Both the position numbers and the translations under genes were made by a program. Source: an uncultured Alphaproteobacteria bacterium (GTDB lineage Bacteria > Pseudomonadota > Alphaproteobacteria > MPNO01 > DASWLB01). Taken from it: 64,000 nt of DNA. How positions within the stretch are numbered: the stretch's first letter is position 1; each line of letters starts with the position of its first letter. The stretch covers positions 4,239 to 68,238 of the forward strand of contig CAWGXN010000004.1 of the NCBI GenBank assembly GCA_963826605.1, in the 5' to 3' direction. Of this stretch, positions 1 to 64,000 are shown in pieces. Below the pieces are notes generated by a model, which was given only the letters and a program-made list of their open reading frames with translations, did no database searches and was not told where the DNA came from.

Positions 1-176
1 CCCACTGGGTGGGTTGTCCCGAGCCGGGCTGGACTCTCTTCGACGGACCGCCAACGGCCGAGTTCCATATCTGCGTCGCCGAGGTCCAGGACGGCTGGCT
101 GCTCTCCGGCATCAGGTTGTTCGGCCCTCAGGGCGGACCCGAGTACCACGTCGTCGTCGGCCGCCTGGCGAGCTGA
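1..176 (+). CDS. 3' end of an unidentified gene that starts upstream of the window. It is absent from the ORF track because it has no start codon
   Basis: Frame 3 reads HWVGCPEPGWTLFDGPPTAEFHICVAEVQDGWLLSGIRLFGPQGGPEYHVVVGRLAS followed by TGA at 174-176. This is protein-like, unlike the Arg-rich first ~55 codons of ORF 14..802 in the overlapping frame. Confidence 0.35.
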   Translation, partial: HWVGCPEPGWTLFDGPPTAEFHICVAEVQDGWLLSGIRLFGPQGGPEYHVVVGRLAS

Positions 177-190
177 CCGTCTCCCGAATC

Positions 191-802
191 GTGGCCGAGT
201 CCAGCGCGCCGACCAGCCCACAGGATCCGGATCTAAGCGTCGTGCGCGCGACCGCCGCGCACCTTCTCGATGCCACGTTCGCGAGCCTGACTGATGGCAA
301 CGTCCTGCCGCGCCCGGGATTTGCGCCATGGATCCGGATGGCCCGCGACTACTACGGCGACATGCTCCGCGGAGGGGCCGATTTCGACCGGGCGCTAAAG
401 GCGGCATGGCCAAGCCGCTTCGACGTGGGCGTCGGTGACCGCAACCTCGAGTTCGCCTCGACCTACGAACGTGCTCTGATCGAAGACGCAGTCCAGGCGG
501 CTACTCGCGCGCACGAGCCCTACACGGCTTCGAGCCCATCGGTGGCCGCAGCGGTCGATCGAATGGTCGCGAGGCTACAGTCGAAATGCCGCCTGAGAGT
601 CGCCAACGTCATCGCCGACCTGACCACCGTCGACGACAAGCCGGTGGTCGTAGGGAACATCAGGATCGTCTCGACGCCCGACGGTGCCGAGCGCGACCTT
701 GAACGTGAGATCCCGGGGGCCGGATTCCTGCTGGAGCGCGAGGATGCCATCGCGCTCGGAGGCGGCGGAACTGCGCTCATGATCGGTGACGACGACGGCT
801 GA
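191..802 (+). CDS. Hypothetical protein, possibly the N-terminal part of the downstream HEPN protein (frame break near 795)
   Basis: This is the later part of ORF 14..802. GTG 191 sits just after the upstream stop. The ORF ends ..ALMIGDDDG*, and a 1-nt shift continues into DGDFEEATGRARQRL of ORF 786..1886. Confidence 0.4.
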   Translation: MAESSAPTSPQDPDLSVVRATAAHLLDATFASLTDGNVLPRPGFAPWIRMARDYYGDMLRGGADFDRALKAAWPSRFDVGVGDRNLEFASTYERALIEDAVQAATRAHEPYTASSPSVAAAVDRMVARLQSKCRLRVANVIADLTTVDDKPVVVGNIRIVSTPDGAERDLEREIPGAGFLLEREDAIALGGGGTALMIGDDDG

Positions 803-1886
803 CGGTGACTTCGAAGAGGCCACCGGACGCGCTCGACAGCGATTGCGTCGGCTGCTGGCGTGCATCCGGCTCGGGTCCGCAACGACGGCCAGGCCGATGG
901 CCGACGTCTCCGGTGAGCCTGGGCTCTGCCACTTGATCGGGCCCATCGCGTACCCGCTCCGCCACGGCGGCCGCCTTACGTTCGTGCACCGCTCGGTCGC
1001 CGTTGGTCCCGGCGACGCGGCTTGGATCTCCGCGCTGTCGGCATCGATCGAGGAGTCGACCCGGTCGCCCCTCCCCAGCCCGCTGGTCGCGCTCGGCCGA
1101 CTCAATCGGGTCCTCGACGAGCCCGGCCGGATCCTGGCCGATCAGGCGATCGATCTCGCGACCGGACTCGAGGCTGCGCTCGCAGGAACTCGCGCGGAGT
1201 CCGAGATCGGCCTCCGCCTTCGAAACCGGGCCGCGGCGTTCCTCTCATCTCCGGCGGATCCGCCCGACTCGATCTACCGCGACGTGAAGGTCCTCTACGA
1301 GCTCAGGTCGGCATTCGTTCACGGATCGTCTCTGTCGGAAGATGGCGTCTGGAAGCTGCTCGGCAAGGTCTCGACCGCCACCGGGACCGACTGGCGCGGC
1401 GAGCAATACGAACTCGTCCTCGATCGCTGGCGTGACCTACTTCGGCGCGCGATCCTCTTCCGGCTGGCGCTCGGGTCATCGCCGGATCCGCTGTGGCCGC
1501 TCGCAAAGGAGACGACCGACGTCGACGCCGCGATCGTCGATGCCGCCGAGGTCGGCCGATGGCGAGACCGGGCCTTGCACTACTGGTCTGAACGGGATTG
1601 CCCACCGCCCTCGACCGCGCCCCCGCGCTCCAAGGTCTTCTATCCGTCGGCAGGGCCGATTCCATCGCCGCTGAACCGACCGTGTGACGTGCGAGGCGGC
1701 CCACCGGATGGTGTCATTCATCGACCAGCACCGTACGCATCGGTACGGTGCTGGCAACGGACGACACCAATCGCAACGAGTCCATCGCCTCCTGAGGAAG
1801 AGATCTACCCTGCGCCCCTCCGCGGCCTGAGCCTCCGAGCGCCTTCGACGAAGAAGATCATGTCGATCACCTTGGCCCGACTGTAG
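786..1886 (+). CDS. HEPN-domain protein (putative RNase toxin). The 3' end is uncertain
   Basis: The motif YELRSAFVHG gives Rx4H (R-SAFV-H) at 1305-1322, within a helical region (LRLRNRAAAFL...DVKVLYEL). The last ~80 codons are Pro/Ser/Arg-rich and run through the hairpin at 1726-1753, so the real stop is probably earlier. Confidence 0.5.
   Translation: MTTTADGDFEEATGRARQRLRRLLACIRLGSATTARPMADVSGEPGLCHLIGPIAYPLRHGGRLTFVHRSVAVGPGDAAWISALSASIEESTRSPLPSPLVALGRLNRVLDEPGRILADQAIDLATGLEAALAGTRAESEIGLRLRNRAAAFLSSPADPPDSIYRDVKVLYELRSAFVHGSSLSEDGVWKLLGKVSTATGTDWRGEQYELVLDRWRDLLRRAILFRLALGSSPDPLWPLAKETTDVDAAIVDAAEVGRWRDRALHYWSERDCPPPSTAPPRSKVFYPSAGPIPSPLNRPCDVRGGPPDGVIHRPAPYASVRCWQRTTPIATSPSPPEEEIYPAPLRGLSLRAPSTKKIMSITLARL
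1726..1753. terminator. Perfect 11-bp stem with a 6-nt loop between convergent genes
   Basis: cagcaccgtac-gcatcg-gtacggtgctg. There is no T-tract. It lies downstream of both the plus-strand HEPN gene and the minus-strand nucleotidyltransferase gene. Confidence 0.4.
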
Positions 1887-2808
1887 ATACGACCGGTGTC
1901 CAGACCGGTCTCAACATCCAACGTCGGCACCCGATGGCTCTCACTGATGCATGCCGGGATCGGGCTCCGCCCCGTCTCCGTGCCTTCACCGAACCTCCCG
2001 ACGTACGCCAGCAGTTCGTCGGCCAGGGCAGACGCGGACAGGCGCACCGTCTCAGGATCAGCGACGCCCTCGACGTAGCGGCCGGCCATGACGCAGCCGA
2101 GCGCGTCAGGCGCCGCGAAGAGTTCACGCAGGAACCCGAGCGCGGCCTCACCGACCAGAAGCGGACCGTTCGTCGGCGAGGATCGTCTTCATGCCTCGGC
2201 TACCAGTTCGGCGATCGGGAGCTGCAGGAGGCGATAGACGTCGAACGCGTCCTTGTCTTCGAGGCGGTTGCCGCGCGGCTCGTCCCGCCGCTCAGCCAGC
2301 TTGTACAGCTTGGCGATGAGCAGCGCCGCGGGCGACGCCACCCGCATCCGGACCGAGCGATGGTCCGCGGGATCGAGCGCGGCGACGAGCTCGGAACTCG
2401 TTGTCACAGCCGCGCCTTCCAGGCCAAGTACCTTGCGGGCGGCGCGGGTGCCGTGGCCCGTCAGGCGTGCGCCACGTCGACCGCCCTGGGCGGAGCGAGG
2501 CCCTCGGGGACCAGCAGGTCGACCTGCCCGGTCTCGTCGAGCCAGATCCCGGGCTGATCACCATGGTGGAAGCCGGCCTGCTGCATCGCCTTCTCGATTT
2601 GAGGCTCCTCAGCCAGCGGAGGCACCAGCACGATGTCGGCGTCCTTCGTGAACAGGGCGACCCCGAACGTGACCTCATCGGTGTGCAGGTAGATCGCCTG
2701 GGCACCCACGAGGACGATCCGGTCCTGGTGGCCGCTCAGGGCGTCGAGCGCATCGAGTAGCGCCCGGCGGGCATCAACGAGGACGGGATCCGGGGCGTCG
2801 CCAGGCAT
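1805..2808 (-). pseudogene. Nucleotidyltransferase-fold protein (AbiEii/MNT-like toxin), disrupted as sequenced
   Basis: Three collinear pieces: 2461..2808 (IVLVGAQAIYLHTDE..TKDADIVL), 2189..2407 (SPAALLIAKLYKLAERRDEPRGNRLEDKDAFDVYRLL) and 1805..2089. There is a frame change near 2468 and an in-frame TGA at 2189-2191, after which protein-like sequence continues. Confidence 0.5.
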
Positions 2809-3922
2809 CCTGGTTTCCCTCCATCCACACGATGAGTGCCTCGGCCTCCGCCGGACCGCGGCCGGGGCTGGTCAAGAGATCCGCCGCGACCTGCGGCAGG
2901 GCCGCGAACGTGATGCCGTCCTGATCCCAGGTCCGCTCGAACACAACGTCGGCCAGTGGCTCAATGAGCACCACATTGCCGCCGGTCGGAGCCTCGCGCA
3001 AACCAAGGCGAGTCGCGGCCTTGTCGATGTTCGGTACGTAGACGGCGGCGAGGGCGGCGGGCGCGACCTCGGCGCGACGAGCGGCGGCGAGGCTGCCGGT
3101 CACGGCGTACGGCGCGTCGAACTCGCGAAGGCGGGCCTCCAACGCCCGTGGGCCTCGCGGCTCGAGAAAGAACCGCGCTCTGTTGGCCTCCAGGAGGGAG
3201 TAGTCCTCCGTCCACCTCCGGAGGAGGCCTTTCCAGTCGACCTTCTCGATCGGCCCGCGTCCGCTGCGCTCGATGACTGCTTCGCTCACCAAGAGTGCGA
3301 CGACTCTCGATGCGCTCCCGAGGGGGAGCCCAGCGGTGTCGGCCAGCTGTCGGAGCGGATATGGCGGCCTGAACTCCAGCAGAGCGCGGACGACTCGGGC
3401 GGACGCCGGTCCCCGCAGCGATCGCAGGGGCCGGTCATCAGCCCACGGGTTCGATTTCGCTCCGCAGAGCTCGATGAAGATCGGGGGTACGCGCGTCGCG
3501 ATGCGCAGGTTGCCCGTGGCGTCCGCGTATGAGAACCCGACGCTCTCAAGCATCGTGCGAGTCCTCGCGGTGAGGAAGCGACTCATGACGAGCACGCCAT
3601 CGACGCCCGGTATGGACGCCACCCGTCCCTTCGGGACCGGCGGACGCAGCCAGAGGGATCCCACCTCGCTGGACAGAGCGTAGGTGTCCCGCGGGTAGAG
3701 GCTCGCGCGGGCCTCGACGGCCAGGCGCGCGCGGACCTTGTTGGGCGCCTCGATCACGAGGTATGCATCTGGCCGCCATGAGCCCGGCGTCTGGGCCTGC
3801 GGCTCGCGTTCGATCGCAATCGACCAGCCGTCTGGCAGCCTGTCGACGAGCATCAACTCGAGCGATCCAAGGAGCTCGCGCTCGCTCGAAGGCGCGGGGA
3901 CGTCCTTCAGTGTTCCAGTCAT
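2774..3922 (-). CDS. AbiEi-like antitoxin/regulator with a PD-(D/E)XK-like N-terminal region and a central wHTH-like segment
   Basis: ATG at 3922 (MTGTLKDVP). The N-terminus reads RPDAYLVIEAPNKVRARLAVEARAS. The middle reads ARVVRALLEFRPPYPLRQLADTAGLPLGSASRVVALLVSEAVIERSGRG. The C-terminus resembles AbiEi C-domains. It lies directly upstream of the NTase gene. Confidence 0.5.
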   Translation of the reverse strand: MTGTLKDVPAPSSERELLGSLELMLVDRLPDGWSIAIEREPQAQTPGSWRPDAYLVIEAPNKVRARLAVEARASLYPRDTYALSSEVGSLWLRPPVPKGRVASIPGVDGVLVMSRFLTARTRTMLESVGFSYADATGNLRIATRVPPIFIELCGAKSNPWADDRPLRSLRGPASARVVRALLEFRPPYPLRQLADTAGLPLGSASRVVALLVSEAVIERSGRGPIEKVDWKGLLRRWTEDYSLLEANRARFFLEPRGPRALEARLREFDAPYAVTGSLAAARRAEVAPAALAAVYVPNIDKAATRLGLREAPTGGNVVLIEPLADVVFERTWDQDGITFAALPQVAADLLTSPGRGPAEAEALIVWMEGNQDAWRRPGSRPR

Positions 3923-4017
3923 ATGTGCTGTTCCACTCCTTGCGGAACATGGCCAGTTCGTGGAACACCATACCACATCGTTCGGGTCGGCAAATGATGA
4001 CGAGCGAGCCCATCCGG

Positions 4018-4374
4018 TTACTTCCCTTGGCCTCGTTCACGGCGCTTGGTGCGGCGGCGGGAGGCCAGGAACGCGAGCCGGGTGAAGTAGGCCTTGCGGG
4101 CAGCGGCTGCTCGGCGCTGCCGCTCCGGCTCGGGGAGACGGCGATCGGGGTCGACCTCGTCGAGGAAGCGCTTGAGGAAGGCCGCGCGGGCAGGCGCCGT
4201 GATCTGGCGCGCGTCGTATCGCGCGTGGACGACGTATGCGCCCATGCGGCCGCGGAGGCTCCGCTCGGCCGGCGTCAGCGAGTCGCGCCTCACCGAAGCG
4301 CCTCGTCGGCTTCCTCGGCGCCGCCGCTTCCGAGCAATCGGACCCATGCGGGTGAGCCCACGGGCGTGAGGCAC
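4018..4374 (-). CDS. Small basic protein typical of actinobacterial-type mobile elements. The start is ambiguous (4374 or 4347)
   Basis: Reads LTPAERSLRGRMGAYVVHARYDARQITAPARAAFLKRFLDEVDPDRRLPEPERQRRAAAARKAYFTRLAFLASRRR. It overlaps the 3' end of the replication-relaxation gene. Confidence 0.45.
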   Translation of the reverse strand: MPHARGLTRMGPIARKRRRRGSRRGASVRRDSLTPAERSLRGRMGAYVVHARYDARQITAPARAAFLKRFLDEVDPDRRLPEPERQRRAAAARKAYFTRLAFLASRRRTKRRERGQGK

Positions 4375-5167
4375 CTGCGGGTGGTCGGATCGGCGACGAT
4401 CGCCTCGAGCGGAACCGGTCCCCCGCTCCAGCCGATCGGCTGCGTCGGCGCCCGGAGTCCCAGCGTCCGGAGGTCATCGAGGACGAGGCCCCACGAGCAA
4501 TGGTCAAGCCCGGGCCGCGCGTCCCACCGGCCGATCCGTCGGAGCCAGCCGAGTCGCTCCTCGGTCGGAACGACCCAGAGTACGTGCCAGCCGGTCGCGG
4601 CTCGCCAGGGCCCGCTCGTAGGCCGCGAGCCGTCCTCGGATCGTCGGCGAGTGCTCCGTCGCCTCGTCGATCTCGAGGCAGAGGACCGCCGAGCCGCCAT
4701 CGAGCTGAAGGACGACGACACTGTCGGGACGCACGTCCGCGAGGCAGGACATTGTCGACCATCGGCTCGGTGAGCCAGAGCTGGACTGCCCGGACGCCGA
4801 TCGGACGAGCGCGCAGACGGCGTCGACGATGTCCAGCGAATGGCGGACGCTGACCGACTCCGCCGGTTCGCGTGTCGTGGTAGCCGAGGCGCTTGCTGCC
4901 ACGCCGGGTGATCCGGTAGACGACCGGGATGCCGCCGCGATCGGGCGCGAGCGGAGCACGCTCGAGGAGGCCGAGTTGCCAGAGCCGTCGGAGCCGGCGT
5001 AGCGCCGTTCGCCGGCTCGGGAAGATGAGGGAGGCGACCTGATCCCCTGTAGCCACGCCAGCGCGATACAACAGTCGCAGGCAGGCGCGATCTCGGACCG
5101 ACAGTAGCCCGACGTCCACGCTGGCCAGGAGCGTTCGTTCAGCGCTCTCGCGGAAGACGACAGTCAT
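4290..5167 (-). pseudogene. Replication-relaxation family protein, spread over three frames (about 4 frame breaks)
   Basis: ATG at 5167: MTVVFRESAERTLLASVDVGLLSVRDRACLRLLYRAGVATGDQVASLIFPSRRTALRRLRRLWQLGLLER. It continues as ESVSVRHSLDIVDAVCALVRSA, then VQLWLTEPMVDN, then VRPDSVVVLQLDGGSAVLCLEIDEATE, then GWHVLWVVPTEERLGWLRRI, in alternating frames. The breaks are near 4868, 4788, 4745 and 4597. Confidence 0.6.
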
Positions 5168-5282
5168 GGAAGCAGTCCCGTCGATTGGTCGGCCGGGACG
5201 CGCACAGGGCACCGGCACGGGCCTGACGCGGGTCGACCCACTCGCGCGCCACCCCGCGCGACGGTCCGCCGACAATCCCGCG

Positions 5283-7634
5283 TCATCGCCTGACCGTCCC
5301 GCGCGCGTCGGGCGTGCTCGGCGACTCGGCGCCACCCGCCCGCAGGAACACCTCGGCGCGAACCTCGTCGATCGGGCTTGCATCGCGAGCATCGCTGGCA
5401 GCCACGATCTCAGCGGCCAGGGCCGGGTCAGCCGGATCGGGCGGCAGGAGCATCCCGCCGTACGCCGTCGGCTGGCCGCCGCGCCCGGGCATCCGCATGA
5501 CGACCTCGTACGCACGGAGCGAGGTCAGTTCCTCGGCCGTCACTGGCGCGAACAGCCGGGCCAGGGTGCGGACATCTTCGGATCCCGGCGCGAGGAGCGC
5601 GATCGTGGCTGCGTTGGTCAGGACCGACCGGCTGAGACGCTCCCCCAGCCCGCCGAGCGACTGCGACGCGAGGCCGAGGGCAAGGCCGAACTTCCGGCCT
5701 TCGACCAGCGTGTTCTCGACCGCGCGAGTTGAGAACCGATGGGCCTCGTCGATGAGCAGCAGGTGCTGGCGACGGGCCGAGGGCGTGAGCTCCTGCCGCC
5801 CGACCGCGTCGACGTAGTAGCGGCTCGCCAGCATCGCGCCGAACAACGTCGCGTTGTCGCCGCCGACGCCGGACAGGTCAACGAGCAGCACATCGCCGCG
5901 ATCCATGACTTCGCGGGGCCGGATCGTCGACACGCCCTGGCCGACGACCATTCGGATCGAGTCGTACGTCACGAACGCGCCGAGCTTGTTGAGAACCGCC
6001 TTGATCGACGGGTCGCGATCGCGCTCGCCACCCGACGGCCACTGCGTCTCCCAGAACCCGCGGATCATCGGGTCCCGGAGGTGCTTGACGAACCGGGCAC
6101 GGAAGGCGTCTTCGGTCAGGACGCGGATCAGTTCCAGGATCGTCTGCGGCTGCTCGTCGGCGAGGAGCGTCAGCAGCGCGTTGCGCAGGTAGTGCTGCAT
6201 CTTCGGGCCGCAGAAGCGCGGCCAGAGGTCCTCGAGCATGTACACGAACTCCGACGCGACGAGCTGGTCGTCGCTGGGCGATTGGCGCTCGAGGAAGTTG
6301 AAGCCGCGAGGATGGGCGCGGTCCGCGAGGCGCAGCACGTGGACGCGGCCCGTCGCCGCGCGGGGGACCCGGCCGAGGACATCGTTCACGAGGTCCCCGT
6401 GCGGGTCGATGACCGTCGTCCCGATGTCGGCTTCGATCGCCGCCAGCGCGAGGTTGAGCAGCAACGTGCTCTTGCCCGACCCCGTCGCGCCTAGGGCCAC
6501 AACGTGCCGCGCCAGGATCCGATCCGGGATCGCAAGCGGTCGGCCGTGAGCCTCGCCGACGACGAGCCCGAGCTCGCCCGAGCCGCTGGCTGGCGGAGGT
6601 GCGGCGAGCGCCCGATCACGGGGGAAGCCGGCGCGATCGAATGACGCATCAGGCAGATACCACAGCTGTGCGAGCTCCCAGTCCGCCAGTCGGGCTGCCC
6701 GCGGCGCACGGGCCGGACCACGTCGGATGTCCCAGCGGAGCTCCTGTTGACCATCGCCCAGTGGGTGGGTGAAGTCGACCAGGCGCCACAGGAGCGCCTC
6801 CGACTGATCGGCTGGGATGCCGGCGACCTCGAGGATGAGACCGACGTCGAAACCGACGACGCCTCGGCCCTTTCGGGTCCGGGCGTCGCGCTCCTCCGGC
6901 AGAAGGACCGGCGCGGACGACTTCTCGCGGTAGTCGCTGTCGCGGAGTAGTAGGCCATCGATGATCGCGTTGCCGACGAGCTGGCCCATCGACGGGCTCG
7001 CGCTCGCGGACAGGGGCGCCGTGAGCCTGCGCCAGTCATCAGGCGGGACGGGTCGCGCGACAACCCGGAGACGGACCTCGGCGCCGTGTGGTGCGGACAC
7101 GAGGCCGGCCGCCAGTCGATGGAGGGCTCGAGCCTCCGGCTTGTCTACCTCCCGGAGCGGCCGGCTCGCCGATGAAGCCAGTCGAGCGACGCCCGAAGCC
7201 GCCGGCATGCGCGTGACCGGACCGGCGACGTCGACAACCGTCCCGGGGTACAGCGAGCGGAGCGCGTTCTCGACCAGGGTCGCCACCTGCCGGTTGGTGC
7301 CGACCTCCCAGCGGAGCCCGCCGTCGACATGGACGACCCGGAGCTCGATCGAGGGCCAGCCGGCGCGCCAGCCATCGAAGCCGCGGCGCTGTCGAGGATG
7401 GATGGCCCGGATGAGCTCGACCGCCAGATCGGGGTCGGGCGCTAGGCCGGCAGGCGCAGAGATGACCAGCCTGACGGCCTCCGCGCTGGACGCCTCGTCG
7501 TAGGCGCGCTGCCTCGACGCCCGGACGAGGGGTGGCCCAATCTTGGCGGCGCCGTAGGCGCCAAGGACGGCCAATACCGGCTGGATCAGCCCGGTCAGAT
7601 CGGGCAGCGGAAGCGGGACGAGCGGCTCTGTCAT
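5283..7634 (-). CDS. TraD/VirD4-like coupling-protein ATPase (FtsK/HerA-superfamily P-loop)
   Basis: 783 aa and intact. It has an N-terminal TM segment, Walker A GATGSGKST and Walker B LLLIDEAHRF. An AGGAGGA Shine-Dalgarno sequence lies 7 nt upstream of ATG 7634. Confidence 0.8.
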   Translation of the reverse strand: MTEPLVPLPLPDLTGLIQPVLAVLGAYGAAKIGPPLVRASRQRAYDEASSAEAVRLVISAPAGLAPDPDLAVELIRAIHPRQRRGFDGWRAGWPSIELRVVHVDGGLRWEVGTNRQVATLVENALRSLYPGTVVDVAGPVTRMPAASGVARLASSASRPLREVDKPEARALHRLAAGLVSAPHGAEVRLRVVARPVPPDDWRRLTAPLSASASPSMGQLVGNAIIDGLLLRDSDYREKSSAPVLLPEERDARTRKGRGVVGFDVGLILEVAGIPADQSEALLWRLVDFTHPLGDGQQELRWDIRRGPARAPRAARLADWELAQLWYLPDASFDRAGFPRDRALAAPPPASGSGELGLVVGEAHGRPLAIPDRILARHVVALGATGSGKSTLLLNLALAAIEADIGTTVIDPHGDLVNDVLGRVPRAATGRVHVLRLADRAHPRGFNFLERQSPSDDQLVASEFVYMLEDLWPRFCGPKMQHYLRNALLTLLADEQPQTILELIRVLTEDAFRARFVKHLRDPMIRGFWETQWPSGGERDRDPSIKAVLNKLGAFVTYDSIRMVVGQGVSTIRPREVMDRGDVLLVDLSGVGGDNATLFGAMLASRYYVDAVGRQELTPSARRQHLLLIDEAHRFSTRAVENTLVEGRKFGLALGLASQSLGGLGERLSRSVLTNAATIALLAPGSEDVRTLARLFAPVTAEELTSLRAYEVVMRMPGRGGQPTAYGGMLLPPDPADPALAAEIVAASDARDASPIDEVRAEVFLRAGGAESPSTPDARGTVRR

Positions 7635-7786
7635 CGGTACTCCTCCTGGACCGCAACCGACAGGAGGGCGGGTGACACTGCCCGGCCCGTTCGGCCGTCA
7701 CGGACCCATCAAGGGAGCAGACCTCGTTAGGGTGGAATCCATCGATACGACGTTAGCCCGGCGTCGGGGCAGATGGAAGCGCAACC

Positions 7787-7810
7787 GTGTACGTCTGCGT
7801 GTACGTCTGC
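7787..7810. repeat. Tandem direct 12-mer (gtgtacgtctgc x2) in the TraD/Vsr intergenic region
   Basis: Exact 2 x 12 bp read directly from the sequence. It could be an iteron or oriT-type site, or incidental. Confidence 0.5.
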
Positions 7811-7971
7811 GGGCGGTCGGCAGGAGCTCTCGTCAGTTGAGTGGGAATCACCACTTCCGGACTGACGTGGCAGCGGGCTGCGGCGCGGACCGTCCGCCTG
7901 GCCCAGCCGCGAGGGGCGCAGCGAAACCGGCCCACCCTGGCGCAACCTCGTGAGGCGAGCGATGGAGCGGC

Positions 7972-8439
7972 CTAATTGAAAGTGCTGTCCCCGACTACTT
8001 GCCCCGCGTCGATCGTTGCTCTCCGCCGTTCGGCGATGTAGGCGGCCAGCTCAACTGCGCGAGGAATTGGGTCTGGACGGATCTCGTGCTCCCAGACCAC
8101 CAGGACCTCCCACCCCATTCTCGTGAGGACCTCGAGTACGCGTGCGTCGCGTTCCACGTTCGAAGTCAACTTCTCCTTCCAGAAGCCGGCGTTGGCTCGA
8201 GGCTGGGGCGGCTGGCACGTGGGACATTGGTGCCAGAAGCAACCGTTCACGAATACAGCCAGACGCAGCCGCGAAAAGACAACGTCAGGCCGGCCCGGAA
8301 GGCTCTCGTGAAGCCGGTAGCCGCGCACGCCCTGATGCCAGAGCGCGCGCCGAAAGGCGATCTCTCGTCGTGAGACCCGCTGATTGGCGCGCATGGTGTT
8401 CCGCGCGCCAATCGAACTCGCAGCCGGCGACTTTGTCAC
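7972..8439 (-). CDS. vsr: Very-short-patch repair endonuclease Vsr
   Basis: Reads PDVVFSRLRLAVFVNGCFWHQC...FWKEKLTSNVERD...GWEVLVVWEHE. GTG 8439 overlaps the dcm stop (GTGA at 8436-8439). Confidence 0.85.
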   Translation of the reverse strand: MTKSPAASSIGARNTMRANQRVSRREIAFRRALWHQGVRGYRLHESLPGRPDVVFSRLRLAVFVNGCFWHQCPTCQPPQPRANAGFWKEKLTSNVERDARVLEVLTRMGWEVLVVWEHEIRPDPIPRAVELAAYIAERRRATIDAGQVVGDSTFN

Positions 8440-9583
8440 CTTCGACGCTTGCCCGCCATTCTTTCTTCGAAGATCGGACCAGCGTAGTCGTAGATCACAT
8501 CGCCGAGCCACTTGAATTGCGGCACGACGACGGAGTTGCCGAATTGGCGGTAGGCGCGCGCGTCGGACATGGTCTCCGGGAGGATGAACGGTTTGCCGAG
8601 GTGCTCAGGCGTGAAGCCCATGAGCATCGCGCACTCCGCTGGCGTGAGGCGCCGCGGCCGCTCCGAGTCGCCGACGCGCAGGAGGATCTCTGCTCCATCC
8701 TTGTAGTAGCGAGCGCTCAGCGTCCGGGTGACCCCGTCGATCTCCGCGATCCCGTAGCCGAAGCCGTTGCCCTTGATCAGGTGCCTCGCCCGGTGCTTCT
8801 TTAGCGCGCGCCAGACCCCATCAGTGAGCCTGTACCTTTCGAGTTCGACGGGATCCTGCTCCAGGAGTTCCGCACGAAGCCGAGGCCCGTCGACCGCAGA
8901 GGGCGGGTCCGGAATTTCGAACCGACGCGGGAAGTGGCGCCGGTTGAGCCCCACGATGATGGTCCGCCGGCGGTTCTGGGGCACCCACGCCGCCGCGTTG
9001 ATCACCCGATGGCTCACGCGGTAGCCCGACCTCAGCAGGCGGCGCCGGATGACCTTGAACGTGCGGCCCTGGTCGTGCGAGAGAAGATGACGCACGTTTT
9101 CCAGGAGCAGAACGGGAGGAGCGTCCGTCGGCGGGGGGCTTGACGACAGAAACGCGTCCTCTTCGGCGTCGTCGTTCACGAAGGGTGCCTCGGCCTCGTG
9201 GCGCAGCTCGTCCGCTCCGATGTCCACGGGGCCGCCGACCAGCTTGATGATCTCGAAGAACAGGTTCCCCGACGTCGGGTCGTCAAACCCGTGTGCGCGC
9301 CCGAGGCTCTGCTTCTTGCTGACGCCGGCGATGCTGAACGGTTGGCAGGGGAAGCCCGCGCTGAGGATCTCGTACGGCCGCTGCTTCAGTTGATCCCTCG
9401 TCAGCGTGGTGACGTCGTCCCAGTCCAGCTCGCCCCAATTCTCTGCGTAGGTCTTGCGGGCGAAGCGGTCGATCTCCACCGAGAACGTGCACTCTCCACC
9501 CGCGCGTTGTAGGCCGCCCCGGATGCCGCCGATCCCCGCGAACAGGTCGACGAAGCGGAACCGGGGATCCGGGTCACGCGCAC
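8436..9583 (-). CDS. dcm: DNA (cytosine-5)-methyltransferase. The 5' end needs a 1-nt correction near 9565
   Basis: Motif I FRFVDLFAGIGGIRGG is at 9515-9560, upstream of the tracked ORF start at 9479. Motif IV is GFPCQPFS, followed by ENV and QFGNSV. GTG 9583 becomes in-frame if the C4 run at ~9564-9567 is really C5. Confidence 0.85.
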
Positions 9584-9641
9584 CGTCGCCTTCGAAATCG
9601 GTCAGGTCGACTCGGCGCGGCCGCCCGGATCGAGAGAGCCG

Positions 9642-11708
9642 TCATGAGGCGGCCTCGACAACGGCTTTGAAGCCGAGGCGCTTCGCCTCCTTGAGGATCT
9701 TCTCGCCCTGCACGGCCTGCTTCCGTGACGGCTTGCGTCCCGCCGCCGCCAGGCCGCCGAGGCTGAATGCGATGCTCCGCTGCCAGCCTTGCAGGTTCTC
9801 GGTCTCCTTCGCCCACTTCGAGATCTGGAACCATGTGCTCGGAGGCACCTGCGCCATCTCGTCGATGAGCGCCTGTTCCCCGGGCGACGTGTAGTCGGCA
9901 AGCGCCTCCGTGGCGCGACGCCTGCGCCCATCGGCCGCGCCGGACGAGAGGAGGACAGCAGCCGGCAGGGACATTGCCTCTGGGATGTCGAGCCCCTTCA
10001 CCCTCTCCCAGCACTCGGGCCGCTTCGACCACTCCGTGACGTTGCCGCCCCGTGGCGGGCTGATGATCACCTCACGGACGGCAATCGCGATCGCCCGAAT
10101 AGCGTCCTCCAGTTCCGGCCGCAGTCGTTGCTCGCGCCAGATGAGGTCGAGGTCGACGAGCTGGGCGGTCGTGTGGCTGAGGCACGCGACGGAGTACGCC
10201 ACGATGTTGGCGCGGTAGCCGCCGAAGTGCTGGCCCGTGACCAGGCGCTCTGTCTGGCGGAACAGGATGGCCTTCGCAATGAGCCGCTCGAAGTACTCCT
10301 GCGTTACGGCGACCGCTCCGCGTTCTCCCAGGCGGAGGGCGAAGTCCCTGAAGTTCTTCTCGGCACCGAGGCTGACGATGTGCGGGAGCGACGACCACGA
10401 GTTCTCGAACTTCGCCAAGTCCGTCTTCGTGAACTTCTGGGACGTCGGGTTGGTCGCCTTGAGGGCCTTCTGGCGCGCCGTGGTGACCTCGCGGGCCAGG
10501 GCGTCCTGGTACTGCCCACGCGCCCGCTCGTAGAACCAGTGCGTCTGCCGCTGGGTGCCGTCGACGGCTGGCGCCCAGACGGTCCGGGACAGCCGCTCGA
10601 GCTCAACGTGGTAGGGATCGTTCGCGGCGAAGTCGGCCTCGTTGACGCGGTTCTGGCTGTTGGCGAACTTCGTGATCTTGGGCACGAACGCGTCGAGCTT
10701 CTCCGGGGCGACAACCGTGATCTTGGCTGCGACTGCGAGGTGAGCGAGGTCGGCCGCGTCCCTCCGCCTCGCCGCGTGGATCGAGGCCGTCGTCTGGCCG
10801 CCGTTCACGATCTGCACGTCGTCCAGCGCGCCAACGCCGCGGGCGCCGCTGGTTGAGTCAAGACGGAGCCGCGACGCCGTGATCGAGATCCCGTTGTTGT
10901 AGGCGAGGAAGTGCTCGGGCTCCTCCAAGATCGTCTTCCGGATCCCTTGGTTCACCTTGCCGCGTGCTTGGAGGAAAGACCGGACGTTGCGCTCCAGCAG
11001 GCGTGGGCCGTACTCCTCGTAGATGTCAGCGAGCACAGACCCGGGTATTACAGCGAGGTACGCCGTGAAGTCCCCGTTGGCCGATCCGGCTGAGACGCAC
11101 GGGAGCGGCTCGCCGAACCGCGCTGTGAAGTCGATCGAGATGGGCTCCCTCGCGAGGCCCGAGGTTGCGGCGCGGAAAGTCCGCCGAAGGTCCCAGACGT
11201 GGAAGGAGACGATGACGTCCCCCTCCTGCTCGGCCTTGACCTCCTCAACAGTCGTGAGGCCGTCGGTGAGGAAGAACAGCCGCAGTGACCGGACGCTCGG
11301 GCCGAACGCGTGGATCGACTGGACCATATCGAAGGCCGGGGACGCCTCCTCCATGGTCTTGTGGAGACCGGCCCGCGACTTCCTGTAGAGCTCCCGAAGT
11401 CGGCCGAACGCCGTCGAAACCTCGCTTCTTGGCACGGTCGCGGGGGGCGTGGAGCCGGTGTACCGGGTAACCATCAGGTTCAGGGTGCCGAGCTCCTCGT
11501 CGACGCTGTAGCCGCTCGCCTCGAGGCCCCGCGCCTGGTAGAAGCACACGTCGGCGTCGTCGATCTCGCCCACGTCCGCGAGGATCCCGACCATCCACCT
11601 GGTGAACTCGTCATGGAGCAGAGCCCCCTCATCCGAGGCGTCGGCGGAGGCCAGGATGCCCTGCTGGACCTCGACGGAATAGGCGGCGAGGTCCTCGTCG
11701 AGGCTCAT
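9642..11708 (-). CDS. AIPR (abortive-infection phage resistance) family protein
   Basis: Reads RSFLQARGKVNQGIRKTILEEPEHFLAYNNGISITA...IVNGGQTTASI. ATG 11708 overlaps the upstream stop (ATGA at 11705-11708). Confidence 0.85.
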   Translation of the reverse strand: MSLDEDLAAYSVEVQQGILASADASDEGALLHDEFTRWMVGILADVGEIDDADVCFYQARGLEASGYSVDEELGTLNLMVTRYTGSTPPATVPRSEVSTAFGRLRELYRKSRAGLHKTMEEASPAFDMVQSIHAFGPSVRSLRLFFLTDGLTTVEEVKAEQEGDVIVSFHVWDLRRTFRAATSGLAREPISIDFTARFGEPLPCVSAGSANGDFTAYLAVIPGSVLADIYEEYGPRLLERNVRSFLQARGKVNQGIRKTILEEPEHFLAYNNGISITASRLRLDSTSGARGVGALDDVQIVNGGQTTASIHAARRRDAADLAHLAVAAKITVVAPEKLDAFVPKITKFANSQNRVNEADFAANDPYHVELERLSRTVWAPAVDGTQRQTHWFYERARGQYQDALAREVTTARQKALKATNPTSQKFTKTDLAKFENSWSSLPHIVSLGAEKNFRDFALRLGERGAVAVTQEYFERLIAKAILFRQTERLVTGQHFGGYRANIVAYSVACLSHTTAQLVDLDLIWREQRLRPELEDAIRAIAIAVREVIISPPRGGNVTEWSKRPECWERVKGLDIPEAMSLPAAVLLSSGAADGRRRRATEALADYTSPGEQALIDEMAQVPPSTWFQISKWAKETENLQGWQRSIAFSLGGLAAAGRKPSRKQAVQGEKILKEAKRLGFKAVVEAAS

Positions 11709-12709
11709 GCTGCCGCCCCTCTCCCTATGCGGGCCAACAGCGCGGGGAAGCCGATCTCGTGCTGCTTGCAGCTGTCGACTGCGACGCCATAGGAGACTTC
11801 GCCGACCCCCATGGGCAGGTCGTGCTCGGTTAGCCGCGGGAAATCCGTGCCGACCTCGCACGCCAGCGCCCATCGCACGTTGTACGAGGTGTGCCGGTAG
11901 CGCGACGCCTGCGGGTCGGCCCAGCCCGCCGACAGCAGCCGATCCTGCAGCAAGTCGAGGGCGGCGGGCTCGGACTGGACGGATGCCCGGGCTTCGACCA
12001 CGGCGTCGACCAGAGTCGGCGTGCCCCCTGTCCTCGGCTCGAGCGCGACGATGACGAGCCCCAGGAATTCGAGGCCGTCGGACTGGAGCTGGCGCTCACT
12101 GGCGATCCTCACAGCGGCAGGTGCCGCCTGCCGGGTCGTCTTGACCTCCACAGCCCACGCGCCGGTCTGGAAGTCCTGGAGGCCGCCGAGGGGGCCGCGC
12201 CACGTCCCCACGGCCGCGAGCCTCCCGGCCGTCGGGACCAGATGACCAGTCAGGAACCAGAGTTCGCCGAAGAGACCGGCCTGCTCGTCCGGCGAGAGTC
12301 CCTCCGGCGCGGTCTTCTCAAGGAATCGCTGCCAGTGCGCCAATCGCGCGGCGACCGCCTCGACCACGCTCCCCAGGGCTGCCGCCTCAGCCGCCAACAA
12401 GACGTCCTCGGCGAGTGCGGCGAAGATGTCGTTGTACTCCGCGGAGCTGGCCGCGAGCGACACCGTTGATCCGGAGACCGAGAGGGGGAACGGCGACTTG
12501 CTGACCTCGACCCCGCGCAGCCGCAGCTCGCGGAGGGGCGCGGCGTCGACGTCTTGGGGGAAGTCCATCGCCAGCAGTCGGCAGCCGGACGGCTCCGCCA
12601 CCGCGAGATAGAGGGCGACCGGCGCCTGGGAGTCGAGCTTGATCCGAAGGTGGCCGGCGCCCGTGGGCGCTGCCTTCTCGAGCTCGCGCCACTTGGCTTC
12701 GAGGGTCAC
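11705..12709 (-). CDS. PD-(D/E)XK motif protein (DUF4420-like nuclease fold)
   Basis: Reads GLFGELWFLTGHL...WRGPLGGLQDFQTGAWAVEVKTT. GTG 12709 overlaps the Z1 stop (GTGA at 12706-12709). Confidence 0.7.
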   Translation of the reverse strand: MTLEAKWRELEKAAPTGAGHLRIKLDSQAPVALYLAVAEPSGCRLLAMDFPQDVDAAPLRELRLRGVEVSKSPFPLSVSGSTVSLAASSAEYNDIFAALAEDVLLAAEAAALGSVVEAVAARLAHWQRFLEKTAPEGLSPDEQAGLFGELWFLTGHLVPTAGRLAAVGTWRGPLGGLQDFQTGAWAVEVKTTRQAAPAAVRIASERQLQSDGLEFLGLVIVALEPRTGGTPTLVDAVVEARASVQSEPAALDLLQDRLLSAGWADPQASRYRHTSYNVRWALACEVGTDFPRLTEHDLPMGVGEVSYGVAVDSCKQHEIGFPALLARIGRGAAA

Positions 12710-15433
12710 GCCTCGTCCTCCCACCCGAACTCGTTCGCGAGGTGCACCTGGTTCACTACGTACTCGATCTCCCGCTCGACGCCGCGGCTCGGGAAGCTGA
12801 CAGCTAAGCCGACGACCGGTCCGACCGACGTGTGTGCGTCGTAGATGCTCAGAGGGTAGAGGAGCAGCAGGCCGCGCTCGTGCGTCCGCTGCTGCCTCAC
12901 GGCCCAGCCGACGGGCACGCTCGGCTGCCTGGTGGCGACTCCGGCCTCCCGCCAGCGATCGACTGTCACTGCGAGGGCTCTGGCGCGTTCCTCGTCCGTG
13001 AGGTCAAGAGTCTCGTCGGCGGGGTTGACGATCCGCTTGATCGTGAGCGTGCCATTGGGGGCTAAGAGCTTGCGCATGACCAGTCCGACGCCGAGCCCTC
13101 CGATGCTGGCGCCCTTCGTCTCTTCGTCATCAACCGAAACCAGCGCCACCGTCCAGTCCGTCAGGTCTCCCGACACGGCGCTCGCCCGGATGAACTTGGC
13201 GATCGCCTTGGAGTCCGACTTGAGGACGTCGGGGTCGGTGCGGAAGTCTTCAAGGAAGTGCTCGACGGTCTCGGGGCTCACCTTGCGCCAGAGGCGGGTG
13301 GGCCGGGCCTTGCCGGCCGCCCTCGCGGACGGGGTCCAGTTCCGGCCGAGTTCGGCGACCAGCCGGTCAGTAGCGGCGAGGTTCCGCTCGATGTCGTCCT
13401 TGCGGAAGGTGATCGTCTCGGTCGTGCTGTCGCCGAAGGTGAGCCGCACCGTCTTGCTGTGCCGCAGTTTGCTCGGCGAGGTCACCATCAGTCCGTCGGG
13501 GCTCTTCCGGACCCTGCAGCCCGAAGGTCTCAGGCGTCTGGTGGGTGGCGACCATCTCGTCGAAGAGCTCCATCAGCTCCTCGTTCGCGAGGGTGATGTG
13601 CGCGTACCACCGAATGAGCTCGGGCGTCGAGTACAGCCGGCAGAAGTCCGAGTAGCCAGGCCGGTAGCCGAACCAGCGGCCCATCTGCATAAGCGTGTCG
13701 TACATGCGGGAGCCCGGAGGAAGTAGGTGACCGTGAGGCCCTCGAGCGTCAGGCCGCGGCTGAGCTTGTCGCCGCCGACGGCGATCACGGTGAGGCCATT
13801 CTCGGCGTTCTCGACGTAGTCGAGGACGTCTTTCGCAGTGCCGTTGACCTCCTTGACCCTGACGGCGGTGACGACGTCGACCACGTGCGCCCGGACGTCC
13901 TCCCAGCCCAGTGGCGAGGCAGCCCATGCCCTCGCTCGTCGGCTCGAAGTCCGTGTGCCACAGCCGCTCGAGTTCGTCCCAGGCCGACGGGCCGTCGCCG
14001 TCGCCGAACCGCAGTCGGCGGCGCAGGCGGTCCACCTCGTCCCCGATCGCCTCGACGAGCTGCCTCTGCACAGCGGTGAACCGGGTGACGTGGACCAGCA
14101 TGGAGTTGTGCGCGGCCAGCTGCCCTCGCGCTGCACGCGCCGCCGAAGCGAGCACAAAGGCGCGGATCGCCTCCGCCAGCGACTCAGGGAAGGGACCGAC
14201 GACGTGATCCTTCTTGTGCTTGGTCGGCAGCCAGTCCTCCGCGTCCTCCACTTGGCGCAGCAGGGGCAGCGGGTCGCGAGCCGGCTCCTCGCCGAGCGCG
14301 CGCTCGAGGCCGAAGACGCTCGTGGGGCCCATGTAGTTCGACGGGGGCCGGAGGTTGATGATGAAGCTGCGCGGGAAGAGTCCCTCGCCGATGGACGGCG
14401 AGTCGGCGTTGAACTGGCTGAGGATGTTCGCGAACGGGGTCGCGGTGTACCCGACGTAGGCCTTCTTCTCGAATGCGGCGAGCAGCGCACGGATCTGGCC
14501 GTTGATCGTGGAGGGTCGGATCTCCTCGTCCGGCGTCCCGTTCTCGTCGCGCGGGACGTCCTCGCGCACCTTCGACGTGTCTATCGAGGCGTTGTCTGCC
14601 TCGTCGTCGATTATTAGCAGGGGGACGTCGCGGACGACCTTGCGGCCCGTCACCGGATCTTCGACTTGGCGAAGGGTGGTCGCCCACTTCGTGACATTCG
14701 CCAGGATGGCCTTGTTCTTCTTGACGACCAGGAGCACGGGGTCGGCCCCGCCGACCATCACGTTCTGGGTACGCGCGACCTGGAGGCTGAAGTCTCCGTT
14801 GTCCGCACTGCTGGTAAGCGGGTGGACGTTGAGCAGTCCGTACCCTGTCAGCTCGCCGACTCCCATCCGGATGGTCTGGCTGTCCTTGCGCAGTCTGCGC
14901 TGCGTGTCGAAGCCCAGGAACCCCTCGTCGAGGCGAACCTGGGTCTGGCTCCGGAGGCTGTTGTGCAGGCCGGCAAGCACGATAACAAGCTTGTACCCGG
15001 CGTCAGCGGCCTTTGCGATGAGCCCGATGTACGTCGACGTCTTGCCCGACTGGACCCGGCCGACGACGAGTCCGCGCCTGTCCCACGCGCCGGATCGCTC
15101 CGGGTCCTCCAGGCGCCCAAGGATCTCGTCGGTCACGTCGTCGAGCCGGCGGACAACCGAACGCGGCCAGTTCAGCCGGCCTTCGAGGAAGGCCTCGTAC
15201 CGCTCCCAGAATTTCCAGTCGAGATCGGGCTTCCTCCCGCCGAGCCACTCCTTGTGGCCTCGGGGGTCATCGAGGATCTGGCCAGTTGGCACCCATACCA
15301 TGCAAAGGGTTTCGATCTCGCGGACGAGCTCCTCCAGGGTCGTGGCGTCGTCTGGATGGAACTTTCTCCACGCCTCGAGCGCCGTCCCCGCATACGACTC
15401 GATCTGCTCGGTCGTGGGGGTGTCGTCGAGCAT
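12706..15433 (-). pseudogene. Z1-domain protein (P-loop/helicase-like N-terminal part plus Z1 domain) with three frame breaks as sequenced
   Basis: ATG at 15433 (MLDDTPTTEQ). Motifs are GRVQSGKTS, LLIIDDEADNAS, GGDKLSRGLTLEGLTVTYFLR and MYDTLMQMGRWFGYRPGY. Frame changes lie near 13922, 13720 and 13514. The pieces are ORFs 13367..15520, 13573..14490 and 12706..13488. Confidence 0.8.
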
Positions 15434-15462
15434 CTGGAGCACGGAGCCGATGAGCCTGCGAT

Positions 15463-15540
15463 TTACTGAGCCTCCCCCTCGGACAGCACCGACGCGACGA
15501 CCTCTGGGTAGCGGTCGCACAGTTCCATGGTCCCCAAGAT
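15463..15540 (-). pseudogene. 3'-terminal remnant (~25 codons) of the gene preceding Z1, presumably the GHKL/MutL-like ATPase expected in this kind of system
   Basis: Reads ..ILGTMELCDRYPEVVASVLSEGEAQ* with TAA at 15463-15465. Everything upstream in that frame is Arg-rich out-of-frame EamA sequence. Confidence 0.3.
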
Positions 15541-15544
15541 GGCG

Positions 15545-15851
15545 GAACCACGCCGGTCGACACGCCGCGCTCGATCGCCTCGAACACGCCGATCAGATAG
15601 GCGCCGTTGAGCAGCAGCCCGGCGACCGCGATGTGCCCGCCCTCGGTGAGGCTGCGCGGCCAGGGCGCGCGCGTCCACAGCGCGATGACCAGCAGGATGG
15701 TGGCGGAGATGGCGAGCCGGACGGCGAGGAAGCTGAACGGCGGCGCGAAGGGCAGGCCGAGCCGCGCGAAGATGAAGCCGGTCGACCACAGCACGACGAA
15801 CAGCGCGGGTAGCGCGATGGCGGTGGCCGGTCGGGGCGGGGCGGGCAGCAT
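15545..15851 (-). pseudogene. EamA/DMT-family transporter with only the first ~100 codons present, truncated at the junction
   Basis: Reads MLPAPPRPATAIALPALFVVLWSTGFIFARLGLPFAPPFSFLAVRLAISATILLVIALW...LLLNGAYLIGVFEAIERGVSTGV, then becomes non-protein-like. Confidence 0.6.
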
Positions 15852-15958
15852 GGCGGGCAGCGCAGTTTAGTCGCGTTGCGCCCGGATGTCGCGCGTCGCG
15901 GCCCCGCCGCGGCGCCTTCCCGCTCGACGGGGGCGGGCGGGGGGATTACCAATCCGCC

Positions 15959-17041
15959 ATGCGCCGCCTCGGTCTGATCGCCGCCGCCGTCGCGGCCGTT
16001 CTGGCCGCCGGCTACACCGTCTTCTGGTTCCGCGCCGCCGATGCGCTGCAGGCAGGCGTCGCCGGCTGGCAGCAGGCGCGCCGCGCCGAGGGGTGGGATC
16101 TCGCACTCGGCGCCGTCGAGACGACGGGTTTTCCCTTCCGCCTCGCGGCGGTGGCCGACGGCTTCACGATCGGACGGGGCGGGCCGGTCCCCTGGCGCTG
16201 GAGCGGACCGCGCCTCGTCGTCTCCGCGCCGCCCTGGGGCGGTGACGACGTTAGCCTGGATGCACCCGGCGCGCACAGGGCCCGCGCGGACCTCCCGGCG
16301 GGGCCGGTCGCGCTCGCGCTCGACGCCGCGACGGCGCACGGCACGGCGCGGCTTGGCCCGGACGGGCGGGTCGCGGCGCTGCATGTCGTGCTGGCCGGCG
16401 TCACCGGGCACAGCGCCGATGGCGCCCCGTTCCATGTCGATACGGTGGTGCTCTCGCTCTCCGGGGCGCCCGGCCCCGCGGCCTCGCCAGCAGCGGGCGC
16501 GGCGGCGGGCGGGCTGCGCGCCCCCGAGGCGGGGCGGCTTCACCTCACCGCCGACGGGCTGGACCTGCCCGACGGCGCCGCCGGGCCGCTGGGGCGCCGC
16601 ATCGACCATGGCGAGGCGGACGTCACCCTCGATGGCGCGCTGCCGGCCGGGCCGTCGCGCGCGGCGCTGGCCGCGTGGCGTGATGCGGGCGGCACGGTCG
16701 AGCTGCACCGGATCAAGCTCGACTGGGGCACGTTCCGGGCCGAGGCGAACGGCACGCTGGCGCTCGATGCCGAGCTGCAGCCGATCGGCGCCTTCACCAC
16801 CCGGATGTGGGGCGTCGAAACCGCGCTCGACGCGCTGGTCGTGGCGGGGACGATCGACGCACGCGCCGGCGCGATGGCCAAGATCGTGCTGCGGATGATG
16901 GCGAAGCCGGCGGCGGCGCCTGGCCAGCCGTCCGAAATCGAGGTGCCGCTCGCCCTGCAGGACCGCAAGCTCTATCTCGGCCCGGCCGCGGTCGCCCGGC
17001 TGCCGCGCATCGACTGGCCGGACGGCGGCGACGAACGTTGA
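15959..17041 (+). CDS. DUF2125 domain-containing protein
   Basis: 360 aa with an N-terminal TM segment. It reads YTVFWFRAADALQAGVAGWQQARRAEGWDLALGAVETTGFPFRL and has a C-terminal LQDRKLYLGP. Confidence 0.7.
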   Translation: MRRLGLIAAAVAAVLAAGYTVFWFRAADALQAGVAGWQQARRAEGWDLALGAVETTGFPFRLAAVADGFTIGRGGPVPWRWSGPRLVVSAPPWGGDDVSLDAPGAHRARADLPAGPVALALDAATAHGTARLGPDGRVAALHVVLAGVTGHSADGAPFHVDTVVLSLSGAPGPAASPAAGAAAGGLRAPEAGRLHLTADGLDLPDGAAGPLGRRIDHGEADVTLDGALPAGPSRAALAAWRDAGGTVELHRIKLDWGTFRAEANGTLALDAELQPIGAFTTRMWGVETALDALVVAGTIDARAGAMAKIVLRMMAKPAAAPGQPSEIEVPLALQDRKLYLGPAAVARLPRIDWPDGGDER

Positions 17042-17097
17042 CATCGGCCCGCCGCCGCCTTTCGATGGGGCGGGGGCGATACGAAAGGGACACGCCG

Positions 17098-17472
17098 ATG
17101 CGGGTGCTGGTGATCGACGACAACGTGAGCCTCGGCACCATGCTGGTCGAAGCGCTGACCAACGCGGGCTACGAGACGCGCCACGCCGCCGACGGGCAGG
17201 CCGCCGTGCGGGCCTGCGAGGCGCATGGCGCCGACGTTGTGGTGGTGGACATGTTCATGCCCGGCATGGACGGGCTCGAGCTGATCGCGCGGCTGCGGCG
17301 CCGGCCGGGCCACCGGAACATGCGCATCATCGGCATCTCCGGCGGTGGCCGGTCGGGCGATCTCGACCTCCTGCGCATGGCGCAGCGTCTCGGCGCGCAT
17401 GCGACGATGGCCAAGCCGTTCAAGCCCTCCGAGCTGATCGCCAAGATCAAGGAGCTGACGGCGCCGAGCTGA
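17098..17472 (+). CDS. Single-domain (CheY-like) response regulator
   Basis: Reads MRVLVIDDN...DVVVVDMFMPGMDGLELI...MAKPF. Confidence 0.85.
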   Translation: MRVLVIDDNVSLGTMLVEALTNAGYETRHAADGQAAVRACEAHGADVVVVDMFMPGMDGLELIARLRRRPGHRNMRIIGISGGGRSGDLDLLRMAQRLGAHATMAKPFKPSELIAKIKELTAPS

Positions 17473-17519
17473 TCGCGCGGCCGCGGCCCCGCCAAACTTG
17501 TGAACGAAACCGCGAACCC

Positions 17520-17540
17520 GCCGCCGCACGTCGCGGCGGC
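17520..17540. terminator. 8-bp GC hairpin between the regulator gene and the TRAP binding-protein gene
   Basis: gccgccgc-acgtc-gcggcggc, located just upstream of the AGGAAGGAGA Shine-Dalgarno sequence of the next gene. Confidence 0.3.
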
Positions 17541-17552
17541 ACAGGAAGGAGA

Positions 17553-18575
17553 ATGTATATGCGTCAACGAATCGTGCTCGCCGCCGCACTGGCCGCGCTG
17601 GTCGGTGCCCTGCCGGCGGCGGGTCATGCCGCGGACAAGGTAACGCTGCGCTTCGCGTCGACCACCGTGCCGACGTCGAAGGTGAACGTGTGGGGCGTCG
17701 CGCCCTGGATCAAGGACGTCGAGAAGGCGTCGGACGGCACGCTCGAGATCAAGCTGTTTACCGGCAACTCGATCGCCACGGTGGCGAACGTCTACGACCG
17801 CACGATCGCCGGCGTGGCCGACATGTCGTTCGGGATTTTCGGGCCGTACTACGACATATTCCCGCAGGTCTTCGTCGCCGGCCTGCCGTTCGAGGCGTCG
17901 AACTGCACCGAGGCGTCGGTGGCACTGGCGCGGCTGTTCGACAAAGGTCTGATCAGCGGCGAGTTCTCGAAGGTCAAGGTGCTGTCGCTGTTCAATTTCG
18001 GCGCGCCGGCTATCAACAGCAACAAGCCGATCAAGACCGTCGAGGACATGAACGGGCTGAAGATCGCCGTGTCCGGCCGCATCGTCGGCGACGTGGTGAC
18101 CGCCGTCGGCGGCACGCCGATCACCATGGGCCCGCCCGACTTCTACCAGGCGATGAGCCGCGGCACGGTGCAGGGCATCGCGGTCGGCTGGCCCGCGATC
18201 ATGAGCTTCAAGCTCGACGAGGTGACGAACCACCACCTGGAAACCGACGCCGGACTGTTCCCCGCCTTCATTTTCATGAACAAGGGCGCCTATGCGCGCC
18301 TGCCCGCGAAGGCGAAGAAGGCGGTGGACGAATATTCGGGCGCCGTGTTCTTCAAGCGCATGGGCGAGGTGACGGACCGCCAGAACGCCGAGGGGCGCGA
18401 GCTCACGCTGAAGAAGAAGGGCCAGACGGTGAGCCAGCTTGCGCCGGAAGAAGCCGCGCGGTGGAAGAAGCTCGCCGCGCCGATCGTCGGCCAGTGGGCG
18501 GACTCGACGCCGAACGGCCACGCGGTGCTCGCCGCGTTCCGCCAGGCCATCGCCGACATCCGCGCCGGGAAGTAG
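17553..18575 (+). CDS. TRAP transporter substrate-binding protein (DctP family), with no DctQ/M genes nearby
   Basis: 340 aa with a signal peptide. It reads KVTLRFASTT...LKIAVSGRIVGDVVTAVGGTPITMGPPDFYQAMSRGTVQG. Confidence 0.8.
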   Translation: MYMRQRIVLAAALAALVGALPAAGHAADKVTLRFASTTVPTSKVNVWGVAPWIKDVEKASDGTLEIKLFTGNSIATVANVYDRTIAGVADMSFGIFGPYYDIFPQVFVAGLPFEASNCTEASVALARLFDKGLISGEFSKVKVLSLFNFGAPAINSNKPIKTVEDMNGLKIAVSGRIVGDVVTAVGGTPITMGPPDFYQAMSRGTVQGIAVGWPAIMSFKLDEVTNHHLETDAGLFPAFIFMNKGAYARLPAKAKKAVDEYSGAVFFKRMGEVTDRQNAEGRELTLKKKGQTVSQLAPEEAARWKKLAAPIVGQWADSTPNGHAVLAAFRQAIADIRAGK

Positions 18576-18586
18576 CGCGTCCGCGA

Positions 18587-18926
18587 GGGATGTTCCGCGC
18601 CCTATGCCGTTCGTGCTGAGTGCGGCCGAGCGGCGCGAGGCCGTGTATCGAAGTGCGAACGGCAGGTTTCGCACCCCGTCCGCTCTTCGATACGGCCCCT
18701 TCGGGGCCACCCAGGACGAACGGGGAATGAGGGCGCGGCTACTCCGCGAGCGAGGGGCGCAAGGGATGTTCCGCGCACTATGCCGTTCGTGCTGAGTGCG
18801 GCCGAGCGGCGCGAGGCCGTGTATCGAAGTGCGAACGGCAGGTTTCGCACCCCGTCCGCCCTTCGATACGGCCCCTTCGTGGCCACCCGGGACGAACGGG
18901 GAATGAGGGCGCGGCTACTCCGCGAG
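18587..18926. repeat. Tandem duplication (period 176 bp, ~164 bp shared, 4 mismatches) of a highly structured element
   Basis: The gggatgttccgcgc...ggctactccgcgag unit occurs twice. The internal stems are 18645-53/18685-93, 18654-60/18668-74, and ggcccc-ttcg-ggggcc at 18694-18709. Confidence 0.8.
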
Positions 18927-20195
18927 CTCTGCCAGCGCCTCGGTGCGGGCGCGGTGGTGCGGCACGAGGCTCTGCCACGTCTCGCCCGCGGCGAGCTCGG
19001 TATCGGCGACGCCGGTGATGCCGGTCATCGAGGGCAGCGGCGGCGGCGCCTTGCCGGCGGCGAGCTCGCGCGCGGCGGTCAGCAGCACGCGGCGCGTGTG
19101 GATCACCGCGGCGTCGGCCGGCACAAGATGCTCCTTCGTGCGGTCGAAGATCGGCCCCATCGACAGCGCGACCGCCGCGTCTTCCTGCTCCAGCCCGGCG
19201 AACCCGCCCCAGCGCTCGGCCATCGTCGAGCGGTCCTGTCCGAACCGGTTCGCCCACGTGCCGCGCCACTTGAAGTCGGATTCGGAATAGAGCCGCGAAT
19301 CGCCAATGCCCGACAGCGCGCGGTGATGCGTCCGCGCGTACGGCTCCTTCGAGTGGACGATGATGTAGGTGGAGGTGTTCTCGTCGTCGAGCGGCACCTC
19401 GAACAAGGTCGCGACGCGCGCCTGCGCCGGGATGATGCGCGCCGACGGCAGGATGAACGGCACGATGCGCACGCTCTGCCCGCCCGCAGGCGTCCTGCGG
19501 AAGGCGGCGTAGTGGAAGCCGAAATCGGTGGTCTCGATCGCGAGACTCGGCGCGTTGTCGTCGACGGCGAGCGCGCCCGGGTTCAGCGCGTCGGCGTTCG
19601 GCCTGAAGCCGCCCTGGTGCCAGCCGGGCCGCGCCTGGTCGGAATGCAGGATGCCGACATGCGACGAATCCATGCCGCCCTCGAGAAGCTGCAGATAGTT
19701 GCAGCGTATGTCGATGCGCTCGATGTTGCGGTGGCTCGCGGGCGCGCCGAGGAAGGCGAAGTCGGGCAATGGCGGCTGGGCGTCGGCCGGGCCGAAATAG
19801 CCCCAGATCAGCCCGCCCGCCTCCTGCACCGGGTAGGTCGCGGCGCGGAACTTGGCCATGAAGGCGGGGTTCGGGTAGTTCGGGCAGTCCACCAGCCTCC
19901 CCTCCACGTCGTACTTCCAGCCGTGATAGAGGCAGCGTATGCCGCACGCCTCGACGCGGCCGAGCGCGAGCGAGGCGCCGCGGTGCGGGCACAGCTCGTC
20001 GAGCAGGCCGAGCCTTCCCTCGGTATCGCGGAACAGCACGTAGTCCTCGCCGCCGAAGCGCGCGCGCACCGGGTCGCTGTCGCACCGGTCCACCTGGCTC
20101 GCCAGCGCGATGGGAGTCCAGTAGCGGCGGAACAGGCGCCCCATCGGCGTCTCCGGTCCCACCCGGCATAAAAGCTCGTTGTCCTCTTTACGCAT
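18915..20195 (-). CDS. Rieske [2Fe-2S] aromatic ring-hydroxylating oxygenase, alpha subunit type
   Basis: Reads CPHRGASL...CLYHGWKY. 426 aa and intact. Confidence 0.85.
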   Translation of the reverse strand: MRKEDNELLCRVGPETPMGRLFRRYWTPIALASQVDRCDSDPVRARFGGEDYVLFRDTEGRLGLLDELCPHRGASLALGRVEACGIRCLYHGWKYDVEGRLVDCPNYPNPAFMAKFRAATYPVQEAGGLIWGYFGPADAQPPLPDFAFLGAPASHRNIERIDIRCNYLQLLEGGMDSSHVGILHSDQARPGWHQGGFRPNADALNPGALAVDDNAPSLAIETTDFGFHYAAFRRTPAGGQSVRIVPFILPSARIIPAQARVATLFEVPLDDENTSTYIIVHSKEPYARTHHRALSGIGDSRLYSESDFKWRGTWANRFGQDRSTMAERWGGFAGLEQEDAAVALSMGPIFDRTKEHLVPADAAVIHTRRVLLTAARELAAGKAPPPLPSMTGITGVADTELAAGETWQSLVPHHRARTEALAELAE

Positions 20196-20402
20196 GTGCG
20201 TGTTTCCCGTGTCCCGTTCGCGGCCCGTCCGCGCGAGACAATCTATCCGGCGCGCCGCCGCGCTTCAACGCGCGGGCGCGGCGGCGACCGGACGGATTGC
20301 CGGAAGACGTCTTCGCGGCGGGATTTGATCAATGCGGAGGAGTTGGGGTCGCTCCGCAATGCGCGCGCGTACGCGATCGGCGCGTCGCGGCGAACGGACG
20401 GG

Positions 20403-20699
20403 TCAGGCGAGGTCGGAAGGGCGCTCGACGATCACGCGGCCGCGCCCGCGCCGCACCAGATAGCCGCCGCGCGGAATGCGCAGCTTGTTCGACCGGACGA
20501 GCGGCGCGAGGCTTTCGGCGATCAGCGTCGCGTTCTTGTCGGCGGCGACACCGTCGCTCGTTCCCGACGCCGTATACCACTCCGAAAACGCCTTCTCGGC
20601 GATTTCCTCGCCGAGCGACTTCCGCAAAGCGTTCAATTTGCGCAGCTCGCCCTTGCTGAGTTCCTTCTCGTTAAACTTCGGGGCTGGTTTGCGAGGCAT
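20403..20699 (-). CDS. Conserved small hypothetical protein
   Basis: 98 aa, Lys/Glu-rich N-terminus (MPRKPAPKFNEKELSKGELRKLNALRKSLGEEIAEKAF). An AT-richer promoter-like region lies upstream. Confidence 0.5.
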   Translation of the reverse strand: MPRKPAPKFNEKELSKGELRKLNALRKSLGEEIAEKAFSEWYTASGTSDGVAADKNATLIAESLAPLVRSNKLRIPRGGYLVRRGRGRVIVERPSDLA

Positions 20700-20760
20700 T
20701 TTCGGAGACTCCTGAAATTATGGTTGCGCGACGGATACATATAGTGCCGCTTCTTCGCGC

Positions 20761-20772
20761 ACAAGTACTTGT
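20761..20772. promoter_or_regulatory. Perfect 12-nt palindrome acaagtacttgt, a candidate operator
   Basis: Self-complementary. It lies ~60 nt upstream of ATG 20699 and is followed by three TATGCG repeats at 20799-20845. Confidence 0.3.
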
Positions 20773-21106
20773 ATCGATTCTATCGGACCAACGTCCGGTT
20801 ATGCGACTTATGCGCGATCTTCCCGACAAAAGTTCGCTATGCGAACATAAGAATGCCGTATTCGCGCCCGGCGAAACCGGCCGGTAAAGCGCCGTCCGGG
20901 CCGCGCGCTCAATGTGCGGCCGGGCGGGGTCGCAAATGGCGGCGCGGCGCCGTTCGCGGCGCGAATACGTAGTTCTACCTATTGCGCCGGCAAGGCGTTG
21001 TGGGATTGTCGCGGGTGCGCTCCGGCGAGGCGCTGCATTGTCAGCGGCGGGGCGCGCGGATAATCTCGCGCGCGCGCCGGGGTGGGTGCGGACAGGGAGG
21101 GTGGTC

Positions 21107-22060
21107 ATGGCCGAAGGCGCCGCGAGGGGCGGGCTGAACACGCACAGGATCGGCTGGATCGGCGCCGGCCGCATGGGCTACGCGATGGTCCACCGGCTGA
21201 TCGAGGCCGGCTGCGACGTGGCGGTGTGGAACCGCACGCGTGCCAAGGCGGAGCCGCTCGCCGCCGAGGGCGCGACGGTCGTCGACAAGCCGTCCGAGCT
21301 CGCCGACCGCGACATCGTGTTCACCGTGCTGGCCGGCTCGAAGGACTTCGTCGCCGTCACCACCGGGCCGGACGGCGTCCTGTCCGCCGCAGGGCGCGCG
21401 CCCCGCATCCTGGTCGATTCGACCACGGTGTCGGTCGAGGCCTCGGCCGAGGTGCGCGCCGCCGCCGCGCGCCGCGGCACCGCCATGCTCGCCGCGCCGG
21501 TCAGCGGCAACGCCAAGGTGGTGAAGGCGGGCAAGCTCACCTTCGCCGTCTCCGGTCCCGAGGATGCGTTCGAGACCGTGCGGCCCTATTTCGATGCGCT
21601 GGGTACCGGCGCATCGCGGGTCGGCGAGGGCGATGTCGCGCGCATCGTCAAGATCTGCCACAACGTGCTGCTGGGCGTGGTGATCCAGTCGATGGCCGAG
21701 ATCACGGTGCTCGCCGAGAAGTCGGGCGTGCCGCGCCACGCCTTCCTCGAATTCCTCAACCGCTCCGTCATGGGCTCGATGTTCACGCGCTACAAGTCGC
21801 CGGCGCTGGTCAAGCTCGACTATGCCGTCACCTTCTCGCCCGAGCTGCTGCGCAAGGACCTCGATCTCGGCCTTGCCCAGGCACGCGCGCTGGACGTGCC
21901 GATGCCGCTCGCCGCCATGGCGCGCGAGATCGTGCAGTCGCTGATCGGCAATGGATATGCGGACCAGGATTTCGCGGCGCTGCTTTCGCTCGAGGCCAAG
22001 GCGGCCGGGCTGGAGCTCGCGCCGGAAGACGTCGAGGTGGGCGACGGCCTGACCTCGTGA
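21107..22060 (+). CDS. NAD(P)-dependent oxidoreductase, 3-hydroxyisobutyrate/beta-hydroxyacid dehydrogenase family
   Basis: Reads IGWIGAGRMGYAM...AAPVSGN. GGGAGGG lies upstream of ATG 21107. Confidence 0.85.
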   Translation: MAEGAARGGLNTHRIGWIGAGRMGYAMVHRLIEAGCDVAVWNRTRAKAEPLAAEGATVVDKPSELADRDIVFTVLAGSKDFVAVTTGPDGVLSAAGRAPRILVDSTTVSVEASAEVRAAAARRGTAMLAAPVSGNAKVVKAGKLTFAVSGPEDAFETVRPYFDALGTGASRVGEGDVARIVKICHNVLLGVVIQSMAEITVLAEKSGVPRHAFLEFLNRSVMGSMFTRYKSPALVKLDYAVTFSPELLRKDLDLGLAQARALDVPMPLAAMAREIVQSLIGNGYADQDFAALLSLEAKAAGLELAPEDVEVGDGLTS

Positions 22061-22174
22061 CCACCGGGCTGGGCGGCCGCCGGCCGCCGAGCCCGTCGCG
22101 CGACGAGACGAACGCTTCTTCGACCGAGTCATCGCCCGCGCGGCCTGAGCGGGCGGCAGCAAAATGGGGGCTTC

Positions 22175-24143
22175 GTGAACGACCACCCGCACCGCAACGG
22201 GCGGGGCGCGCAGCAAGAGGGCGGGCGGCGCAGCGCCCGCGCGACCGTCCTCGCCGCGGCCCTTGCCGTCTCCGTCCTTGCCGCATCCGGCAGCGCGCGT
22301 GCCTCGGTGCCGCCGGTCGAGGAGCTGCGCGACCTGTCGCTCGAACAGCTCGCCAATGTCGACGTGACCGGCGTGTTCAAGCGGCCCGAGCCGCTGAGCC
22401 GCACGCCGGCTTCGGTCTACGTCATCACGCGCGAGGAAATCCGCCGCTCCGGCGCGCGGACCGTTCCCGAGGCGCTGCGGCTTGCGCCGAACCTCGAGGT
22501 CGCGCGCCTCAACGGCAACACGTACGCGATCCAATCGCGCGGCTTCAACCTGTTCGAGCTGTCGAACAAGATGCTGGTCGCGATCGACGGGCGCACCCTC
22601 TACACGCCGCTCCATGCCGGCGTGTTCTGGGACCAGCAGCAGGTGCCCGTCGAGAACATCGACCGGATCGAGGTGATCAGCGGACCGGCCGGCACGGTGT
22701 GGGGCGCCAACGCCGTGAACGGCGTGATCAACATCGTCACGCGCGATGCGCACGACACGCAGGGCGCCTATGGGCGGCTCGATTTCGGCACGGCGGAGCG
22801 CGGCGCCACCGGCCAGTTCGGCGGCAAGTTCGGCGACGATGGCGCGTACCGCTTCTATGGAATGGGCTCCAACGTCGATTCGGTGAAGTCGCGCACGGGC
22901 GTCGACCGTCACGACAACTGGCACGGCCGCCAGGGCGGGTTCCGCGCCGACTGGGGAAGCGGGAACACCGCCTACAACCTCAGCGGCGACATGTTCAACA
23001 ACACCGAGAACGCGGCGCAGGTCGCGATCTCCGGCGCCAACTTCACCGGACACTGGACCCGCGAGATCGACGTCGAATTCTTCGGTCTCGCTGCAGGCCT
23101 TCTACGATCAGGTGAACCGGCGCCAGCCCGGGCTGGTCGACGACTTGAACACGCTCGACATCGAAGGACGGCACAATTTCCGCCTCGGTGCGAACCAGAT
23201 CGTCTATGGCGGCGGGTACCGCTTCTATCACAGCCGCTACGACGTGAACCTGTCCCCGGCGCCGCCTTTGTTCTTCCTGCTTTCGCCGGCTATCGAGAAC
23301 GTCCACCTGGTCAATTTTTTCGCGGAGGACAGCATCGCGCTGCGGCCCAGCCTGACGCTGACCATCGGCAGCAAGTTCGAGTATTCGACGTTCAGCGGCA
23401 TCGAGGTGATGCCGAGCGTCCGCCTCGCCTGGCAGGTGGCGCCGGATCACCTGCTGTGGGGCGCCGTGTCGCGGGCGGTGCGCACGCCCAGCATCCTGGA
23501 CCGGGACATCCAATCCAACGTTCCGCTCGTGGAACGCTCCGGCGGCAGTTTCGGCTCGGAAAGCGTCATCGCCTACGAGCTCGGCTACCGCGGAACGCTC
23601 AGCGAACGGGCACATCTTTCGGCCACGGTCTATGACGACGTCTACAGCGATCTGCGAGTCATCGAAAGCGACCCCAGTAGCGGCCAGTTCGTGTTCGGCA
23701 ATGCCCAGCACGGCAACGTCATCGGAATGGAAAGCTGGGGCGACTATCAGATCACGCCGCGTTGGCGGCTGATGGCGGGTCTCAACCTCCTCCGGAAGAA
23801 CCTGACCCTCACCGACAACGCGACCACACTGGCCCTGGTCCAGCACCAGGGGACCGACCCCCAATACCAGATGTTCCTGCGCTCCTATTTCAACATCACG
23901 CCGGATCTCGAGTTCGACGTGACCGTCCGGCGCGTCGATTCGCTCGACTTCAAGTCCGCGGTCGTGCCCACCTATACCGGGCTCGACATCCATGTCGGCT
24001 GGCATGCGACCGATCGGGTGGAGCTCGCCCTGGTGGGCCAGAATCTCGTTGCGCCCGACCATGTCGAGAGCGGCTATATCGGCAATGCCAGCAACGGGAC
24101 GGTGCCCCGGTCCGTCTATGCCAGCGTGAGCGTGAAGTTCTGA
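22175..24143 (+). CDS. TonB-dependent receptor (one frame break near 23072 as sequenced)
   Basis: The plug region reads TPASVYVITREEIRRSGARTVPEALRLAPNLEV...IDRIEVISGPAGTVWGANAVNGVINIVT. The barrel continues in ORF 23112..24143 (SLQAFYDQVNRRQ...) and ends with a terminal F. Confidence 0.85.
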
Positions 24144-24709
24144 TGCCCCTCCGGCCGCACATGGCCCGCGCCTGCCGGCTCATGGCCGTGGCGGCGCTGG
24201 GGGTCGTGGCGGCACTTGCCGCGTCGCCGGCGCACGCCGAGGAGTCCGATCTGGCGCGCGCCGTGAAGGCGACCTTCGTCTACAAGTTCGCGGCATTCGT
24301 CGACTGGCCGCCGGACGTGGTGGGGCCGGAAGGCGCGCCGTTCCGCATCTGCGTCTCCGGCGACGATGCGTTCGGGCGGCTGATTGCGCGCGCGGCGGCG
24401 GGCCAGCGCGTGCACGGCCGGCCCATCGCGGTTGCGCTGGTCCAGATGGACGCGGCCCGCCTGGGCTGCCGGATCCTGTTCGCCGGCCCCTACGGCCCGG
24501 TCGCCGTGTCGGCCGTCCTCGCCGCCGAGCGCGGCCGTCCCGTGCTGACCGTGACGGACGAGGCCACCAGCGGCGACGCGAAGGGGATCGTCCATTTCGT
24601 CATCCGCGGCGGGCGCGTCCGGTTCGAGATCGACCGCGGCCTCGCCGAGGCGGGCGGCCTGTCCATCAGTCCCAAGGTTCTTGAGCTCGCGGTCGAGGTG
24701 CGGCAATGA
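24143..24709 (+). CDS. YfiR family (DUF4154) periplasmic protein
   Basis: The ATG overlaps the receptor stop (TGATG). It reads VKATFVYKFAAFVDWP...RILFAG...PVLTVTD...IVHFVIRGGRVRFEI. Confidence 0.7.
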   Translation: MPLRPHMARACRLMAVAALGVVAALAASPAHAEESDLARAVKATFVYKFAAFVDWPPDVVGPEGAPFRICVSGDDAFGRLIARAAAGQRVHGRPIAVALVQMDAARLGCRILFAGPYGPVAVSAVLAAERGRPVLTVTDEATSGDAKGIVHFVIRGGRVRFEIDRGLAEAGGLSISPKVLELAVEVRQ

Positions 24710-24737
24710 ACACCGTGTTGTGCGCGAGGCGGGCGAC

Positions 24738-26924
24738 ATGACGCGACTGTGGCGATTTACCCCGTTGGGCGCGCTGACGGCGGCCGTCCTGCTGCTGATC
24801 GCGGCGGTGTCATCGGCATCTACGCCGACCGCGACTACCAGAAGCAGAAGGCGGACGAGGCGCGGGTCCAGGCCGAAATACTGGCCTCGGCCGTGACCGC
24901 CGCGCTCGCCTTCAACGACCCGAACGCGGCGGCGAACTATGTCGACGCGCTGGCGGCAAATCCTGCGGTCGCGGCGGCCGCGGTGTACGACGCGCGCGGG
25001 CCGGATGTTCGCCAACTTCCTGCGGCCGGGAGCCCGGCCATTGCCGGCGACGGCGCCCTCGTCCGCGCCCGCGACCAGCTTCAGCGACCAGCGCGTGAAC
25101 GTGTCCGTGCCGGTCACCCAGTCGGGCAACCGGCTGGGCACCGTATATTTCCGTGCCGGCACGCAGTCGTTCGCCCAGCGCCTGACGCAAGTGGCCGGGC
25201 TGATGTTCCTCGGCATCATGGCCCTGCTGGTGCTCGCCGTGCTGGCGCTTGCGCAGTCGGCGCTGAACCGGGCGAACGCCGAGCTCGCGCGCCGTGCCTC
25301 CGACCTCGAGGACGCCAACGACCGGCTGCGTCACCAGATCGCCGAGCGCGAGAAGGCGGAGGAGGCGCTGCGCCAGTCGCAGAAGATGGAAAGCATCGGT
25401 CAGCTCACCGGCGGGGTGGCGCACGACTTCAACAATCTGCTGGCCATCATCCTGGGCAACCTCGAACGCGCCGAACGCCGCCTCGCCGCCGGCGCCGAGC
25501 CCGCCCAGCTGCGCGGCATCATCGCCAACGCCAAGGCCGGTGCCGACCGCGCCGCACTGCTGACGCGCAGCCTGCTCGCCTTTTCGCGCCGCCAGCCCCT
25601 GCGCCCGCAGCCGGTGGAGGTGAACCGGCTGGTCTCGGGCATGTCCGAGCTTCTGCGCCGCACGCTGGGCGAGCAGGTCAGGGTCGAGACCGTGGTGGCC
25701 GGCGGGCTATGGCGCACCTCGGTCGACCCCAACCAGCTCGAGAGCTCCCTCCTCAACCTCGCGGTCAACGCGCGCGATGCCATGCCCGATGGCGGCAAGC
25801 TGACCATCGAAACCGCCAACGCCTATCTCGACGCGTCCTATACCGCGGGGCAGCAGGATCTCGCGCCCGGCCAGTACGTCGTGATCTGCATCACGGACAC
25901 CGGCACCGGCATGAGCAAGGAGGTGATGGAAAAGGCGTTCGAGCCGTTCTTCACGACCAAGGACATCGGCCAGGGCACCGGGCTCGGCCTGTCGCAGGTC
26001 TACGGGCTGGTCAAGCAGTCGGGCGGGCACGTCAAGATCTACAGCGAGCCGGGCGAGGGCACGACGATCAAGATCTACCTGCCGCGCCTGATCGCGGCCG
26101 AGGAACCGTCGCCCGCCGCCGCGCAGGAGCCGCCCGAGCCCGACGCGCAGCCGCCGCGCGCGGGCGCGGTGCTGACGGTCGAGGACGATGACGGGGTGCG
26201 CGAGCATTCGGCCGGCATCCTCTCCGAGCTCGGCTACCGCGTGTTCCAGGCGTCGAACGGGCCCGACGCGCTGGCGGTGCTCAAGGCGCATCCCGAGATC
26301 GCCCTGCTGTTCACCGACGTGGGCCTGCCCGGCGGCATGAACGGCCGCCAGCTCGCCGACGAGGCGACGCGCCGCCATCCCGGGCTCGCCGTGCTCTACA
26401 CCACCGGCTACGCCCGCAACGCCATCGTCCATGACGGCCGGCTCGATCCCGGCGTGCGGCTGGTGACCAAGCCCTTCACCTTCTCCCAGCTCGCCGCGGC
26501 GGTGGCCGAGGCTCTGCGGCCCAGCGCGCCGGGCGTGCTGGTGGTCGAGGACGAGATGCTGGTGCGCACCGCGACCGCCGACCTGCTGAGCGATTTCGGC
26601 TGCGTCGCGATCGAGGCGACGACCTCGGCCGAGGCCCAGTCGATCCTGCGCATCAAGGGCGGCGAGGTGGCGGCGGCGCTGGTCGATCTCGGCCTGCCCG
26701 ATTCCAAGGGCGACACGGTCGTGGCCGAAATGCGGGCGGGCTGGCCCGACCTGCCCATCATCGTCGCGACCGGCGCGGGCACGGACGCGCTGCGCCCCGA
26801 TCTCGCCGCCGATCCGAAGGTGAGCTTCCTCGCCAAGCCGTACGGGCCGGAGCAGCTCGAGGCGGCGCTGCGCAAGGCGGGTGTGGTGCTGGCGCCGCCG
26901 TCTTCCGCGACCGAGCCCGCCTGA
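24738..26924 (+). CDS. Hybrid sensor histidine kinase (TM-sensor-TM, HisKA, HATPase, two receiver domains) with two compensating frame breaks
   Basis: Starts MTRLWRFTPLGALTAAVLLLIAAV. The breaks are near 24809 and 25000. Motifs are the H-box GGVAHDFNNLL, the N-box NLAVNARDAMP and the G-box GTGLGLS, followed by REC1 and REC2. Confidence 0.85.
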
Positions 26925-26943
26925 GCGCCGATCGCGCGGGCGC

Positions 26944-28186
26944 TCAGTCGTGCGTGTGGTGGTGCGCCGCCTTCTGGTAGTGCAGGCGCAACAGGTCGAT
27001 GCCGTAATCGTTGCCGTTCGGCGTCCGCACGATGGTGTGGACGTGGAACTTGGCCGGCTCGGCGTTGGTCAGGAACACCCCGCCATGATGGTCGAACTCG
27101 ATCATCACCACCGGGCTCTGGACGCGGTAGTAGAACGCGCTGTCCTCGGCGAACCCGCCGATCCAGCAGAAATGCGTGTCGGCGAGGTGGCGCTCGATAT
27201 CGGCCATGCGCGCGCCGGCCGGCCCTTCGGGCAGGGGCGACACGTAGTTCTGCACCAGGTCCAGCAAGGCTTTCCGCTGCGCCGCGTTCAGCGTGTCGGC
27301 GGTCAGCCCCTCGTACGGGATGATGCGGTTGTCGTGGTGCGCTCCGCCGAGATGCAGGTTGTCGGCGAAGTGGCGCCGCCCCGGCGGCAGGTCGCCGCCT
27401 ACCATGTCGTGGGCGACGATGGCGCGTGCGCGCTGCGCCCCGTCGAGCGAGCGCATCAAGGCGAGCCCCGCCCGCTCCTCGTCCTGGAACAGCACCGTGC
27501 CGGCGAACGGTCCGGTATCGGCGTAGGACGGCTCGGCGCCCCAGAAGGCCGGCGACAGCACCATCTGGGTGCCCAGGATGAAGCAGTTGAGGCAGAGATG
27601 GTGGCCGAACAGCTGCCAGCCCCACGGCTCGCTCGCCGACGGCGCGCCGAACAGGCAGAAATTGTAGCTCCACTCGCCCAGCACTTCGGGCCCGCCCACC
27701 AGGTCGCCGAGGAAGCGGTTGAGCCGCATCACGTCGCGCGAGCGGTTGTAGCCCTCCTCGCTCATGCTGGCGCGGACGACCGCCATCACCGCCTCGCGCA
27801 GCTCGGCCGAGACCTCCTCGAGGCGCAGCCCGTAATCCTCGACGTAGAGCTCGGTGTTCTGCCAGTTGCGCCACATGCTGGAATCGACGGGGAAGCTCAT
27901 GCGTGCCCGTGTCTCGGCGGGAAGGCGGGCGAGCAGCGCGGCCACCGCCTCCATCGCGGCGGCGGTCGGCGCGCCTTCGGGGCGCAGGGCGAACAGCTCG
28001 CGGAGCGGCGACGCCGTCGGTGGTGATGCCGCGGAACGGCGCCTCCAGCGCCTTCTTCCAGCCGCCGAACAGCTCCTTCGCGCGCGGGCTCGCGGTGCGC
28101 GTCTCGGCGTGGGCGCGCGCGGTCGGCCCGGCGATCTTGGATTCGCCGGGCTTCGGCAGGAACGGGCGATAGTCGGGCATGGTCAT
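26944..28186 (-). CDS. DUF3500 domain-containing protein (frame break near 28007)
   Basis: The N-terminus reads MTMPDYRPF...FRGITTDGVA in one frame, then LRELFALRPEGAPTAAAMEAV...WGWQLFGHHLCLNCF in ORF 26944..27954. Confidence 0.7.
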
Positions 28187-28196
28187 GGCGGCGCTC

Positions 28197-29408
28197 CTAC
28201 CCGTCGACCAGGCCCATCAGCGACCAGGCCTTGTCCTCGGCCAGCCCGGCAAGCTCCTTGCCGCATTCGCGCAGGATCACCGGGCCCACCAGGAAGTGCT
28301 GCGTGCCGGCATGCATGTCGCGGAAGCAGCGCTGGATCACGCTGGTGCGCAGCGCAGTCCCGCCCGCCGTGCGATAGGCGTAGGCGCACACCTCGGCCGC
28401 GACGTTTGTGACGTGGTTGAGGGCGAGGCGGATCAGCGTGACCTGGCGCTTCGACATGTGCCCGCCGCCGGCGAGCGCGGCGTCGACGTCGCGCCACGCC
28501 TCGAACACCAGCGCGCGGGCGGCACGGAACTTGGCCTCGTTGGCGCCGTACTGCTCGTGGAACGATTCCGAATCGGCGAGGTCGGGCAGGTGGCCGCGCA
28601 GGCCCGGCCGCGAACGCACGAATGCCGCGAGCTCGTCCAGCGCGCGGCGCGTGTTGCCCAGCGCGAAGCCGGTATGGCCCATCTGGGTCATGCCCAGTAT
28701 GCCCACATGGTACAGGCTGCCGCCCTGCACCGGCCGCTGGGTCTCGGGCTCGTGGGTGAACGCCGCGGGGACGTAGACGTCATTGAATTCGTAGTCGACG
28801 CTGCCGGTGGCGCGCAGCCCCAGCACGTCCCAGTTGCCCTTGAACTCGGCCTTGTCGCTCGGGACGATGAAGGTCAGCGCGATGGGTGCGCCGTCCGGGC
28901 CCAGCTTCGGCTTGCCGTTCTCGGTCACGAACGCGCCGGTATGGATGTAGCGCGAATGCAGCGTGCCCGAGCCGTAGCGCCAGTGGCCGGTCAGGCGGTA
29001 GCCCTCGCCGTCGATCTCGGCGCGGCCGTTCGGCGCGCCCTGGCCGGCGACGATGGGGAGGTCGCCCGCGCCGAACACCTCGCCGGCCGCCTCGGGCTTC
29101 AGGAACGCCGCCGCCGTTCCCGCGCAGCACTGGTCGGCCATCGCCACCCAGCCGGCCGAGCCGTCGGCGTAGCACAGCGCCTCGATGATCTCGATCGCCT
29201 CGACCGGCCCCACCTCGGCGCCGCCGAAGCATTTCGGCAGCATGAAGGACAGCAGCCCGTTGTCGCGCATCGCCGCCAGCGTGCGCTCGGACAGGCGCCC
29301 CGCCGCCTCGTTGCCGTCGGCCTCCTCCCGCAGGATCGGCGCGATCTCGCGTGCCTTGGCGACAAGGCCGGAGCGCGCGCTCGCGGCGTCGGAAGCAATG
29401 CTGGCCAC
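28197..29408 (-). CDS. Acyl-CoA dehydrogenase family protein (flavin-dependent oxidoreductase or monooxygenase type)
   Basis: 403 aa with a GTG start. It reads ADGSAGWVAMADQ...WRYGSG...GLRATGSVDY. Confidence 0.8.
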   Translation of the reverse strand: MASIASDAASARSGLVAKAREIAPILREEADGNEAAGRLSERTLAAMRDNGLLSFMLPKCFGGAEVGPVEAIEIIEALCYADGSAGWVAMADQCCAGTAAAFLKPEAAGEVFGAGDLPIVAGQGAPNGRAEIDGEGYRLTGHWRYGSGTLHSRYIHTGAFVTENGKPKLGPDGAPIALTFIVPSDKAEFKGNWDVLGLRATGSVDYEFNDVYVPAAFTHEPETQRPVQGGSLYHVGILGMTQMGHTGFALGNTRRALDELAAFVRSRPGLRGHLPDLADSESFHEQYGANEAKFRAARALVFEAWRDVDAALAGGGHMSKRQVTLIRLALNHVTNVAAEVCAYAYRTAGGTALRTSVIQRCFRDMHAGTQHFLVGPVILRECGKELAGLAEDKAWSLMGLVDG

Positions 29409-29487
29409 GTGATCCTCCCTCGTCTCGTCGGGCCGATCATAGCCGATGACGCGCCGCGCGGAACAGGGAACCGGGTCGGGCCGTCCG

Positions 29488-31183
29488 TCAGCTTGAGGCG
29501 GGGTAGCGGCCGATGAGCTGGGACTGGCGGAAGGCCGGGCGCAGCGAGGCGACCAGCCCGGGCGGTGCGAAGCCGCGCCGGCGGTTGCGGTCGCCGATGG
29601 CGAACAGCAGCACCTGCTGGCGGTACAGCCGGCGATAGACCTCGCCGACCGACAGATCGGGGTCCCACGCGTCGATCGCCTCGCCGCCGACGCCGTTGAT
29701 CTCGATGATGGTGAAGCCCTCGCCGGCGGCCAGCGCGGCCGGGGAACTCGAAGCGCAGGTCGAACCGGCCGTAATGGAACTCGGGGATCGCCCGGCTGAT
29801 CTCGTCGAACCGCGCGGCCAGCGCCGGGGTGATCCAGCGGCGCGCGTCCGAGTAGATCCCGCCCGCGCGCTGGTTGCCGACGAAGGCGAGCGGCACCACC
29901 TCGCCCGCCGCCGGCACGCGGGCAAGCGTCGCCGGGTCGAGCCCCACATGGGTGCGGTCCTGGCCGAGATGCAGCCGGGCGCGCCAGCGCGCGCGCGGGT
30001 CGCGGGCGATCAGCGCGGCCACGCTGGACTCCCCGTCGCCCTCGATCCGGGGGAAGCGGCGGAAGGCGAGGGATTCGATGCGCCCCGACGCCGATCCCGG
30101 CAGCCGGGCATAGAGCACCGCGGCCTCGCCCTCATAGGGCGCGAGGCGCTGCAGGATGATGGTCTCGCCCGCCGGGAATGCCGCGATATAGGCCAGAAGC
30201 TCCGCCGCGTCGGCGATGCGGCGCACGCCGTAGCCGTGCCAGCCGACGTCGGGCTTGGCGACCAGCGGGAAGGCGATGCCGGACGCCTCGACGAGCTCCA
30301 GCGCGAGGGCGAGGTCGGCGCGCGCGCTGTCGGCCTCCCGCGACCGGGTGAGCACGGTCCAGTCGGCGATCCAGTGCCGCTGTCCGGGCGCGATCTGGCG
30401 GAAATAGCCGCTCTTCGATTCGCCCCACATCCCGCCGGTCGGGATCGTCGGGTTGGCGCAGGCGGGCAGGGTCAGGCTGTGGTGCCGCGCGGCCAGCGCG
30501 CACCAGGTGAGCGCCAGCGGCGCGTAGAACATCAAGGGCGGGATGCGCTCGGCGGGGGCGACCCGGCCGGGCCCGGCCGGCCGCGCCTGGGCGTCGAGGG
30601 CGTCGGCGCTGGTGTCCGCCACGTCCGCCTCGTCCGCCTCGTCCGGCGCACGCGGGAACAGGCGCTTGCGCACCAGCCCGGCCCCGATGAACCCGCCGAA
30701 CAGCACCGGCCAGGTCGAGGGCCCGATCGCCACGTCGAGCCGGCCGCCCAGCTTGATCGCGATCAGCAGCACCAGCGGCAGGTAGATGGCCGAGATCGTC
30801 AGGCTCGCCGCGCTGAAGCGGCGCAGCGACACGCGCATCCAGCCGCACGCCACGAAGGCGATGAACACCATGCCCGGCACCACCCGGCACAGCGCCACCA
30901 GGAAGAACAGGTTGGACGGCGGCCGGGCCGCCGCCTTGCGCACCGCCCCGTCGGCGGCGAAGCGGCTCAGCCAGGGGGCGTGGCGCGCCGCGGCGCCCAG
31001 CCCGTACAGCGCGAAGTCGCTCGACACCATGCCGAGATAGATCGCCAGCGCGACCAGCCCGACCGGCAGCGCGTGTTTCACCACCGCGGCCGCGCCGAGC
31101 ACAATGGCCAGATCCTCGTGCGCATAAGGCAGCACGAGCAGCGAGACCAGCATGGCGATCTTGGACGACCCCAACCAGGTCAT
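29488..31183 (-). CDS. Polytopic membrane domain fused to an ATP-grasp ligase domain (frame break near 29745)
   Basis: About 190 aa of TM helices at the N-terminus. It then reads PTGGMWGESKSGYF...FPLVAKPDVGWHGYGVRRI...FHYGRFDLRFE, and continues in ORF 29488..29949 as GFTIIEINGVGGEAIDAWDP. Confidence 0.6.
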
Positions 31184-31333
31184 GCGGAGAACCCTCACAC
31201 CCGAACGGCAATGGCGTCGCGAATTGGCCTTCTGCGAGGCCGTCGGCCCGGATCATGATCCGGCCGGGCGGACGAGACAAGCGGGCGTGCGGAATCAGCG
31301 CAGGCGCCGGCGGGGTCAGGCGAGGGGGCGCGG

Positions 31334-31777
31334 TCAGTCGAGGCGGCGCAGCGCGGCGCGCAGCCCCTCCGGGTCGGCAAGTCCGGCCTCGATGGCGGCA
31401 TGGGTCCGCCGCCACACCGGCAGGGCCTCGGCCAGCACCGCCCGCCCGGCATCGGTCAGGCTCGGCAGGCGGCCGCGCCGGTCGGCTTCGTCCACCGCCA
31501 CCTTCACCAGCCCGCGCCGCTCCAAAGGCTTCAGCAGGGCGGTCAGCGTCGTCCGGTCCATCGCCAGCAGCGCGGACAGCGCGCCGATGCGCGGCGGCTC
31601 GGCGCGGTTCAGCGCCATCAGCAGCGAGAACTGGCCGTTGGTCAGCCCCAGCGGGCGAAACGCCTCGTCGAACCGCCGCGCGATCGCCCGCGCCGCCCGC
31701 TGCAGGTGAAGGCACAGGCAGGCGTCGTGCACTTCGCGGGTGGTTGCGGCGGAGACCGGGGGCGTGCGGCTTGACAT
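31334..31777 (-). CDS. MarR family transcriptional regulator
   Basis: Reads LTNGQFSLLMAL...IGALSALLAMDRTTLTALLKPLERRGLV...DRRGRLPSLTDAG. Confidence 0.85.
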   Translation of the reverse strand: MSSRTPPVSAATTREVHDACLCLHLQRAARAIARRFDEAFRPLGLTNGQFSLLMALNRAEPPRIGALSALLAMDRTTLTALLKPLERRGLVKVAVDEADRRGRLPSLTDAGRAVLAEALPVWRRTHAAIEAGLADPEGLRAALRRLD

Positions 31778-31849
31778 GGGCCTATTATGTTGATATCAAC
31801 TTATCCTGTCAATGCGGCCGGGAGCGGCCGCCAGTTCCGGGAGAATCCG

Positions 31850-32263
31850 ATGCAGATCGACCCGTATCTCTTTTTCGACGGCAAGTGCGAGGAGGCGGTG
31901 ACGTTCTATCGCCAGGCCCTGGGCGCCGAGGTGGAGACGATCATGCGCTTCAAGGACCATCCGGAATCGATGGAAGGCGGCATGATCCCCGAGGACGCGG
32001 GCGACAAGGTGATGCACGCCGCGCTGCGCATCGACGGCCAGCTCGTCATGGCGTCGGACGGGCGCTGCCTCGGCGCGCCCAGCTTCCAGGGCTTCGCCTT
32101 GTCGCTGTTCGTCCCCGACGCGGCCGAGGCGGAGCGGCTGTTCGGCGTGCTCGGCGAGGGCGGCCAGGTGCAGATGCCGCTGACCGAGACGTTCTTCGCG
32201 TCACGCTTCGGGATGGTCGCCGACCGGTTCGGCGTGAGCTGGATGATCTCCGTCGCCCATTAG
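31850..32263 (+). CDS. VOC/glyoxalase-fold protein (PhnB/YjdN-like)
   Basis: Reads MQIDPYLFFDGKCEEAVTFYRQALGAE...VMHAALRIDGQLVMASD...FFASRFGMVADRFGVSWMI. Confidence 0.75.
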   Translation: MQIDPYLFFDGKCEEAVTFYRQALGAEVETIMRFKDHPESMEGGMIPEDAGDKVMHAALRIDGQLVMASDGRCLGAPSFQGFALSLFVPDAAEAERLFGVLGEGGQVQMPLTETFFASRFGMVADRFGVSWMISVAH

Positions 32264-32319
32264 CCGGTTGCGATGCAGGGAATCGCGCTGCCCCGGCAGC
32301 GCGTCCCTCCCCGGCACCG

Positions 32320-32420
32320 CGTCCCTCGCCCCTGAAAGGGGAGAGGTCAGGAGGGGGGTCGGACCCCCACCCGCCGCCCGCTGCGCGGACGGCGACTTCC
32401 CCCTTCCAGGGGGAGGTGAA
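32320..32420. repeat. Cluster of GC-rich palindromic (REP-like) hairpins, family 1
   Basis: Hairpins are ctcgcccct-gaa-aggggagag, gggggtc-g-gaccccc and ttccccct-tcc-agggggag. Confidence 0.5.
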
Positions 32421-32514
32421 AAACCCTGCATCTGGCCGAAACGTGCTTCAGCGCGCGCTCGCCGGCGCCCGCTCCCGGGCCGATGCGGCCCGGGAGGCGC
32501 GTTCGGTGCCGGTT

Positions 32515-32865
32515 CTACAGCCAGTGCCGGCGCGACGTGTCGTAGGCCGTGGGGACGGGCTGGGTCGGGCGGTGCCCGCCGACCTCCGGGTCCTCCTCGA
32601 ATTCCGGAAGCTGGTCGAGCTCGGCGTCGATGAAATAGCCGCCGATCTGCGGGTCGTAGTGCAGCGCATCCCACCGCACGCGGTGGTGGTGGCCGCCCAA
32701 CCCGAAGACTCCACCGACCGTCAGATCGACATAGGCGACCAGGCCGCTCGACTTGTCGATGATCACGTTCGAGATGCTGCCGAGCCTCTGGCGGTGCGAT
32801 CCGTAGACCGCCGCGCCTTCGACCTTGCGTGCGGGAATGAGATGGTGGCGCTCGCTCTCGATCAT
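32515..32865 (-). CDS. PRC-barrel domain protein
   Basis: ATG at 32865 with a GAAGGAGGA Shine-Dalgarno sequence. It reads KVEGAAVYGSHRQRLGSISNVIIDKSSGLVAYVDLTVGG. Confidence 0.7.
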   Translation of the reverse strand: MIESERHHLIPARKVEGAAVYGSHRQRLGSISNVIIDKSSGLVAYVDLTVGGVFGLGGHHHRVRWDALHYDPQIGGYFIDAELDQLPEFEEDPEVGGHRPTQPVPTAYDTSRRHWL

Positions 32866-33104
32866 GTCCGTCCTCCTTCGATGACGGGCGGTGCGGCGGG
32901 CCGTCGGCCGGCCGGCACCGCGTCCGCTCCACAATATGGGGCGGGCAAATGTCGCCGTCGCCGGGGAGAGGAGACGGGTCGCGCAACGATCACGCCCGGT
33001 GACGCAGCGGGAATCGTCCATGAATTCAAAGGATTAGCGGGGGGCGTCGCTCGGCACGCACGGTCGCGCCGGGGGACTTTCGATCGTGCGCCGTCGGGCG
33101 CGGC

Positions 33105-34612
33105 TCAGGCCACCACCCGGCGCGGCTCGGCCGTCTCGTCCGCCGGCGGGGCGGCGTCGGCGCCGGTGAGGGCGGCGTAGATGCTCGGCATAGCGCTGGG
33201 CGGAGCGGTCCCAGCTCACGTCGCGCCGCATGGCGTTGAGCTGCATGCGCCGCCAGCCGACCGGCTCGCGGTGCAGGCGGCTGGCCTGGACCAGGGCGGC
33301 CGCGAAATCCTCCACCGTCGGCTCGTGGAACAGGAACCCCGCCGGCGCGCAGCGGTCGGCCGGGTCCTCAGGCGTGCCGGCGACGCTGTCGGCCAGCCCG
33401 CCGATGCGGCGCACGATGGGCAGCGTGCCGAACCGCATGGCGTACATCGGCGTCAGCCCGCACGGCTCGAAGCGCGACGGCGCGGCCAGCGCGTCGGCGC
33501 CGGCCAGGATGCGCCGCGCCAGATCCTCGCGATAGCCGATATGGACCGAGACCTGGCGGCGATGGGTGCGGCCGAGCTCGGCCAGCTCCGCCTCGAGCCC
33601 GCGGTCGCCCTCGCCGCAGACGATGAGCTGGCCGCCCTCGGCGATCAGCAGCGGCGCGATCTGGGGCAGCGCGTCGGCCATCTTCTGATGGGTCAGGCGC
33701 GACAGGAACGCGACAACCATGCGGTCGGGATCGACCTCCAGCCCGCATTCGCGCTGCAGCGCCGCCTTGCAGGCGCGCTTGCCCGACAGGTCGGACGCGC
33801 TGTAGGGGAAGGGCACGTCCGCCGGGTTGCCCGGGCGTCCAGCCGTCGTAATCGATGCCGTTGAGGATGCCGGTCAGCTCGCCCGCGCGGGCGCGCAGGA
33901 GCCCGTCGAGCCCGCAGCCAAATTCGGGCGTCAGGATCTCGCGGGCGTAGCGCGGGCTCACCGTCGTCAGGCGGTCGGCATAGGCGAGGCCCTCGCCCAG
34001 GAACGAGCTGTACCCGGCCGCCGGTACCAGCCCCAGCGGGCCGCGCAGCTCGGGCGCGATCGGGCCCTGGAAGGCCAGGTTGTGGATCGTGTGCACGGTC
34101 GCCGGGCGCGGGCCGTCCTGCTGGGCGAGCAGGGCGGGCGCCAGGCCGGCATGCCAGTCATTGGCGTGCACCACGTCGGCCGGCCAGGCCTGGGTGGCCA
34201 GCCGCGCGATCGCGTGGCAGAACAGCCCGAACCGGCGCCAGTTGTCGGGCCAGTCCTGGCCCTGCGGGTCGCCGTAGGGCGTGCCCGGCCGGCGGAACAG
34301 CTCGGGCGCGTCGACCAGCCAGACCGCGAGCCCCGAGCCGGGCAGGCGGGCGGGAACGAGATCGACCGCGCCGAGGCCAGGCGCCTCGCCGAGGGGGAAG
34401 GCTTGGCCCTTGTCCTCGGCGCGGTCGAAGGCGGACTCGTAACCCGGCATGACCAGCCGCACGTCGATCCCGAGGCGGGCAAGAGCTTCGGGCAATGCGG
34501 CGCTCACGTCGGCGAGACCGCCGGTCTTGGCGAGGGGATATGCTTCCGAGGTGGCGAAGAGCACCCGCGTCGACCGTTCTTTCCCGTCGTGGCGCGCGGC
34601 ATGCTGCGTCAT
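33105..34612 (-). CDS. glgA: Glycogen synthase (two frame breaks near 33835 and 33180)
   Basis: Reads VLFATSEAYPLAKTGGLADV...VHANDWHAGL...GILNGIDYDGW, then PFPYSASDLSGKRACKAAL...SRFEPCGLTPMYAMRFGTLPIV. The corrected tail reads IYAALTG..RRVVA*. Confidence 0.85.
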
Positions 34613-34696
34613 CTCATCACCTCTCCCTCGACATGCGCTCTCGCGGCGTCGCCGCGCGCTTTGCGCGTCGGCTCGGCCGAGACCTGATCTGGGTAC

Positions 34697-34837
34697 CTAG
34701 ACGAACAGCACGGCGAGCACGGCGGCCCAGACCACCGCGGTCGCCACCGTCAGCCAGCTCAGCGGCGGGCCGCGCCAGCGGCGCTGTTTCGAGGTGATAG
34801 CGGGAGTTTGCTGCAACGAGGTTGCAACCGGCGCCAT
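34697..34837 (-). CDS. Possible 46-aa membrane peptide (below the ORF-track cutoff)
   Basis: Reads MAPVATSLQQTPAITSKQRRWRGPPLSWLTVATAVVWAAVLAVLFV*. GGAG lies ~9 nt upstream of ATG 34837. Confidence 0.25.
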   Translation of the reverse strand: MAPVATSLQQTPAITSKQRRWRGPPLSWLTVATAVVWAAVLAVLFV

Positions 34838-34946
34838 ATTTGCGTCTCCGAGGCTTCATTGGGCGCCGCGGGGCGCGACGCCGAGCGTGTCCCCATCGAA
34901 GCAAATCCGAGGCGCAGCCGAAATTCGGGTGAATGCGTAGGTGACT

Positions 34947-36017
34947 CTACGTAACCCTTTGGGAGGAGGCCGCGGCGGCGGGCACGATGGCCCGCACCCG
35001 GGGCAGAGAATCGGGGTAGCGCTGCGCAATAAAGGCGATGATCTCCTCGCGCACCTTGCAGCGCAGGTCCCACAGGCTTCCCGAGTTCGACGCGCTCATC
35101 AAAAGGCGGATTTCGATGGTGTTCTCGCGCGCGTCGGTGACCTGGACGACGCACACCTTTCCGTCCCACAGGTCGGAGCCCTGCACGATCCGCTCGTGCT
35201 CCCGCCTTACGTCTTCGATTGGGATGGTGTAGTCGGTATAGACGAACACGGTGCCCAGAAGATCGGCCGACGTCCTGGTCCAGTTCTGGAAGGGCTTCTC
35301 GATGAAGTAGCTGAGCGGCACGATCAGCCGGCGCAGGTCCCAGATGCGGATCACCACGAAGGTGGTGCCGATCTCCTCGACCCGGCCCCATTCGCCCTCG
35401 ACGATCACCACGTCGTCCAGCCGGATCGGCTCGGTGAGCGCGATCTGGAAGCCGGCGATCATGTTCGACAGGGCCGGCCGCGCGGCCATGCCGATCACGA
35501 TCCCGGCCACCCCCGCCGAGGCGAACAGGCTGACGCCCAGATGGCGGATCGACGGGAAGGTCATCAGTATCAGCCCGGCGGTGCACACCACGATGATGGT
35601 CGCCGCGATGCGCCGGAGGAGCTGGCTCTGCGTGCGGATCTGGCGGGCGCGCAGATTGTCGCCCTCGGTGATCCGGTAGTGCAGCGTGACCAGATCCTCG
35701 AGGACGGCGAGAAGGATCAGAGCGCCCCAGCCGGCGACGGCGATGAAGCCCATCTCCGAGACCCGGTCGAGCGAATCGCGCACCGGCCCGGCGAAGGGAA
35801 GCGCCGGCAGCGCGCCGAACAGCGCGATCAGCGGCAGCATGATGCGCGACGGGCCCTTCACCCGGTCGATCAGGATGTGGCGCGCCACGGCGGCGCGTTT
35901 GGGCGTCAGCCGCTCGACGATCCGGAACACGACCCAGTGGACGGCGAGCGCCAGCAGGACCGCCACGACCAGGATCAGCGCCGGCCAGATCCACGGGTTG
36001 TCGGTGGCATAGAGCAT
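34947..36017 (-). CDS. Mechanosensitive ion channel (MscS family)
   Basis: ATG at 36017 (MLYATDNPW). It reads GVAGIVIGMAARPALSNMIAGFQIALTEPIRLDDVVIVEGEWGRVEEI. Confidence 0.85.
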   Translation of the reverse strand: MLYATDNPWIWPALILVVAVLLALAVHWVVFRIVERLTPKRAAVARHILIDRVKGPSRIMLPLIALFGALPALPFAGPVRDSLDRVSEMGFIAVAGWGALILLAVLEDLVTLHYRITEGDNLRARQIRTQSQLLRRIAATIIVVCTAGLILMTFPSIRHLGVSLFASAGVAGIVIGMAARPALSNMIAGFQIALTEPIRLDDVVIVEGEWGRVEEIGTTFVVIRIWDLRRLIVPLSYFIEKPFQNWTRTSADLLGTVFVYTDYTIPIEDVRREHERIVQGSDLWDGKVCVVQVTDARENTIEIRLLMSASNSGSLWDLRCKVREEIIAFIAQRYPDSLPRVRAIVPAAAASSQRVT

Positions 36018-36064
36018 GGTTCTTCCCGTCCCGGGTACAACAACCGAACCGGCCGTCCATTCCG

Positions 36065-37360
36065 CTAGGGTTCCGGTTCGCTGCGGTTCCCGTCGGCCGT
36101 CTCGCCATGCGTCGCGCGGTCCGAGCCCTCGCGCTCCTCCTCCTCGGTGACGCGCATGTGTCCCGTCCAGCCGAGAACGGCGCAGGCGGCGCTGGCGACG
36201 GCGAGCGCAAATGCTGCGATGACGCCGGCCGCGACAAGCTGTGTCCAGAACTGGCCGGCGCCGCCGTACCACAGGCCGGGCCCCGGCGCCGGTGAGGCGC
36301 CGAACCGGCCGACGATGGCCGGGTCGGCGAACAACCCGACCGCGAGCAGCCCGAGAGCGCCGCCCACCACGTTCATCGTCAGGTACTCCGTCGGATCGTC
36401 GATGCCGAGCGCCGCCCAGCCCCGCAGCGCGCCGAGCGTGGCGAGGCCGGCCAGGGCGCCGATCAGCGCCGCGGCCCATGGCGCGATCACCGCCGAGGAC
36501 GAGGTCACCGCCACGTTGGCGGTGAGCAGCCCGACGATCGTCGCGCGCAGCTCGGCCTTGCCGGTGATCAGCCGGGCGCCGGCCATCGTCACCACGGCTC
36601 CGAACCCGCCGGCGAGTGCGGTGTTGGCGACCACCAGCCCGATCGATTGCGACGCCTTCATCGCGAAGCCGGCGTTGAAGGCGAAAAATCCCAGCCACAG
36701 GATGAACGCGCCGAGGAACACCATCGGCATCGAGCTCACCGACGGGGCCCTCTCGTGCACCTTCAGGCGGAATACGCCGCGGCGCGGCCCGAGATGCACG
36801 GCGACCGCGAGCGCGCAGCATCCGCCGCACAGGTGCACAATGCCCGATCCCGTGTCGTAGACCGGCCGCGACAGCCTGGCGAGCCAGCCGCCGCCGATCA
36901 CCCAGTGGCCGATCACCGGGAAGACAAAGCCCGAGATCACCACCGTCAGGATCACGACCGCCTCGAGGCGGATGCGCTCGGCGCCGGTGCCGGCGATCAG
37001 GGTCGCAGGGGTGTCGGCGAACGACATGGCGAAGGCGAAGGCGACGATCACGGCCACGGGCTTGTCGGAAAGCGCGGCAAACGCGCCCCGTCCGTCGCCC
37101 AGGAAGGAGGGCGCGAACCCGGCAGCGCCGACCAGCGGACCGCCATCGCCGAACATCAGCCCGAACCCGAGCGCCCAGTAGACGATCAGGGTGATCGCCA
37201 GGACGATCAGGTTGTGGGCCAGCGTGTCGACCGTGTTCTTGCGATGGCACATCCCGGCCTCGTAGAAGCCGAAGCCGCCATGCATGAAATACACCAGCAT
37301 CGCGCAGGCGATTGTCCAGGCGGCGTCCAGGTTCTGCGACAGGGGGCTCGGCGCATTCAT
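36065..37360 (-). CDS. amt: Ammonium transporter
   Basis: 431 aa and intact. It reads AWTIACAMLVYFMHGGFGFYEAG...DTGSGIVHLCGG...FFAFNAG. Confidence 0.9.
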   Translation of the reverse strand: MNAPSPLSQNLDAAWTIACAMLVYFMHGGFGFYEAGMCHRKNTVDTLAHNLIVLAITLIVYWALGFGLMFGDGGPLVGAAGFAPSFLGDGRGAFAALSDKPVAVIVAFAFAMSFADTPATLIAGTGAERIRLEAVVILTVVISGFVFPVIGHWVIGGGWLARLSRPVYDTGSGIVHLCGGCCALAVAVHLGPRRGVFRLKVHERAPSVSSMPMVFLGAFILWLGFFAFNAGFAMKASQSIGLVVANTALAGGFGAVVTMAGARLITGKAELRATIVGLLTANVAVTSSSAVIAPWAAALIGALAGLATLGALRGWAALGIDDPTEYLTMNVVGGALGLLAVGLFADPAIVGRFGASPAPGPGLWYGGAGQFWTQLVAAGVIAAFALAVASAACAVLGWTGHMRVTEEEEREGSDRATHGETADGNRSEPEP

Positions 37361-37437
37361 GGCGCCAAGGAAACGATTCTCGACGCCGGTCGTCCCGTCC
37401 GGCGCAGGATGGGATCAGCCGTAAGCGGGCGGCCTGG

Positions 37438-37458
37438 CCTCCCCCTGCAAGGGGGAGG
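37438..37458. terminator. Perfect 9-bp hairpin of repeat family 1, just downstream of the LigD polymerase-domain gene
   Basis: cctccccct-gca-agggggagg. Confidence 0.4.
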
Positions 37459-37474
37459 GACGCATGCATGCGCG

Positions 37475-38377
37475 TCAGGCGGCGGTGCCCAGCCGCTTCT
37501 CGGCGCGGGCCAGCGAGCAGGGGCGGGCGCCCTTCCACGGGTCGTCGCGCCGCGCGAGGCGCTGGAACAGGGTCTTGATGGTGTACTTGTCCGGTCTGAG
37601 CCTGGATGAGCGCACCTCGGACCAGGCGAGCGGCGTCGCAACCGGCGCGCCGGGGCGTGCGCGCACCGAGAACGGCGCGACCGCCGTCTGCGCGTAGTCG
37701 TTGCGCAGAATGTCAATGAACACCCGGTTGCCGCGCTTGTTCTTGCGCATCTCGACGGTCAGCACGTCGGGGTGCTGCGCCGCCAGCGTGCGGGCGACGG
37801 CGCGGCTGAACGCCTTCACCTCGTCGAAATCGGCGGCGCGGTCGAGCGGCACGAAGACGTGCAGCCCGCGCGAGCCGGTCGCCATCGGCAGCGAGGCGAG
37901 GCCCAGCCCGTCGAGCAGCGCCTGGGTCCACAAGGCGGCGCGCCGCACCTTCTCGAAATCGTCGTCCGAGGGATCGAGGTCGATGATCATCCGGTCGGGG
38001 TGGCGCGGCTTGTCGCAGCGCGCGAGGCCGAGATGGGCGACGATGCAGGCCTGGCTGGCGAGATAGGCGAGCGTCGCGGCGTCGTTCACCACCACGTGGC
38101 GGTTGTGGCCATCCGACTTTTCGAGGGCGCAGCGCTCCACCCAGTCGGGGAAGTGCGCCGGCGCGTCCTTCTGGAAAAAGTTCTTGCCGGCGATGCCGTC
38201 GGGGAAGCGCTGCATCGAGATCGGGTGGCCTTTCCACAGCTTCACGGCGTGCGGGGCCACCTTGGCGTAGTACTCGACCAGCTCGCCCTTGGTGATGCCC
38301 GCGTCCGGGAACAGCACCTTGTCGTCATGGGTGACGCGGACGTCGTGCCGCCCGACGCGGATGGTGCGTTCAGTCAT
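37475..38377 (-). CDS. DNA ligase D polymerase/primase domain, encoded as a stand-alone gene
   Basis: ATG at 38377. It reads VTHDDKVLFPDAGITKGELVEYY...MIIDLDP...ATGSRGLHVFVPL. Confidence 0.85.
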   Translation of the reverse strand: MTERTIRVGRHDVRVTHDDKVLFPDAGITKGELVEYYAKVAPHAVKLWKGHPISMQRFPDGIAGKNFFQKDAPAHFPDWVERCALEKSDGHNRHVVVNDAATLAYLASQACIVAHLGLARCDKPRHPDRMIIDLDPSDDDFEKVRRAALWTQALLDGLGLASLPMATGSRGLHVFVPLDRAADFDEVKAFSRAVARTLAAQHPDVLTVEMRKNKRGNRVFIDILRNDYAQTAVAPFSVRARPGAPVATPLAWSEVRSSRLRPDKYTIKTLFQRLARRDDPWKGARPCSLARAEKRLGTAA

Positions 38378-38438
38378 GGCGCAATCCCGCTTTGGACCGG
38401 TGTCGGTCGTGTGGATCGGCCTGGCACGGACGCAAGCG

Positions 38439-39446
38439 TCATGCGCCTTCTCCCGTTTCGCGCACCACCTGGCGCGGGCCCTTGTCGGGGCGGAGGCCAA
38501 GGAAGCGCGGATGGCGCAGCCTTCCGTCGCGGGTCCATTCGGTGAAGCCGAACTGGCCCACCAGCCGGGGCGCCACCCATGTCACGTCGCGCTCGCGCGG
38601 CGGATCGGCGAAGGGCGGCCTCGCCTGCGCCATCCGGTCCATCTGGCGCCGCATGTCGGCCAGAAGCCGATGGTCGAACCCTGTGCCCACCTTGCCGGCA
38701 TAGCGCAGCGCGCCGTCGTCGTAGTATCCGACCAGCAGGGCGCCGAACCCGGTGCGGCTGCCTTTGGGGGCGGTGAACCCGCCGATCACCAGCTCCTGGC
38801 CGCGCTCGCACTTGAATTTCAGCCAGTCGGGGCTGCGCGCATGGCGATAGGGTGCGCTCGCCCGCTTGGCGATCACCCCCTCCCATCCCTTGCGGCAGGC
38901 GTCGCGGTACATCTTCTCGCCGTCGCGGTTGCGATGGGTGGAGTAGCGCAGCGGGTCGCGCCAGGCGAAGGCGCGCTTCAGCGCCGCCTTGCGCGCGCGC
39001 AGCGGCAGGCGCTCCAGGCTGTAGCCGGCCAGATGGATCGCGTCGAACACATAGTAGTGGACGGCGATCCGGCTCCGCAGCGCCTCGGCGCGCTTCTTGA
39101 TCTGCATGCGGCCCTGCAGCCGGGCGAAGCTGGTGGCGGCGCCGTCGAACGCGACGATCTCGCCGTCGACCACGTAGTCGCACGCGGCGGCGGCCGACAG
39201 CGCGTCGACCAGCTCGGGATAGGTGTCGCCGATGGCGGCGCGGTTGCGCGTATAGAGCTTCACCTTGCCGCCCTTGGCGACGGCGATGGCGCGCTCGCCG
39301 TCATATTTGCGCTCGTAGAGCCATCCGGGATCGGAGAACCGCTTGCCGGTCAGGGTGGCGAGCATCGGCTGCGACCAGTCGGGCTGGGGCGTGCGCACCA
39401 GGCACTCCCGCGCGTCTTCCGTCAGGCTGGCGAACGGGTCGGTCAT
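38439..39446 (-). CDS. ATP-dependent DNA ligase (LigD ligase domain), stand-alone
   Basis: ATG at 39446. Motif I is ERKYDGER. It also reads WEGVIAKR and WLKFK. Confidence 0.85.
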   Translation of the reverse strand: MTDPFASLTEDARECLVRTPQPDWSQPMLATLTGKRFSDPGWLYERKYDGERAIAVAKGGKVKLYTRNRAAIGDTYPELVDALSAAAACDYVVDGEIVAFDGAATSFARLQGRMQIKKRAEALRSRIAVHYYVFDAIHLAGYSLERLPLRARKAALKRAFAWRDPLRYSTHRNRDGEKMYRDACRKGWEGVIAKRASAPYRHARSPDWLKFKCERGQELVIGGFTAPKGSRTGFGALLVGYYDDGALRYAGKVGTGFDHRLLADMRRQMDRMAQARPPFADPPRERDVTWVAPRLVGQFGFTEWTRDGRLRHPRFLGLRPDKGPRQVVRETGEGA

Positions 39447-39499
39447 GCCGCGGGCCACTCCACCGTCCCGTTCGCCCTGAGCCGTCTCCACGCAATCGC

Positions 39500-39730
39500 G
39501 AAGCGACCCCCCTCCCCAGCCCTTGGCGCCGCCGGACATGCCACTGGCATGTCCGGGCCCGGCGTCCAGTGAACGCCGGGCAGGCGCCAAGCCCTCAAGG
39601 GGGGAGGGGGCGAAACCGACGGCCGGTGCGCGATTGTCAAGCGCGGTGCCGGTGGCCGCAAAGAACAGTGGAACCGGGGTTCCCTCCCCCCTTGAGGGGG
39701 AGGGACAGGGAGAGGGGTAGGGGTCTCGCC
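39500..39730. repeat. Intergenic block of family-1 GC-rich palindromes plus a 9-bp hairpin (ggacatgcc-act-ggcatgtcc)
   Basis: 39682-39725 (ccctccccccttgagggggagggacagggagaggggtagggg) is the reverse complement of the unit at 56652-56690. Confidence 0.5.
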
Positions 39731-39762
39731 AAGGTTGGGAAGGGCGTTCGCGATCCGGCTGG

Positions 39763-40368
39763 TCATCGCGCGTGCGGGCTTTCGGCGCGCTCGATCTGGC
39801 GCAGCGTGCGGCCTGTCTTGGCCGACTTCGTCTGGCGCTTCACCGGGTCCTTGCGTTCGCTCGCGTATTCGTCGCGCATCTTGACCAGCAGCCAGCGCGC
39901 GTCCTTGCCGTCGCCGGTGCGGGTCAGGGCGAACTTGCCCTTCAGCTTCTCGCCGTCCAGCCGGAACAGCAGATGCCCGTCGCGCAGCGCAAGGTGCGCC
40001 GGGCGGATCTTGCCCTTCTTCTCGGTCACGTTCTCGAACGTGCCGCGGTCCCAGACCAGCACCGCGCCGGCGCCGTACTCGCCTTCGGGGATCGTGCCCT
40101 CGAACTCGGCGTACTCCATCGGGTGGTCCTCGGTCGGCACGGCCAGGCGCTTGATTTTGGGGTCGAGCGACGGGCCTTTCGGTACCGCCCAGCTTTTCAG
40201 CGCGCCGCCGATCTCGAGCCGGAAATCGTAGTGCAGCCGGCTCGCGTCGTGCTTCTGAATCACGAAGATCGGTGCGCGCGCCGCGCCGCGGCGGCGGCGT
40301 GCGCCCTTCGGCTCGGGGGTGCGCGTGAAATCGCGCTTCTGCTCGTAGGTCGATTTGCGTGTGGCCAT
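39763..40368 (-). CDS. LigD 3'-phosphoesterase domain, stand-alone
   Basis: ATG at 40368. It reads FVIQKHDASRLHYDFRLEIGGALKSWAVPKGPS. The start overlaps the upstream stop (TGATG). Confidence 0.8.
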   Translation of the reverse strand: MATRKSTYEQKRDFTRTPEPKGARRRRGAARAPIFVIQKHDASRLHYDFRLEIGGALKSWAVPKGPSLDPKIKRLAVPTEDHPMEYAEFEGTIPEGEYGAGAVLVWDRGTFENVTEKKGKIRPAHLALRDGHLLFRLDGEKLKGKFALTRTGDGKDARWLLVKMRDEYASERKDPVKRQTKSAKTGRTLRQIERAESPHAR

Positions 40369-41102
40369 CACATCGCCTCCTTCACGCCGGCGCGGATCAG
40401 CCACCAGTTGACCGGATAGGCGGTGGCGAAGCCGCACCACATCGCGATCTGCATCATGAACCAGAACTCGGGCCGGTCCGGCTCCAGCGCGGCGCCGATC
40501 AGCGTGCCGAACAGATAGAAGTGCGCGACCGCCATGAAGCCGTACATGCCGACCTGCCACGAGGTCAGCGACAGCGTGTCGGCCTTCACCGCCTGGACGA
40601 TCCCCTCGCCGGGCGACAGGCCGCGCATCGGGACGATGGTGAAGTACTGAAACACGATGCCGAACGCGAAGGCGAAGGCGTAATCGACGATCCAGACGGC
40701 GTAGATCTTGTCCGGAAAGATCGATTTCCAGCCCAGCCAAATGGCGACGACGGGCGCGAGGAAGGCCAGCCACTCGGCGCAGATGTCGCCCAGCGTGCAG
40801 CCCGCGCCGCAATGGCTCGCCCCCTTGCCGACCTTGATCGGGAAGGGCGTCTCGTGCGTCGAGGGCGGGTCCTCGCCGCGCGCCTCGGCCCGCTCCTTCT
40901 TCGCTTTCGTGGCCAGCCGGCCGTATTTGTAATAGCTCCAGACCGCGAACGGCCCAGCATAGAGCCCGCTCACCGGCCAGACGAAGTTCATGATGGCCAT
41001 CTGCTGCGGATGGCGCGTCTCGTCCCACGCGATCCAGATCGCGGAGGCGAATCCCGCCGCCAGCGCGGCCACGGACAGCACATGGAGCCAGCCGGGAATC
41101 AT
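40368..41102 (-). CDS. DUF4396 domain-containing membrane protein
   Basis: ATG at 41102 (MIPGWLHVLS). It has multiple TM segments and the motif HCGAGCTLGD. Confidence 0.65.
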   Translation of the reverse strand: MIPGWLHVLSVAALAAGFASAIWIAWDETRHPQQMAIMNFVWPVSGLYAGPFAVWSYYKYGRLATKAKKERAEARGEDPPSTHETPFPIKVGKGASHCGAGCTLGDICAEWLAFLAPVVAIWLGWKSIFPDKIYAVWIVDYAFAFAFGIVFQYFTIVPMRGLSPGEGIVQAVKADTLSLTSWQVGMYGFMAVAHFYLFGTLIGAALEPDRPEFWFMMQIAMWCGFATAYPVNWWLIRAGVKEAM

Positions 41103-41163
41103 CGGGCCGCTGAGCGCCGCCGATCCGGCGCCGTCAACCTGTAAGCATTTCGTCTCATCGCCC

Positions 41164-41793
41164 CTAATGAACGGAGCGGTCGGGCGTGCGTTCCGGGAAG
41201 TATTGCGGCGCCTCGCGCCGGTCGAACATGCCGTAGTCGCGGATGACGTGGACCAGGCGATGGGCGAAGCCGGTGGCACCGGCGGGGGCAACCGGCCGCC
41301 AGAACCCCGCCGCCCCGGCGTCGCGCCATTCGGCGAGGACGAGCTTGCGGCCCGGCACGGTGAGGCTCGCGAACCCCTCATGGGCGACCAGGCCGGGCCC
41401 GGCCGGTGGGGCGAGGGGGGCCGCCGCCGCGCTTGTGGCGACGGTCAGCGTCACGGCGCCGGCCGCGCCCACCTCGGTCGCATCGAGCCGGGTGCGGGCC
41501 GCCCCCTCGGCCGCAATCTCGCCGACCCGCAGGTGATAGTCCTCGAAGATCTCGAACCGGCCCTTTTCCTGCACGCCGTGATGCTCGCCCTGGGTGCGCC
41601 AGCGGATCACCGCCTTCTCGTCGCGCCACAGCGACAGCGACAGCAGCCGGCCCTTGGCGCGCAGGCTTTCGAAGCGCTCGTTCTCGACGAATCCGTCGAT
41701 CGCCTCGAGGCGCGGGCGCAGGTATTTGGCCAGGGACAGATAGTCATCCCACCGCTCGGGCTTCGGCTGCACCTCAAAGATCACGGCGAACAT
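41164..41793 (-). CDS. Antibiotic-biosynthesis-monooxygenase (ABM) domain protein
   Basis: Reads MFAVIFEVQPKPERWDDYLSLAKYLRP...LSLSLWRDEKAVIRWR. Confidence 0.65.
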   Translation of the reverse strand: MFAVIFEVQPKPERWDDYLSLAKYLRPRLEAIDGFVENERFESLRAKGRLLSLSLWRDEKAVIRWRTQGEHHGVQEKGRFEIFEDYHLRVGEIAAEGAARTRLDATEVGAAGAVTLTVATSAAAAPLAPPAGPGLVAHEGFASLTVPGRKLVLAEWRDAGAAGFWRPVAPAGATGFAHRLVHVIRDYGMFDRREAPQYFPERTPDRSVH

Positions 41794-42316
41794 GGCCCCG
41801 CCTCGCTTGCGTCCCGTCGTCCGGCCCGTGCGCGCGGATGAAGCTGACCGACCCGTCGCGCTCCAGGTAGGCCGCGTCGATCCCGCCGAGCTCCGCCTGT
41901 CCGGCGCGCAGCCGCAGCGCCTCGCGCAGATCGTCTTCCGAGATCCCGGCGCGGCGCATCACATCGTGCTGCATCTGCCCGTTCGCGACCAGCCGCTTTT
42001 CGCGCCCCTTCACCAGCCGCGAGAGGGCGGGCGAGCGGCCGGTCGCCCATACCAGGACGGCGTGCAGTCCCATGAGGATCGCGACCGTCGCGAGCGCCGG
42101 CGCAAAGCGCGCGTTGCCGGTCAGCGCCCGGCTCAGCGTCGACCCGAGCAGGATCGCCACCGTGGTGTCGATCGCGGCGAATCGGCCGAAGACGCGCGCG
42201 TAGAGCAGCCGCAGCAGGATGACCGCGAAGAAAAAGACCGCCACGCCGCGGGCGGCCATCTGCCACCAGGTGATGTCCTGGGCCGAGGCGGTGAAGATCG
42301 CGGCAAGGGCGTGCAT
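41774..42316 (-). CDS. DUF421 (YetF-like) membrane protein
   Basis: ATG at 42316. It reads RVFGRFAAIDTTVAILLGS...LVANGQMQHDVMRRAGISEDDLREALR...AYLERDGSVSFI. Confidence 0.6.
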   Translation of the reverse strand: MHALAAIFTASAQDITWWQMAARGVAVFFFAVILLRLLYARVFGRFAAIDTTVAILLGSTLSRALTGNARFAPALATVAILMGLHAVLVWATGRSPALSRLVKGREKRLVANGQMQHDVMRRAGISEDDLREALRLRAGQAELGGIDAAYLERDGSVSFIRAHGPDDGTQARRGHVRRDL

Positions 42317-42326
42317 GGCGCCGCCG

Positions 42327-44725
42327 TCAGTGGTCGAGCGGCGGCGGTGCGGTGCGGTGGCCCCAGCGCCAGTCGCGGATCTCGGGCATGTCCTCGCCAT
42401 GCGCGCGGATATAGGCCTTGTGGTCGAGCAGCTTGTCGCGGACGAACTGCTTGGCGTGCGCGGCGCGCGGGCCCAGCCGCGGCACGCGGTCGATCACGTC
42501 GCCGACCAGGTGGAAGCGGTCGAGGTCGTTCAGCACCACCATGTCGAACGGCGTGGTGGTGGTGCCCTCCTCCTTGTAGCCGCGCACGTGCAAATTGTGG
42601 TGGTTGGTGCGCCGGTAGGTCAGGCGGTGGATCAGCCAGGGATAGCCGTGGAAGGCGAAGATGATCGGCTTGTCGCGGGTGAACAGCGCGTCGAAGTCCC
42701 AGTCGGTCAGCCCGTGCGGGTGCTCGGTGCGCGGCTGCAGGGTCATCAGGTCGACCACGTTGACCACCCGCACCTTCAGGTCGCGGAACCGGTCGCGCAG
42801 GATCTCGACCGCCGCCAGCGTCTCGATGGTCGGCACGTCGCCGGCGCAGGCCATCACCACGTCGGGCTCGCCGTCCTGGTCGTTGCAGGCCCATTCCCAG
42901 ATGCCGAGCCCGGCGGTGCAGTGCCTCACCGCCTGGTCCATGTCGAGCCATTGCGGCTGGGGCTGCTTGCCGGCGACGATGACGTTGACGTAGTTGCGGC
43001 TGCGCAGGCAGTGGTCGGCGACCGACAGCAGCGTGTTCGCGTCCGGCGGCAGGTAGACGCGGACCACCTCGGCCTTCTTGTTGACCACGTGGTCGATGAA
43101 GCCCGGGTCCTGGTGGCTGAACCCGTTATGGTCCTGGCGCCAGACGTGGCTGGTCAGCAGGTAGTTGAGCGAGGCGATGGGCCGGCGCCAGGGGATCTGG
43201 CGCGACACCTTCAGCCACTTGGCGTGCTGGTTGAACATCGAATCGACGATGTGGATGAAGGCCTCGTAGCACGAGAACAGGCCGTGCCGGCCGGTCAGCA
43301 GATAGCCCTCCAGCCAGCCCTGGCAGAGATGCTCGCTGAGCACCTCCATCACCCGCCCGTCGGGCGCCAGGTGGTCGTCGCCCGGGCGGATCTCGGCGGT
43401 CGACACGCGGTCGGTCACCTCGAACACGTCGGCCAGGCGGTTGGATGCCGTCTCGTCGGGGCCGAACAGGCGGAAGTTGCGCGCCTCGGCGTTCCGCTCC
43501 ATCACGTCGCGCAGGAAGCCGCCCAGCGCGCGCGTGGCCTCGGCGATCGTCGCGCCCGGCTCCGGCACGTCGACGGCGTGGGCGCGGAAGTCGGGCAGGC
43601 GCAGCTCGCGCAGCTTGAGCCCGCCATTGGCGTGCGGGTTGGCGCCCATGCGCCGGTCGCCGTCGGGGGCGAGGGCGGCGAGTTCCGGCGACCAGCCGTC
43701 CGTCGGCGTCGAACAGCTCCTCGGGGCGGTAGCTCTTCATCCAGTCCTCGAGCATGGCGAGCCGCTCGGGATGCTCGGCGAGCCCGCCCAGCGGCACCTG
43801 GTGGGCGCGGAACGTGCCCTCGATCGGCACGCCGTCGACCTCCTTCGGGCCGGTCCAGCCCTTCGGCGTCTCCAGCACGATCATCGGCCAGGCCGGGCGC
43901 TGGCGGAACCCCTCGGCGCGCGCGGTCCTCTGGATGGCGTGGATCTCGGCGAGGCAGGTGTCGAGCGCGCCGGCCATCTCCTGGTGCACCTGGTCCGGAT
44001 CGTCGCCGGCGACGAATTGCGGCTCGTAGCCGTAGCCGCGCAGCAAGAGGTCGAGCTCGTCGCGCCCGATGCGCGCCAGCACGGTCGGGTTGGCGATCTT
44101 GTAGCCGTTGAGGTGCAGGATCGGCAGCACCGCGCCGTCGCGCGCCGGGTTGAGGAACTTGTTGGAATGCCAGCTCGTCGCCAGCGCGCCGGTCTCGGCC
44201 TCGCCGTCGCCGATCACGCAGGCGACGATCAGGTCGGGATTGTCGAACGCCGCGCCATAGGCGTGCGCCAGCGAGTAGCCGAGTTCGCCGCCCTCGTTGA
44301 TCGAACCGGGCGTCTCGGCCGCGGTGTGGCTCGGGATGCCGCCCGGAAAGGAGAACTGCTGGAACAGGCGGCGCATGCCCTCGGCGTCGAGACGTGACCT
44401 CGGGGTAGAGCTCGCTATAGGTGCCTTCGAGCCAGGTGTTGGCGACCAGCCCCGGCCCGCCATGGCCCGGCCCGGTGACGTAGATCATGTCGAGATCGTG
44501 CTCGCGGATCAGCCGGTTGAGATGGACGTAGATGAAGTTGAGGCCGGGCGTCGTGCCCCAATGGCCGAGCAGCCGCGGCTTGATGTGCTCGAGCGTCAGC
44601 TTCTCGCGCAGCAGCGGGTTGTCCATCAGGTAGATCTGGCCGACCGACAGGTAGTTCGCGGCCCGCCAGTAGGCGTCCATGCGGCGCAGCGCCTCGTCTG
44701 TCAGCGGATTGTCCATAGGTTCCAT
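42327..44725 (-). CDS. xfp: Phosphoketolase (xylulose-5-P/fructose-6-P), with two frame breaks near 44390 and 43690
   Basis: Reads [27 protein letters not shown], then [26 protein letters not shown], then [10 protein letters not shown]...[15 protein letters not shown]. These pieces lie in three frames. Confidence 0.9.
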
Positions 44726-45948
44726 TACACGTGCCCCTCGAATGTCGGATCGGCTAAAGGGCGGGCGAGGTCCTCCGTCGCCCGCGCGATGACGATCTCC
44801 TCGTCGGTCGGAATGACGCGCACCGTCACGCGGGACTGCGCGGCGGAGATGACGGGCGCGTTGCCGGCATTGGCCGCGGCGTCGATGGCGATGCCGAGGA
44901 AGCCCAGCCCGTCGCAGATCGCCTGGCGCACGCTGGGCGCCCGCTCGCCGATGCCCGCGGTGAAGACCACCGTGTCGAGCCCGCCAAGCGCCGCCGCCAT
45001 CGCCGCGAGCTGCTTGCGGGCGGTGTAGCAGAACAGCGCCACGGCCTCGGCGGCGCGGGCATCCTCCGGCGCGGCGCGCATCAGCGCCGCCATGTCGCCG
45101 GTCGTGCCGGACATGCCCGCCAGCCCGGCCCTGCGGTTCACCAGCGCGTCCAGATCGTCGGGCGAGAAGCCCTTTTCGCGCGCCAGGTGGATCAGGACGC
45201 CCGGGTCCAGGTCGCCCGAGCGCGTGGCCATCATCAGCCCGCCGGCCGGGGTGAACCCCATCGTGGTGTCGACCGGGCGCCCGTCGCGCACGGCGGCCAG
45301 GCTGGCGCCCGCGCCGAGATGGGCGATGACCACCCGGCCGCGCGCCGCCGCCGCGCCGCCGGCGGCCTCCAGCGCGCCGAGCACATACTGGTAGGAAAGG
45401 CCGTGAAACCCGAACCGCACCACGCCTTCGTCGTAGAGCGCGCGGGTCAGCGGCAGCATGCGCGCCACGGCGGGCAGGTCATGGTGGAAGGCGGTGTCGA
45501 AGCAGGCCACCTGGATCGTGTCGGGAAACGCCCGGCCGGTGGCGCGGATCGCCGCCAGCTCGGCCGGCAGATGGTCGGGGTCGAGCGAGGCGAGCCCTTC
45601 CAGCGCGCGCTCCATCTCCGGGGTGATTTGCGCGGGCGCTCCGAACGATAACCCGCCATGGACCAGCCGGTGGCCAACCGCGTCGATCGCGCCCGCCGCG
45701 CCGCTTTCCGCCAGCCAGTCGAGAAAGGCGCCGATGGCCGCCGCGTGATCGGGCAGGCCGGCGTCGCGCGCCACCAGCTCGGCCCCGGCGGCGTCGGTGA
45801 CCCGAAAGCGCCCGCCGCCGGTCCCGATCCCGGTCAGCCGGGCGGCGAGCCGGCGCGTCTCCGCCGTCCCGTCCATCTCGTAAAGGGCGGACTTGACGCT
45901 GGATGAGCCGGCATTGACGGTGAGGATGCGCAGCAGCCGCCGGGAAAT
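44725..45948 (-). CDS. ackA: Acetate kinase. The start codon is non-canonical (ATT 45948 or CTG a few codons downstream)
   Basis: Reads [16 protein letters not shown]...GHRLVHGG...FDTAFHH...FGFHGLS. Its stop overlaps the xfp start (TAATG at 44723-44727). Confidence 0.85.
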
Positions 45949-46080
45949 GGCGCCTCTCCTGTCGGTTGCGTTCGTTGCCCTACAGATAGGGTCCGCGGGA
46001 CGCGGTTGCACGGGCCCCGGCACGCGTGGCGCGCGAGGCCGGTCCGGAACGCCGGGCGGGTGTCGGGCGTTCCGAACCAC

Positions 46081-46737
46081 ATGCCGGACCTCCACGACAT
46101 ATTTGCCTGGATTCGGCAGTTTCTCGACAGCTACGGCTACGTTTCGGTCGGCACGCTGGTCTTCCTGGAATCGTTCGGCATGCCGCTGCCGGGCGAGACG
46201 CTGCTGATTTCGGCCTCGGTCGTGGCCGCCAAGGGCAAGCTCGACATCGTGGCCCTGACCGGCATCGCCTTCGTCGCGGCCACCGTCGGCGACAATGTGG
46301 GCTACTGGATCGGGCGGCGCTTCGGACGGCGCTTCGTCGCGCGCTACGGCCGCCATATCGGCCTGACGGAGACGCGCATCGACAAGGTCGAGGCGGTCGT
46401 CTGCAAGTATGGCCCGCCCTTCGTCGCCATCGCCCGCTTCATCGAGGTGGCGCGCCAGCTCAATGGCATCGCCGCCGGCACGTCCGGCATGCGGTGGTGG
46501 CGCTTCGCTCTCTTCAATGCACTGGGCGCAGCGATCTGGGTGGGCGTGTGGTCCGGCCTTGCCTACACGCTGGGCGACCACATGAAATCGATCGAGTCCT
46601 GGGCGACGAATATCGGGCTCGCGGCCGTCGGCATCGCGGTGATCGGCGGGGCGGGGGCGTTCTACTGGTTCCGCCGCCGCGCCGGCGCGGACCGCGCCAC
46701 CTCCGACGGCGCCACCTCCGGCGGCGCCACCGAATGA
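46081..46737 (+). CDS. DedA family membrane protein
   Basis: Reads GYVSVGTLVFLESFGMPLPGETLL...GDNVGYWIGRRFGRRFV. Confidence 0.8.
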   Translation: MPDLHDIFAWIRQFLDSYGYVSVGTLVFLESFGMPLPGETLLISASVVAAKGKLDIVALTGIAFVAATVGDNVGYWIGRRFGRRFVARYGRHIGLTETRIDKVEAVVCKYGPPFVAIARFIEVARQLNGIAAGTSGMRWWRFALFNALGAAIWVGVWSGLAYTLGDHMKSIESWATNIGLAAVGIAVIGGAGAFYWFRRRAGADRATSDGATSGGATE

Positions 46738-46804
46738 CCCCCCGCGTGGACGCTGTGCCAAATGTTAATACCGGCCGCCGTCCACTGCGGATAAGTTCCC
46801 GCGC

Positions 46805-47440
46805 ATGAACGGACGATCCGCGGCGGCTGAGGTCGACATCGTGTTTTGGGACGTGGGCGGCGTGCTGCTCACCAACGGGTGGGACCGGCATGCCCGCAGC
46901 GCCGCGGCGGAACGCTTCGGGCTCGACCTCGACGAGTTCGCCTACCTGCACGAATCCACCATGCCGGACTTCGAGCTCGGCCGGCTCGACCTCGACGAGT
47001 ATCTGCGCCGCACCGTGTTCCACCGCGACCGGCCGTTCGCGCTGGCCGAGATGCGGGACTTCGTCCTCGCCCAGTCGAAGCCGCACCCGGAGGCGCTGGC
47101 CGTGCTGCGCGCGCTGGCGGAGAAGGGGGATTGCCGCAACGCGATGCTCAACAACGAGTCGCGCTCGCTCAACCTCTACCGCATACGGACCTTCGGGCTG
47201 GACACGCTGTTCGACCTCTATTTCAGCTCGTGCTTCCTCGGCGTGCGCAAGCCGAGCCTCGACATCTACGAACGCGTGCTCGACATCGTGCAGCTCGATC
47301 CCGCCCGTTGCCTGTTCATCGACGACCGTGCCGCCAATCTGGAATACCCCGCCACGCGGGGCTGGCGCACGATCCGCTATACCGACGCGGCGGCGCTGCG
47401 CGGCGAACTGGCGAAGCACGGGATCGCCGTCGCGCCATGA
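46805..47440 (+). CDS. HAD-superfamily hydrolase (subfamily IA-like)
   Basis: Reads DIVFWDVGGVLL...GVRKPSLDIYERVL...CLFIDDRAANL. Confidence 0.75.
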   Translation: MNGRSAAAEVDIVFWDVGGVLLTNGWDRHARSAAAERFGLDLDEFAYLHESTMPDFELGRLDLDEYLRRTVFHRDRPFALAEMRDFVLAQSKPHPEALAVLRALAEKGDCRNAMLNNESRSLNLYRIRTFGLDTLFDLYFSSCFLGVRKPSLDIYERVLDIVQLDPARCLFIDDRAANLEYPATRGWRTIRYTDAAALRGELAKHGIAVAP

Positions 47441-47671
47441 CGGTCGCGCCGCACCCGTTCGCACGTCTTTCCCCCTGAACGGGAGGAGGACAGGAGGGGT
47501 GCGGCAACATGCCCGCCCCGAGGTCTGGCCCGGATCGGGCCCGAAACACGTGCCAATCCCGGGGCGGCGGCAGGCCGCTTAACCCAGGTGAAGGCGGGCG
47601 CGCGGCGCAAGGCTGAGCGTCGAGTGGTTCGCGTATACGAGTTGCGGCCCGCGGGGCCGCTGGAGGCCTGC

Positions 47672-50644
47672 ATGAATCCCCTGATCGAGCTCGCCCGCCA
47701 CGGGCAGAGCTTCTGGATCGACAATCTGACGCGCGACATGATCGCCTCGGGCGAGCTCGCCCGCTGGATGAGCGAGTGCGGCCTGCGCGGCATCACCTCC
47801 AACCCGAAGATATTCCACGACGCCATCACCGCCGGCGACGCCTACGAGGGCGACATCGCCGCCGCGGTGGCCGAGGGGCTCGACAGCGCCGCCATCTACG
47901 AGCGGCTGGTCACCACCGACGTCCGAAACGCCTGCGACGTGCTGCGCCCGCTCTATGACGAGACGAAGGGCGCCGACGGGTTCGTCAGTCTCGAGGTATC
48001 GCCCCATCTCTCCCATGACGGGCCGGGCTCGATCGCCGAGGCGCATCGGCTGTGGGACGCGGTGGCGCGGCCCAACCTGATGGTCAAGATCCCGGGCACG
48101 CTCGAGGGGCTCGATGCGGTCGAGCAGCTCCTCTATGACGGGATCAACGTCAACATCACGCTGCTGTTCGCCGTCGAGCGCTACCAGGCCGTCGCGCAGC
48201 GCTACATCCAGGCGCTGGAGCGCCGGGTGACCGATCGCAAGCCGGTCGACGGCATCGCCTCGGTGGCGAGCTTCTTCCTGAGCCGCATCGACGTGCTGGT
48301 CGACCAGCTTCTCGCGCACCGGCTGGGGCCGCGCCACGGCTCCGGCGCGCCCGAGCCGCGCATGCTGATGGGGCGCACCGCCATCGCCAATGCGCGCCTC
48401 GCCTATCGCCAGTTCCAGGAGATGTTCCGCGGCGACCGCTGGGACCGGCTGGAGCGCGCCGGCGCCCAGGTGCAGCGCCTGCTGTGGGCCTCGACCTCGA
48501 CCAAGAACCCGTCTTACCGCGACGTGATGTATATCGAGCCGCTGATCGGCCAGCATACGGTCAACACCATGCCGATGGAGACGGCGAGCGCCTTCGCCGA
48601 TCACGGCCAGGTGGCGGCGGACACGATCACGCAGGGACGCGAGGAATCGGTCGGCATCCCGCTCGGGCTGCGCCGGCTCGGCATCGAGCTCGACCAGGTG
48701 ACGGCCCAGCTCGAGAACGAGGGCGTGCAGAAATTCATCGAGCCGTTCGACGACCTGATGGGCTCGATCGACGCCCGCCGCCGGCGCCTCGAAAGCCGGC
48801 GCGACGTGGGGCCGGTCGCCGAGGTGGCGCGCAAGCTGCGCCGCAAGGTGATCGAGATGACCAGCGCGGCCGGCTCGGGCCATCCGACCTCGTGCATGTC
48901 GGCGGCCGACCTGGTGGCGGCTTTGTTCTTCCACGAGATGCGCTGGGACCCGGCCGACCCGGAGGCGCGCAACGTCGACCAGTTCGTGCTGTCCAAGGGC
49001 CATGCCGCGCCGCTGCTGTGGGCGGTGCTGTCGGAGGCCGGCGCGATCGACGAGGACCCGATGACCCTGCGGCGGATCGATTCCACCCTCGAGGGCCATC
49101 CGACGCCGAACAACCCCTGGGTGCGCGTCGCCACCGGCTCGCTCGGCCAGGGGCTCGCCGCCGCCAACGGCATCGCGCTCGCCAACCGGCTCGACGGGAT
49201 CGGCGCGCGCGTGTTCTGCCTGCTCGGCGACGGCGAATGCGCCGAGGGCTCGGTGTGGGAGGCGGCGCAGTTCGCCGCGCTCAACAAGCTGAAGAACCTG
49301 GTCGCCATCGTCGACGTGAACGCGCTGGGCCAGAGCCAGCCGACCCCCTATCGCCACCACACCGAGATCTATGCCGGGCGCTTCGCGGCGTTCGGCTGGA
49401 AGACGTTGACGGTGGACGGCCACGACGTGGCGGCGATCTTCGACGCGCTCGCGACCGCGGCGAGGAACGACGCGCCGACGGCCATCGTCGCCCGCACCGA
49501 GAAGGGGCGCGGCGTGTCGTTCCTCGAGGGGCGCGACGGCTGGCACGGCAAGGCGCTGGACGAGAAGGAGGCGCGGATGGCGCTCGAGGAGCTGGGCGGC
49601 GCCGGCGCCAGGACGCCCGCGATCGAGCCGCGCCGCGTCGGCAACTACGCCCGCCCGCAGCGCCCGGCCGCGGCCGACATCGTGCCCGACTACAAGATCG
49701 GCGACGCGGTGGCGACGCGCGACGGCTATGGCGCGGCGCTCGACAAGATGGGGCCGGCCATGCCCGACCTGGTCGTGCTCGACGGCGACGTGAAGAACTC
49801 GACGCGGACGGCGGCCTTCGCCGCGCGCTGCGCCGAGCGCTTCTTCGAATGCTACATCGCCGAGCAGAACATGGTCGGCACGGCGCTCGGCCTCGCCGCC
49901 TCGGGCAAGATCCCCTACGCCGCGACCTTCGCCTGCTTCCTGTCGCGCGCCGCCGATTTCGTGCGCATGGCGGGCCACAGCCGGGTGCCCCATCTGGTGC
50001 TGTGCGGCAGCCACGCCGGCGTGTCGATCGGCGAGGACGGGCCGTCGCAGATGGGTCTCGAGGACATGGCGATCTTCCGTGCCGTGCTGGGCTCGACGGT
50101 GCTCTACCCGTGCGACGCGGTCTCGGCCGAGCGGCTCACCGCCTGCGCGGCGCTGGCCGACGGCATCGTCTATATCCGCACGACGCGGCCCGAGACGCCG
50201 GTGATCTACCCCAACGAGGAGCGGTTCGAGGTGGGCGGCTCCAAGACCCTGCGACGCTCGGACAAGGACCGGTTCACCGTGGTCGCGGCCGGCATCACCG
50301 TGCACGAGGCGCTGGCCGCCCATGACGCGCTGCACGCCGACGGGCTCGACGTCCGGGTGATCGACGCCTATTCGGTGAAGCCGCTCGACGTGGCGACGCT
50401 GGAACAGGCCGGGCGCGAGACAGGCGGGCTGCTGGTGGTCGAGGACCATTTCGCCGAGGGCGGGCTGGGCGAGGCCGTGGCGGCGGCCGTCGACGGCGGC
50501 GTGCCGGTCCATCGCCTCGCCGTCACCGCGCCGCCGCGCTCGGGGCCGGGGCCGGAGCTGATGGACCGGCTCGGCATCTCGCGCACGGCGATCGCCCGGA
50601 AGCTGCGCGAACTCGCCGGCACGATGGGGGTACAGAAGGGCTGA
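47672..50644 (+). CDS. Transaldolase fused to transketolase (N-terminal TPP half plus C-terminal pyrimidine/C-domain half) in one 990-aa ORF
   Basis: Transaldolase part: WIDNLTRD..GITSNP..LMVKIPGT..ASFFLSRID. Transketolase N half: AGSGHPTSCMSAADL..LSKGHAAP..GSLGQGL..LGDGECAEG. Transketolase C half: YIAEQNMVG..EDGPSQMGLEDMA. The frame is uninterrupted. Confidence 0.85.
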   Translation: MNPLIELARHGQSFWIDNLTRDMIASGELARWMSECGLRGITSNPKIFHDAITAGDAYEGDIAAAVAEGLDSAAIYERLVTTDVRNACDVLRPLYDETKGADGFVSLEVSPHLSHDGPGSIAEAHRLWDAVARPNLMVKIPGTLEGLDAVEQLLYDGINVNITLLFAVERYQAVAQRYIQALERRVTDRKPVDGIASVASFFLSRIDVLVDQLLAHRLGPRHGSGAPEPRMLMGRTAIANARLAYRQFQEMFRGDRWDRLERAGAQVQRLLWASTSTKNPSYRDVMYIEPLIGQHTVNTMPMETASAFADHGQVAADTITQGREESVGIPLGLRRLGIELDQVTAQLENEGVQKFIEPFDDLMGSIDARRRRLESRRDVGPVAEVARKLRRKVIEMTSAAGSGHPTSCMSAADLVAALFFHEMRWDPADPEARNVDQFVLSKGHAAPLLWAVLSEAGAIDEDPMTLRRIDSTLEGHPTPNNPWVRVATGSLGQGLAAANGIALANRLDGIGARVFCLLGDGECAEGSVWEAAQFAALNKLKNLVAIVDVNALGQSQPTPYRHHTEIYAGRFAAFGWKTLTVDGHDVAAIFDALATAARNDAPTAIVARTEKGRGVSFLEGRDGWHGKALDEKEARMALEELGGAGARTPAIEPRRVGNYARPQRPAAADIVPDYKIGDAVATRDGYGAALDKMGPAMPDLVVLDGDVKNSTRTAAFAARCAERFFECYIAEQNMVGTALGLAASGKIPYAATFACFLSRAADFVRMAGHSRVPHLVLCGSHAGVSIGEDGPSQMGLEDMAIFRAVLGSTVLYPCDAVSAERLTACAALADGIVYIRTTRPETPVIYPNEERFEVGGSKTLRRSDKDRFTVVAAGITVHEALAAHDALHADGLDVRVIDAYSVKPLDVATLEQAGRETGGLLVVEDHFAEGGLGEAVAAAVDGGVPVHRLAVTAPPRSGPGPELMDRLGISRTAIARKLRELAGTMGVQKG

Positions 50645-50648
50645 ACGC

Positions 50649-50670
50649 CCCGGTTTCGCTGGAAACCGGG
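50649..50670. terminator. 9-bp hairpin immediately after the tal-tkt stop
   Basis: cccggtttc-gctg-gaaaccggg, with no T-tract. Confidence 0.4.
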
Positions 50671-50726
50671 CCGCAAACGGCCTATAAACCGTGCCCTTCG
50701 TTCAAAACCGACCGAATGGGCGCGAC

Positions 50727-52121
50727 ATGGCGGCCAATAAGTGGCGGCCGGACTCCTGGCGCGAGAAGCCGGTCCGGCAGATACCCGATTTCCCCGATAC
50801 GGCGGCACTGGCCGCCGCGGAGAAGACCCTGCGCGGCTTCCCGCCCTTGGTCTTCGCGGGCGAGGCGCGGGCTTTGACCGCCCACCTCGCCGATGTGGCG
50901 GCGGGCCGCGCTTTCCTGCTGCAGGGCGGCGACTGCGCGGAAAGCTTCGCCGAGTTCCACCCCGACAACATCCGCGACATGTTCCGCGTCATGCTGCAGA
51001 TGGCGGTGGTGCTGACCTTCGGCGCCGCCTGCCCGGTGGTGAAGGTGGGCCGCATGGCCGGCCAGTTCGCCAAGCCTCGCTCGGCCGACACCGAGACGAT
51101 CGACGGGGTGACGCTCGACAGCTATCGCGGCGACATGGTGAACGGGATGGAGTTCACCGCCGCGGCGCGCAGGCCCGATCCCCAGCGCATGATCCAGGGC
51201 TTCAACCAGTCGGCGGCCACGCTCAACCTGCTGCGCGCCTTTGCCCAAGGCGGGTACGCCGATTTGCACCAGGTGCATCGCTGGACCCTGTCGTTCCTGG
51301 AATCCAGCCCGCAGGCCGACCGCTATCGCGACCTGGCCGACCGGCTCGACGAGACGCTGGCCTTCATGGCGGCGTGCGGGCTGACGTCGGAAACCACGCC
51401 GCAGATCCGCGAGACCGATTTCTACACCTCGCACGAGGCGCTGCTGCTCGGCTACGAACAGGCGATGACCCGCGTCGATTCCACCACCGGCGACTGGTAC
51501 GACACCTCGGCGCACATGCTGTGGGTCGGCGACCGGACGCGCCAGCCGGACGGCGGCCATATCGAGTTCCTGCGCGGCATCAAGAACCCGGTGGGCATGA
51601 AGGCGGGCCCGACCATGCCCCTCGATGACTTCCTGCGCCTGATGGACGTGCTGAACCCGGAGAACCAGCCGGGCCGGCTCACGGTCATCTGCCGCATGGG
51701 CCACGAGAAGGTGGCGGAAAAGCTGCCGCCGCTGATCCGCGCGGTCCAGCGCGAGGGGCGCCAGGTGGTGTGGTCGTGCGACCCGATGCACGGCAACACG
51801 ATCAAGTCGACCAGCGGCTACAAGACCCGGCCGTTCGACCGCATCCTCGCCGAGGTCGAGGCGTTCTTCGCCGTCCACCGCGGCGAGGGAACCCATGCCG
51901 GCGGCATCCATCTGGAGCTTACCGGCCAGAACGTGACCGAGTGCACCGGCGGCGCCCAGGCGATCACCGACACCGCGCTGTCGGACCGCTACCACACCCA
52001 TTGCGACCCGCGGCTCAACGCCAGCCAGGCGCTGGAGCTCGCCTTCCTGCTCGCCGGATACCTCAAGCGCGAGCGTCAGGCGCAGTCCGGGGCCGCCAAG
52101 GTCGCGGCGGCGGCGGGCTGA
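50727..52121 (+). CDS. Class II 3-deoxy-7-phosphoheptulonate (DAHP) synthase
   Basis: Reads [12 protein letters not shown]...[12 protein letters not shown]...[10 protein letters not shown]. 464 aa. Confidence 0.9.
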
Positions 52122-52272
52122 AGTATCAAAGGAGATTGTCACCCCGGACGGCGCGCGCAGCGGGCCGATCCGGGGCCCCTCTCGCCGGGTCCGAGCCGGC
52201 TTCGAGATGGGTCCCGGCTCTCGCCGCCTCGGGCGGCTCGGCCGGGAAGACAGTTCTTATGGCGATTCATCG

Positions 52273-53937
52273 ATGACCGATTCCCTCACCATCGCGCTGG
52301 CGCAGCTCAACCCCACCCTGGGGGACATGGAGGGCAATGCCGACAAGCTGCGCGCGGCGCGCGCCGATGCGGCGCGCCAGGGCGCCGACCTGGTGGTCGC
52401 GACCGAGCTGGTCGTCACTGGCTATCCGCCGGAGGACCTGATCCTGCGGCCGTCCTTCCTCGACGCCGCCGACGAGGCGGTGCGGGACCTCGCCGCCGAG
52501 ACCGCCGATGGCGGGCCTGCCTGCCTGATCGGCGCGCCGTGGCGCCAGGACGGCAAGACCTACAACGCGGCGCTTTTGCTGGATGGCGGCGAAATCGCCG
52601 CCGTGCGGTTGAAATACGATCTGCCCAACTACGGCCCGTTCGACGAGAAGCGCGTCTTCGCGGCCGGCCCGATGCCCGGCCCGATGAACTTCCGCGGCGT
52701 GCGCCTCGGCGCGATGGTGTGCGAGGACATGTGGACGCCCGACGTGTCGGAGTGCCTGGAGGAATCGGGCGCCGAGATGCTGGTGGTCATCAACGGCTCG
52801 CCGTTCGACGTGACCAAGCTCGACGTCCGGCTGAACCTGGCGGTCGGGCGGGTGAGCGAGACGCACCTGCCGCTGATCTACGTGAACCAGGTGGGCGGCC
52901 AGGACGAGCTGGTATTCGACGGCTCGTCCTTCGTTCTCGGCGCCGAATGCGGGCTGTGCGTTCGCGCGCCATCCTGGGCCGAGGCGCTGACGCTGACGCG
53001 CTGGAGGCGCGACGGCGAAGGCTGGACGTGCGAGACGCGCACGCCGCAAAACGCCCCGGCCGAGGGGCTGGGCGCGATCTACGCCGCGATGGTCGTGGGG
53101 TTGCGCGACTATGTCGACAAGAACGGCTTTCCCGGCGTCATCATCGGGCTTTCGGGGGGGATCGATTCGGCGATCACCGCCGCCGCCGCCGCCGACGCGC
53201 TGGGGCCGGCGCGCGTGCGCTGCGTGATGATGCCCTCGCCCTACACCTCGCGCGAAAGCCTCGAGGACGCGGCCGAGGTGGCGCGGCTCCTCGGCGTGCG
53301 GCTCGACACCATCTCCATCGGCCCGGCGATGGAGGCGTTCGGCGCGATGCTCGCGCCCTCGTTCGCCGGGCTCGCCCCCGACATCACCGAGGAGAACGTG
53401 CAGGCGCGCGCCCGGGCGATCCTGCTGATGGCGCTGTCCAACAAGTTCGGCTGGATGGTGCTGTCGACCGGCAACAAGTCGGAGATGTCGGCCGGCTACG
53501 CGACGCTCTATGGCGACATGTGCGGCGGCTATTCGGTGCTGAAGGACGTCTACAAGACGACCGTGTTCGACCTGGCGCGGTGGCGCAACACGGGCCGGCC
53601 GGACGGGTTCAAGGGCCCGGCGGGACCGGTCATGCCGGACCGCGTGATCGCCAAGCCGCCCTCGGCCGAGCTGCGCCCCGACCAGAAGGACGAGGACTCG
53701 CTGCCGCCCTACGCCGTGCTCGACGCGATCCTGGCGCGGCTCACCGAGCGCGACATGGGCATCGCCGAGATCGCCGCCGAGGGCTATGACGAGGCGCTGG
53801 TCGCGCGCGTCTGGCGCATGCTGGAGAACGCCGAGTACAAGCGCCGCCAGGCGCCGCCGGGCGTGAAGATCACGACCCGTTCGTTCGGGCGCGACCGGCG
53901 CTATCCCATCACCAACGCGTTCAAGGGCCCGCGGTGA
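52273..53937 (+). CDS. nadE: Glutamine-dependent NAD+ synthetase
   Basis: The N-terminal nitrilase domain reads IALAQLNP...VCEDMW. The synthetase domain reads GLSGGIDSA...STGNKSE. Confidence 0.9.
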
Positions 53938-55298
53938 GCGGCGCGGCGCCGACGCGGGTGCGCTTCGCGCCGTCGCCCACCGGCCTGCTGCATGTCGGCA
54001 ACGCGCGGGTCGCGCTGGTCAACTGGCTGGCCGCGCGCAAGGCGGGCGGGGCCTTCGTCCTGCGCATCGACGATACCGACGGCGCGCGCTCGCGCCCGGA
54101 GTACGAGACCGCGATCGTCGAGGACCTTCGCTGGCTCGGGCTCGACGGGGACGAAACGCATCGCCAGTCCGACCGGGTCGCGCTCTATGAAACCGCGTTC
54201 GAAAGGCTGCGCGCGGCCGGGCGCATCTATCCCTGCTACGAGACCGAGGACGAGCTGGCGGCGAAGCGCGCCGCGCTGGCACGGCGCGGCCTGCCGCCGA
54301 TCTATGACCGGGCCGCGCTGCATCTGGGCGACGCCGAGCGGGCGCGGCTGGAGGGCGAGGGGCGGGAGCCGCACTGGCGCTTGCGCCTGGTCGCGGGCGC
54401 GACCGAATGGGACGATTTGGTGCGCGGGCCGGTGTCGCTGGATTCGCGCCATCTCTCCGACCCCGTGGTGCGCCGCGCCGATGGCATGTTCCTCTATCTG
54501 TTCGCCTCGGCGGTGGACGACGCCGAGCTCGGCATCACCTGCGTCGCGCGGGGCGAGGACCATGTCGCCAACACCGTGCCGCAGCTCCAGATCGTCGAGG
54601 CGTTGGGCGGCGACGCGGGCGCAATTTCCTTCGCGCACCTGCCCCTGCTCGCCGGGGCGGACGGCAAGCCGCTCTCCAAGCGTGACGGGCCCGACGGGCT
54701 CGCCTCGCTCGCCGCGCTGCGCGATGCGGGGATCGAGCCGATGGCGCTCTGCGCCTATCTCGCTCGCCTCGGCACCGCGCACGCCGTCGAGGATGCGCCC
54801 GGCCTGGACGCCCTCGTCGCCGAGTTCGATTTCGCCGCGTTCGGCCGCGCCCCGCCGCGCTACGACGCGCGCGAGCTGGCGGCCCTTTCGGCCAGGCATC
54901 TGCGCGCTTTGCCCTTCGCCGAAGTGGCGGGGCGGCTCGCGGCGCTCGGCGTCGATGCCGACGAAGCCTTCTGGGAGGCGGTGCGGCCGAACCTGTCGCG
55001 CCTCGCCGATGCGCGCGACTGGTGGCAGGTGGCGCGTGGCACGGTCCGCCCGGTGATCGAGGACAAGGGGCTGACCGACGCGGCGGCGCGGCTCCTGCCG
55101 CCGGCGCCGTGGGACGAGGATGCCTGGCCCGCCTGGACCAAGGCGGTGGCGGCGGAGACCGGCAAGAAGGGGCGCGCGCTCTACCACCCGCTGCGGCTCG
55201 CTCTGACGGGCCGCGACAATGGACCGGAAATGAAGTCTTTGTTACCTCTCATCGGGCGCGAGCGCGCCGCGGCGCGCCTCGCCGGCCGCGAGGGATAG
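53934..55298 (+). CDS. gltX: Glutamate--tRNA ligase
   Basis: Reads [16 protein letters not shown]...PLSKRDG. The GTG start overlaps the nadE stop (GTGA). Confidence 0.9.
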
Positions 55299-55301
55299 GA
55301 A

Positions 55302-56609
55302 GTGCCGCTCCGCCTGACCAACACCATGACGCGCGCGAAGGAGGATTTCGTCCCCGCCGATCTGCACAACGTGCGCATGTATGTATGCGGACCCACGGTC
55401 TACGACCTCGCCCATGTGGGCAATGCGCGCCCGGTGGTGGTGTTCGACGTGCTCTACCGGCTGCTGCGCCGCCTTTACGGCGCGGAGCATGTAACCTATG
55501 CCCGCAACATCACCGACATCGACGACAAGATCATCGAGGCCGCGCGCGCGAACGGCGAAACCATCGAGGCGCTGACGGCGCGCACCGAGCGGGCGTTCCA
55601 CGAGGACATGGCGGCGCTCGGCGCGCTGCCGCCCGACATCGAGCCGCGCGCGACCGCGACTATCCCCGCGATGATCGCGCTGATCGAGACGCTGGTCGCG
55701 TCCGGCCACGCCTACCCGGCCGAGGGGCACGTGCTGTTCGAGGTCGCGACCATGCCGACCTATGGCCGGCTTTCGCGCCATTCGCGGGACGAGCTGATCG
55801 CCGGCGCCCGCGTCGAGGTCGCGCCCTACAAGCGCGACGGCGCGGATTTCGTGCTGTGGAAGCCGTCGAGCCCCGACCAGCCGGGCTGGGAAAGCCCGTG
55901 GGGACGCGGCCGGCCGGGCTGGCATCTCGAATGTTCGGCGATGGTGGAAAAGCATCTCGGCCCGCTGCCGATCGACATACACGGCGGCGGCCAGGATTTG
56001 ATCTTCCCGCACCACGAGAACGAGATCGCCCAGTCGGTCTGCGCGCACGAGGCGGCGCACACGCCCTTCGTGCGCACCTGGCTGCATAACGGCCATCTGA
56101 TGGTCGAGGGCGAGAAGATGTCGAAATCGCTCGGCAACTTCTACACGGTGCGCCAGCTTCTCGAGGAAGGCTGGCCCGGCGAGGCGATCCGGCTTGTGCT
56201 GCTCAAGACGCATTACCGCGCGCCGCTCAACTTCTCCCGCGACGCGCTGCGCGAGGCCAAGGCCGAGCTGGACGGGCTGTATCGGGCGCGCCGCGACGGG
56301 CATGGCGGCGACGCGGTGACCGCCGCGCTGGAAGACGACTTGAACACCTCTCTCGCGATCTCCGAGTTGCACGCCGCGCCGAGCCAGGCGGCGGGGGAGC
56401 CGCTCGGCCTTCTGCAGCAGGACCCGGAGGCTTGGTTCAAGGGCGGCGAGGACGGCGCGGCCGAGATCGAAAGCCTGATCGCGCGCCGGGCCGAGGCCCG
56501 CAAATCGCGCGACTTCGCCGCCGCCGACCGGATTCGTGCCGAGCTCGACGCCCGCGGGGTTCTCCTGGAGGACCGTCCCGACGGCACGACCGATTGGAAA
56601 CGCAAGTGA
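55302..56609 (+). CDS. cysS: Cysteine--tRNA ligase
   Basis: Reads [18 protein letters not shown]...GWHLECSAM...KMSKSLGN. Confidence 0.9.
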
Positions 56610-56649
56610 TGCGGGCTAAAACCTTGCCCATGTGCTGGCCGAGGCGCCT

Positions 56650-56800
56650 TTACCCCTCTCCCTGTCCCTCCCCCTCAAGGGGGGAGGGGACGTTGGTCCG
56701 AAGATCCTTCGCATCGACATGCGACGGAGTTGACAGCCAAGCACGGGCGCTCGTGCGCGCCCCCTCCCCCCTTGAGGGGGAGGGTTGGGGAGGGGGGTCC
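56650..56800. repeat. Two family-1 GC-rich palindromic units in opposite orientation
   Basis: 56652-56690 reads acccctctccctgtccctccccctcaaggggggagggga. 56761-56797 reads cccctccccccttgagggggagggttggggagggggg. Confidence 0.55.
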
Positions 56801-56817
56801 GGTCTGGACGCCCGCAC

Positions 56818-58412
56818 ATGACCGACCGGGTTTACCTTTACGATTCGACCCTGCGCGACGGGGCGCAGACCCAGGGCGTGGATTTCTCGTCGGCCGACAA
56901 GGTGGCGATCGCCCAGGCGCTCGACCGGCTCGGCATCGACTATGTCGAGGGCGGCTGGCCGGGCGCGAACCCGACCGACGACGCGTTCTTCGCCAAGCCG
57001 CCGACGCTCGCCCGCGCCAAGCTTGCCGCGTTCGGAATGACGCGGCGCACCGGCCGATCGGCCGGGAACGACCCCGGCCTCGCGGCGCTGCTGGACACCG
57101 GCGCGCCCTGCGTGTGCCTGGTCGGCAAGACCTGGGATTTCCATGTCGACGTGGCGCTCGGCATCGGGCGCGACGAGAACGTGGCGATGATCCGCGAGTC
57201 CATCGCCCATGTCGTGGCGCGCGGGCGCGAGGCGATGTTCGACGCCGAGCATTTCTTCGACGGCTATCAGGGCGAATCCTGCCTACGCGCTCGAATGCGT
57301 CACCGCGGCGTATGAGGCCGGCGCGCGCTGGGTGGTGCTGTGCGACACCAACGGCGGCACGCTGCCCGACGAGGTCGAGCGCATCGTGGGCGAGGTGGCG
57401 AAATCCGTGCCGGGTGACCATCTCGGCATCCATTGCCACGACGACACCGAGAACGCGGTCGCCAACTCGCTCGCCGCCGTGCGCGCCGGGGCGCGCCAGG
57501 TGCAGGGCACGCTCAACGGGCTGGGCGAGCGCTGCGGCAACGCCAACCTGGTCTCGATCATCCCGTCGCTGATCCTCAAGATGGGCTACGACACGGGGCT
57601 CGATCGCGCCGACCTCGCCCACCTCACCGCCACGTCGCGCATGCTGGACGAGCGGCTGAACCGCCCGCACGCGCGCAACGCCGCCTATGTCGGCGAGTTC
57701 GGCCTTCGCGCACAAGGGCGGGCTGCACGTCTCGGCCATCGAGAAGGACCCGGCCACCTACGAGCACATCCCGCCCGAGGTGGTGGGCAACGCGCGGCAT
57801 ATCGTGGTGTCCGACCAGGCCGGCCGGTCGAACATCCTGGCGCGCTTCCGCGAGATCGGGCTGGAGATCGAGGCGGCCGACCCCAAGGTGCCGCAGCTGC
57901 TCGACCTGGTGAAGACGCGCGAGAACGAGGGCTACACCTATGACGGCGCCGAGGCGAGCTTCGAGCTGCTCGCGCGACGCACGTTCGGCGAGGTGCCGGA
58001 ATATTTCCGCCTGGCGAGCTTCCGCGTGATGGACGAACGGCGCTGGAACGCGCGCGGCGAGCTGATCACGCTGTCGGAGGCCACCATCAAGGTCGACGTC
58101 GGCAACGAGCGCATCATGACCGTCGCCGAGGGGAACGGCCCGGTCAACGCGCTCGACGGCGCGATCCGCAAGGCGCTGGCGCCGGTCTATCCCAGCCTCG
58201 CCGCGCTCCGGCTGGTCGACTACAAGGTGCGCATCCTCACGCCCGAGGCGGGCTCCGGCGCGGTGACGCGAGTGATGATCGAAAGCGCCGACGGCAATGG
58301 CGCGCGCTGGCGCACCGTCGGCGTCTCGGCCAACGTGATCGACGCGTCCTACAACGCGCTCAACGACAGCCTGGTCTACAAGCTGTTCCGCGACCAAGTC
58401 AGCCCGATCTGA
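56818..58412 (+). CDS. cimA: (R)-citramalate synthase / 2-isopropylmalate synthase family (two frame breaks near 57265 and 57688)
   Basis: Reads MTDRVYLYDSTLRDGAQTQGVDFS, then NPAYALECV..LCDTNGG..GIHCHDDTENAVANSL..GLGERCGNANL, then SAFAHKGGLHVSA.. followed by a LeuA-dimer-like C-terminus. Confidence 0.8.
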
Positions 58413-58422
58413 TCGCACGCTC

Positions 58423-59208
58423 ATGGCCGGGACCAACCGCACGCGCAAGGGCGAGCAGGTCGCCGATCCGCTGGCGCCGGTCGTGGTGCTGGTCGACCCG
58501 CAGCTCGGCGAGAATATCGGCGCCTGCGCACGGGCGATGATGAACTTCAACCTTGCCGATCTGCGCCTCGTCCGCCCGCGCGGCGACTGGCCGAACCACA
58601 AGGCGATCAACACGGCCTCGGGCGCCGAATCCATCCTGCATGCGGCGAAGGTGTATTCCACCACCGCCGAGGCGACCGCCGACCTCAGCCGCCTCTACGC
58701 CACCACGGCGCGCTCGCGCGACATGGTGAAGCCGTGCCTGACGCCGCGCGAGCTGGCGGGCGAGCTGCGCGCGGCGGCTGCGGGCGACCGGCGCGCGGGG
58801 CTGCTGTTCGGGCGCGAGCGGTCGGGCCTCGACAACGAGGACGTCGCGATGGCCGACGCCATCGTCACCGTGCCGGCCAACCCGGCGCACGCCTCGCTCA
58901 ACCTCGCCCAGGCGGTGCTGCTGATCGGCTACGAATGGTTCCAGGTCACGGCGGACGCCGACGCGGTGCGGCGCACCCGCAAGGGCGCGAAGCCGGCGAC
59001 GCGGGCGGAGCTCGCCGGGCTGTTCGACCATCTCGAGCGCGAGCTCGACCAGGCCGGGTTCCTGCGCCCGGCGGAGAAGCGCCCGCGCATGGTGCGCAAC
59101 ATCCGCAACATCTTCTCGCGCGCCTCCCTCACCGACCAGGAGGTGCGCACGCTGCGCGGCATCATCGTCAGCCTGACGGTGTTCGCGAAGGGCGGCAAGG
59201 GCGACTGA
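58423..59208 (+). CDS. trmJ: SpoU/TrmJ-type tRNA/rRNA 2'-O-methyltransferase
   Basis: Reads VLVDPQLGENIGACARAMMNFNL..LLFGRERSGLDNED..SLNLAQAVLLIGYEW. Confidence 0.75.
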   Translation: MAGTNRTRKGEQVADPLAPVVVLVDPQLGENIGACARAMMNFNLADLRLVRPRGDWPNHKAINTASGAESILHAAKVYSTTAEATADLSRLYATTARSRDMVKPCLTPRELAGELRAAAAGDRRAGLLFGRERSGLDNEDVAMADAIVTVPANPAHASLNLAQAVLLIGYEWFQVTADADAVRRTRKGAKPATRAELAGLFDHLERELDQAGFLRPAEKRPRMVRNIRNIFSRASLTDQEVRTLRGIIVSLTVFAKGGKGD

Positions 59209-59262
59209 CGCTGCGCGGGGCGTGCGGTCGCGCCGCCGGGCCGGCGCTTTCGGGAGGCGTGT

Positions 59263-59405
59263 CCCCTCACCCTGTCCCTCTCCCCATGGGAGAGGGAACG
59301 TCGCGTCGCCCGTCCTGCGACAGCGGCAGCAGCGGGACCTCGACAGGCGAGAACGCTATAGCCCCAGCGTCCCCTCCCCCTTGGGAGAGGGACAGGGTGA
59401 GGGGG
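59263..59405. repeat. MITE-like unit: 22-bp perfect terminal inverted repeats of family-1 sequence around ~98 bp
   Basis: cccctcaccctgtccctctccc at 59263-59284 is the reverse complement of gggagagggacagggtgagggg at 59383-59404. Confidence 0.55.
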
Positions 59406-59463
59406 CAGATGTCGGACGCATCGCAAGCAGCAGGGACGAACGGAAAGAGGGCGACGGCGCCTT

Positions 59464-59877
59464 CTAGACCGGCCGGGTGCCGGCGTGGGACGAGAGGATG
59501 GTGACGCGGTAGCCCGCCGGATCGGAGAGCTCGAACCGGTCGTGGATGCGCCCGCGGGCCATGCGGCCCGGCCGAAAGCCCTGCGCGGCGCAGTGGTCGC
59601 GCATCGCGTCCACGTCGTCGACGATGAAGTCGAACGGCGCCTCGGCGCCCGCAGCGATCGGCTCGTCCGCACGGGTGAGGACGATATGCGTCCCGCCGCG
59701 CAGCTCCATCACCGCGAAATCGGCCTGGCGCACGATCGGCCGCACGCCCAGCGCCTCCAGCCAGTCGGCCTCGGCGGGAACGTCCGGCACCGCATGCACG
59801 ACATGGCCGATGGCGACGGCGGGACGCGGATCTGCGGTTTTCGGCGCGGTCTGGGCGGCTGTGCGGGTGGCGGGCAT
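59464..59877 (-). CDS. VOC (glyoxalase/bleomycin-resistance fold) family protein
   Basis: 137 aa. It reads IGHVVHAVPDV...MELRGGTHIVL...FELSDPAGYRVTI. Confidence 0.7.
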   Translation of the reverse strand: MPATRTAAQTAPKTADPRPAVAIGHVVHAVPDVPAEADWLEALGVRPIVRQADFAVMELRGGTHIVLTRADEPIAAGAEAPFDFIVDDVDAMRDHCAAQGFRPGRMARGRIHDRFELSDPAGYRVTILSSHAGTRPV

Positions 59878-59986
59878 GGCTCCCTCCCGGAGGTGTCGCG
59901 CCTAAGAGTTAATACCTTCCGGCGCGGCGGGGAAGCGGGGAAGGGGACAGCCTTACCTGACACGAGGCCTCGATATCGAGCCACAC

Positions 59987-60063
59987 GTCATCGCGAGCCC
60001 GCGCAGCAAGCGTGGCGATCAGGGAAGCCTGGATTGCTTCGTCGCTGCCCTCCTCGCAATGAC
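59987..60063. repeat. Family-2 palindromic element (gtcatcgcgag...ctggattgcttcg...ctcgcaatgac), copy A
   Basis: The arms are self-complementary. It has the same orientation and ends as the copy at 61631-61702. Confidence 0.55.
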
Positions 60064-60158
60064 AAATCCTTTGGAACGGGCGGCCCAGGGGAAGATGCTC
60101 GGCGACCTGTACCGGGCGGGGCGGCGGTGGTTTAATCCCGCCGGAGGAAACGCCCAGG

Positions 60159-61607
60159 ATGAATCAGACGACGCCTCCGCCCGCCGGGCAAGCCGGCTGG
60201 CTCGAGCTGTTCCGCGGCCGGCTCGGGCTCTACACCGTGCTGCTCAATTTCGGAATCCTGTTCTTCGGGATGGATTCGTTCGTGGTGAACACGCTGATGC
60301 CGCAGATCGTCGCGGATATCGGCGGGGTGGCCTATTACGCCTGGGCGATGATGCTTTACGTCGTCGGCGCCATCGTCGGCTCGGCGGCCTATGGGCCGCT
60401 GCGCGGCCGGGTGGGCGGGCGCAAGGCGCTGGCGCTGGATGGCGCGATCTTCTGCATCGGCGCGCTCGGCTGCTCGGTCGCGCCCAACATGCCGGCGCTC
60501 CTGGTCGCGCGGCTGTTCCAGGGGCTCGGCGGCGGCGGCATCGTCGCCGGGGCGATGGCGTTCATCGCCGCGCTCTACGCGCCCCGGCTGCGCACCCGCG
60601 CCATCGCCTTCACCAGCGTCACCTGGATCGGATCGGCCCTGCTGGGGCCGGTGATCGGCGGGGTGTTCGGCGAGATCGGCTGGTGGCGCGGCGCGTACTG
60701 GCTCTACGTGCCGTTCGGCATCGCGTTCCTGGCGGGGGTGTGGTGGCGCATCCCCGAGAGCGCCGACCCGCCGCGCGCCGGCGCCCAGCCGCTGCGCTTC
60801 CCGATCTGGCGGCTGGTCCTGCTCGGGCTCGGGGTGATGTGCGTCGGCAGCGCCGGGCATGCCGGCTCCGACGCGGGGCGCGTGGCGCTGGTCGCGGCGG
60901 CGGGGGCGATCGTCTGGGCCGCCTTCCGGCGCGACGCCGGGGCCGACAACCGGCTGTTTCCGTCGCGCCCGCTGTCGCTCAACGGCCAGGTCGGGCTCGG
61001 CTACTGGGGACTGATCCTGATCACCGCGCCCTATGTCGCCGTGTCGATCTATCTGCCGCTGGTGCTCAGCGTGCTGCACCACATCCCGCCGCTCTATGTC
61101 GGGTTCGTCAACGCGATGATGTCGATCGGCTGGTCGCTGGCGGCGGCGCTGGTGGCCGGCATCCATGGCGGGCGCGAGCGCTGGCTGATGACCTCGGGCC
61201 CGCTGTTCCTGCTGGCCGGCTCGCTGGGCCTCGCGGCGGTGACGTCGCTCGGCGGGCACCTCGCCGTGGTTGCCGCGCTCGCCGTGCTGTGCGGGCTCGG
61301 GATCGGCATGTTCTACGTGCACATGACGGCGAAGATCATGTCCGCGGCCCTGCCGGGCGAGGAATCGATCACCGCCTCGTCGCTCTCCACCATCCGGTCG
61401 CTCGGCCAGGCGTTCGGCTCGGCGCTGGGCGGCACGGTGGCGAACGTCGCGGGGCTGGCGAGCGTGGCGACGGCGGCGACCGTGGCGCCCGCCGTGACGG
61501 CGGTCTATCTGGTGAACACCATCCCGCTCGCCCTCGGGGCGATGGTGGTTTGGCGGTTCTTCCGCGTCCAGTCGGCCCGGCCGGCCCTGCAGCCCGCGGG
61601 GGAGTGA
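60159..61607 (+). CDS. MFS transporter (14-TMS DHA2-like)
   Basis: 482 aa and intact. It reads FGMDSFVVNTLMPQI...LVARLFQGLGGGG. Confidence 0.85.
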   Translation: MNQTTPPPAGQAGWLELFRGRLGLYTVLLNFGILFFGMDSFVVNTLMPQIVADIGGVAYYAWAMMLYVVGAIVGSAAYGPLRGRVGGRKALALDGAIFCIGALGCSVAPNMPALLVARLFQGLGGGGIVAGAMAFIAALYAPRLRTRAIAFTSVTWIGSALLGPVIGGVFGEIGWWRGAYWLYVPFGIAFLAGVWWRIPESADPPRAGAQPLRFPIWRLVLLGLGVMCVGSAGHAGSDAGRVALVAAAGAIVWAAFRRDAGADNRLFPSRPLSLNGQVGLGYWGLILITAPYVAVSIYLPLVLSVLHHIPPLYVGFVNAMMSIGWSLAAALVAGIHGGRERWLMTSGPLFLLAGSLGLAAVTSLGGHLAVVAALAVLCGLGIGMFYVHMTAKIMSAALPGEESITASSLSTIRSLGQAFGSALGGTVANVAGLASVATAATVAPAVTAVYLVNTIPLALGAMVVWRFFRVQSARPALQPAGE

Positions 61608-61630
61608 GGGCGGGGCCGGAAGCTGCTTCC

Positions 61631-61702
61631 GTCATCGCGAGCGCAGCGACGCGATCCACGGCGATTCCTGGATTGCTTCGGCGCTCTGCGCCTCGCAATG
61701 AC
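61631..61702. repeat. Family-2 palindromic element, copy B
   Basis: gtcatcgcgagcgcagcgacgcgatccacggcgattcctggattgcttcggcgctctgcgcctcgcaatgac. Confidence 0.55.
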
Positions 61703-61728
61703 GCACAAGGAAAGGAAGTGCGGCTGGG

Positions 61729-62934
61729 CTACCGCAGCATCCCGGCGCGGCGCAGCGAGGCGATCATCGAGGTCTCGAGCAGCATGGCGCGGGTCGCCTC
61801 GGGGTCGGATTCCATCTTGCGCCAGCGGTCGAACTGCGCCTCGCGGGCGTCCGGGTCGGTTTCCTTCAGCGCCTTCACGTTGCGCTCGGTCTGGCGGTGG
61901 ATGTCGTCGATCGCCTCCGGCCGGCGCTTCGCCTCGTAGCCGTCGAGCGTGCGGCTCGTCGGCGCCTCCATGCCAGACGGCGGCAAGCCGGCCGGTCAAA
62001 TCGAGCGCGTCGTGCAGCCCGCCATTCATCCCCATCCCGCCCTTGGGGTTGTTGAGGTGGGCGGCGTCGCCGGCGAGGAACACGCGCCCCTGGCGGTAGG
62101 TGTCGGCGACGCGCTGGTGCACGGTGTAGACCGCCTTGACCGGGATCTCGGGGAAGGCCACGCCCGGCATCAGCGCGGTGAGGCGCTTCTCGATCTCCGC
62201 GTCCGACTTCGCCTCCTCGTCCGACATTTCGTCATAGACCGGCGTCGACATGCGCCACAAATCGGGGATGCGCAGTATGTGGCCGTAATAGACCGGGTCG
62301 GTGACGTAGTTGACGTTGGCGATCTCGGGGAAGATGGACCGGAAATCGGTCGTCGTGCCGATCACCAGGATGCGCTCGGGATAGGTGAGGCCCGGGAACT
62401 CGATCCCCAGCGCCTTGCGCACGGTCGACCGCCCGCCATCGGCGCCGATGACCCAGTCGGCGGCAAGGGTGCGCGTCCCGTCCGGCCCGGCGAGGGTGAG
62501 CGTCACCTTGTCCTCGTCCTGGTCGAGCGCCGTGACCGCGTGGCCGTAGAGCAGCTCGACCCCCGGCAGGCGCGACAGCTCGCCGTGCAGCCATTGGGCG
62601 AGCTTGTACTGCTCGCACTGCAGCCGGTAGGGGTGGCGCGTGTCCTTCGCCAGCACGCCGTGGTCGAACTCGGCGATCTTGCCGGCCTGCCAGTCGCGGT
62701 ACTGCACGATGGGGCAGGGGATGCCCATCGCGACCAGCGCCGTCGGAGATGCCGCAACTCCTCGAGCACGTCCAGCGTCGCCGCGTGGAAGGTCGAGGCG
62801 CGATAATCGACCAGCACCTCGCGCTCGCGCTCGATCACGGTGACGGGCACGCCCTTCTGCGCCAGCAGATACGCGGCGGTGAGCCCCACGGGCCCGCCGC
62901 CGACGATGGCGATGCGGTCAGATTTCTTGTCCAT
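61729..62934 (-). CDS. FAD-dependent aromatic-type monooxygenase (frame breaks near 62750 and 61980)
   Basis: Reads RIAIVGGGPVGLTAAYLLAQKG, then GIPCPIVQYRDW..VIGADGGRSTVRK..FLAGDAAHLNNPKGGMGMNGGLHDA, then EAPTSRTLDGYEAKRRP.. Confidence 0.8.
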
Positions 62935-63097
62935 GTCGCTTCGTGTCACACCAAATTCTTGTTTGACGCCGTTCGTCCTGAGTACCTCGCGCAGCAGGGT
63001 GCATCGAAGGGCGAACGCGCCGGAACCTCGGCATGTTCGTACTTCGATACGCGCCCGCGCCAGGCGCGGTCGCTACCCAGCCCGAACGGACAAGCTT

Positions 63098-64000
63098 TCA
63101 AGGTGCAGCACCCGGCGCGGTCCTCAGCCCTTTCCGTTCCAGCCGGGGCAGCACCTCGTCGCGGAAATAGGGGAAGTCGTCGAGATAATTGGCGAACCCC
63201 ATGGCGAGGGCGGAGATGTCGAGCCCGGCGAGGCGGGCCATCTTCTCTGCCACCATGTCGGGATCGCCGATGACGGGCCAGGCGCCGTTGCCGCCGCCCG
63301 CGCGCACGCGGAAGGCGCGGCGCGCCGAATTCGGGCACGTTCTCGCGGTCGAGCCCGCGCTCGACCACCATGGTCTCGACCGCGTCCTTGTCCGCCATCT
63401 CGACCGCGTACCAGTGGTGGTAGTCCTCGGCCTCCTTCGCGGTCGGGCGGCAGACGACGTAGACGTTGGTGAACACGCCGATCTCGCGCTTGTGCGCCGC
63501 CGCCGCGCGCTTGAGGTCGGCGACGTCGACCGCCACCTCGTCCTCGTCGACCCGGATGGCGGTGAACAGCATGTCGGCGTTGCGCGCCGCGAAATCCTTG
63601 CCGTCGCCCGAGCGTCCGGCCGAGACCAGCATCGGCCGCTCGCGACCCCAGGGCTTCGGCTCCATCACCGTCTTCTTCAGCTGGAAGAAGCGGCCGGGAT
63701 AGTCGAACGGCGCGTCCTCCGTCCAGCAGCGCGTGATGATGTCGACCCATTCCTGGCCCAGCACGTAGCGGTCGTCATGCGTGCCGAGATCGACGCCCAG
63801 CATGTCGAACTCGTCCTGGTACCAGCCGCAGACGATGTTGAGGCCGAACCGGCCGCGTCCGATATGGTCGGCGGTCACCATCTGCTTGGCGGCGACGACC
63901 GGGTTGATCGCGGTGACGTGGACGGTGCCGAAGGCCATGATCTGCTGCGTGGCGGCCAGCAGGCCCGAAGCCCAGGTCAGGGTCTCGAAGCTCGCCCCGT
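63098..64000 (-). CDS. LLM-class (luciferase-like) flavin-dependent oxidoreductase. The 5' end lies beyond the window and there is a frame break near 63310
   Basis: Reads ..GASFETLTWASGLLAATQQIMAFGTVHV...GRGRFGLNIVCGW, then VRAGGGNGAWPVIGDPDMVAEKMARLAGLDISALAMGF..VLPRLERKG. Confidence 0.75.

What the first reader, a model, noticed from the sequence alone, without database searches (positions are those of the whole stretch)
7972..15540. Methylase-linked Z1 / DUF4420 / AIPR operon (Mza-like defence cluster) whose ATPase gene is cut off
Five minus-strand genes are co-directional: Z1 (12706-15433), a DUF4420-type PD-(D/E)XK protein (11705-12709), AIPR (9642-11708), Dcm (8436-9583) and Vsr (7972-8439). 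They are chained by overlapping stop/start codons (GTGA at 12706-12709, ATGA at 11705-11708, GTGA at 8436-8439), so they form one operon.

Motifs read directly from the sequence:
- Z1: GRVQSGKTS, LLIIDDEADNAS, MYDTLMQMGRWFGYRPGY
- DUF4420: GLFGELWFL..QDF..WAVEVKTT
- AIPR: RSFLQARGKVNQGIRKTI..AYNNGISITA..VNGGQTT
- Dcm: FVDLFAGIGG, GFPCQPFS, ENV, QFGNSV
- Vsr: FVNGCFWHQC

From memory, a Z1 + AIPR + nuclease-fold + GHKL (MutL/MORC-like) ATPase set next to a C5-methylase was noted by Iyer, Abhiman and Aravind (2008). It was tested as Mza by Gao et al. (2020). The mechanism remains unknown.

This copy is unusual. The ATPase gene expected upstream of Z1 is reduced to ~25 codons by the 15.5-kb junction, and Z1 has three frame breaks. 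AIPR, the nuclease-fold protein, Dcm and Vsr are intact. It is either a decaying system leaving an orphan Dcm/Vsr pair, or an ATPase-less variant.
Basis: partly seen in the sequence, partly recalled or inferred. Interest (0 to 1): 0.7.

Follow-up and report, generated by a model that had tools for sequence, protein, structure and literature searches.

The report
Truncated Mza defence operon with Dcm/Vsr
This is an ordinary copy of the known Mza anti-phage gene cluster, linked to a cytosine methylase, that has lost its first gene (the ATPase) at a rearrangement junction; its reading-frame breaks look like assembly errors that also hit housekeeping genes in the window.

Summary
The cluster is real. 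On the minus strand lie a 25-codon MzaB (GHKL ATPase) remnant, then MzaC (Z1 helicase), MzaD (DUF4420), MzaE (AIPR), Dcm and Vsr, all with strong profile matches.

Metagenome relatives at 82-83% nucleotide identity carry the same operon with a 499-535 aa ATPase in front. Homology to four of them stops at window 15534-15539. There the ATPase tail abuts the first ~102 codons of a truncated EamA transporter gene.

No ATPase-less variant exists. In 80 species genomes, 66 of 82 relative loci have the standard ATPase>Z1>DUF4420>AIPR core and 2 more have it rearranged. No locus with a complete Z1 and room upstream lacks the ATPase.

The three Z1 frame breaks are real in the sequence.

Six comparable frame breaks split four housekeeping genes elsewhere in the window (a TonB-dependent receptor, glgA, xfp, leuA). 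The Mza genes show strong purifying selection and no excess change in this lineage. The breaks are therefore probably consensus indel errors, not evidence of decay.

Verdict: a known system, a 5'-truncated copy, low interest.

The parts
15546..15851 (-). N-terminal ~102 codons of a chromosomal EamA/DMT transporter gene, truncated at the junction
   Evidence: Pfam EamA 2e-7. Alignment with EamA homologues ends at ...GVSTGVV. tblastn homology ends at 15546-15549, and no remainder of the gene is found in the 64 kb.
15540..15546 (.). Rearrangement junction joining the truncated EamA directly to the tail of mzaB, with no filler; G+C drops from ~0.76 to ~0.65
   Evidence: No repeat or tRNA lies at the junction.
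15463..15543 (-). Remnant of mzaB (GHKL/HATPase_c_3 ATPase): last ~25 codons plus the TAA stop
   Evidence: It matches the C-termini of the intact ATPases of L001, L002 and L084. The L001 ATPase matches PADLOC MzaB at 6.5e-113. No other MzaB-like ORF is in the window.
12706..15466 (-). mzaC: SF2 helicase with Z1 domain. The canonical overlapping start (GTG or ATG in relatives) is GTA here; the first in-frame ATG is at 15433. Frame breaks lie at ~13920 (-5 nt), ~13711 (-1 nt) and 13515 (+1 nt).
11705..12709 (-). mzaD: DUF4420 PD-(D/E)XK-fold protein, intact ORF (334 aa)
   Evidence: Pfam DUF4420 6e-70 over profile positions 2-305 of 306; PADLOC MzaD 1e-18.
9642..11708 (-). mzaE: AIPR protein, intact ORF (688 aa)
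   Evidence: Pfam AIPR 1e-97 plus AIPR_N 1e-38; PADLOC MzaE 8e-102. It keeps all columns invariant across 23 homologues.
8436..9645 (-). C5 cytosine methylase (Dcm). Its start ATGA overlaps the AIPR stop, and one extra base in the variable first 28 codons puts that start out of frame. The catalytic body from motif I onward is an open frame.
7972..8394 (-). Vsr very-short-patch repair endonuclease (140 aa from ATG 8394; the ORF is open up to 8511)
   Evidence: Pfam Vsr 2e-15; PADLOC Vsr 5e-20. The start is placed by comparison with L001 and L083.
4037..7634 (-). Context only: TrwB/TraD/HerA-like coupling ATPase (5283-7634) and a Replic_Relax protein (4037-5515). These suggest the cluster is cargo of a mobile element.
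   Evidence: GC3 is lower than in the core genes to the right.

Best explanation
The region is a 5'-truncated copy of a methylase-linked MzaBCDE operon, carried on horizontally acquired DNA.

SHOWN
- In intact relatives the operon runs MzaB, MzaC, MzaD, MzaE, Dcm, Vsr. These are a GHKL/paraMORC-type ATPase, an SF2 helicase with a Z1 domain, a DUF4420 PD-(D/E)XK-fold protein, an AIPR protein, a C5 methylase and a repair endonuclease. The genes are tightly packed.
- In the window a rearrangement at 15540-15546 has removed the promoter region and all but ~25 codons of mzaB.
- The same junction has removed the 3' two-thirds of a chromosomal EamA gene.

INFERRED from family knowledge (Iyer et al. 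2008; R-M logic; E. coli Dcm/Vsr)
- Dcm marks host DNA with 5-methylcytosine.
- The ATPase-helicase-nuclease module, with AIPR, acts against unmarked incoming DNA.
- Vsr repairs the T:G mismatches that arise when 5mC deaminates.
- Without MzaB and its promoter, the restriction/defence arm is predicted to be inactive.
- Dcm and Vsr could persist as an orphan modification and repair pair, but only if transcribed by read-through from the co-directional EamA promoter.

MOST LIKELY ARTEFACT
- The four frame breaks (three in Z1, one in the Dcm 5' end) are most probably consensus indel errors of the assembly, not mutations.
For: IDENTITY
- Profile matches for all genes.
- The relatives' ATPase is MzaB at 6.5e-113.

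SYNTENY
- L001, L002 and L083-L088 have the same gene order with intact genes.
- Nucleotide identity is 82-83% for L001 and L083-L088, and 74% for L002.
- 66 of 82 relative loci have the standard core and 2 more have it rearranged.
- 64 of 68 complete loci have Dcm within 3 kb, and 45 of 68 have Vsr.

TRUNCATION
- Homology to four relatives stops at 15534-15539.
- EamA homology stops at 15546-15549.

ASSEMBLY-ERROR READING
- Single genes are split between frames, with contiguous Pfam coverage across the pieces. These are a TonB-dependent receptor, GlgA, phosphoketolase (two breaks) and LeuA (two breaks).
- A frame-plot scan gives about four further candidates.
- Z1 dN/dS is 0.074. The 66 codons between breaks 1 and 2, read in the repaired frame, give 0.077.
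- There is no excess of amino-acid change in the window lineage compared with intact L001 (Z1: 27 vs 20).
- The Z1 pieces cover the whole profile.
- All six close relatives (L001, L002 and four Illumina-type contigs) are intact where they cover these genes.
Against: - Frame-break density is higher in the cluster (4 in 7.5 kb) than elsewhere (6-10 in 48 kb).
- Break 1 is a 5-nt difference and break 3 is not in a homopolymer run.
- The canonical Z1 start codon is lost by a substitution (GTG to GTA), which indel noise does not explain.
- Together with the ATPase loss, these points fit real decay.
- The junction itself could be a mis-join; no reads are available.
- The mechanism of Mza has not been established. 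My literature searches found no mechanistic study.
Confidence: 0.72

Rival explanations
1. Genuine decay. After mzaB was lost, Z1 and Dcm picked up real inactivating indels and Z1 lost its start codon. The whole locus is a dying remnant and only DUF4420, AIPR and Vsr remain as open frames.
For: - Four frame breaks plus the GTG-to-GTA start-codon change sit in one 7.5-kb locus that has already lost its first gene.
- The density is roughly 3 times that of the rest of the window.
- Other genomes hold degraded remnants (L013, L053, L059, L069).
Against: - The same kind of break splits leuA, glgA, xfp and a TonB-dependent receptor gene.
- Breaks also come in clusters of 2 per gene in those genes.
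- dN/dS is 0.07-0.16 and no lineage-specific excess of amino-acid change is seen.
- No premature stops or missing segments occur in the repaired frames.
Confidence: 0.2
2. The junction at 15.54 kb is an assembly mis-join, or the contig is a chimera. In the real genome the Mza operon is complete and EamA is intact.
For: - The assembly is demonstrably error-prone.
- Composition changes sharply at the junction.
- Everything left of it looks foreign: lower GC3, mobile-element genes and none of the REP-like elements seen on the right.
- The junction 30-mer was not found in public metagenome contigs.
Against: - No repeat at the junction could mislead an assembler.
- The join is clean, within a few bases, and lies inside two coding regions. 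This is typical of an illegitimate-recombination deletion.
- An island boundary also explains the composition shift.
Confidence: 0.07
3. An ATPase-less functional variant. Z1, DUF4420, AIPR, Dcm and Vsr work without MzaB, transcribed from the EamA promoter.
For: - The EamA fragment is co-directional and directly upstream.
- The remaining genes are under purifying selection in pairwise comparison.
Against: - No such architecture is conserved. No locus with a complete Z1 and upstream room lacks the ATPase.
- The remnant tail of mzaB shows a loss, not a design.
- As assembled, Z1 and Dcm are out of frame.
- Most of the measured divergence predates the truncation, so the dN/dS values say little about selection since then.
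Confidence: 0.02

Closest known systems
mzaABCDE (Mza) defence system: Gao et al. 2020 as cited in PMC9523054; PADLOC models MzaB-E
   Same: MzaC (Z1 helicase), MzaD (DUF4420) and MzaE (AIPR) match the PADLOC models, in the same order. Close relatives also have MzaB.
   Different: - MzaB is reduced to ~25 codons here.
- No MzaA was found: no PADLOC MzaA match among the ORFs tested, and the ORF upstream of MzaB in L001 is Cas4-like.
- This clade is almost always linked to Dcm (64 of 68 loci) and often to Vsr.
MORC/paraMORC-associated R-M-like operons, type 3, of Iyer, Abhiman and Aravind 2008 (PMC2292703)
   Same: That paper describes an SFII helicase with a C-terminal DThhQXuRhFG-motif domain (the Z1 domain). 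With it come an RE-fold protein, a GHKL ATPase, a cytosine methylase, a Vsr endonuclease and AIPR. The window has MYDTLMQMGRWFGY, DUF4420, Dcm, Vsr and AIPR.
   Different: The GHKL ATPase that defines the class is missing here except for its tail.
Decayed type II R-M loci that leave an orphan m5C methylase with Vsr (for example E. coli Dcm/Vsr)
   Same: The modification and repair genes are retained while the presumed restriction arm is disabled (inference).
   Different: Dcm itself is out of frame at its 5' end in this assembly. Expression and activity are untested.

Membership tests
Mza (MzaBCDE core) | MzaB GHKL/HATPase_c_3 ATPase encoded immediately upstream of the Z1 gene | tested here: not met
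   Only ~25 C-terminal codons remain. No MzaB-like ORF exists anywhere in the 64 kb. Relatives have a 499-535 aa MzaB.
Mza (MzaBCDE core) | MzaC: SF2 helicase with a Z1 domain | tested here: met
As assembled, the ORF is broken three times.
Mza (MzaBCDE core) | MzaD: DUF4420 PD-(D/E)XK-fold protein | tested here: met
   Pfam 6e-70; PADLOC MzaD 1e-18; intact ORF.
Mza (MzaBCDE core) | MzaE: AIPR protein | tested here: met
   Pfam AIPR 1e-97; PADLOC MzaE 8e-102; intact ORF.
Mza (MzaBCDE core) | MzaA (described as a sigma-factor-like gene, present in only some systems) | tested here: not met
   No PADLOC MzaA hit among the window ORFs tested or the ORF upstream of MzaB in L001. PMC9523054 says MzaA is often absent.
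Mza (MzaBCDE core) | Confers phage resistance | not testable with these tools
   Needs cloning and phage challenge.
Dcm/Vsr modification-repair pair | C5-methylase motifs I, IV, VI and X in one open frame with a start codon | tested here: inconclusive
   The motifs are present (FVDLFAGIGG, GFPCQPFS, ENV, QFGNSV) and the profile is covered over positions 21-392. The conserved start is out of frame by +1, possibly through assembly error.
Dcm/Vsr modification-repair pair | Vsr endonuclease adjacent to the methylase | tested here: met
   Pfam and PADLOC Vsr matches; intact ORF directly downstream.

The most novel reading that the evidence does not exclude
The truncation is real, and the remaining Z1-DUF4420-AIPR-Dcm-Vsr genes have been captured by the EamA promoter. 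They would then work as an ATPase-independent defence or epigenetic module, showing that the GHKL ATPase is dispensable for part of Mza function.
Probability: 0.03. Interest if true: 0.5.

Novelty: new member of a known kind. Interest (0 to 1): 0.15.

Why it matters
It matters little for biology.

The practical lesson is about method. In this window, frame breaks cannot be read as pseudogenisation, because the assembly breaks housekeeping genes in the same way.

The survey adds two modest points:
- This AIPR clade of Mza is almost always coupled to a Dcm methylase.
- No conserved ATPase-less form exists.

Tried and rejected
- Exact-sequence look-up of the window's AIPR protein found no contig on record, so the source genome's own annotation could not be seen.
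- A homologue search with the EamA fragment returned only short or partial proteins at 63% identity or less. No full-length orthologue or empty site was recovered, so what was deleted next to EamA remains unknown.
- The junction 30-mer has no exact match in public metagenome contigs.
- Repeat, tRNA, promoter and terminator scans gave nothing at the junction.
- Gao et al. 2020 is not in the held library. The PADLOC paper's main text does not mention Mza. One literature search was swamped by journal DOIs containing 'mzab' and 'mzac'.
- I asked whether the 4-nt stop/start overlap between the ATPase and Z1 genes is conserved enough to make the GTG-to-GTA change telling. My script scored it as present in only 27 of 64 loci, and some of its frame calls looked unreliable, so the argument is weak.
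- My first crude GC3 'tail' heuristic for frameshifts was too noisy because of antisense shadow frames. I replaced it with a six-frame plot and Pfam checks.
Full report
**Observation**

The quoted motifs are all present. So are the three overlapping stop/start tetranucleotides.

Profile searches leave no doubt about the families:
- DUF4420: Pfam 6e-70, PADLOC MzaD 1e-18.
- AIPR plus AIPR_N: Pfam 1e-97 and 1e-38, PADLOC MzaE 8e-102.
- C5 DNA methylase: 5e-60.
- Vsr: 2e-15.

**Relatives and the truncation**

Homologues of the AIPR protein are abundant. Contigs of the closest ones carry HATPase_c_3 (499-535 aa), Z1 (921-922 aa), DUF4420 (334 aa), AIPR (686-689 aa), Dcm (401-416 aa) and Vsr, with all genes intact. 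These are L001 and L083-L088, at 82-83% nucleotide identity, and L002 at 74%.

The ATPase of L001 matches PADLOC MzaB at 6.5e-113. Nucleotide homology between the window and L001, L002 and L084 begins at window 15539-15534, about 76 nt before the ATPase stop codon, even though those contigs continue upstream. The surviving peptide...ILGTMELCDRYPEVVASVLSEGEAQ*, matches the relatives' C-termini.

Immediately to the right lie the first ~102 codons of an EamA transporter gene on the same strand (Pfam 2e-7). Its homology ends at 15546-15549, and the rest of the gene is nowhere in the window. One junction, precise to a few bases, therefore truncates both genes.

G+C drops from ~0.76 to ~0.65 across the junction. 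No repeat or tRNA flanks it. No second MzaB-like gene is present in the 64 kb.

**Is there an ATPase-less variant?**

I fetched 80 loci from species-representative genomes with an AIPR alignment. I built HMMs for the six proteins from L001 and L002 and iterated them on the loci.

With L001 and L002 that makes 82 relative loci, and they divide as follows:
- 66 have the core in the standard order ATPase>Z1>DUF4420>AIPR.
- 2 have the same genes in a rearranged order (L054, L066).
- 6 are cut by contig ends.
- 4 are a different two-gene Dcm>AIPR arrangement.
- 4 are degraded remnants inside long contigs (L013, L053, L059, L069).

No locus with a complete Z1 and room upstream lacks the ATPase. The window is thus a truncated copy, not a variant design.

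Sampling was anchored on AIPR, so only remnants that keep AIPR could be seen. In this clade 64 of 68 complete loci have a Dcm within 3 kb, on either side and in either orientation, and 45 of 68 have a Vsr.

**Frame breaks**

Against L001 and L002, Z1 lacks 5 nt near 13920, lacks 1 nt at ~13711, and has 1 extra nt at 13515. The four in-frame pieces cover Z1 profile positions 8-502, 510-581, 582-648 and 645-918, so nothing else is missing.

- Its Dcm (8436-9583) is 1148 nt. Read from GTG 9583 it hits a stop after 60 codons.
- In five relatives Dcm starts at an ATGA overlapping the AIPR stop, with exactly 84 nt before the FRFVD motif. The window has the ATGA (9645-9642) but 85 nt.
- No ATG, GTG or TTG lies in the Dcm frame upstream of motif I.

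In addition, the Z1 start codon that overlaps the ATPase stop is GTG in L001 and L084 and ATG in L002, but GTA in the window. That overlap appears in only 27 of 64 loci, so this is weak evidence.

**Are the breaks real?**

A six-frame GC3 plot, checked with Pfam on the ORF pieces, shows that single housekeeping genes elsewhere in the window are split between frames. In each case domain coverage runs contiguously across the pieces:
- TonB-dependent receptor: Plug domain | barrel positions 110-436, break near 23023.
- GlgA: Glyco_transf_5 | Glycos_transf_1, break near 33827.
- Phosphoketolase: XFP_N 2-110 | XFP_N 102-350 | XFP plus XFP_C, breaks near 44398 and 43682.
- LeuA: HMGL-like 1-137 | HMGL-like 135-256 | HCS_D2 plus LeuA_dimer, breaks near 57277 and 57695.

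That is six verified breaks, with about four more candidates (29732, 61970, 62740, 63311), in ~48 kb. They often come two to a gene, as in Z1.

The Mza genes show no sign of relaxed selection:
- dN/dS against L001 is 0.074 for Z1, 0.16 for DUF4420, 0.079 for AIPR and 0.12 for Dcm. The 66 Z1 codons between breaks 1 and 2, read in the repaired frame, give 0.077.
- With L002 as outgroup, amino-acid changes unique to the window do not exceed those unique to intact L001. The counts are Z1 27 vs 20, DUF4420 17 vs 22, AIPR 22 vs 26 and Dcm 12 vs 17.

The most economical reading is that this assembly carries indel errors and the Z1 and Dcm breaks belong to them.

A real, very recent decay is not excluded:
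- Break density is about three times higher in the cluster.
- Break 1 is a 5-nt difference.
- The start-codon change is a substitution.

Only reads can settle this.

**What it is and how it works**

This is a 5'-truncated, Dcm/Vsr-linked MzaBCDE locus on acquired DNA. To its left lie a TrwB/TraD/HerA-like ATPase (5283-7634) and a Replic_Relax protein (4037-5515). Their GC3 is lower than in the core genes.

The operon type was described by Iyer, Abhiman and Aravind (2008). It comprises:
- an SFII helicase with a C-terminal DThhQXuRhFG-motif domain;
- an RE-fold protein;
- a GHKL ATPase;
- cytosine methylases;
- Vsr;
- AIPR (PMC2292703).

PMC9523054 cites Gao et al. 2020 for the experimentally validated mzaABCDE and notes that mzaA is often absent. 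Mza is routinely catalogued, for example 1338 instances in one Pseudomonas hotspot (PMC12629846). I found no mechanistic study.

The following mechanism is inferred, not shown:
- Dcm marks self DNA.
- The ATPase-helicase-nuclease module, with AIPR, acts on unmarked DNA.
- Vsr repairs deamination damage at 5mC.

Loss of MzaB and the operon's upstream region should disable the defence arm. Dcm and Vsr could remain active only through read-through from the EamA promoter.

**Verdict**

This is a known system and an unremarkable truncated copy. The 'ATPase-less variant' idea is rejected. The 'decay' argument from frame breaks is undermined by the quality of the assembly. Interest is low.

Noticed in passing
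window 22061-24143 (+), 33034-34696 (-), 42327-45478 (-), 56776-58412 (+): Housekeeping genes are split between reading frames, with contiguous Pfam coverage across the pieces. They are a TonB-dependent receptor, glycogen synthase GlgA, phosphoketolase (two breaks) and LeuA-type isopropylmalate synthase (two breaks). This suggests assembly-wide indel errors.
   Followed up: yes
window ~29732, ~61970, ~62740, ~63311 (all minus strand): Further candidate frame breaks appear in the GC3 frame plot. They lie in or near a VTT-domain gene, a FAD_binding_3 monooxygenase and a luciferase-like monooxygenase. They were not individually verified.
   Followed up: partly
window 18582-18927: Two direct copies of a 170-nt unit (97% identical, start-to-start spacing 176 nt) lie between a DctP-type solute-binding protein gene and a downstream minus-strand ORF (18915-20195). 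It duplicates a short ORF segment.
   Followed up: no
window 32323-32359, 39592-39719, 56651-56798, 59260-59407: Short G/C-rich repeats (CCCTCCCCCCTTGAGGGGGAGGG...), some forming inverted pairs, look REP-like. All lie right of the 15.54-kb junction and none in the left 15.5 kb.
   Followed up: no
window 4037-7634 (-): A TrwB/TraD/HerA-like ATPase (weak PADLOC mad8 and HerA hits) and a Replic_Relax-domain protein lie directly downstream of Vsr. They are likely the transfer module of the mobile element that carries the Mza cluster.
   Followed up: partly
L054 and L066 (Micromonosporaceae, Actinoplanes); L024, L030, L031, L041: Two alternative architectures appear around AIPR relatives. One is a rearranged order, AIPR>ATPase>DUF4420>Z1, with an extra ATPase and Vsr/Dcm upstream. 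The other is a minimal Dcm>AIPR pair with no Z1, DUF4420 or ATPase.
   Followed up: no
L013, L053, L059, L069: Other genomes hold degraded or 5'-truncated Mza remnants inside long contigs. In L053, for example, only Z1 profile positions 789-913 remain, followed by DUF4420, AIPR and Vsr. Loss of the ATPase end is therefore not unique to this window, although sampling was anchored on AIPR.
   Followed up: partly
L001 1-732 (+): In the closest intact relative, the ORF upstream of MzaB is a Cas4-like PD-(D/E)XK nuclease (PADLOC Cas4 9e-11), not MzaA.
   Followed up: no

Follow-up and report, generated by a model that had tools for sequence, protein, structure and literature searches.

Double illegitimate recombination and the microhomology-mediated capture of foreign DNA during natural transformation are described for Acinetobacter baylyi. 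Illegitimate capture events during transformation usually insert segments far shorter than the 19.8 kb considered here. The locus described below resembles such events in that both of its junctions would show about 3 nt of microhomology with no involvement of a recombinase site, and in that a host gene would be interrupted by an arbitrary piece of donor DNA. Unlike in established cases, the left junction is deduced from two contig ends. The locus also shares features with the misjoins of long-read metagenome-assembled genomes (MAGs). DNA apparently from another organism is fused seamlessly at a contig end and the genes on both sides are cut arbitrarily, while the true continuation lies at another contig end of an assembly with further artefacts, namely indel noise, poly-T runs and one more chimeric tip. 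The sequence cut on one side of the joint is a Mza-Dcm-Vsr operon. It resembles Mza systems in that MzaC, MzaD and MzaE follow one another as they usually do and adjoin a C5-methylase and Vsr, an arrangement shared with three relatives (L093, L099 and L100), and differs from them in that MzaB is cut to 27 codons and both MzaC and dcm are frame-broken.

We analyzed a 64-kb stretch of DNA (the window) that corresponds to positions 4239–68238 of contig C4, in a genome of six contigs and 4.48 Mb; this position places the joint only 19.8 kb from the start of the contig. The eamA reading frame, which starts at 15851 on the minus strand, codes for a protein with 82–84% amino-acid identity to the full-length orthologues (294–304 aa) of two genomes of the same genus, G001 and G003. 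In a three-way DNA alignment with these genomes, the homology extends up to GGCGTGGT and is lost between 15547 and 15546; the last native base is 15547. In another frame, the sequence from 15546 down to a TAA at 15463–15465 encodes SAILGTMELCDRYPEVVASVLSEGEAQ, which corresponds to the end (VVLATMELCDRYPEVVASVMSEGEAQ, then the stop) of the HATPase_c_3 gene in L093, the closest relative of the operon. A HATPase_c_3 gene coding for 499–535 aa precedes the Z1 gene in every Z1 relative that we opened (L093, L013, L020, L099 and L100), and the L093 protein is a PADLOC match to MzaB. About 470 upstream MzaB codons are missing at the joint. An independent GC3-phase HMM, built for another purpose, switches frame exactly between C4:19784 and C4:19785, which are window positions 15546 and 15547. 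The coordinates of all features are listed in the table.

Table. Features of the joint and of the DNA on either side of it. Positions refer to the window unless preceded by a contig name.
Feature	Position	Strand	Basis or remark
Left foreign piece (probable)	C4:1-19784 (19,784 bp); window part 1..15546		Unique in genome, tetranucleotide outlier
tRNA-Lys(UUU)	C4:2418-2492		Left piece, outside window
Tyrosine integrase	C4:2753-3545		Left piece, outside window
Vsr	7972-8439	minus	Pfam
Dcm	8436 to about 9641	minus	Start lost via 1-nt insertion near 9601
AIPR / MzaE	9642-11708	minus	Pfam and PADLOC
DUF4420 / MzaD	11705-12709	minus	Pfam and PADLOC
Rest of operon (DUF4420, AIPR, Dcm, Vsr)	7972..12724	minus	Pfam and PADLOC; comparison with L093
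Z1 / MzaC	12706..15433	minus	Three frame segments; Pfam Z1 and PADLOC MzaC; tblastn and MAFFT against the intact 921-aa L093 gene
MzaB (HATPase_c_3) tail, last 27 codons and TAA	15463..15546	minus	C-terminus match to relatives' HATPase genes
Native eamA (DMT transporter) 5' part	15547..15851	minus	Codons 1-101 and two bases of codon 102; Pfam EamA match
Native DUF2125 gene	15959..17041	plus	Pfam DUF2125 match; conserved eamA neighbour in G001 and G003

The initial annotation of this DNA had reported that two unrelated genes are truncated at one point, and the Pfam match to EamA, the orthologue alignment, the HATPase C-terminus and the HMM switch all bear this out. It had also seen no direct or inverted repeat at the joint, and we found none above chance. 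Its further statement that neither a tRNA nor an integrase lies at the joint is accurate for the joint itself, and our tRNA search of the 64-kb window found none, but both features are present on the left piece, 17 kb away and outside the window. Around the joint, our search for att sites or target duplications returned chance matches only. The join itself is seamless and contains no adapter remnant. On the right, the DUF2125 gene appears, from its conserved position in the relatives, to mark the start of ordinary chromosomal synteny.

The initial annotation had also proposed that the assembly be searched for the missing parts of both cut genes, and the search for eamA proved to be the decisive check. 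Using G001 proteins as tblastn queries, we located EamA residues 115–304 (G001 numbering) at C3:297798–297229, up to the last base of this 297,799-bp contig. Thus, eamA is split between a 5' third on C4, from base 19785 (window 15547), and a 3' two-thirds that forms the end of C3. Beside the 3' part, C3 carries a ridA-like gene, a padR-like gene and two dienelactone-hydrolase genes in the same order as in G001 and G003. The final three bases of C3 (ACC) are those of C4:19785–19787, and when C3 is continued by C4 from base 19788, the result is an uninterrupted EamA protein of 291 aa with two EamA domains. Across the joint the rebuilt protein reads GVSTGVVALIAGLQ (STGVVALIAG), identical to its relatives there. 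Since the C3 path and the left piece reach the same trunk within 3 nt, the arrangement is that of a fork in the assembly graph. No base of the left piece is present on C3.

The search for the missing ATPase gene had the opposite outcome: tblastn detected no remainder of the HATPase (mzaB) gene anywhere in the genome bin, and a cluster look-up of the HATPase did not retrieve the complementary fragment. When the DUF2125 protein and the chimeric 194-aa ORF were looked up in sequence collections, neither had an exact match. The closest relative of the rebuilt EamA in the collections is only 90% identical, which indicates that the collections searched hold no sequence from the same population. None of these collections yielded an independent assembly that covers the joint, the intact allele or the donor.

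The left piece occurs once in the genome and forms a contig end. Its genes are, in order, a PMT_2-like membrane gene, tRNA-Lys(UUU), a tyrosine integrase, a HEPN/AbiE-like region, Replic_Relax, a TraD/HerA-like ATPase, the Vsr-Dcm-MzaE-MzaD-MzaC genes and the MzaB tail; the first three of these lie outside the window. The left side had initially been described by eye as less GC-extreme. This is correct, but the gap is small (0.689 versus about 0.705 in native DNA), and in the suggested tetranucleotide comparison the left piece ranks 5th in distance among 225 equal-sized windows. GANTC density is at the 98.7th percentile. Two GC-rich repeat families had also been reported as unseen left of the joint. 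Genome-repeated 16-mers are indeed depleted there (53 covered bases versus a median of 267), but they are not absent.

The extra tRNA-Lys(UUU) is 83% identical to the native copy on C1, and its best match is 87% among 300 Pseudomonadota genomes versus 93% among 300 Actinomycetota genomes, 13 of which have a match of at least 90%. The TraD/HerA-like ATPase has near-full-length homologues among its matches in 27 of 301 Actinomycetota genomes, meaning that some alignments span most of the query and involve ORFs of similar length. In contrast, the matches in Pseudomonadota (5 of 300 genomes) all cover the C-terminal half only. Against plasmids, the TraD-like protein had hits of only 23–33% identity, mostly in Gram-positive bacteria. 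Homologues of the PMT_2-like gene sit in unrelated chromosomal contexts. These sequence comparisons place both the tRNA and the T4CP-like gene, the latter with an architecture of the Actinomycetota type, nearer to Actinomycetota than to Pseudomonadota, and the left piece is probably foreign and derived from a high-GC Gram-positive lineage. The signs from composition, the tRNA and the T4CP-like gene would fit a recent horizontal transfer equally well. No close donor was found in the collections searched.

The arrangement is not that of a site-specific island. The integrase lies 17 kb from the joint, the target would be in the middle of eamA, and the end of the element would fall in the middle of mzaB. 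Furthermore, no copy of the tRNA-Lys segment was found elsewhere on the left piece, whose outer end lies about 80 bases into an apparent divergent ORF.

The operon on the left piece was assigned by PADLOC with E-values of 4e-122 (MzaC), 1e-18 (MzaD) and 8e-102 (MzaE). All close relatives examined (L093, L099 and L100) have the five-gene Mza operon in full. Here, of the four components that together define a Mza system (MzaB to MzaE), MzaB is represented by its last 27 codons only. Compared with L093, the Z1 gene has three frame-shifting indels (near 13925, 13715 and 13515), while its first 515 codons, the AIPR gene and the TraD-like gene have no frame break. Decay of Z1 and dcm was considered and ruled out because native core genes are broken at the same density, and the frame breaks in MzaC and dcm are probably assembly noise. 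At the DNA level, the operon is 82% identical to that of L093 and 77% identical to that of L109, so neither relative is the donor.

Indel noise affects the whole assembly. CheckM-type completeness is 78.7%, versus 93–98% in relatives of the same genus and of similar size, and on each of the contigs the GC3-phase HMM detects candidate frame switches at a density of about 2 per 10 kb. We confirmed by eye native frame breaks to the right of the joint in genes for a TonB-dependent receptor (about 23083), a hybrid histidine kinase (about 25005) whose orthologue in G003 is intact, an ATP-grasp protein (about 29734), a phosphoketolase (about 44391), a FAD monooxygenase (about 62744) and an LLM-class oxidoreductase (about 63312). 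On the left piece, frame breaks number about 0.66 per kb, a value similar to that obtained with the same detector for native DNA. C2 and C3 contain long poly-T runs, and the assembly has such runs of 4,491 and 1,681 bases; the top two of the 225 windows ranked by tetranucleotide distance contain poly-T runs.

We also identified a second contig end of the same type. The first 2.19 kb or so of C6 (C6:1 to about 2190) is DNA of 37% GC with permease-like fragments that matched no Pfam family and have about five frame breaks in 1.3 kb, the quality of a single read. This tip is fused within a response-regulator gene on the minus strand, and the remainder of the gene begins at C5:1, with one base missing. 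Joined, C5 and C6 encode one continuous Response_reg domain (profile positions 1–109 of 111). The tip of C6 is an artefact, a chimeric contig end. As with C3 and C4, a native contig (C5) stops at the joint and its neighbour carries a foreign tip. The two cases differ in that the C6 tip is of single-read quality whereas the 19.8-kb piece is of multi-read quality up to the joint. Other atypical contig ends are lower-GC islands, unlike the left piece, and nothing clear emerged when the partners of the remaining contig ends were traced by eye.

Taken together, these results make it probable, though well short of certain, that the joint arose where a long-read metagenome assembly resolved a fork wrongly, and hence is a chimera rather than a feature of the chromosome. 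As expected of a misjoin, the interrupted native sequence truly continues at the extreme end of C3, which restores the ORF, and a like error is present elsewhere in the assembly, at the C6 tip and C5. In the organism, eamA would be intact, running from C4 (from base 19785) into the end of C3. The assembler would have added to C4 a 19.8-kb stretch that belongs to another organism, so that C3 came to a dead end. The donor would probably be a high-GC, Actinomycetota-like bacterium carrying the tRNA-Lys, the integrase, a mobilisation module and the Mza-Dcm-Vsr operon, and the foreign piece would simply happen to end 27 codons short of the end of mzaB. Its link to eamA would come from one or more chimeric reads or from a chimeric draft path rather than from cellular DNA, and the cut transporter and cut ATPase would be by-products of a false link that broke the true connection between C3 and C4. 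The behaviour of the assembler in this account is inferred. Two features depart from a plain misjoin. At 19.8 kb the attached piece is long, and up to the joint its consensus is of multi-read quality, so a chimera requires that a weak false link was preferred over two well-supported true links. In addition, the outer end of the piece and the native sequence at the joint have 3 nt in common, which a plain chimera does not predict.

Those same features would be accounted for by a real, strain-variable insertion, an explanation that we hold to be possible but distinctly less probable. Double illegitimate (microhomology-mediated) recombination, or end joining, would have brought a 19.8-kb fragment of a foreign chromosome into eamA. 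This fragment of a distant, Actinomycetota-like donor, with its tRNA-Lys, integrase, mobilisation module and decapitated Mza operon, would have entered through ACC and ACG microhomologies in part of the population and would still be polymorphic. It would sit between ACC and ACG, flanked by ACCACG; cells with and without the insert would coexist and generate the fork, and the assembler would have connected the insert on one side only. At the right junction there are 3 nt of microhomology (ACC, in GGCGGA/ACCACG/CCGG), and C4 starts with ACG, the three native bases that follow the end of C3 (ACC). The chance of this second match is about 0.02, but it was spotted post hoc. If the end of C3 and C4:1 were adjacent, the insert would be complete, with a 6-bp duplication or 3 + 3 nt of microhomology. 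A consensus quality like that of native DNA and a seamless join free of adapter remnants are also consistent with a real insert. However, its ends are not element-like, as one cuts mzaB and the other falls inside the apparent divergent ORF, and the piece carries what appear to be the donor's tRNA and integrase without amelioration. Furthermore, not one base of the insert is found on C3, and the identical contig-end pattern at C5 and C6 involves DNA that is plainly artefactual.

The genes for an integrase, Replic_Relax and a T4CP-like protein could instead suggest that the joint is the edge of a larger foreign element, either an ICE or an integrated plasmid, that interrupts eamA in every cell and has a far end that was not assembled or binned. 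Several other contig ends are atypical and lower in GC, as if the assembly broke in islands. We regard this as unlikely, because C3 halts exactly at the joint rather than running into the element, the edge would fall inside a gene of the defence operon, and no att site or target duplication of the site-specific type was found. The initial annotation had listed three options for the joint: a deletion-scarred island edge, an illegitimate recombination, and an assembly or binning chimera. The first of these, in which a deletion at an old island edge took out the end of eamA together with its neighbours and the beginning of mzaB, would explain why eamA and mzaB are truncated at the same base, but it is very improbable. 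It is refuted by the presence on C3 of the flank supposedly deleted: the missing part of eamA is there along with the ridA-like, padR-like and hydrolase genes, in ancestral order, and the end of C3 and C4 fit to the base. Illegitimate recombination gains some credit from the 3-nt microhomology and the possible 6-bp flanking duplication and ranks below a chimera. The chimera is the best supported of the three, given that C3 ends at the joint, the foreign piece forms a contig end and a second chimeric end exists.

If the joint is a chimera, the truncated transporter, the truncated defence operon and the alphaproteobacterial Mza/Dcm island of this public MAG would be three annotation artefacts, to be kept out of surveys of gene content, horizontal transfer and defence systems. 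Curation of the MAG would then consist of trimming 19.8 kb from the start of C4 and 2.2 kb from that of C6, after which C3 and C4, and likewise C5 and C6, could be joined. Should the insertion be real, the locus would show DNA being captured across phyla through illegitimate recombination, a process rarely glimpsed in nature.

The frame breaks in native genes of the window (Table) are indel noise of the assembly (GCA_963826605.1, contigs C1–C6), because every contig shows about 2 candidate frame switches per 10 kb. The start region of dcm (window 9595–9644), part of the cut Mza-Dcm-Vsr defence operon, carries a 1-nt insertion near position 9601 relative to the intact operon of its closest relative (L093). 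The extra nucleotide places dcm in frame with the stop codon of the adjacent MzaE gene (AIPR), so that no start codon is available for catalytic motif I. This insertion, too, is probably assembly noise. We also identified long poly-T runs inside contigs C2 and C3, which are either long-read artefacts retained by the assembler or masking of some form.

Features of the C2, C3 and C4 contigs (the window lies on C4)
Feature	Position	Length	Remarks
Pure poly-T run, inside contig	C2:40610–45100	4,491 bases	Outside window
Pure poly-T run, inside contig	C3:273926–275606	1,681 bases	Outside window
tRNA-Lys(UUU)	C4:2418–2492		Only 83% identity to native copy on C1
Tyrosine integrase	C4:2753–3545		Adjoins tRNA-Lys(UUU); one frame break (C4:3251)
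TonB-dependent receptor (native)	window 23083		Frame break
Hybrid histidine kinase (native)	window 25005		Frame break
ATP-grasp gene (native)	window 29734		Frame break
Phosphoketolase (native)	window 44391		Frame break
FAD monooxygenase (native)	window 62744		Frame break
LLM oxidoreductase (native)	window 63312		Frame break

Outside the window, the tip of C6 is fused within a response-regulator gene, the rest of which opens contig C5 (C5:1). Thus, we interpret the start of C6 as a clear chimeric contig end; C5 and C6 can be joined. The tip itself (C6:1–2190; 2.2 kb, 37% GC) contains permease-like fragments, with about 5 frame breaks in 1.3 kb. Also outside the window, C1 and C4 each end in a 216-base copy of one sequence, the two copies lying in opposite orientation (94% identity); this is an ordinary contig break caused by a repeat.

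The foreign 19.8-kb piece (C4:1–19784) joined to eamA is most likely attached by a false assembly link; less probably, it is a real insertion. The tRNA-Lys and integrase pair lies 1.7–0.7 kb ahead of the window start, with the integrase located 5′ of the tRNA gene rather than in the usual 3′ position; a search for an att repeat accompanying the pair found none. C3, which carries the missing part of eamA, ends in ACC, C4 begins with ACG, and the joint reads ACCACG (window 15547–15552). If the C3 end and the C4 start abut, ACCACG would be a 6-bp duplication on either side of the piece. A false link leaves this match without explanation, the probability of its arising there by chance being approximately 0.02.
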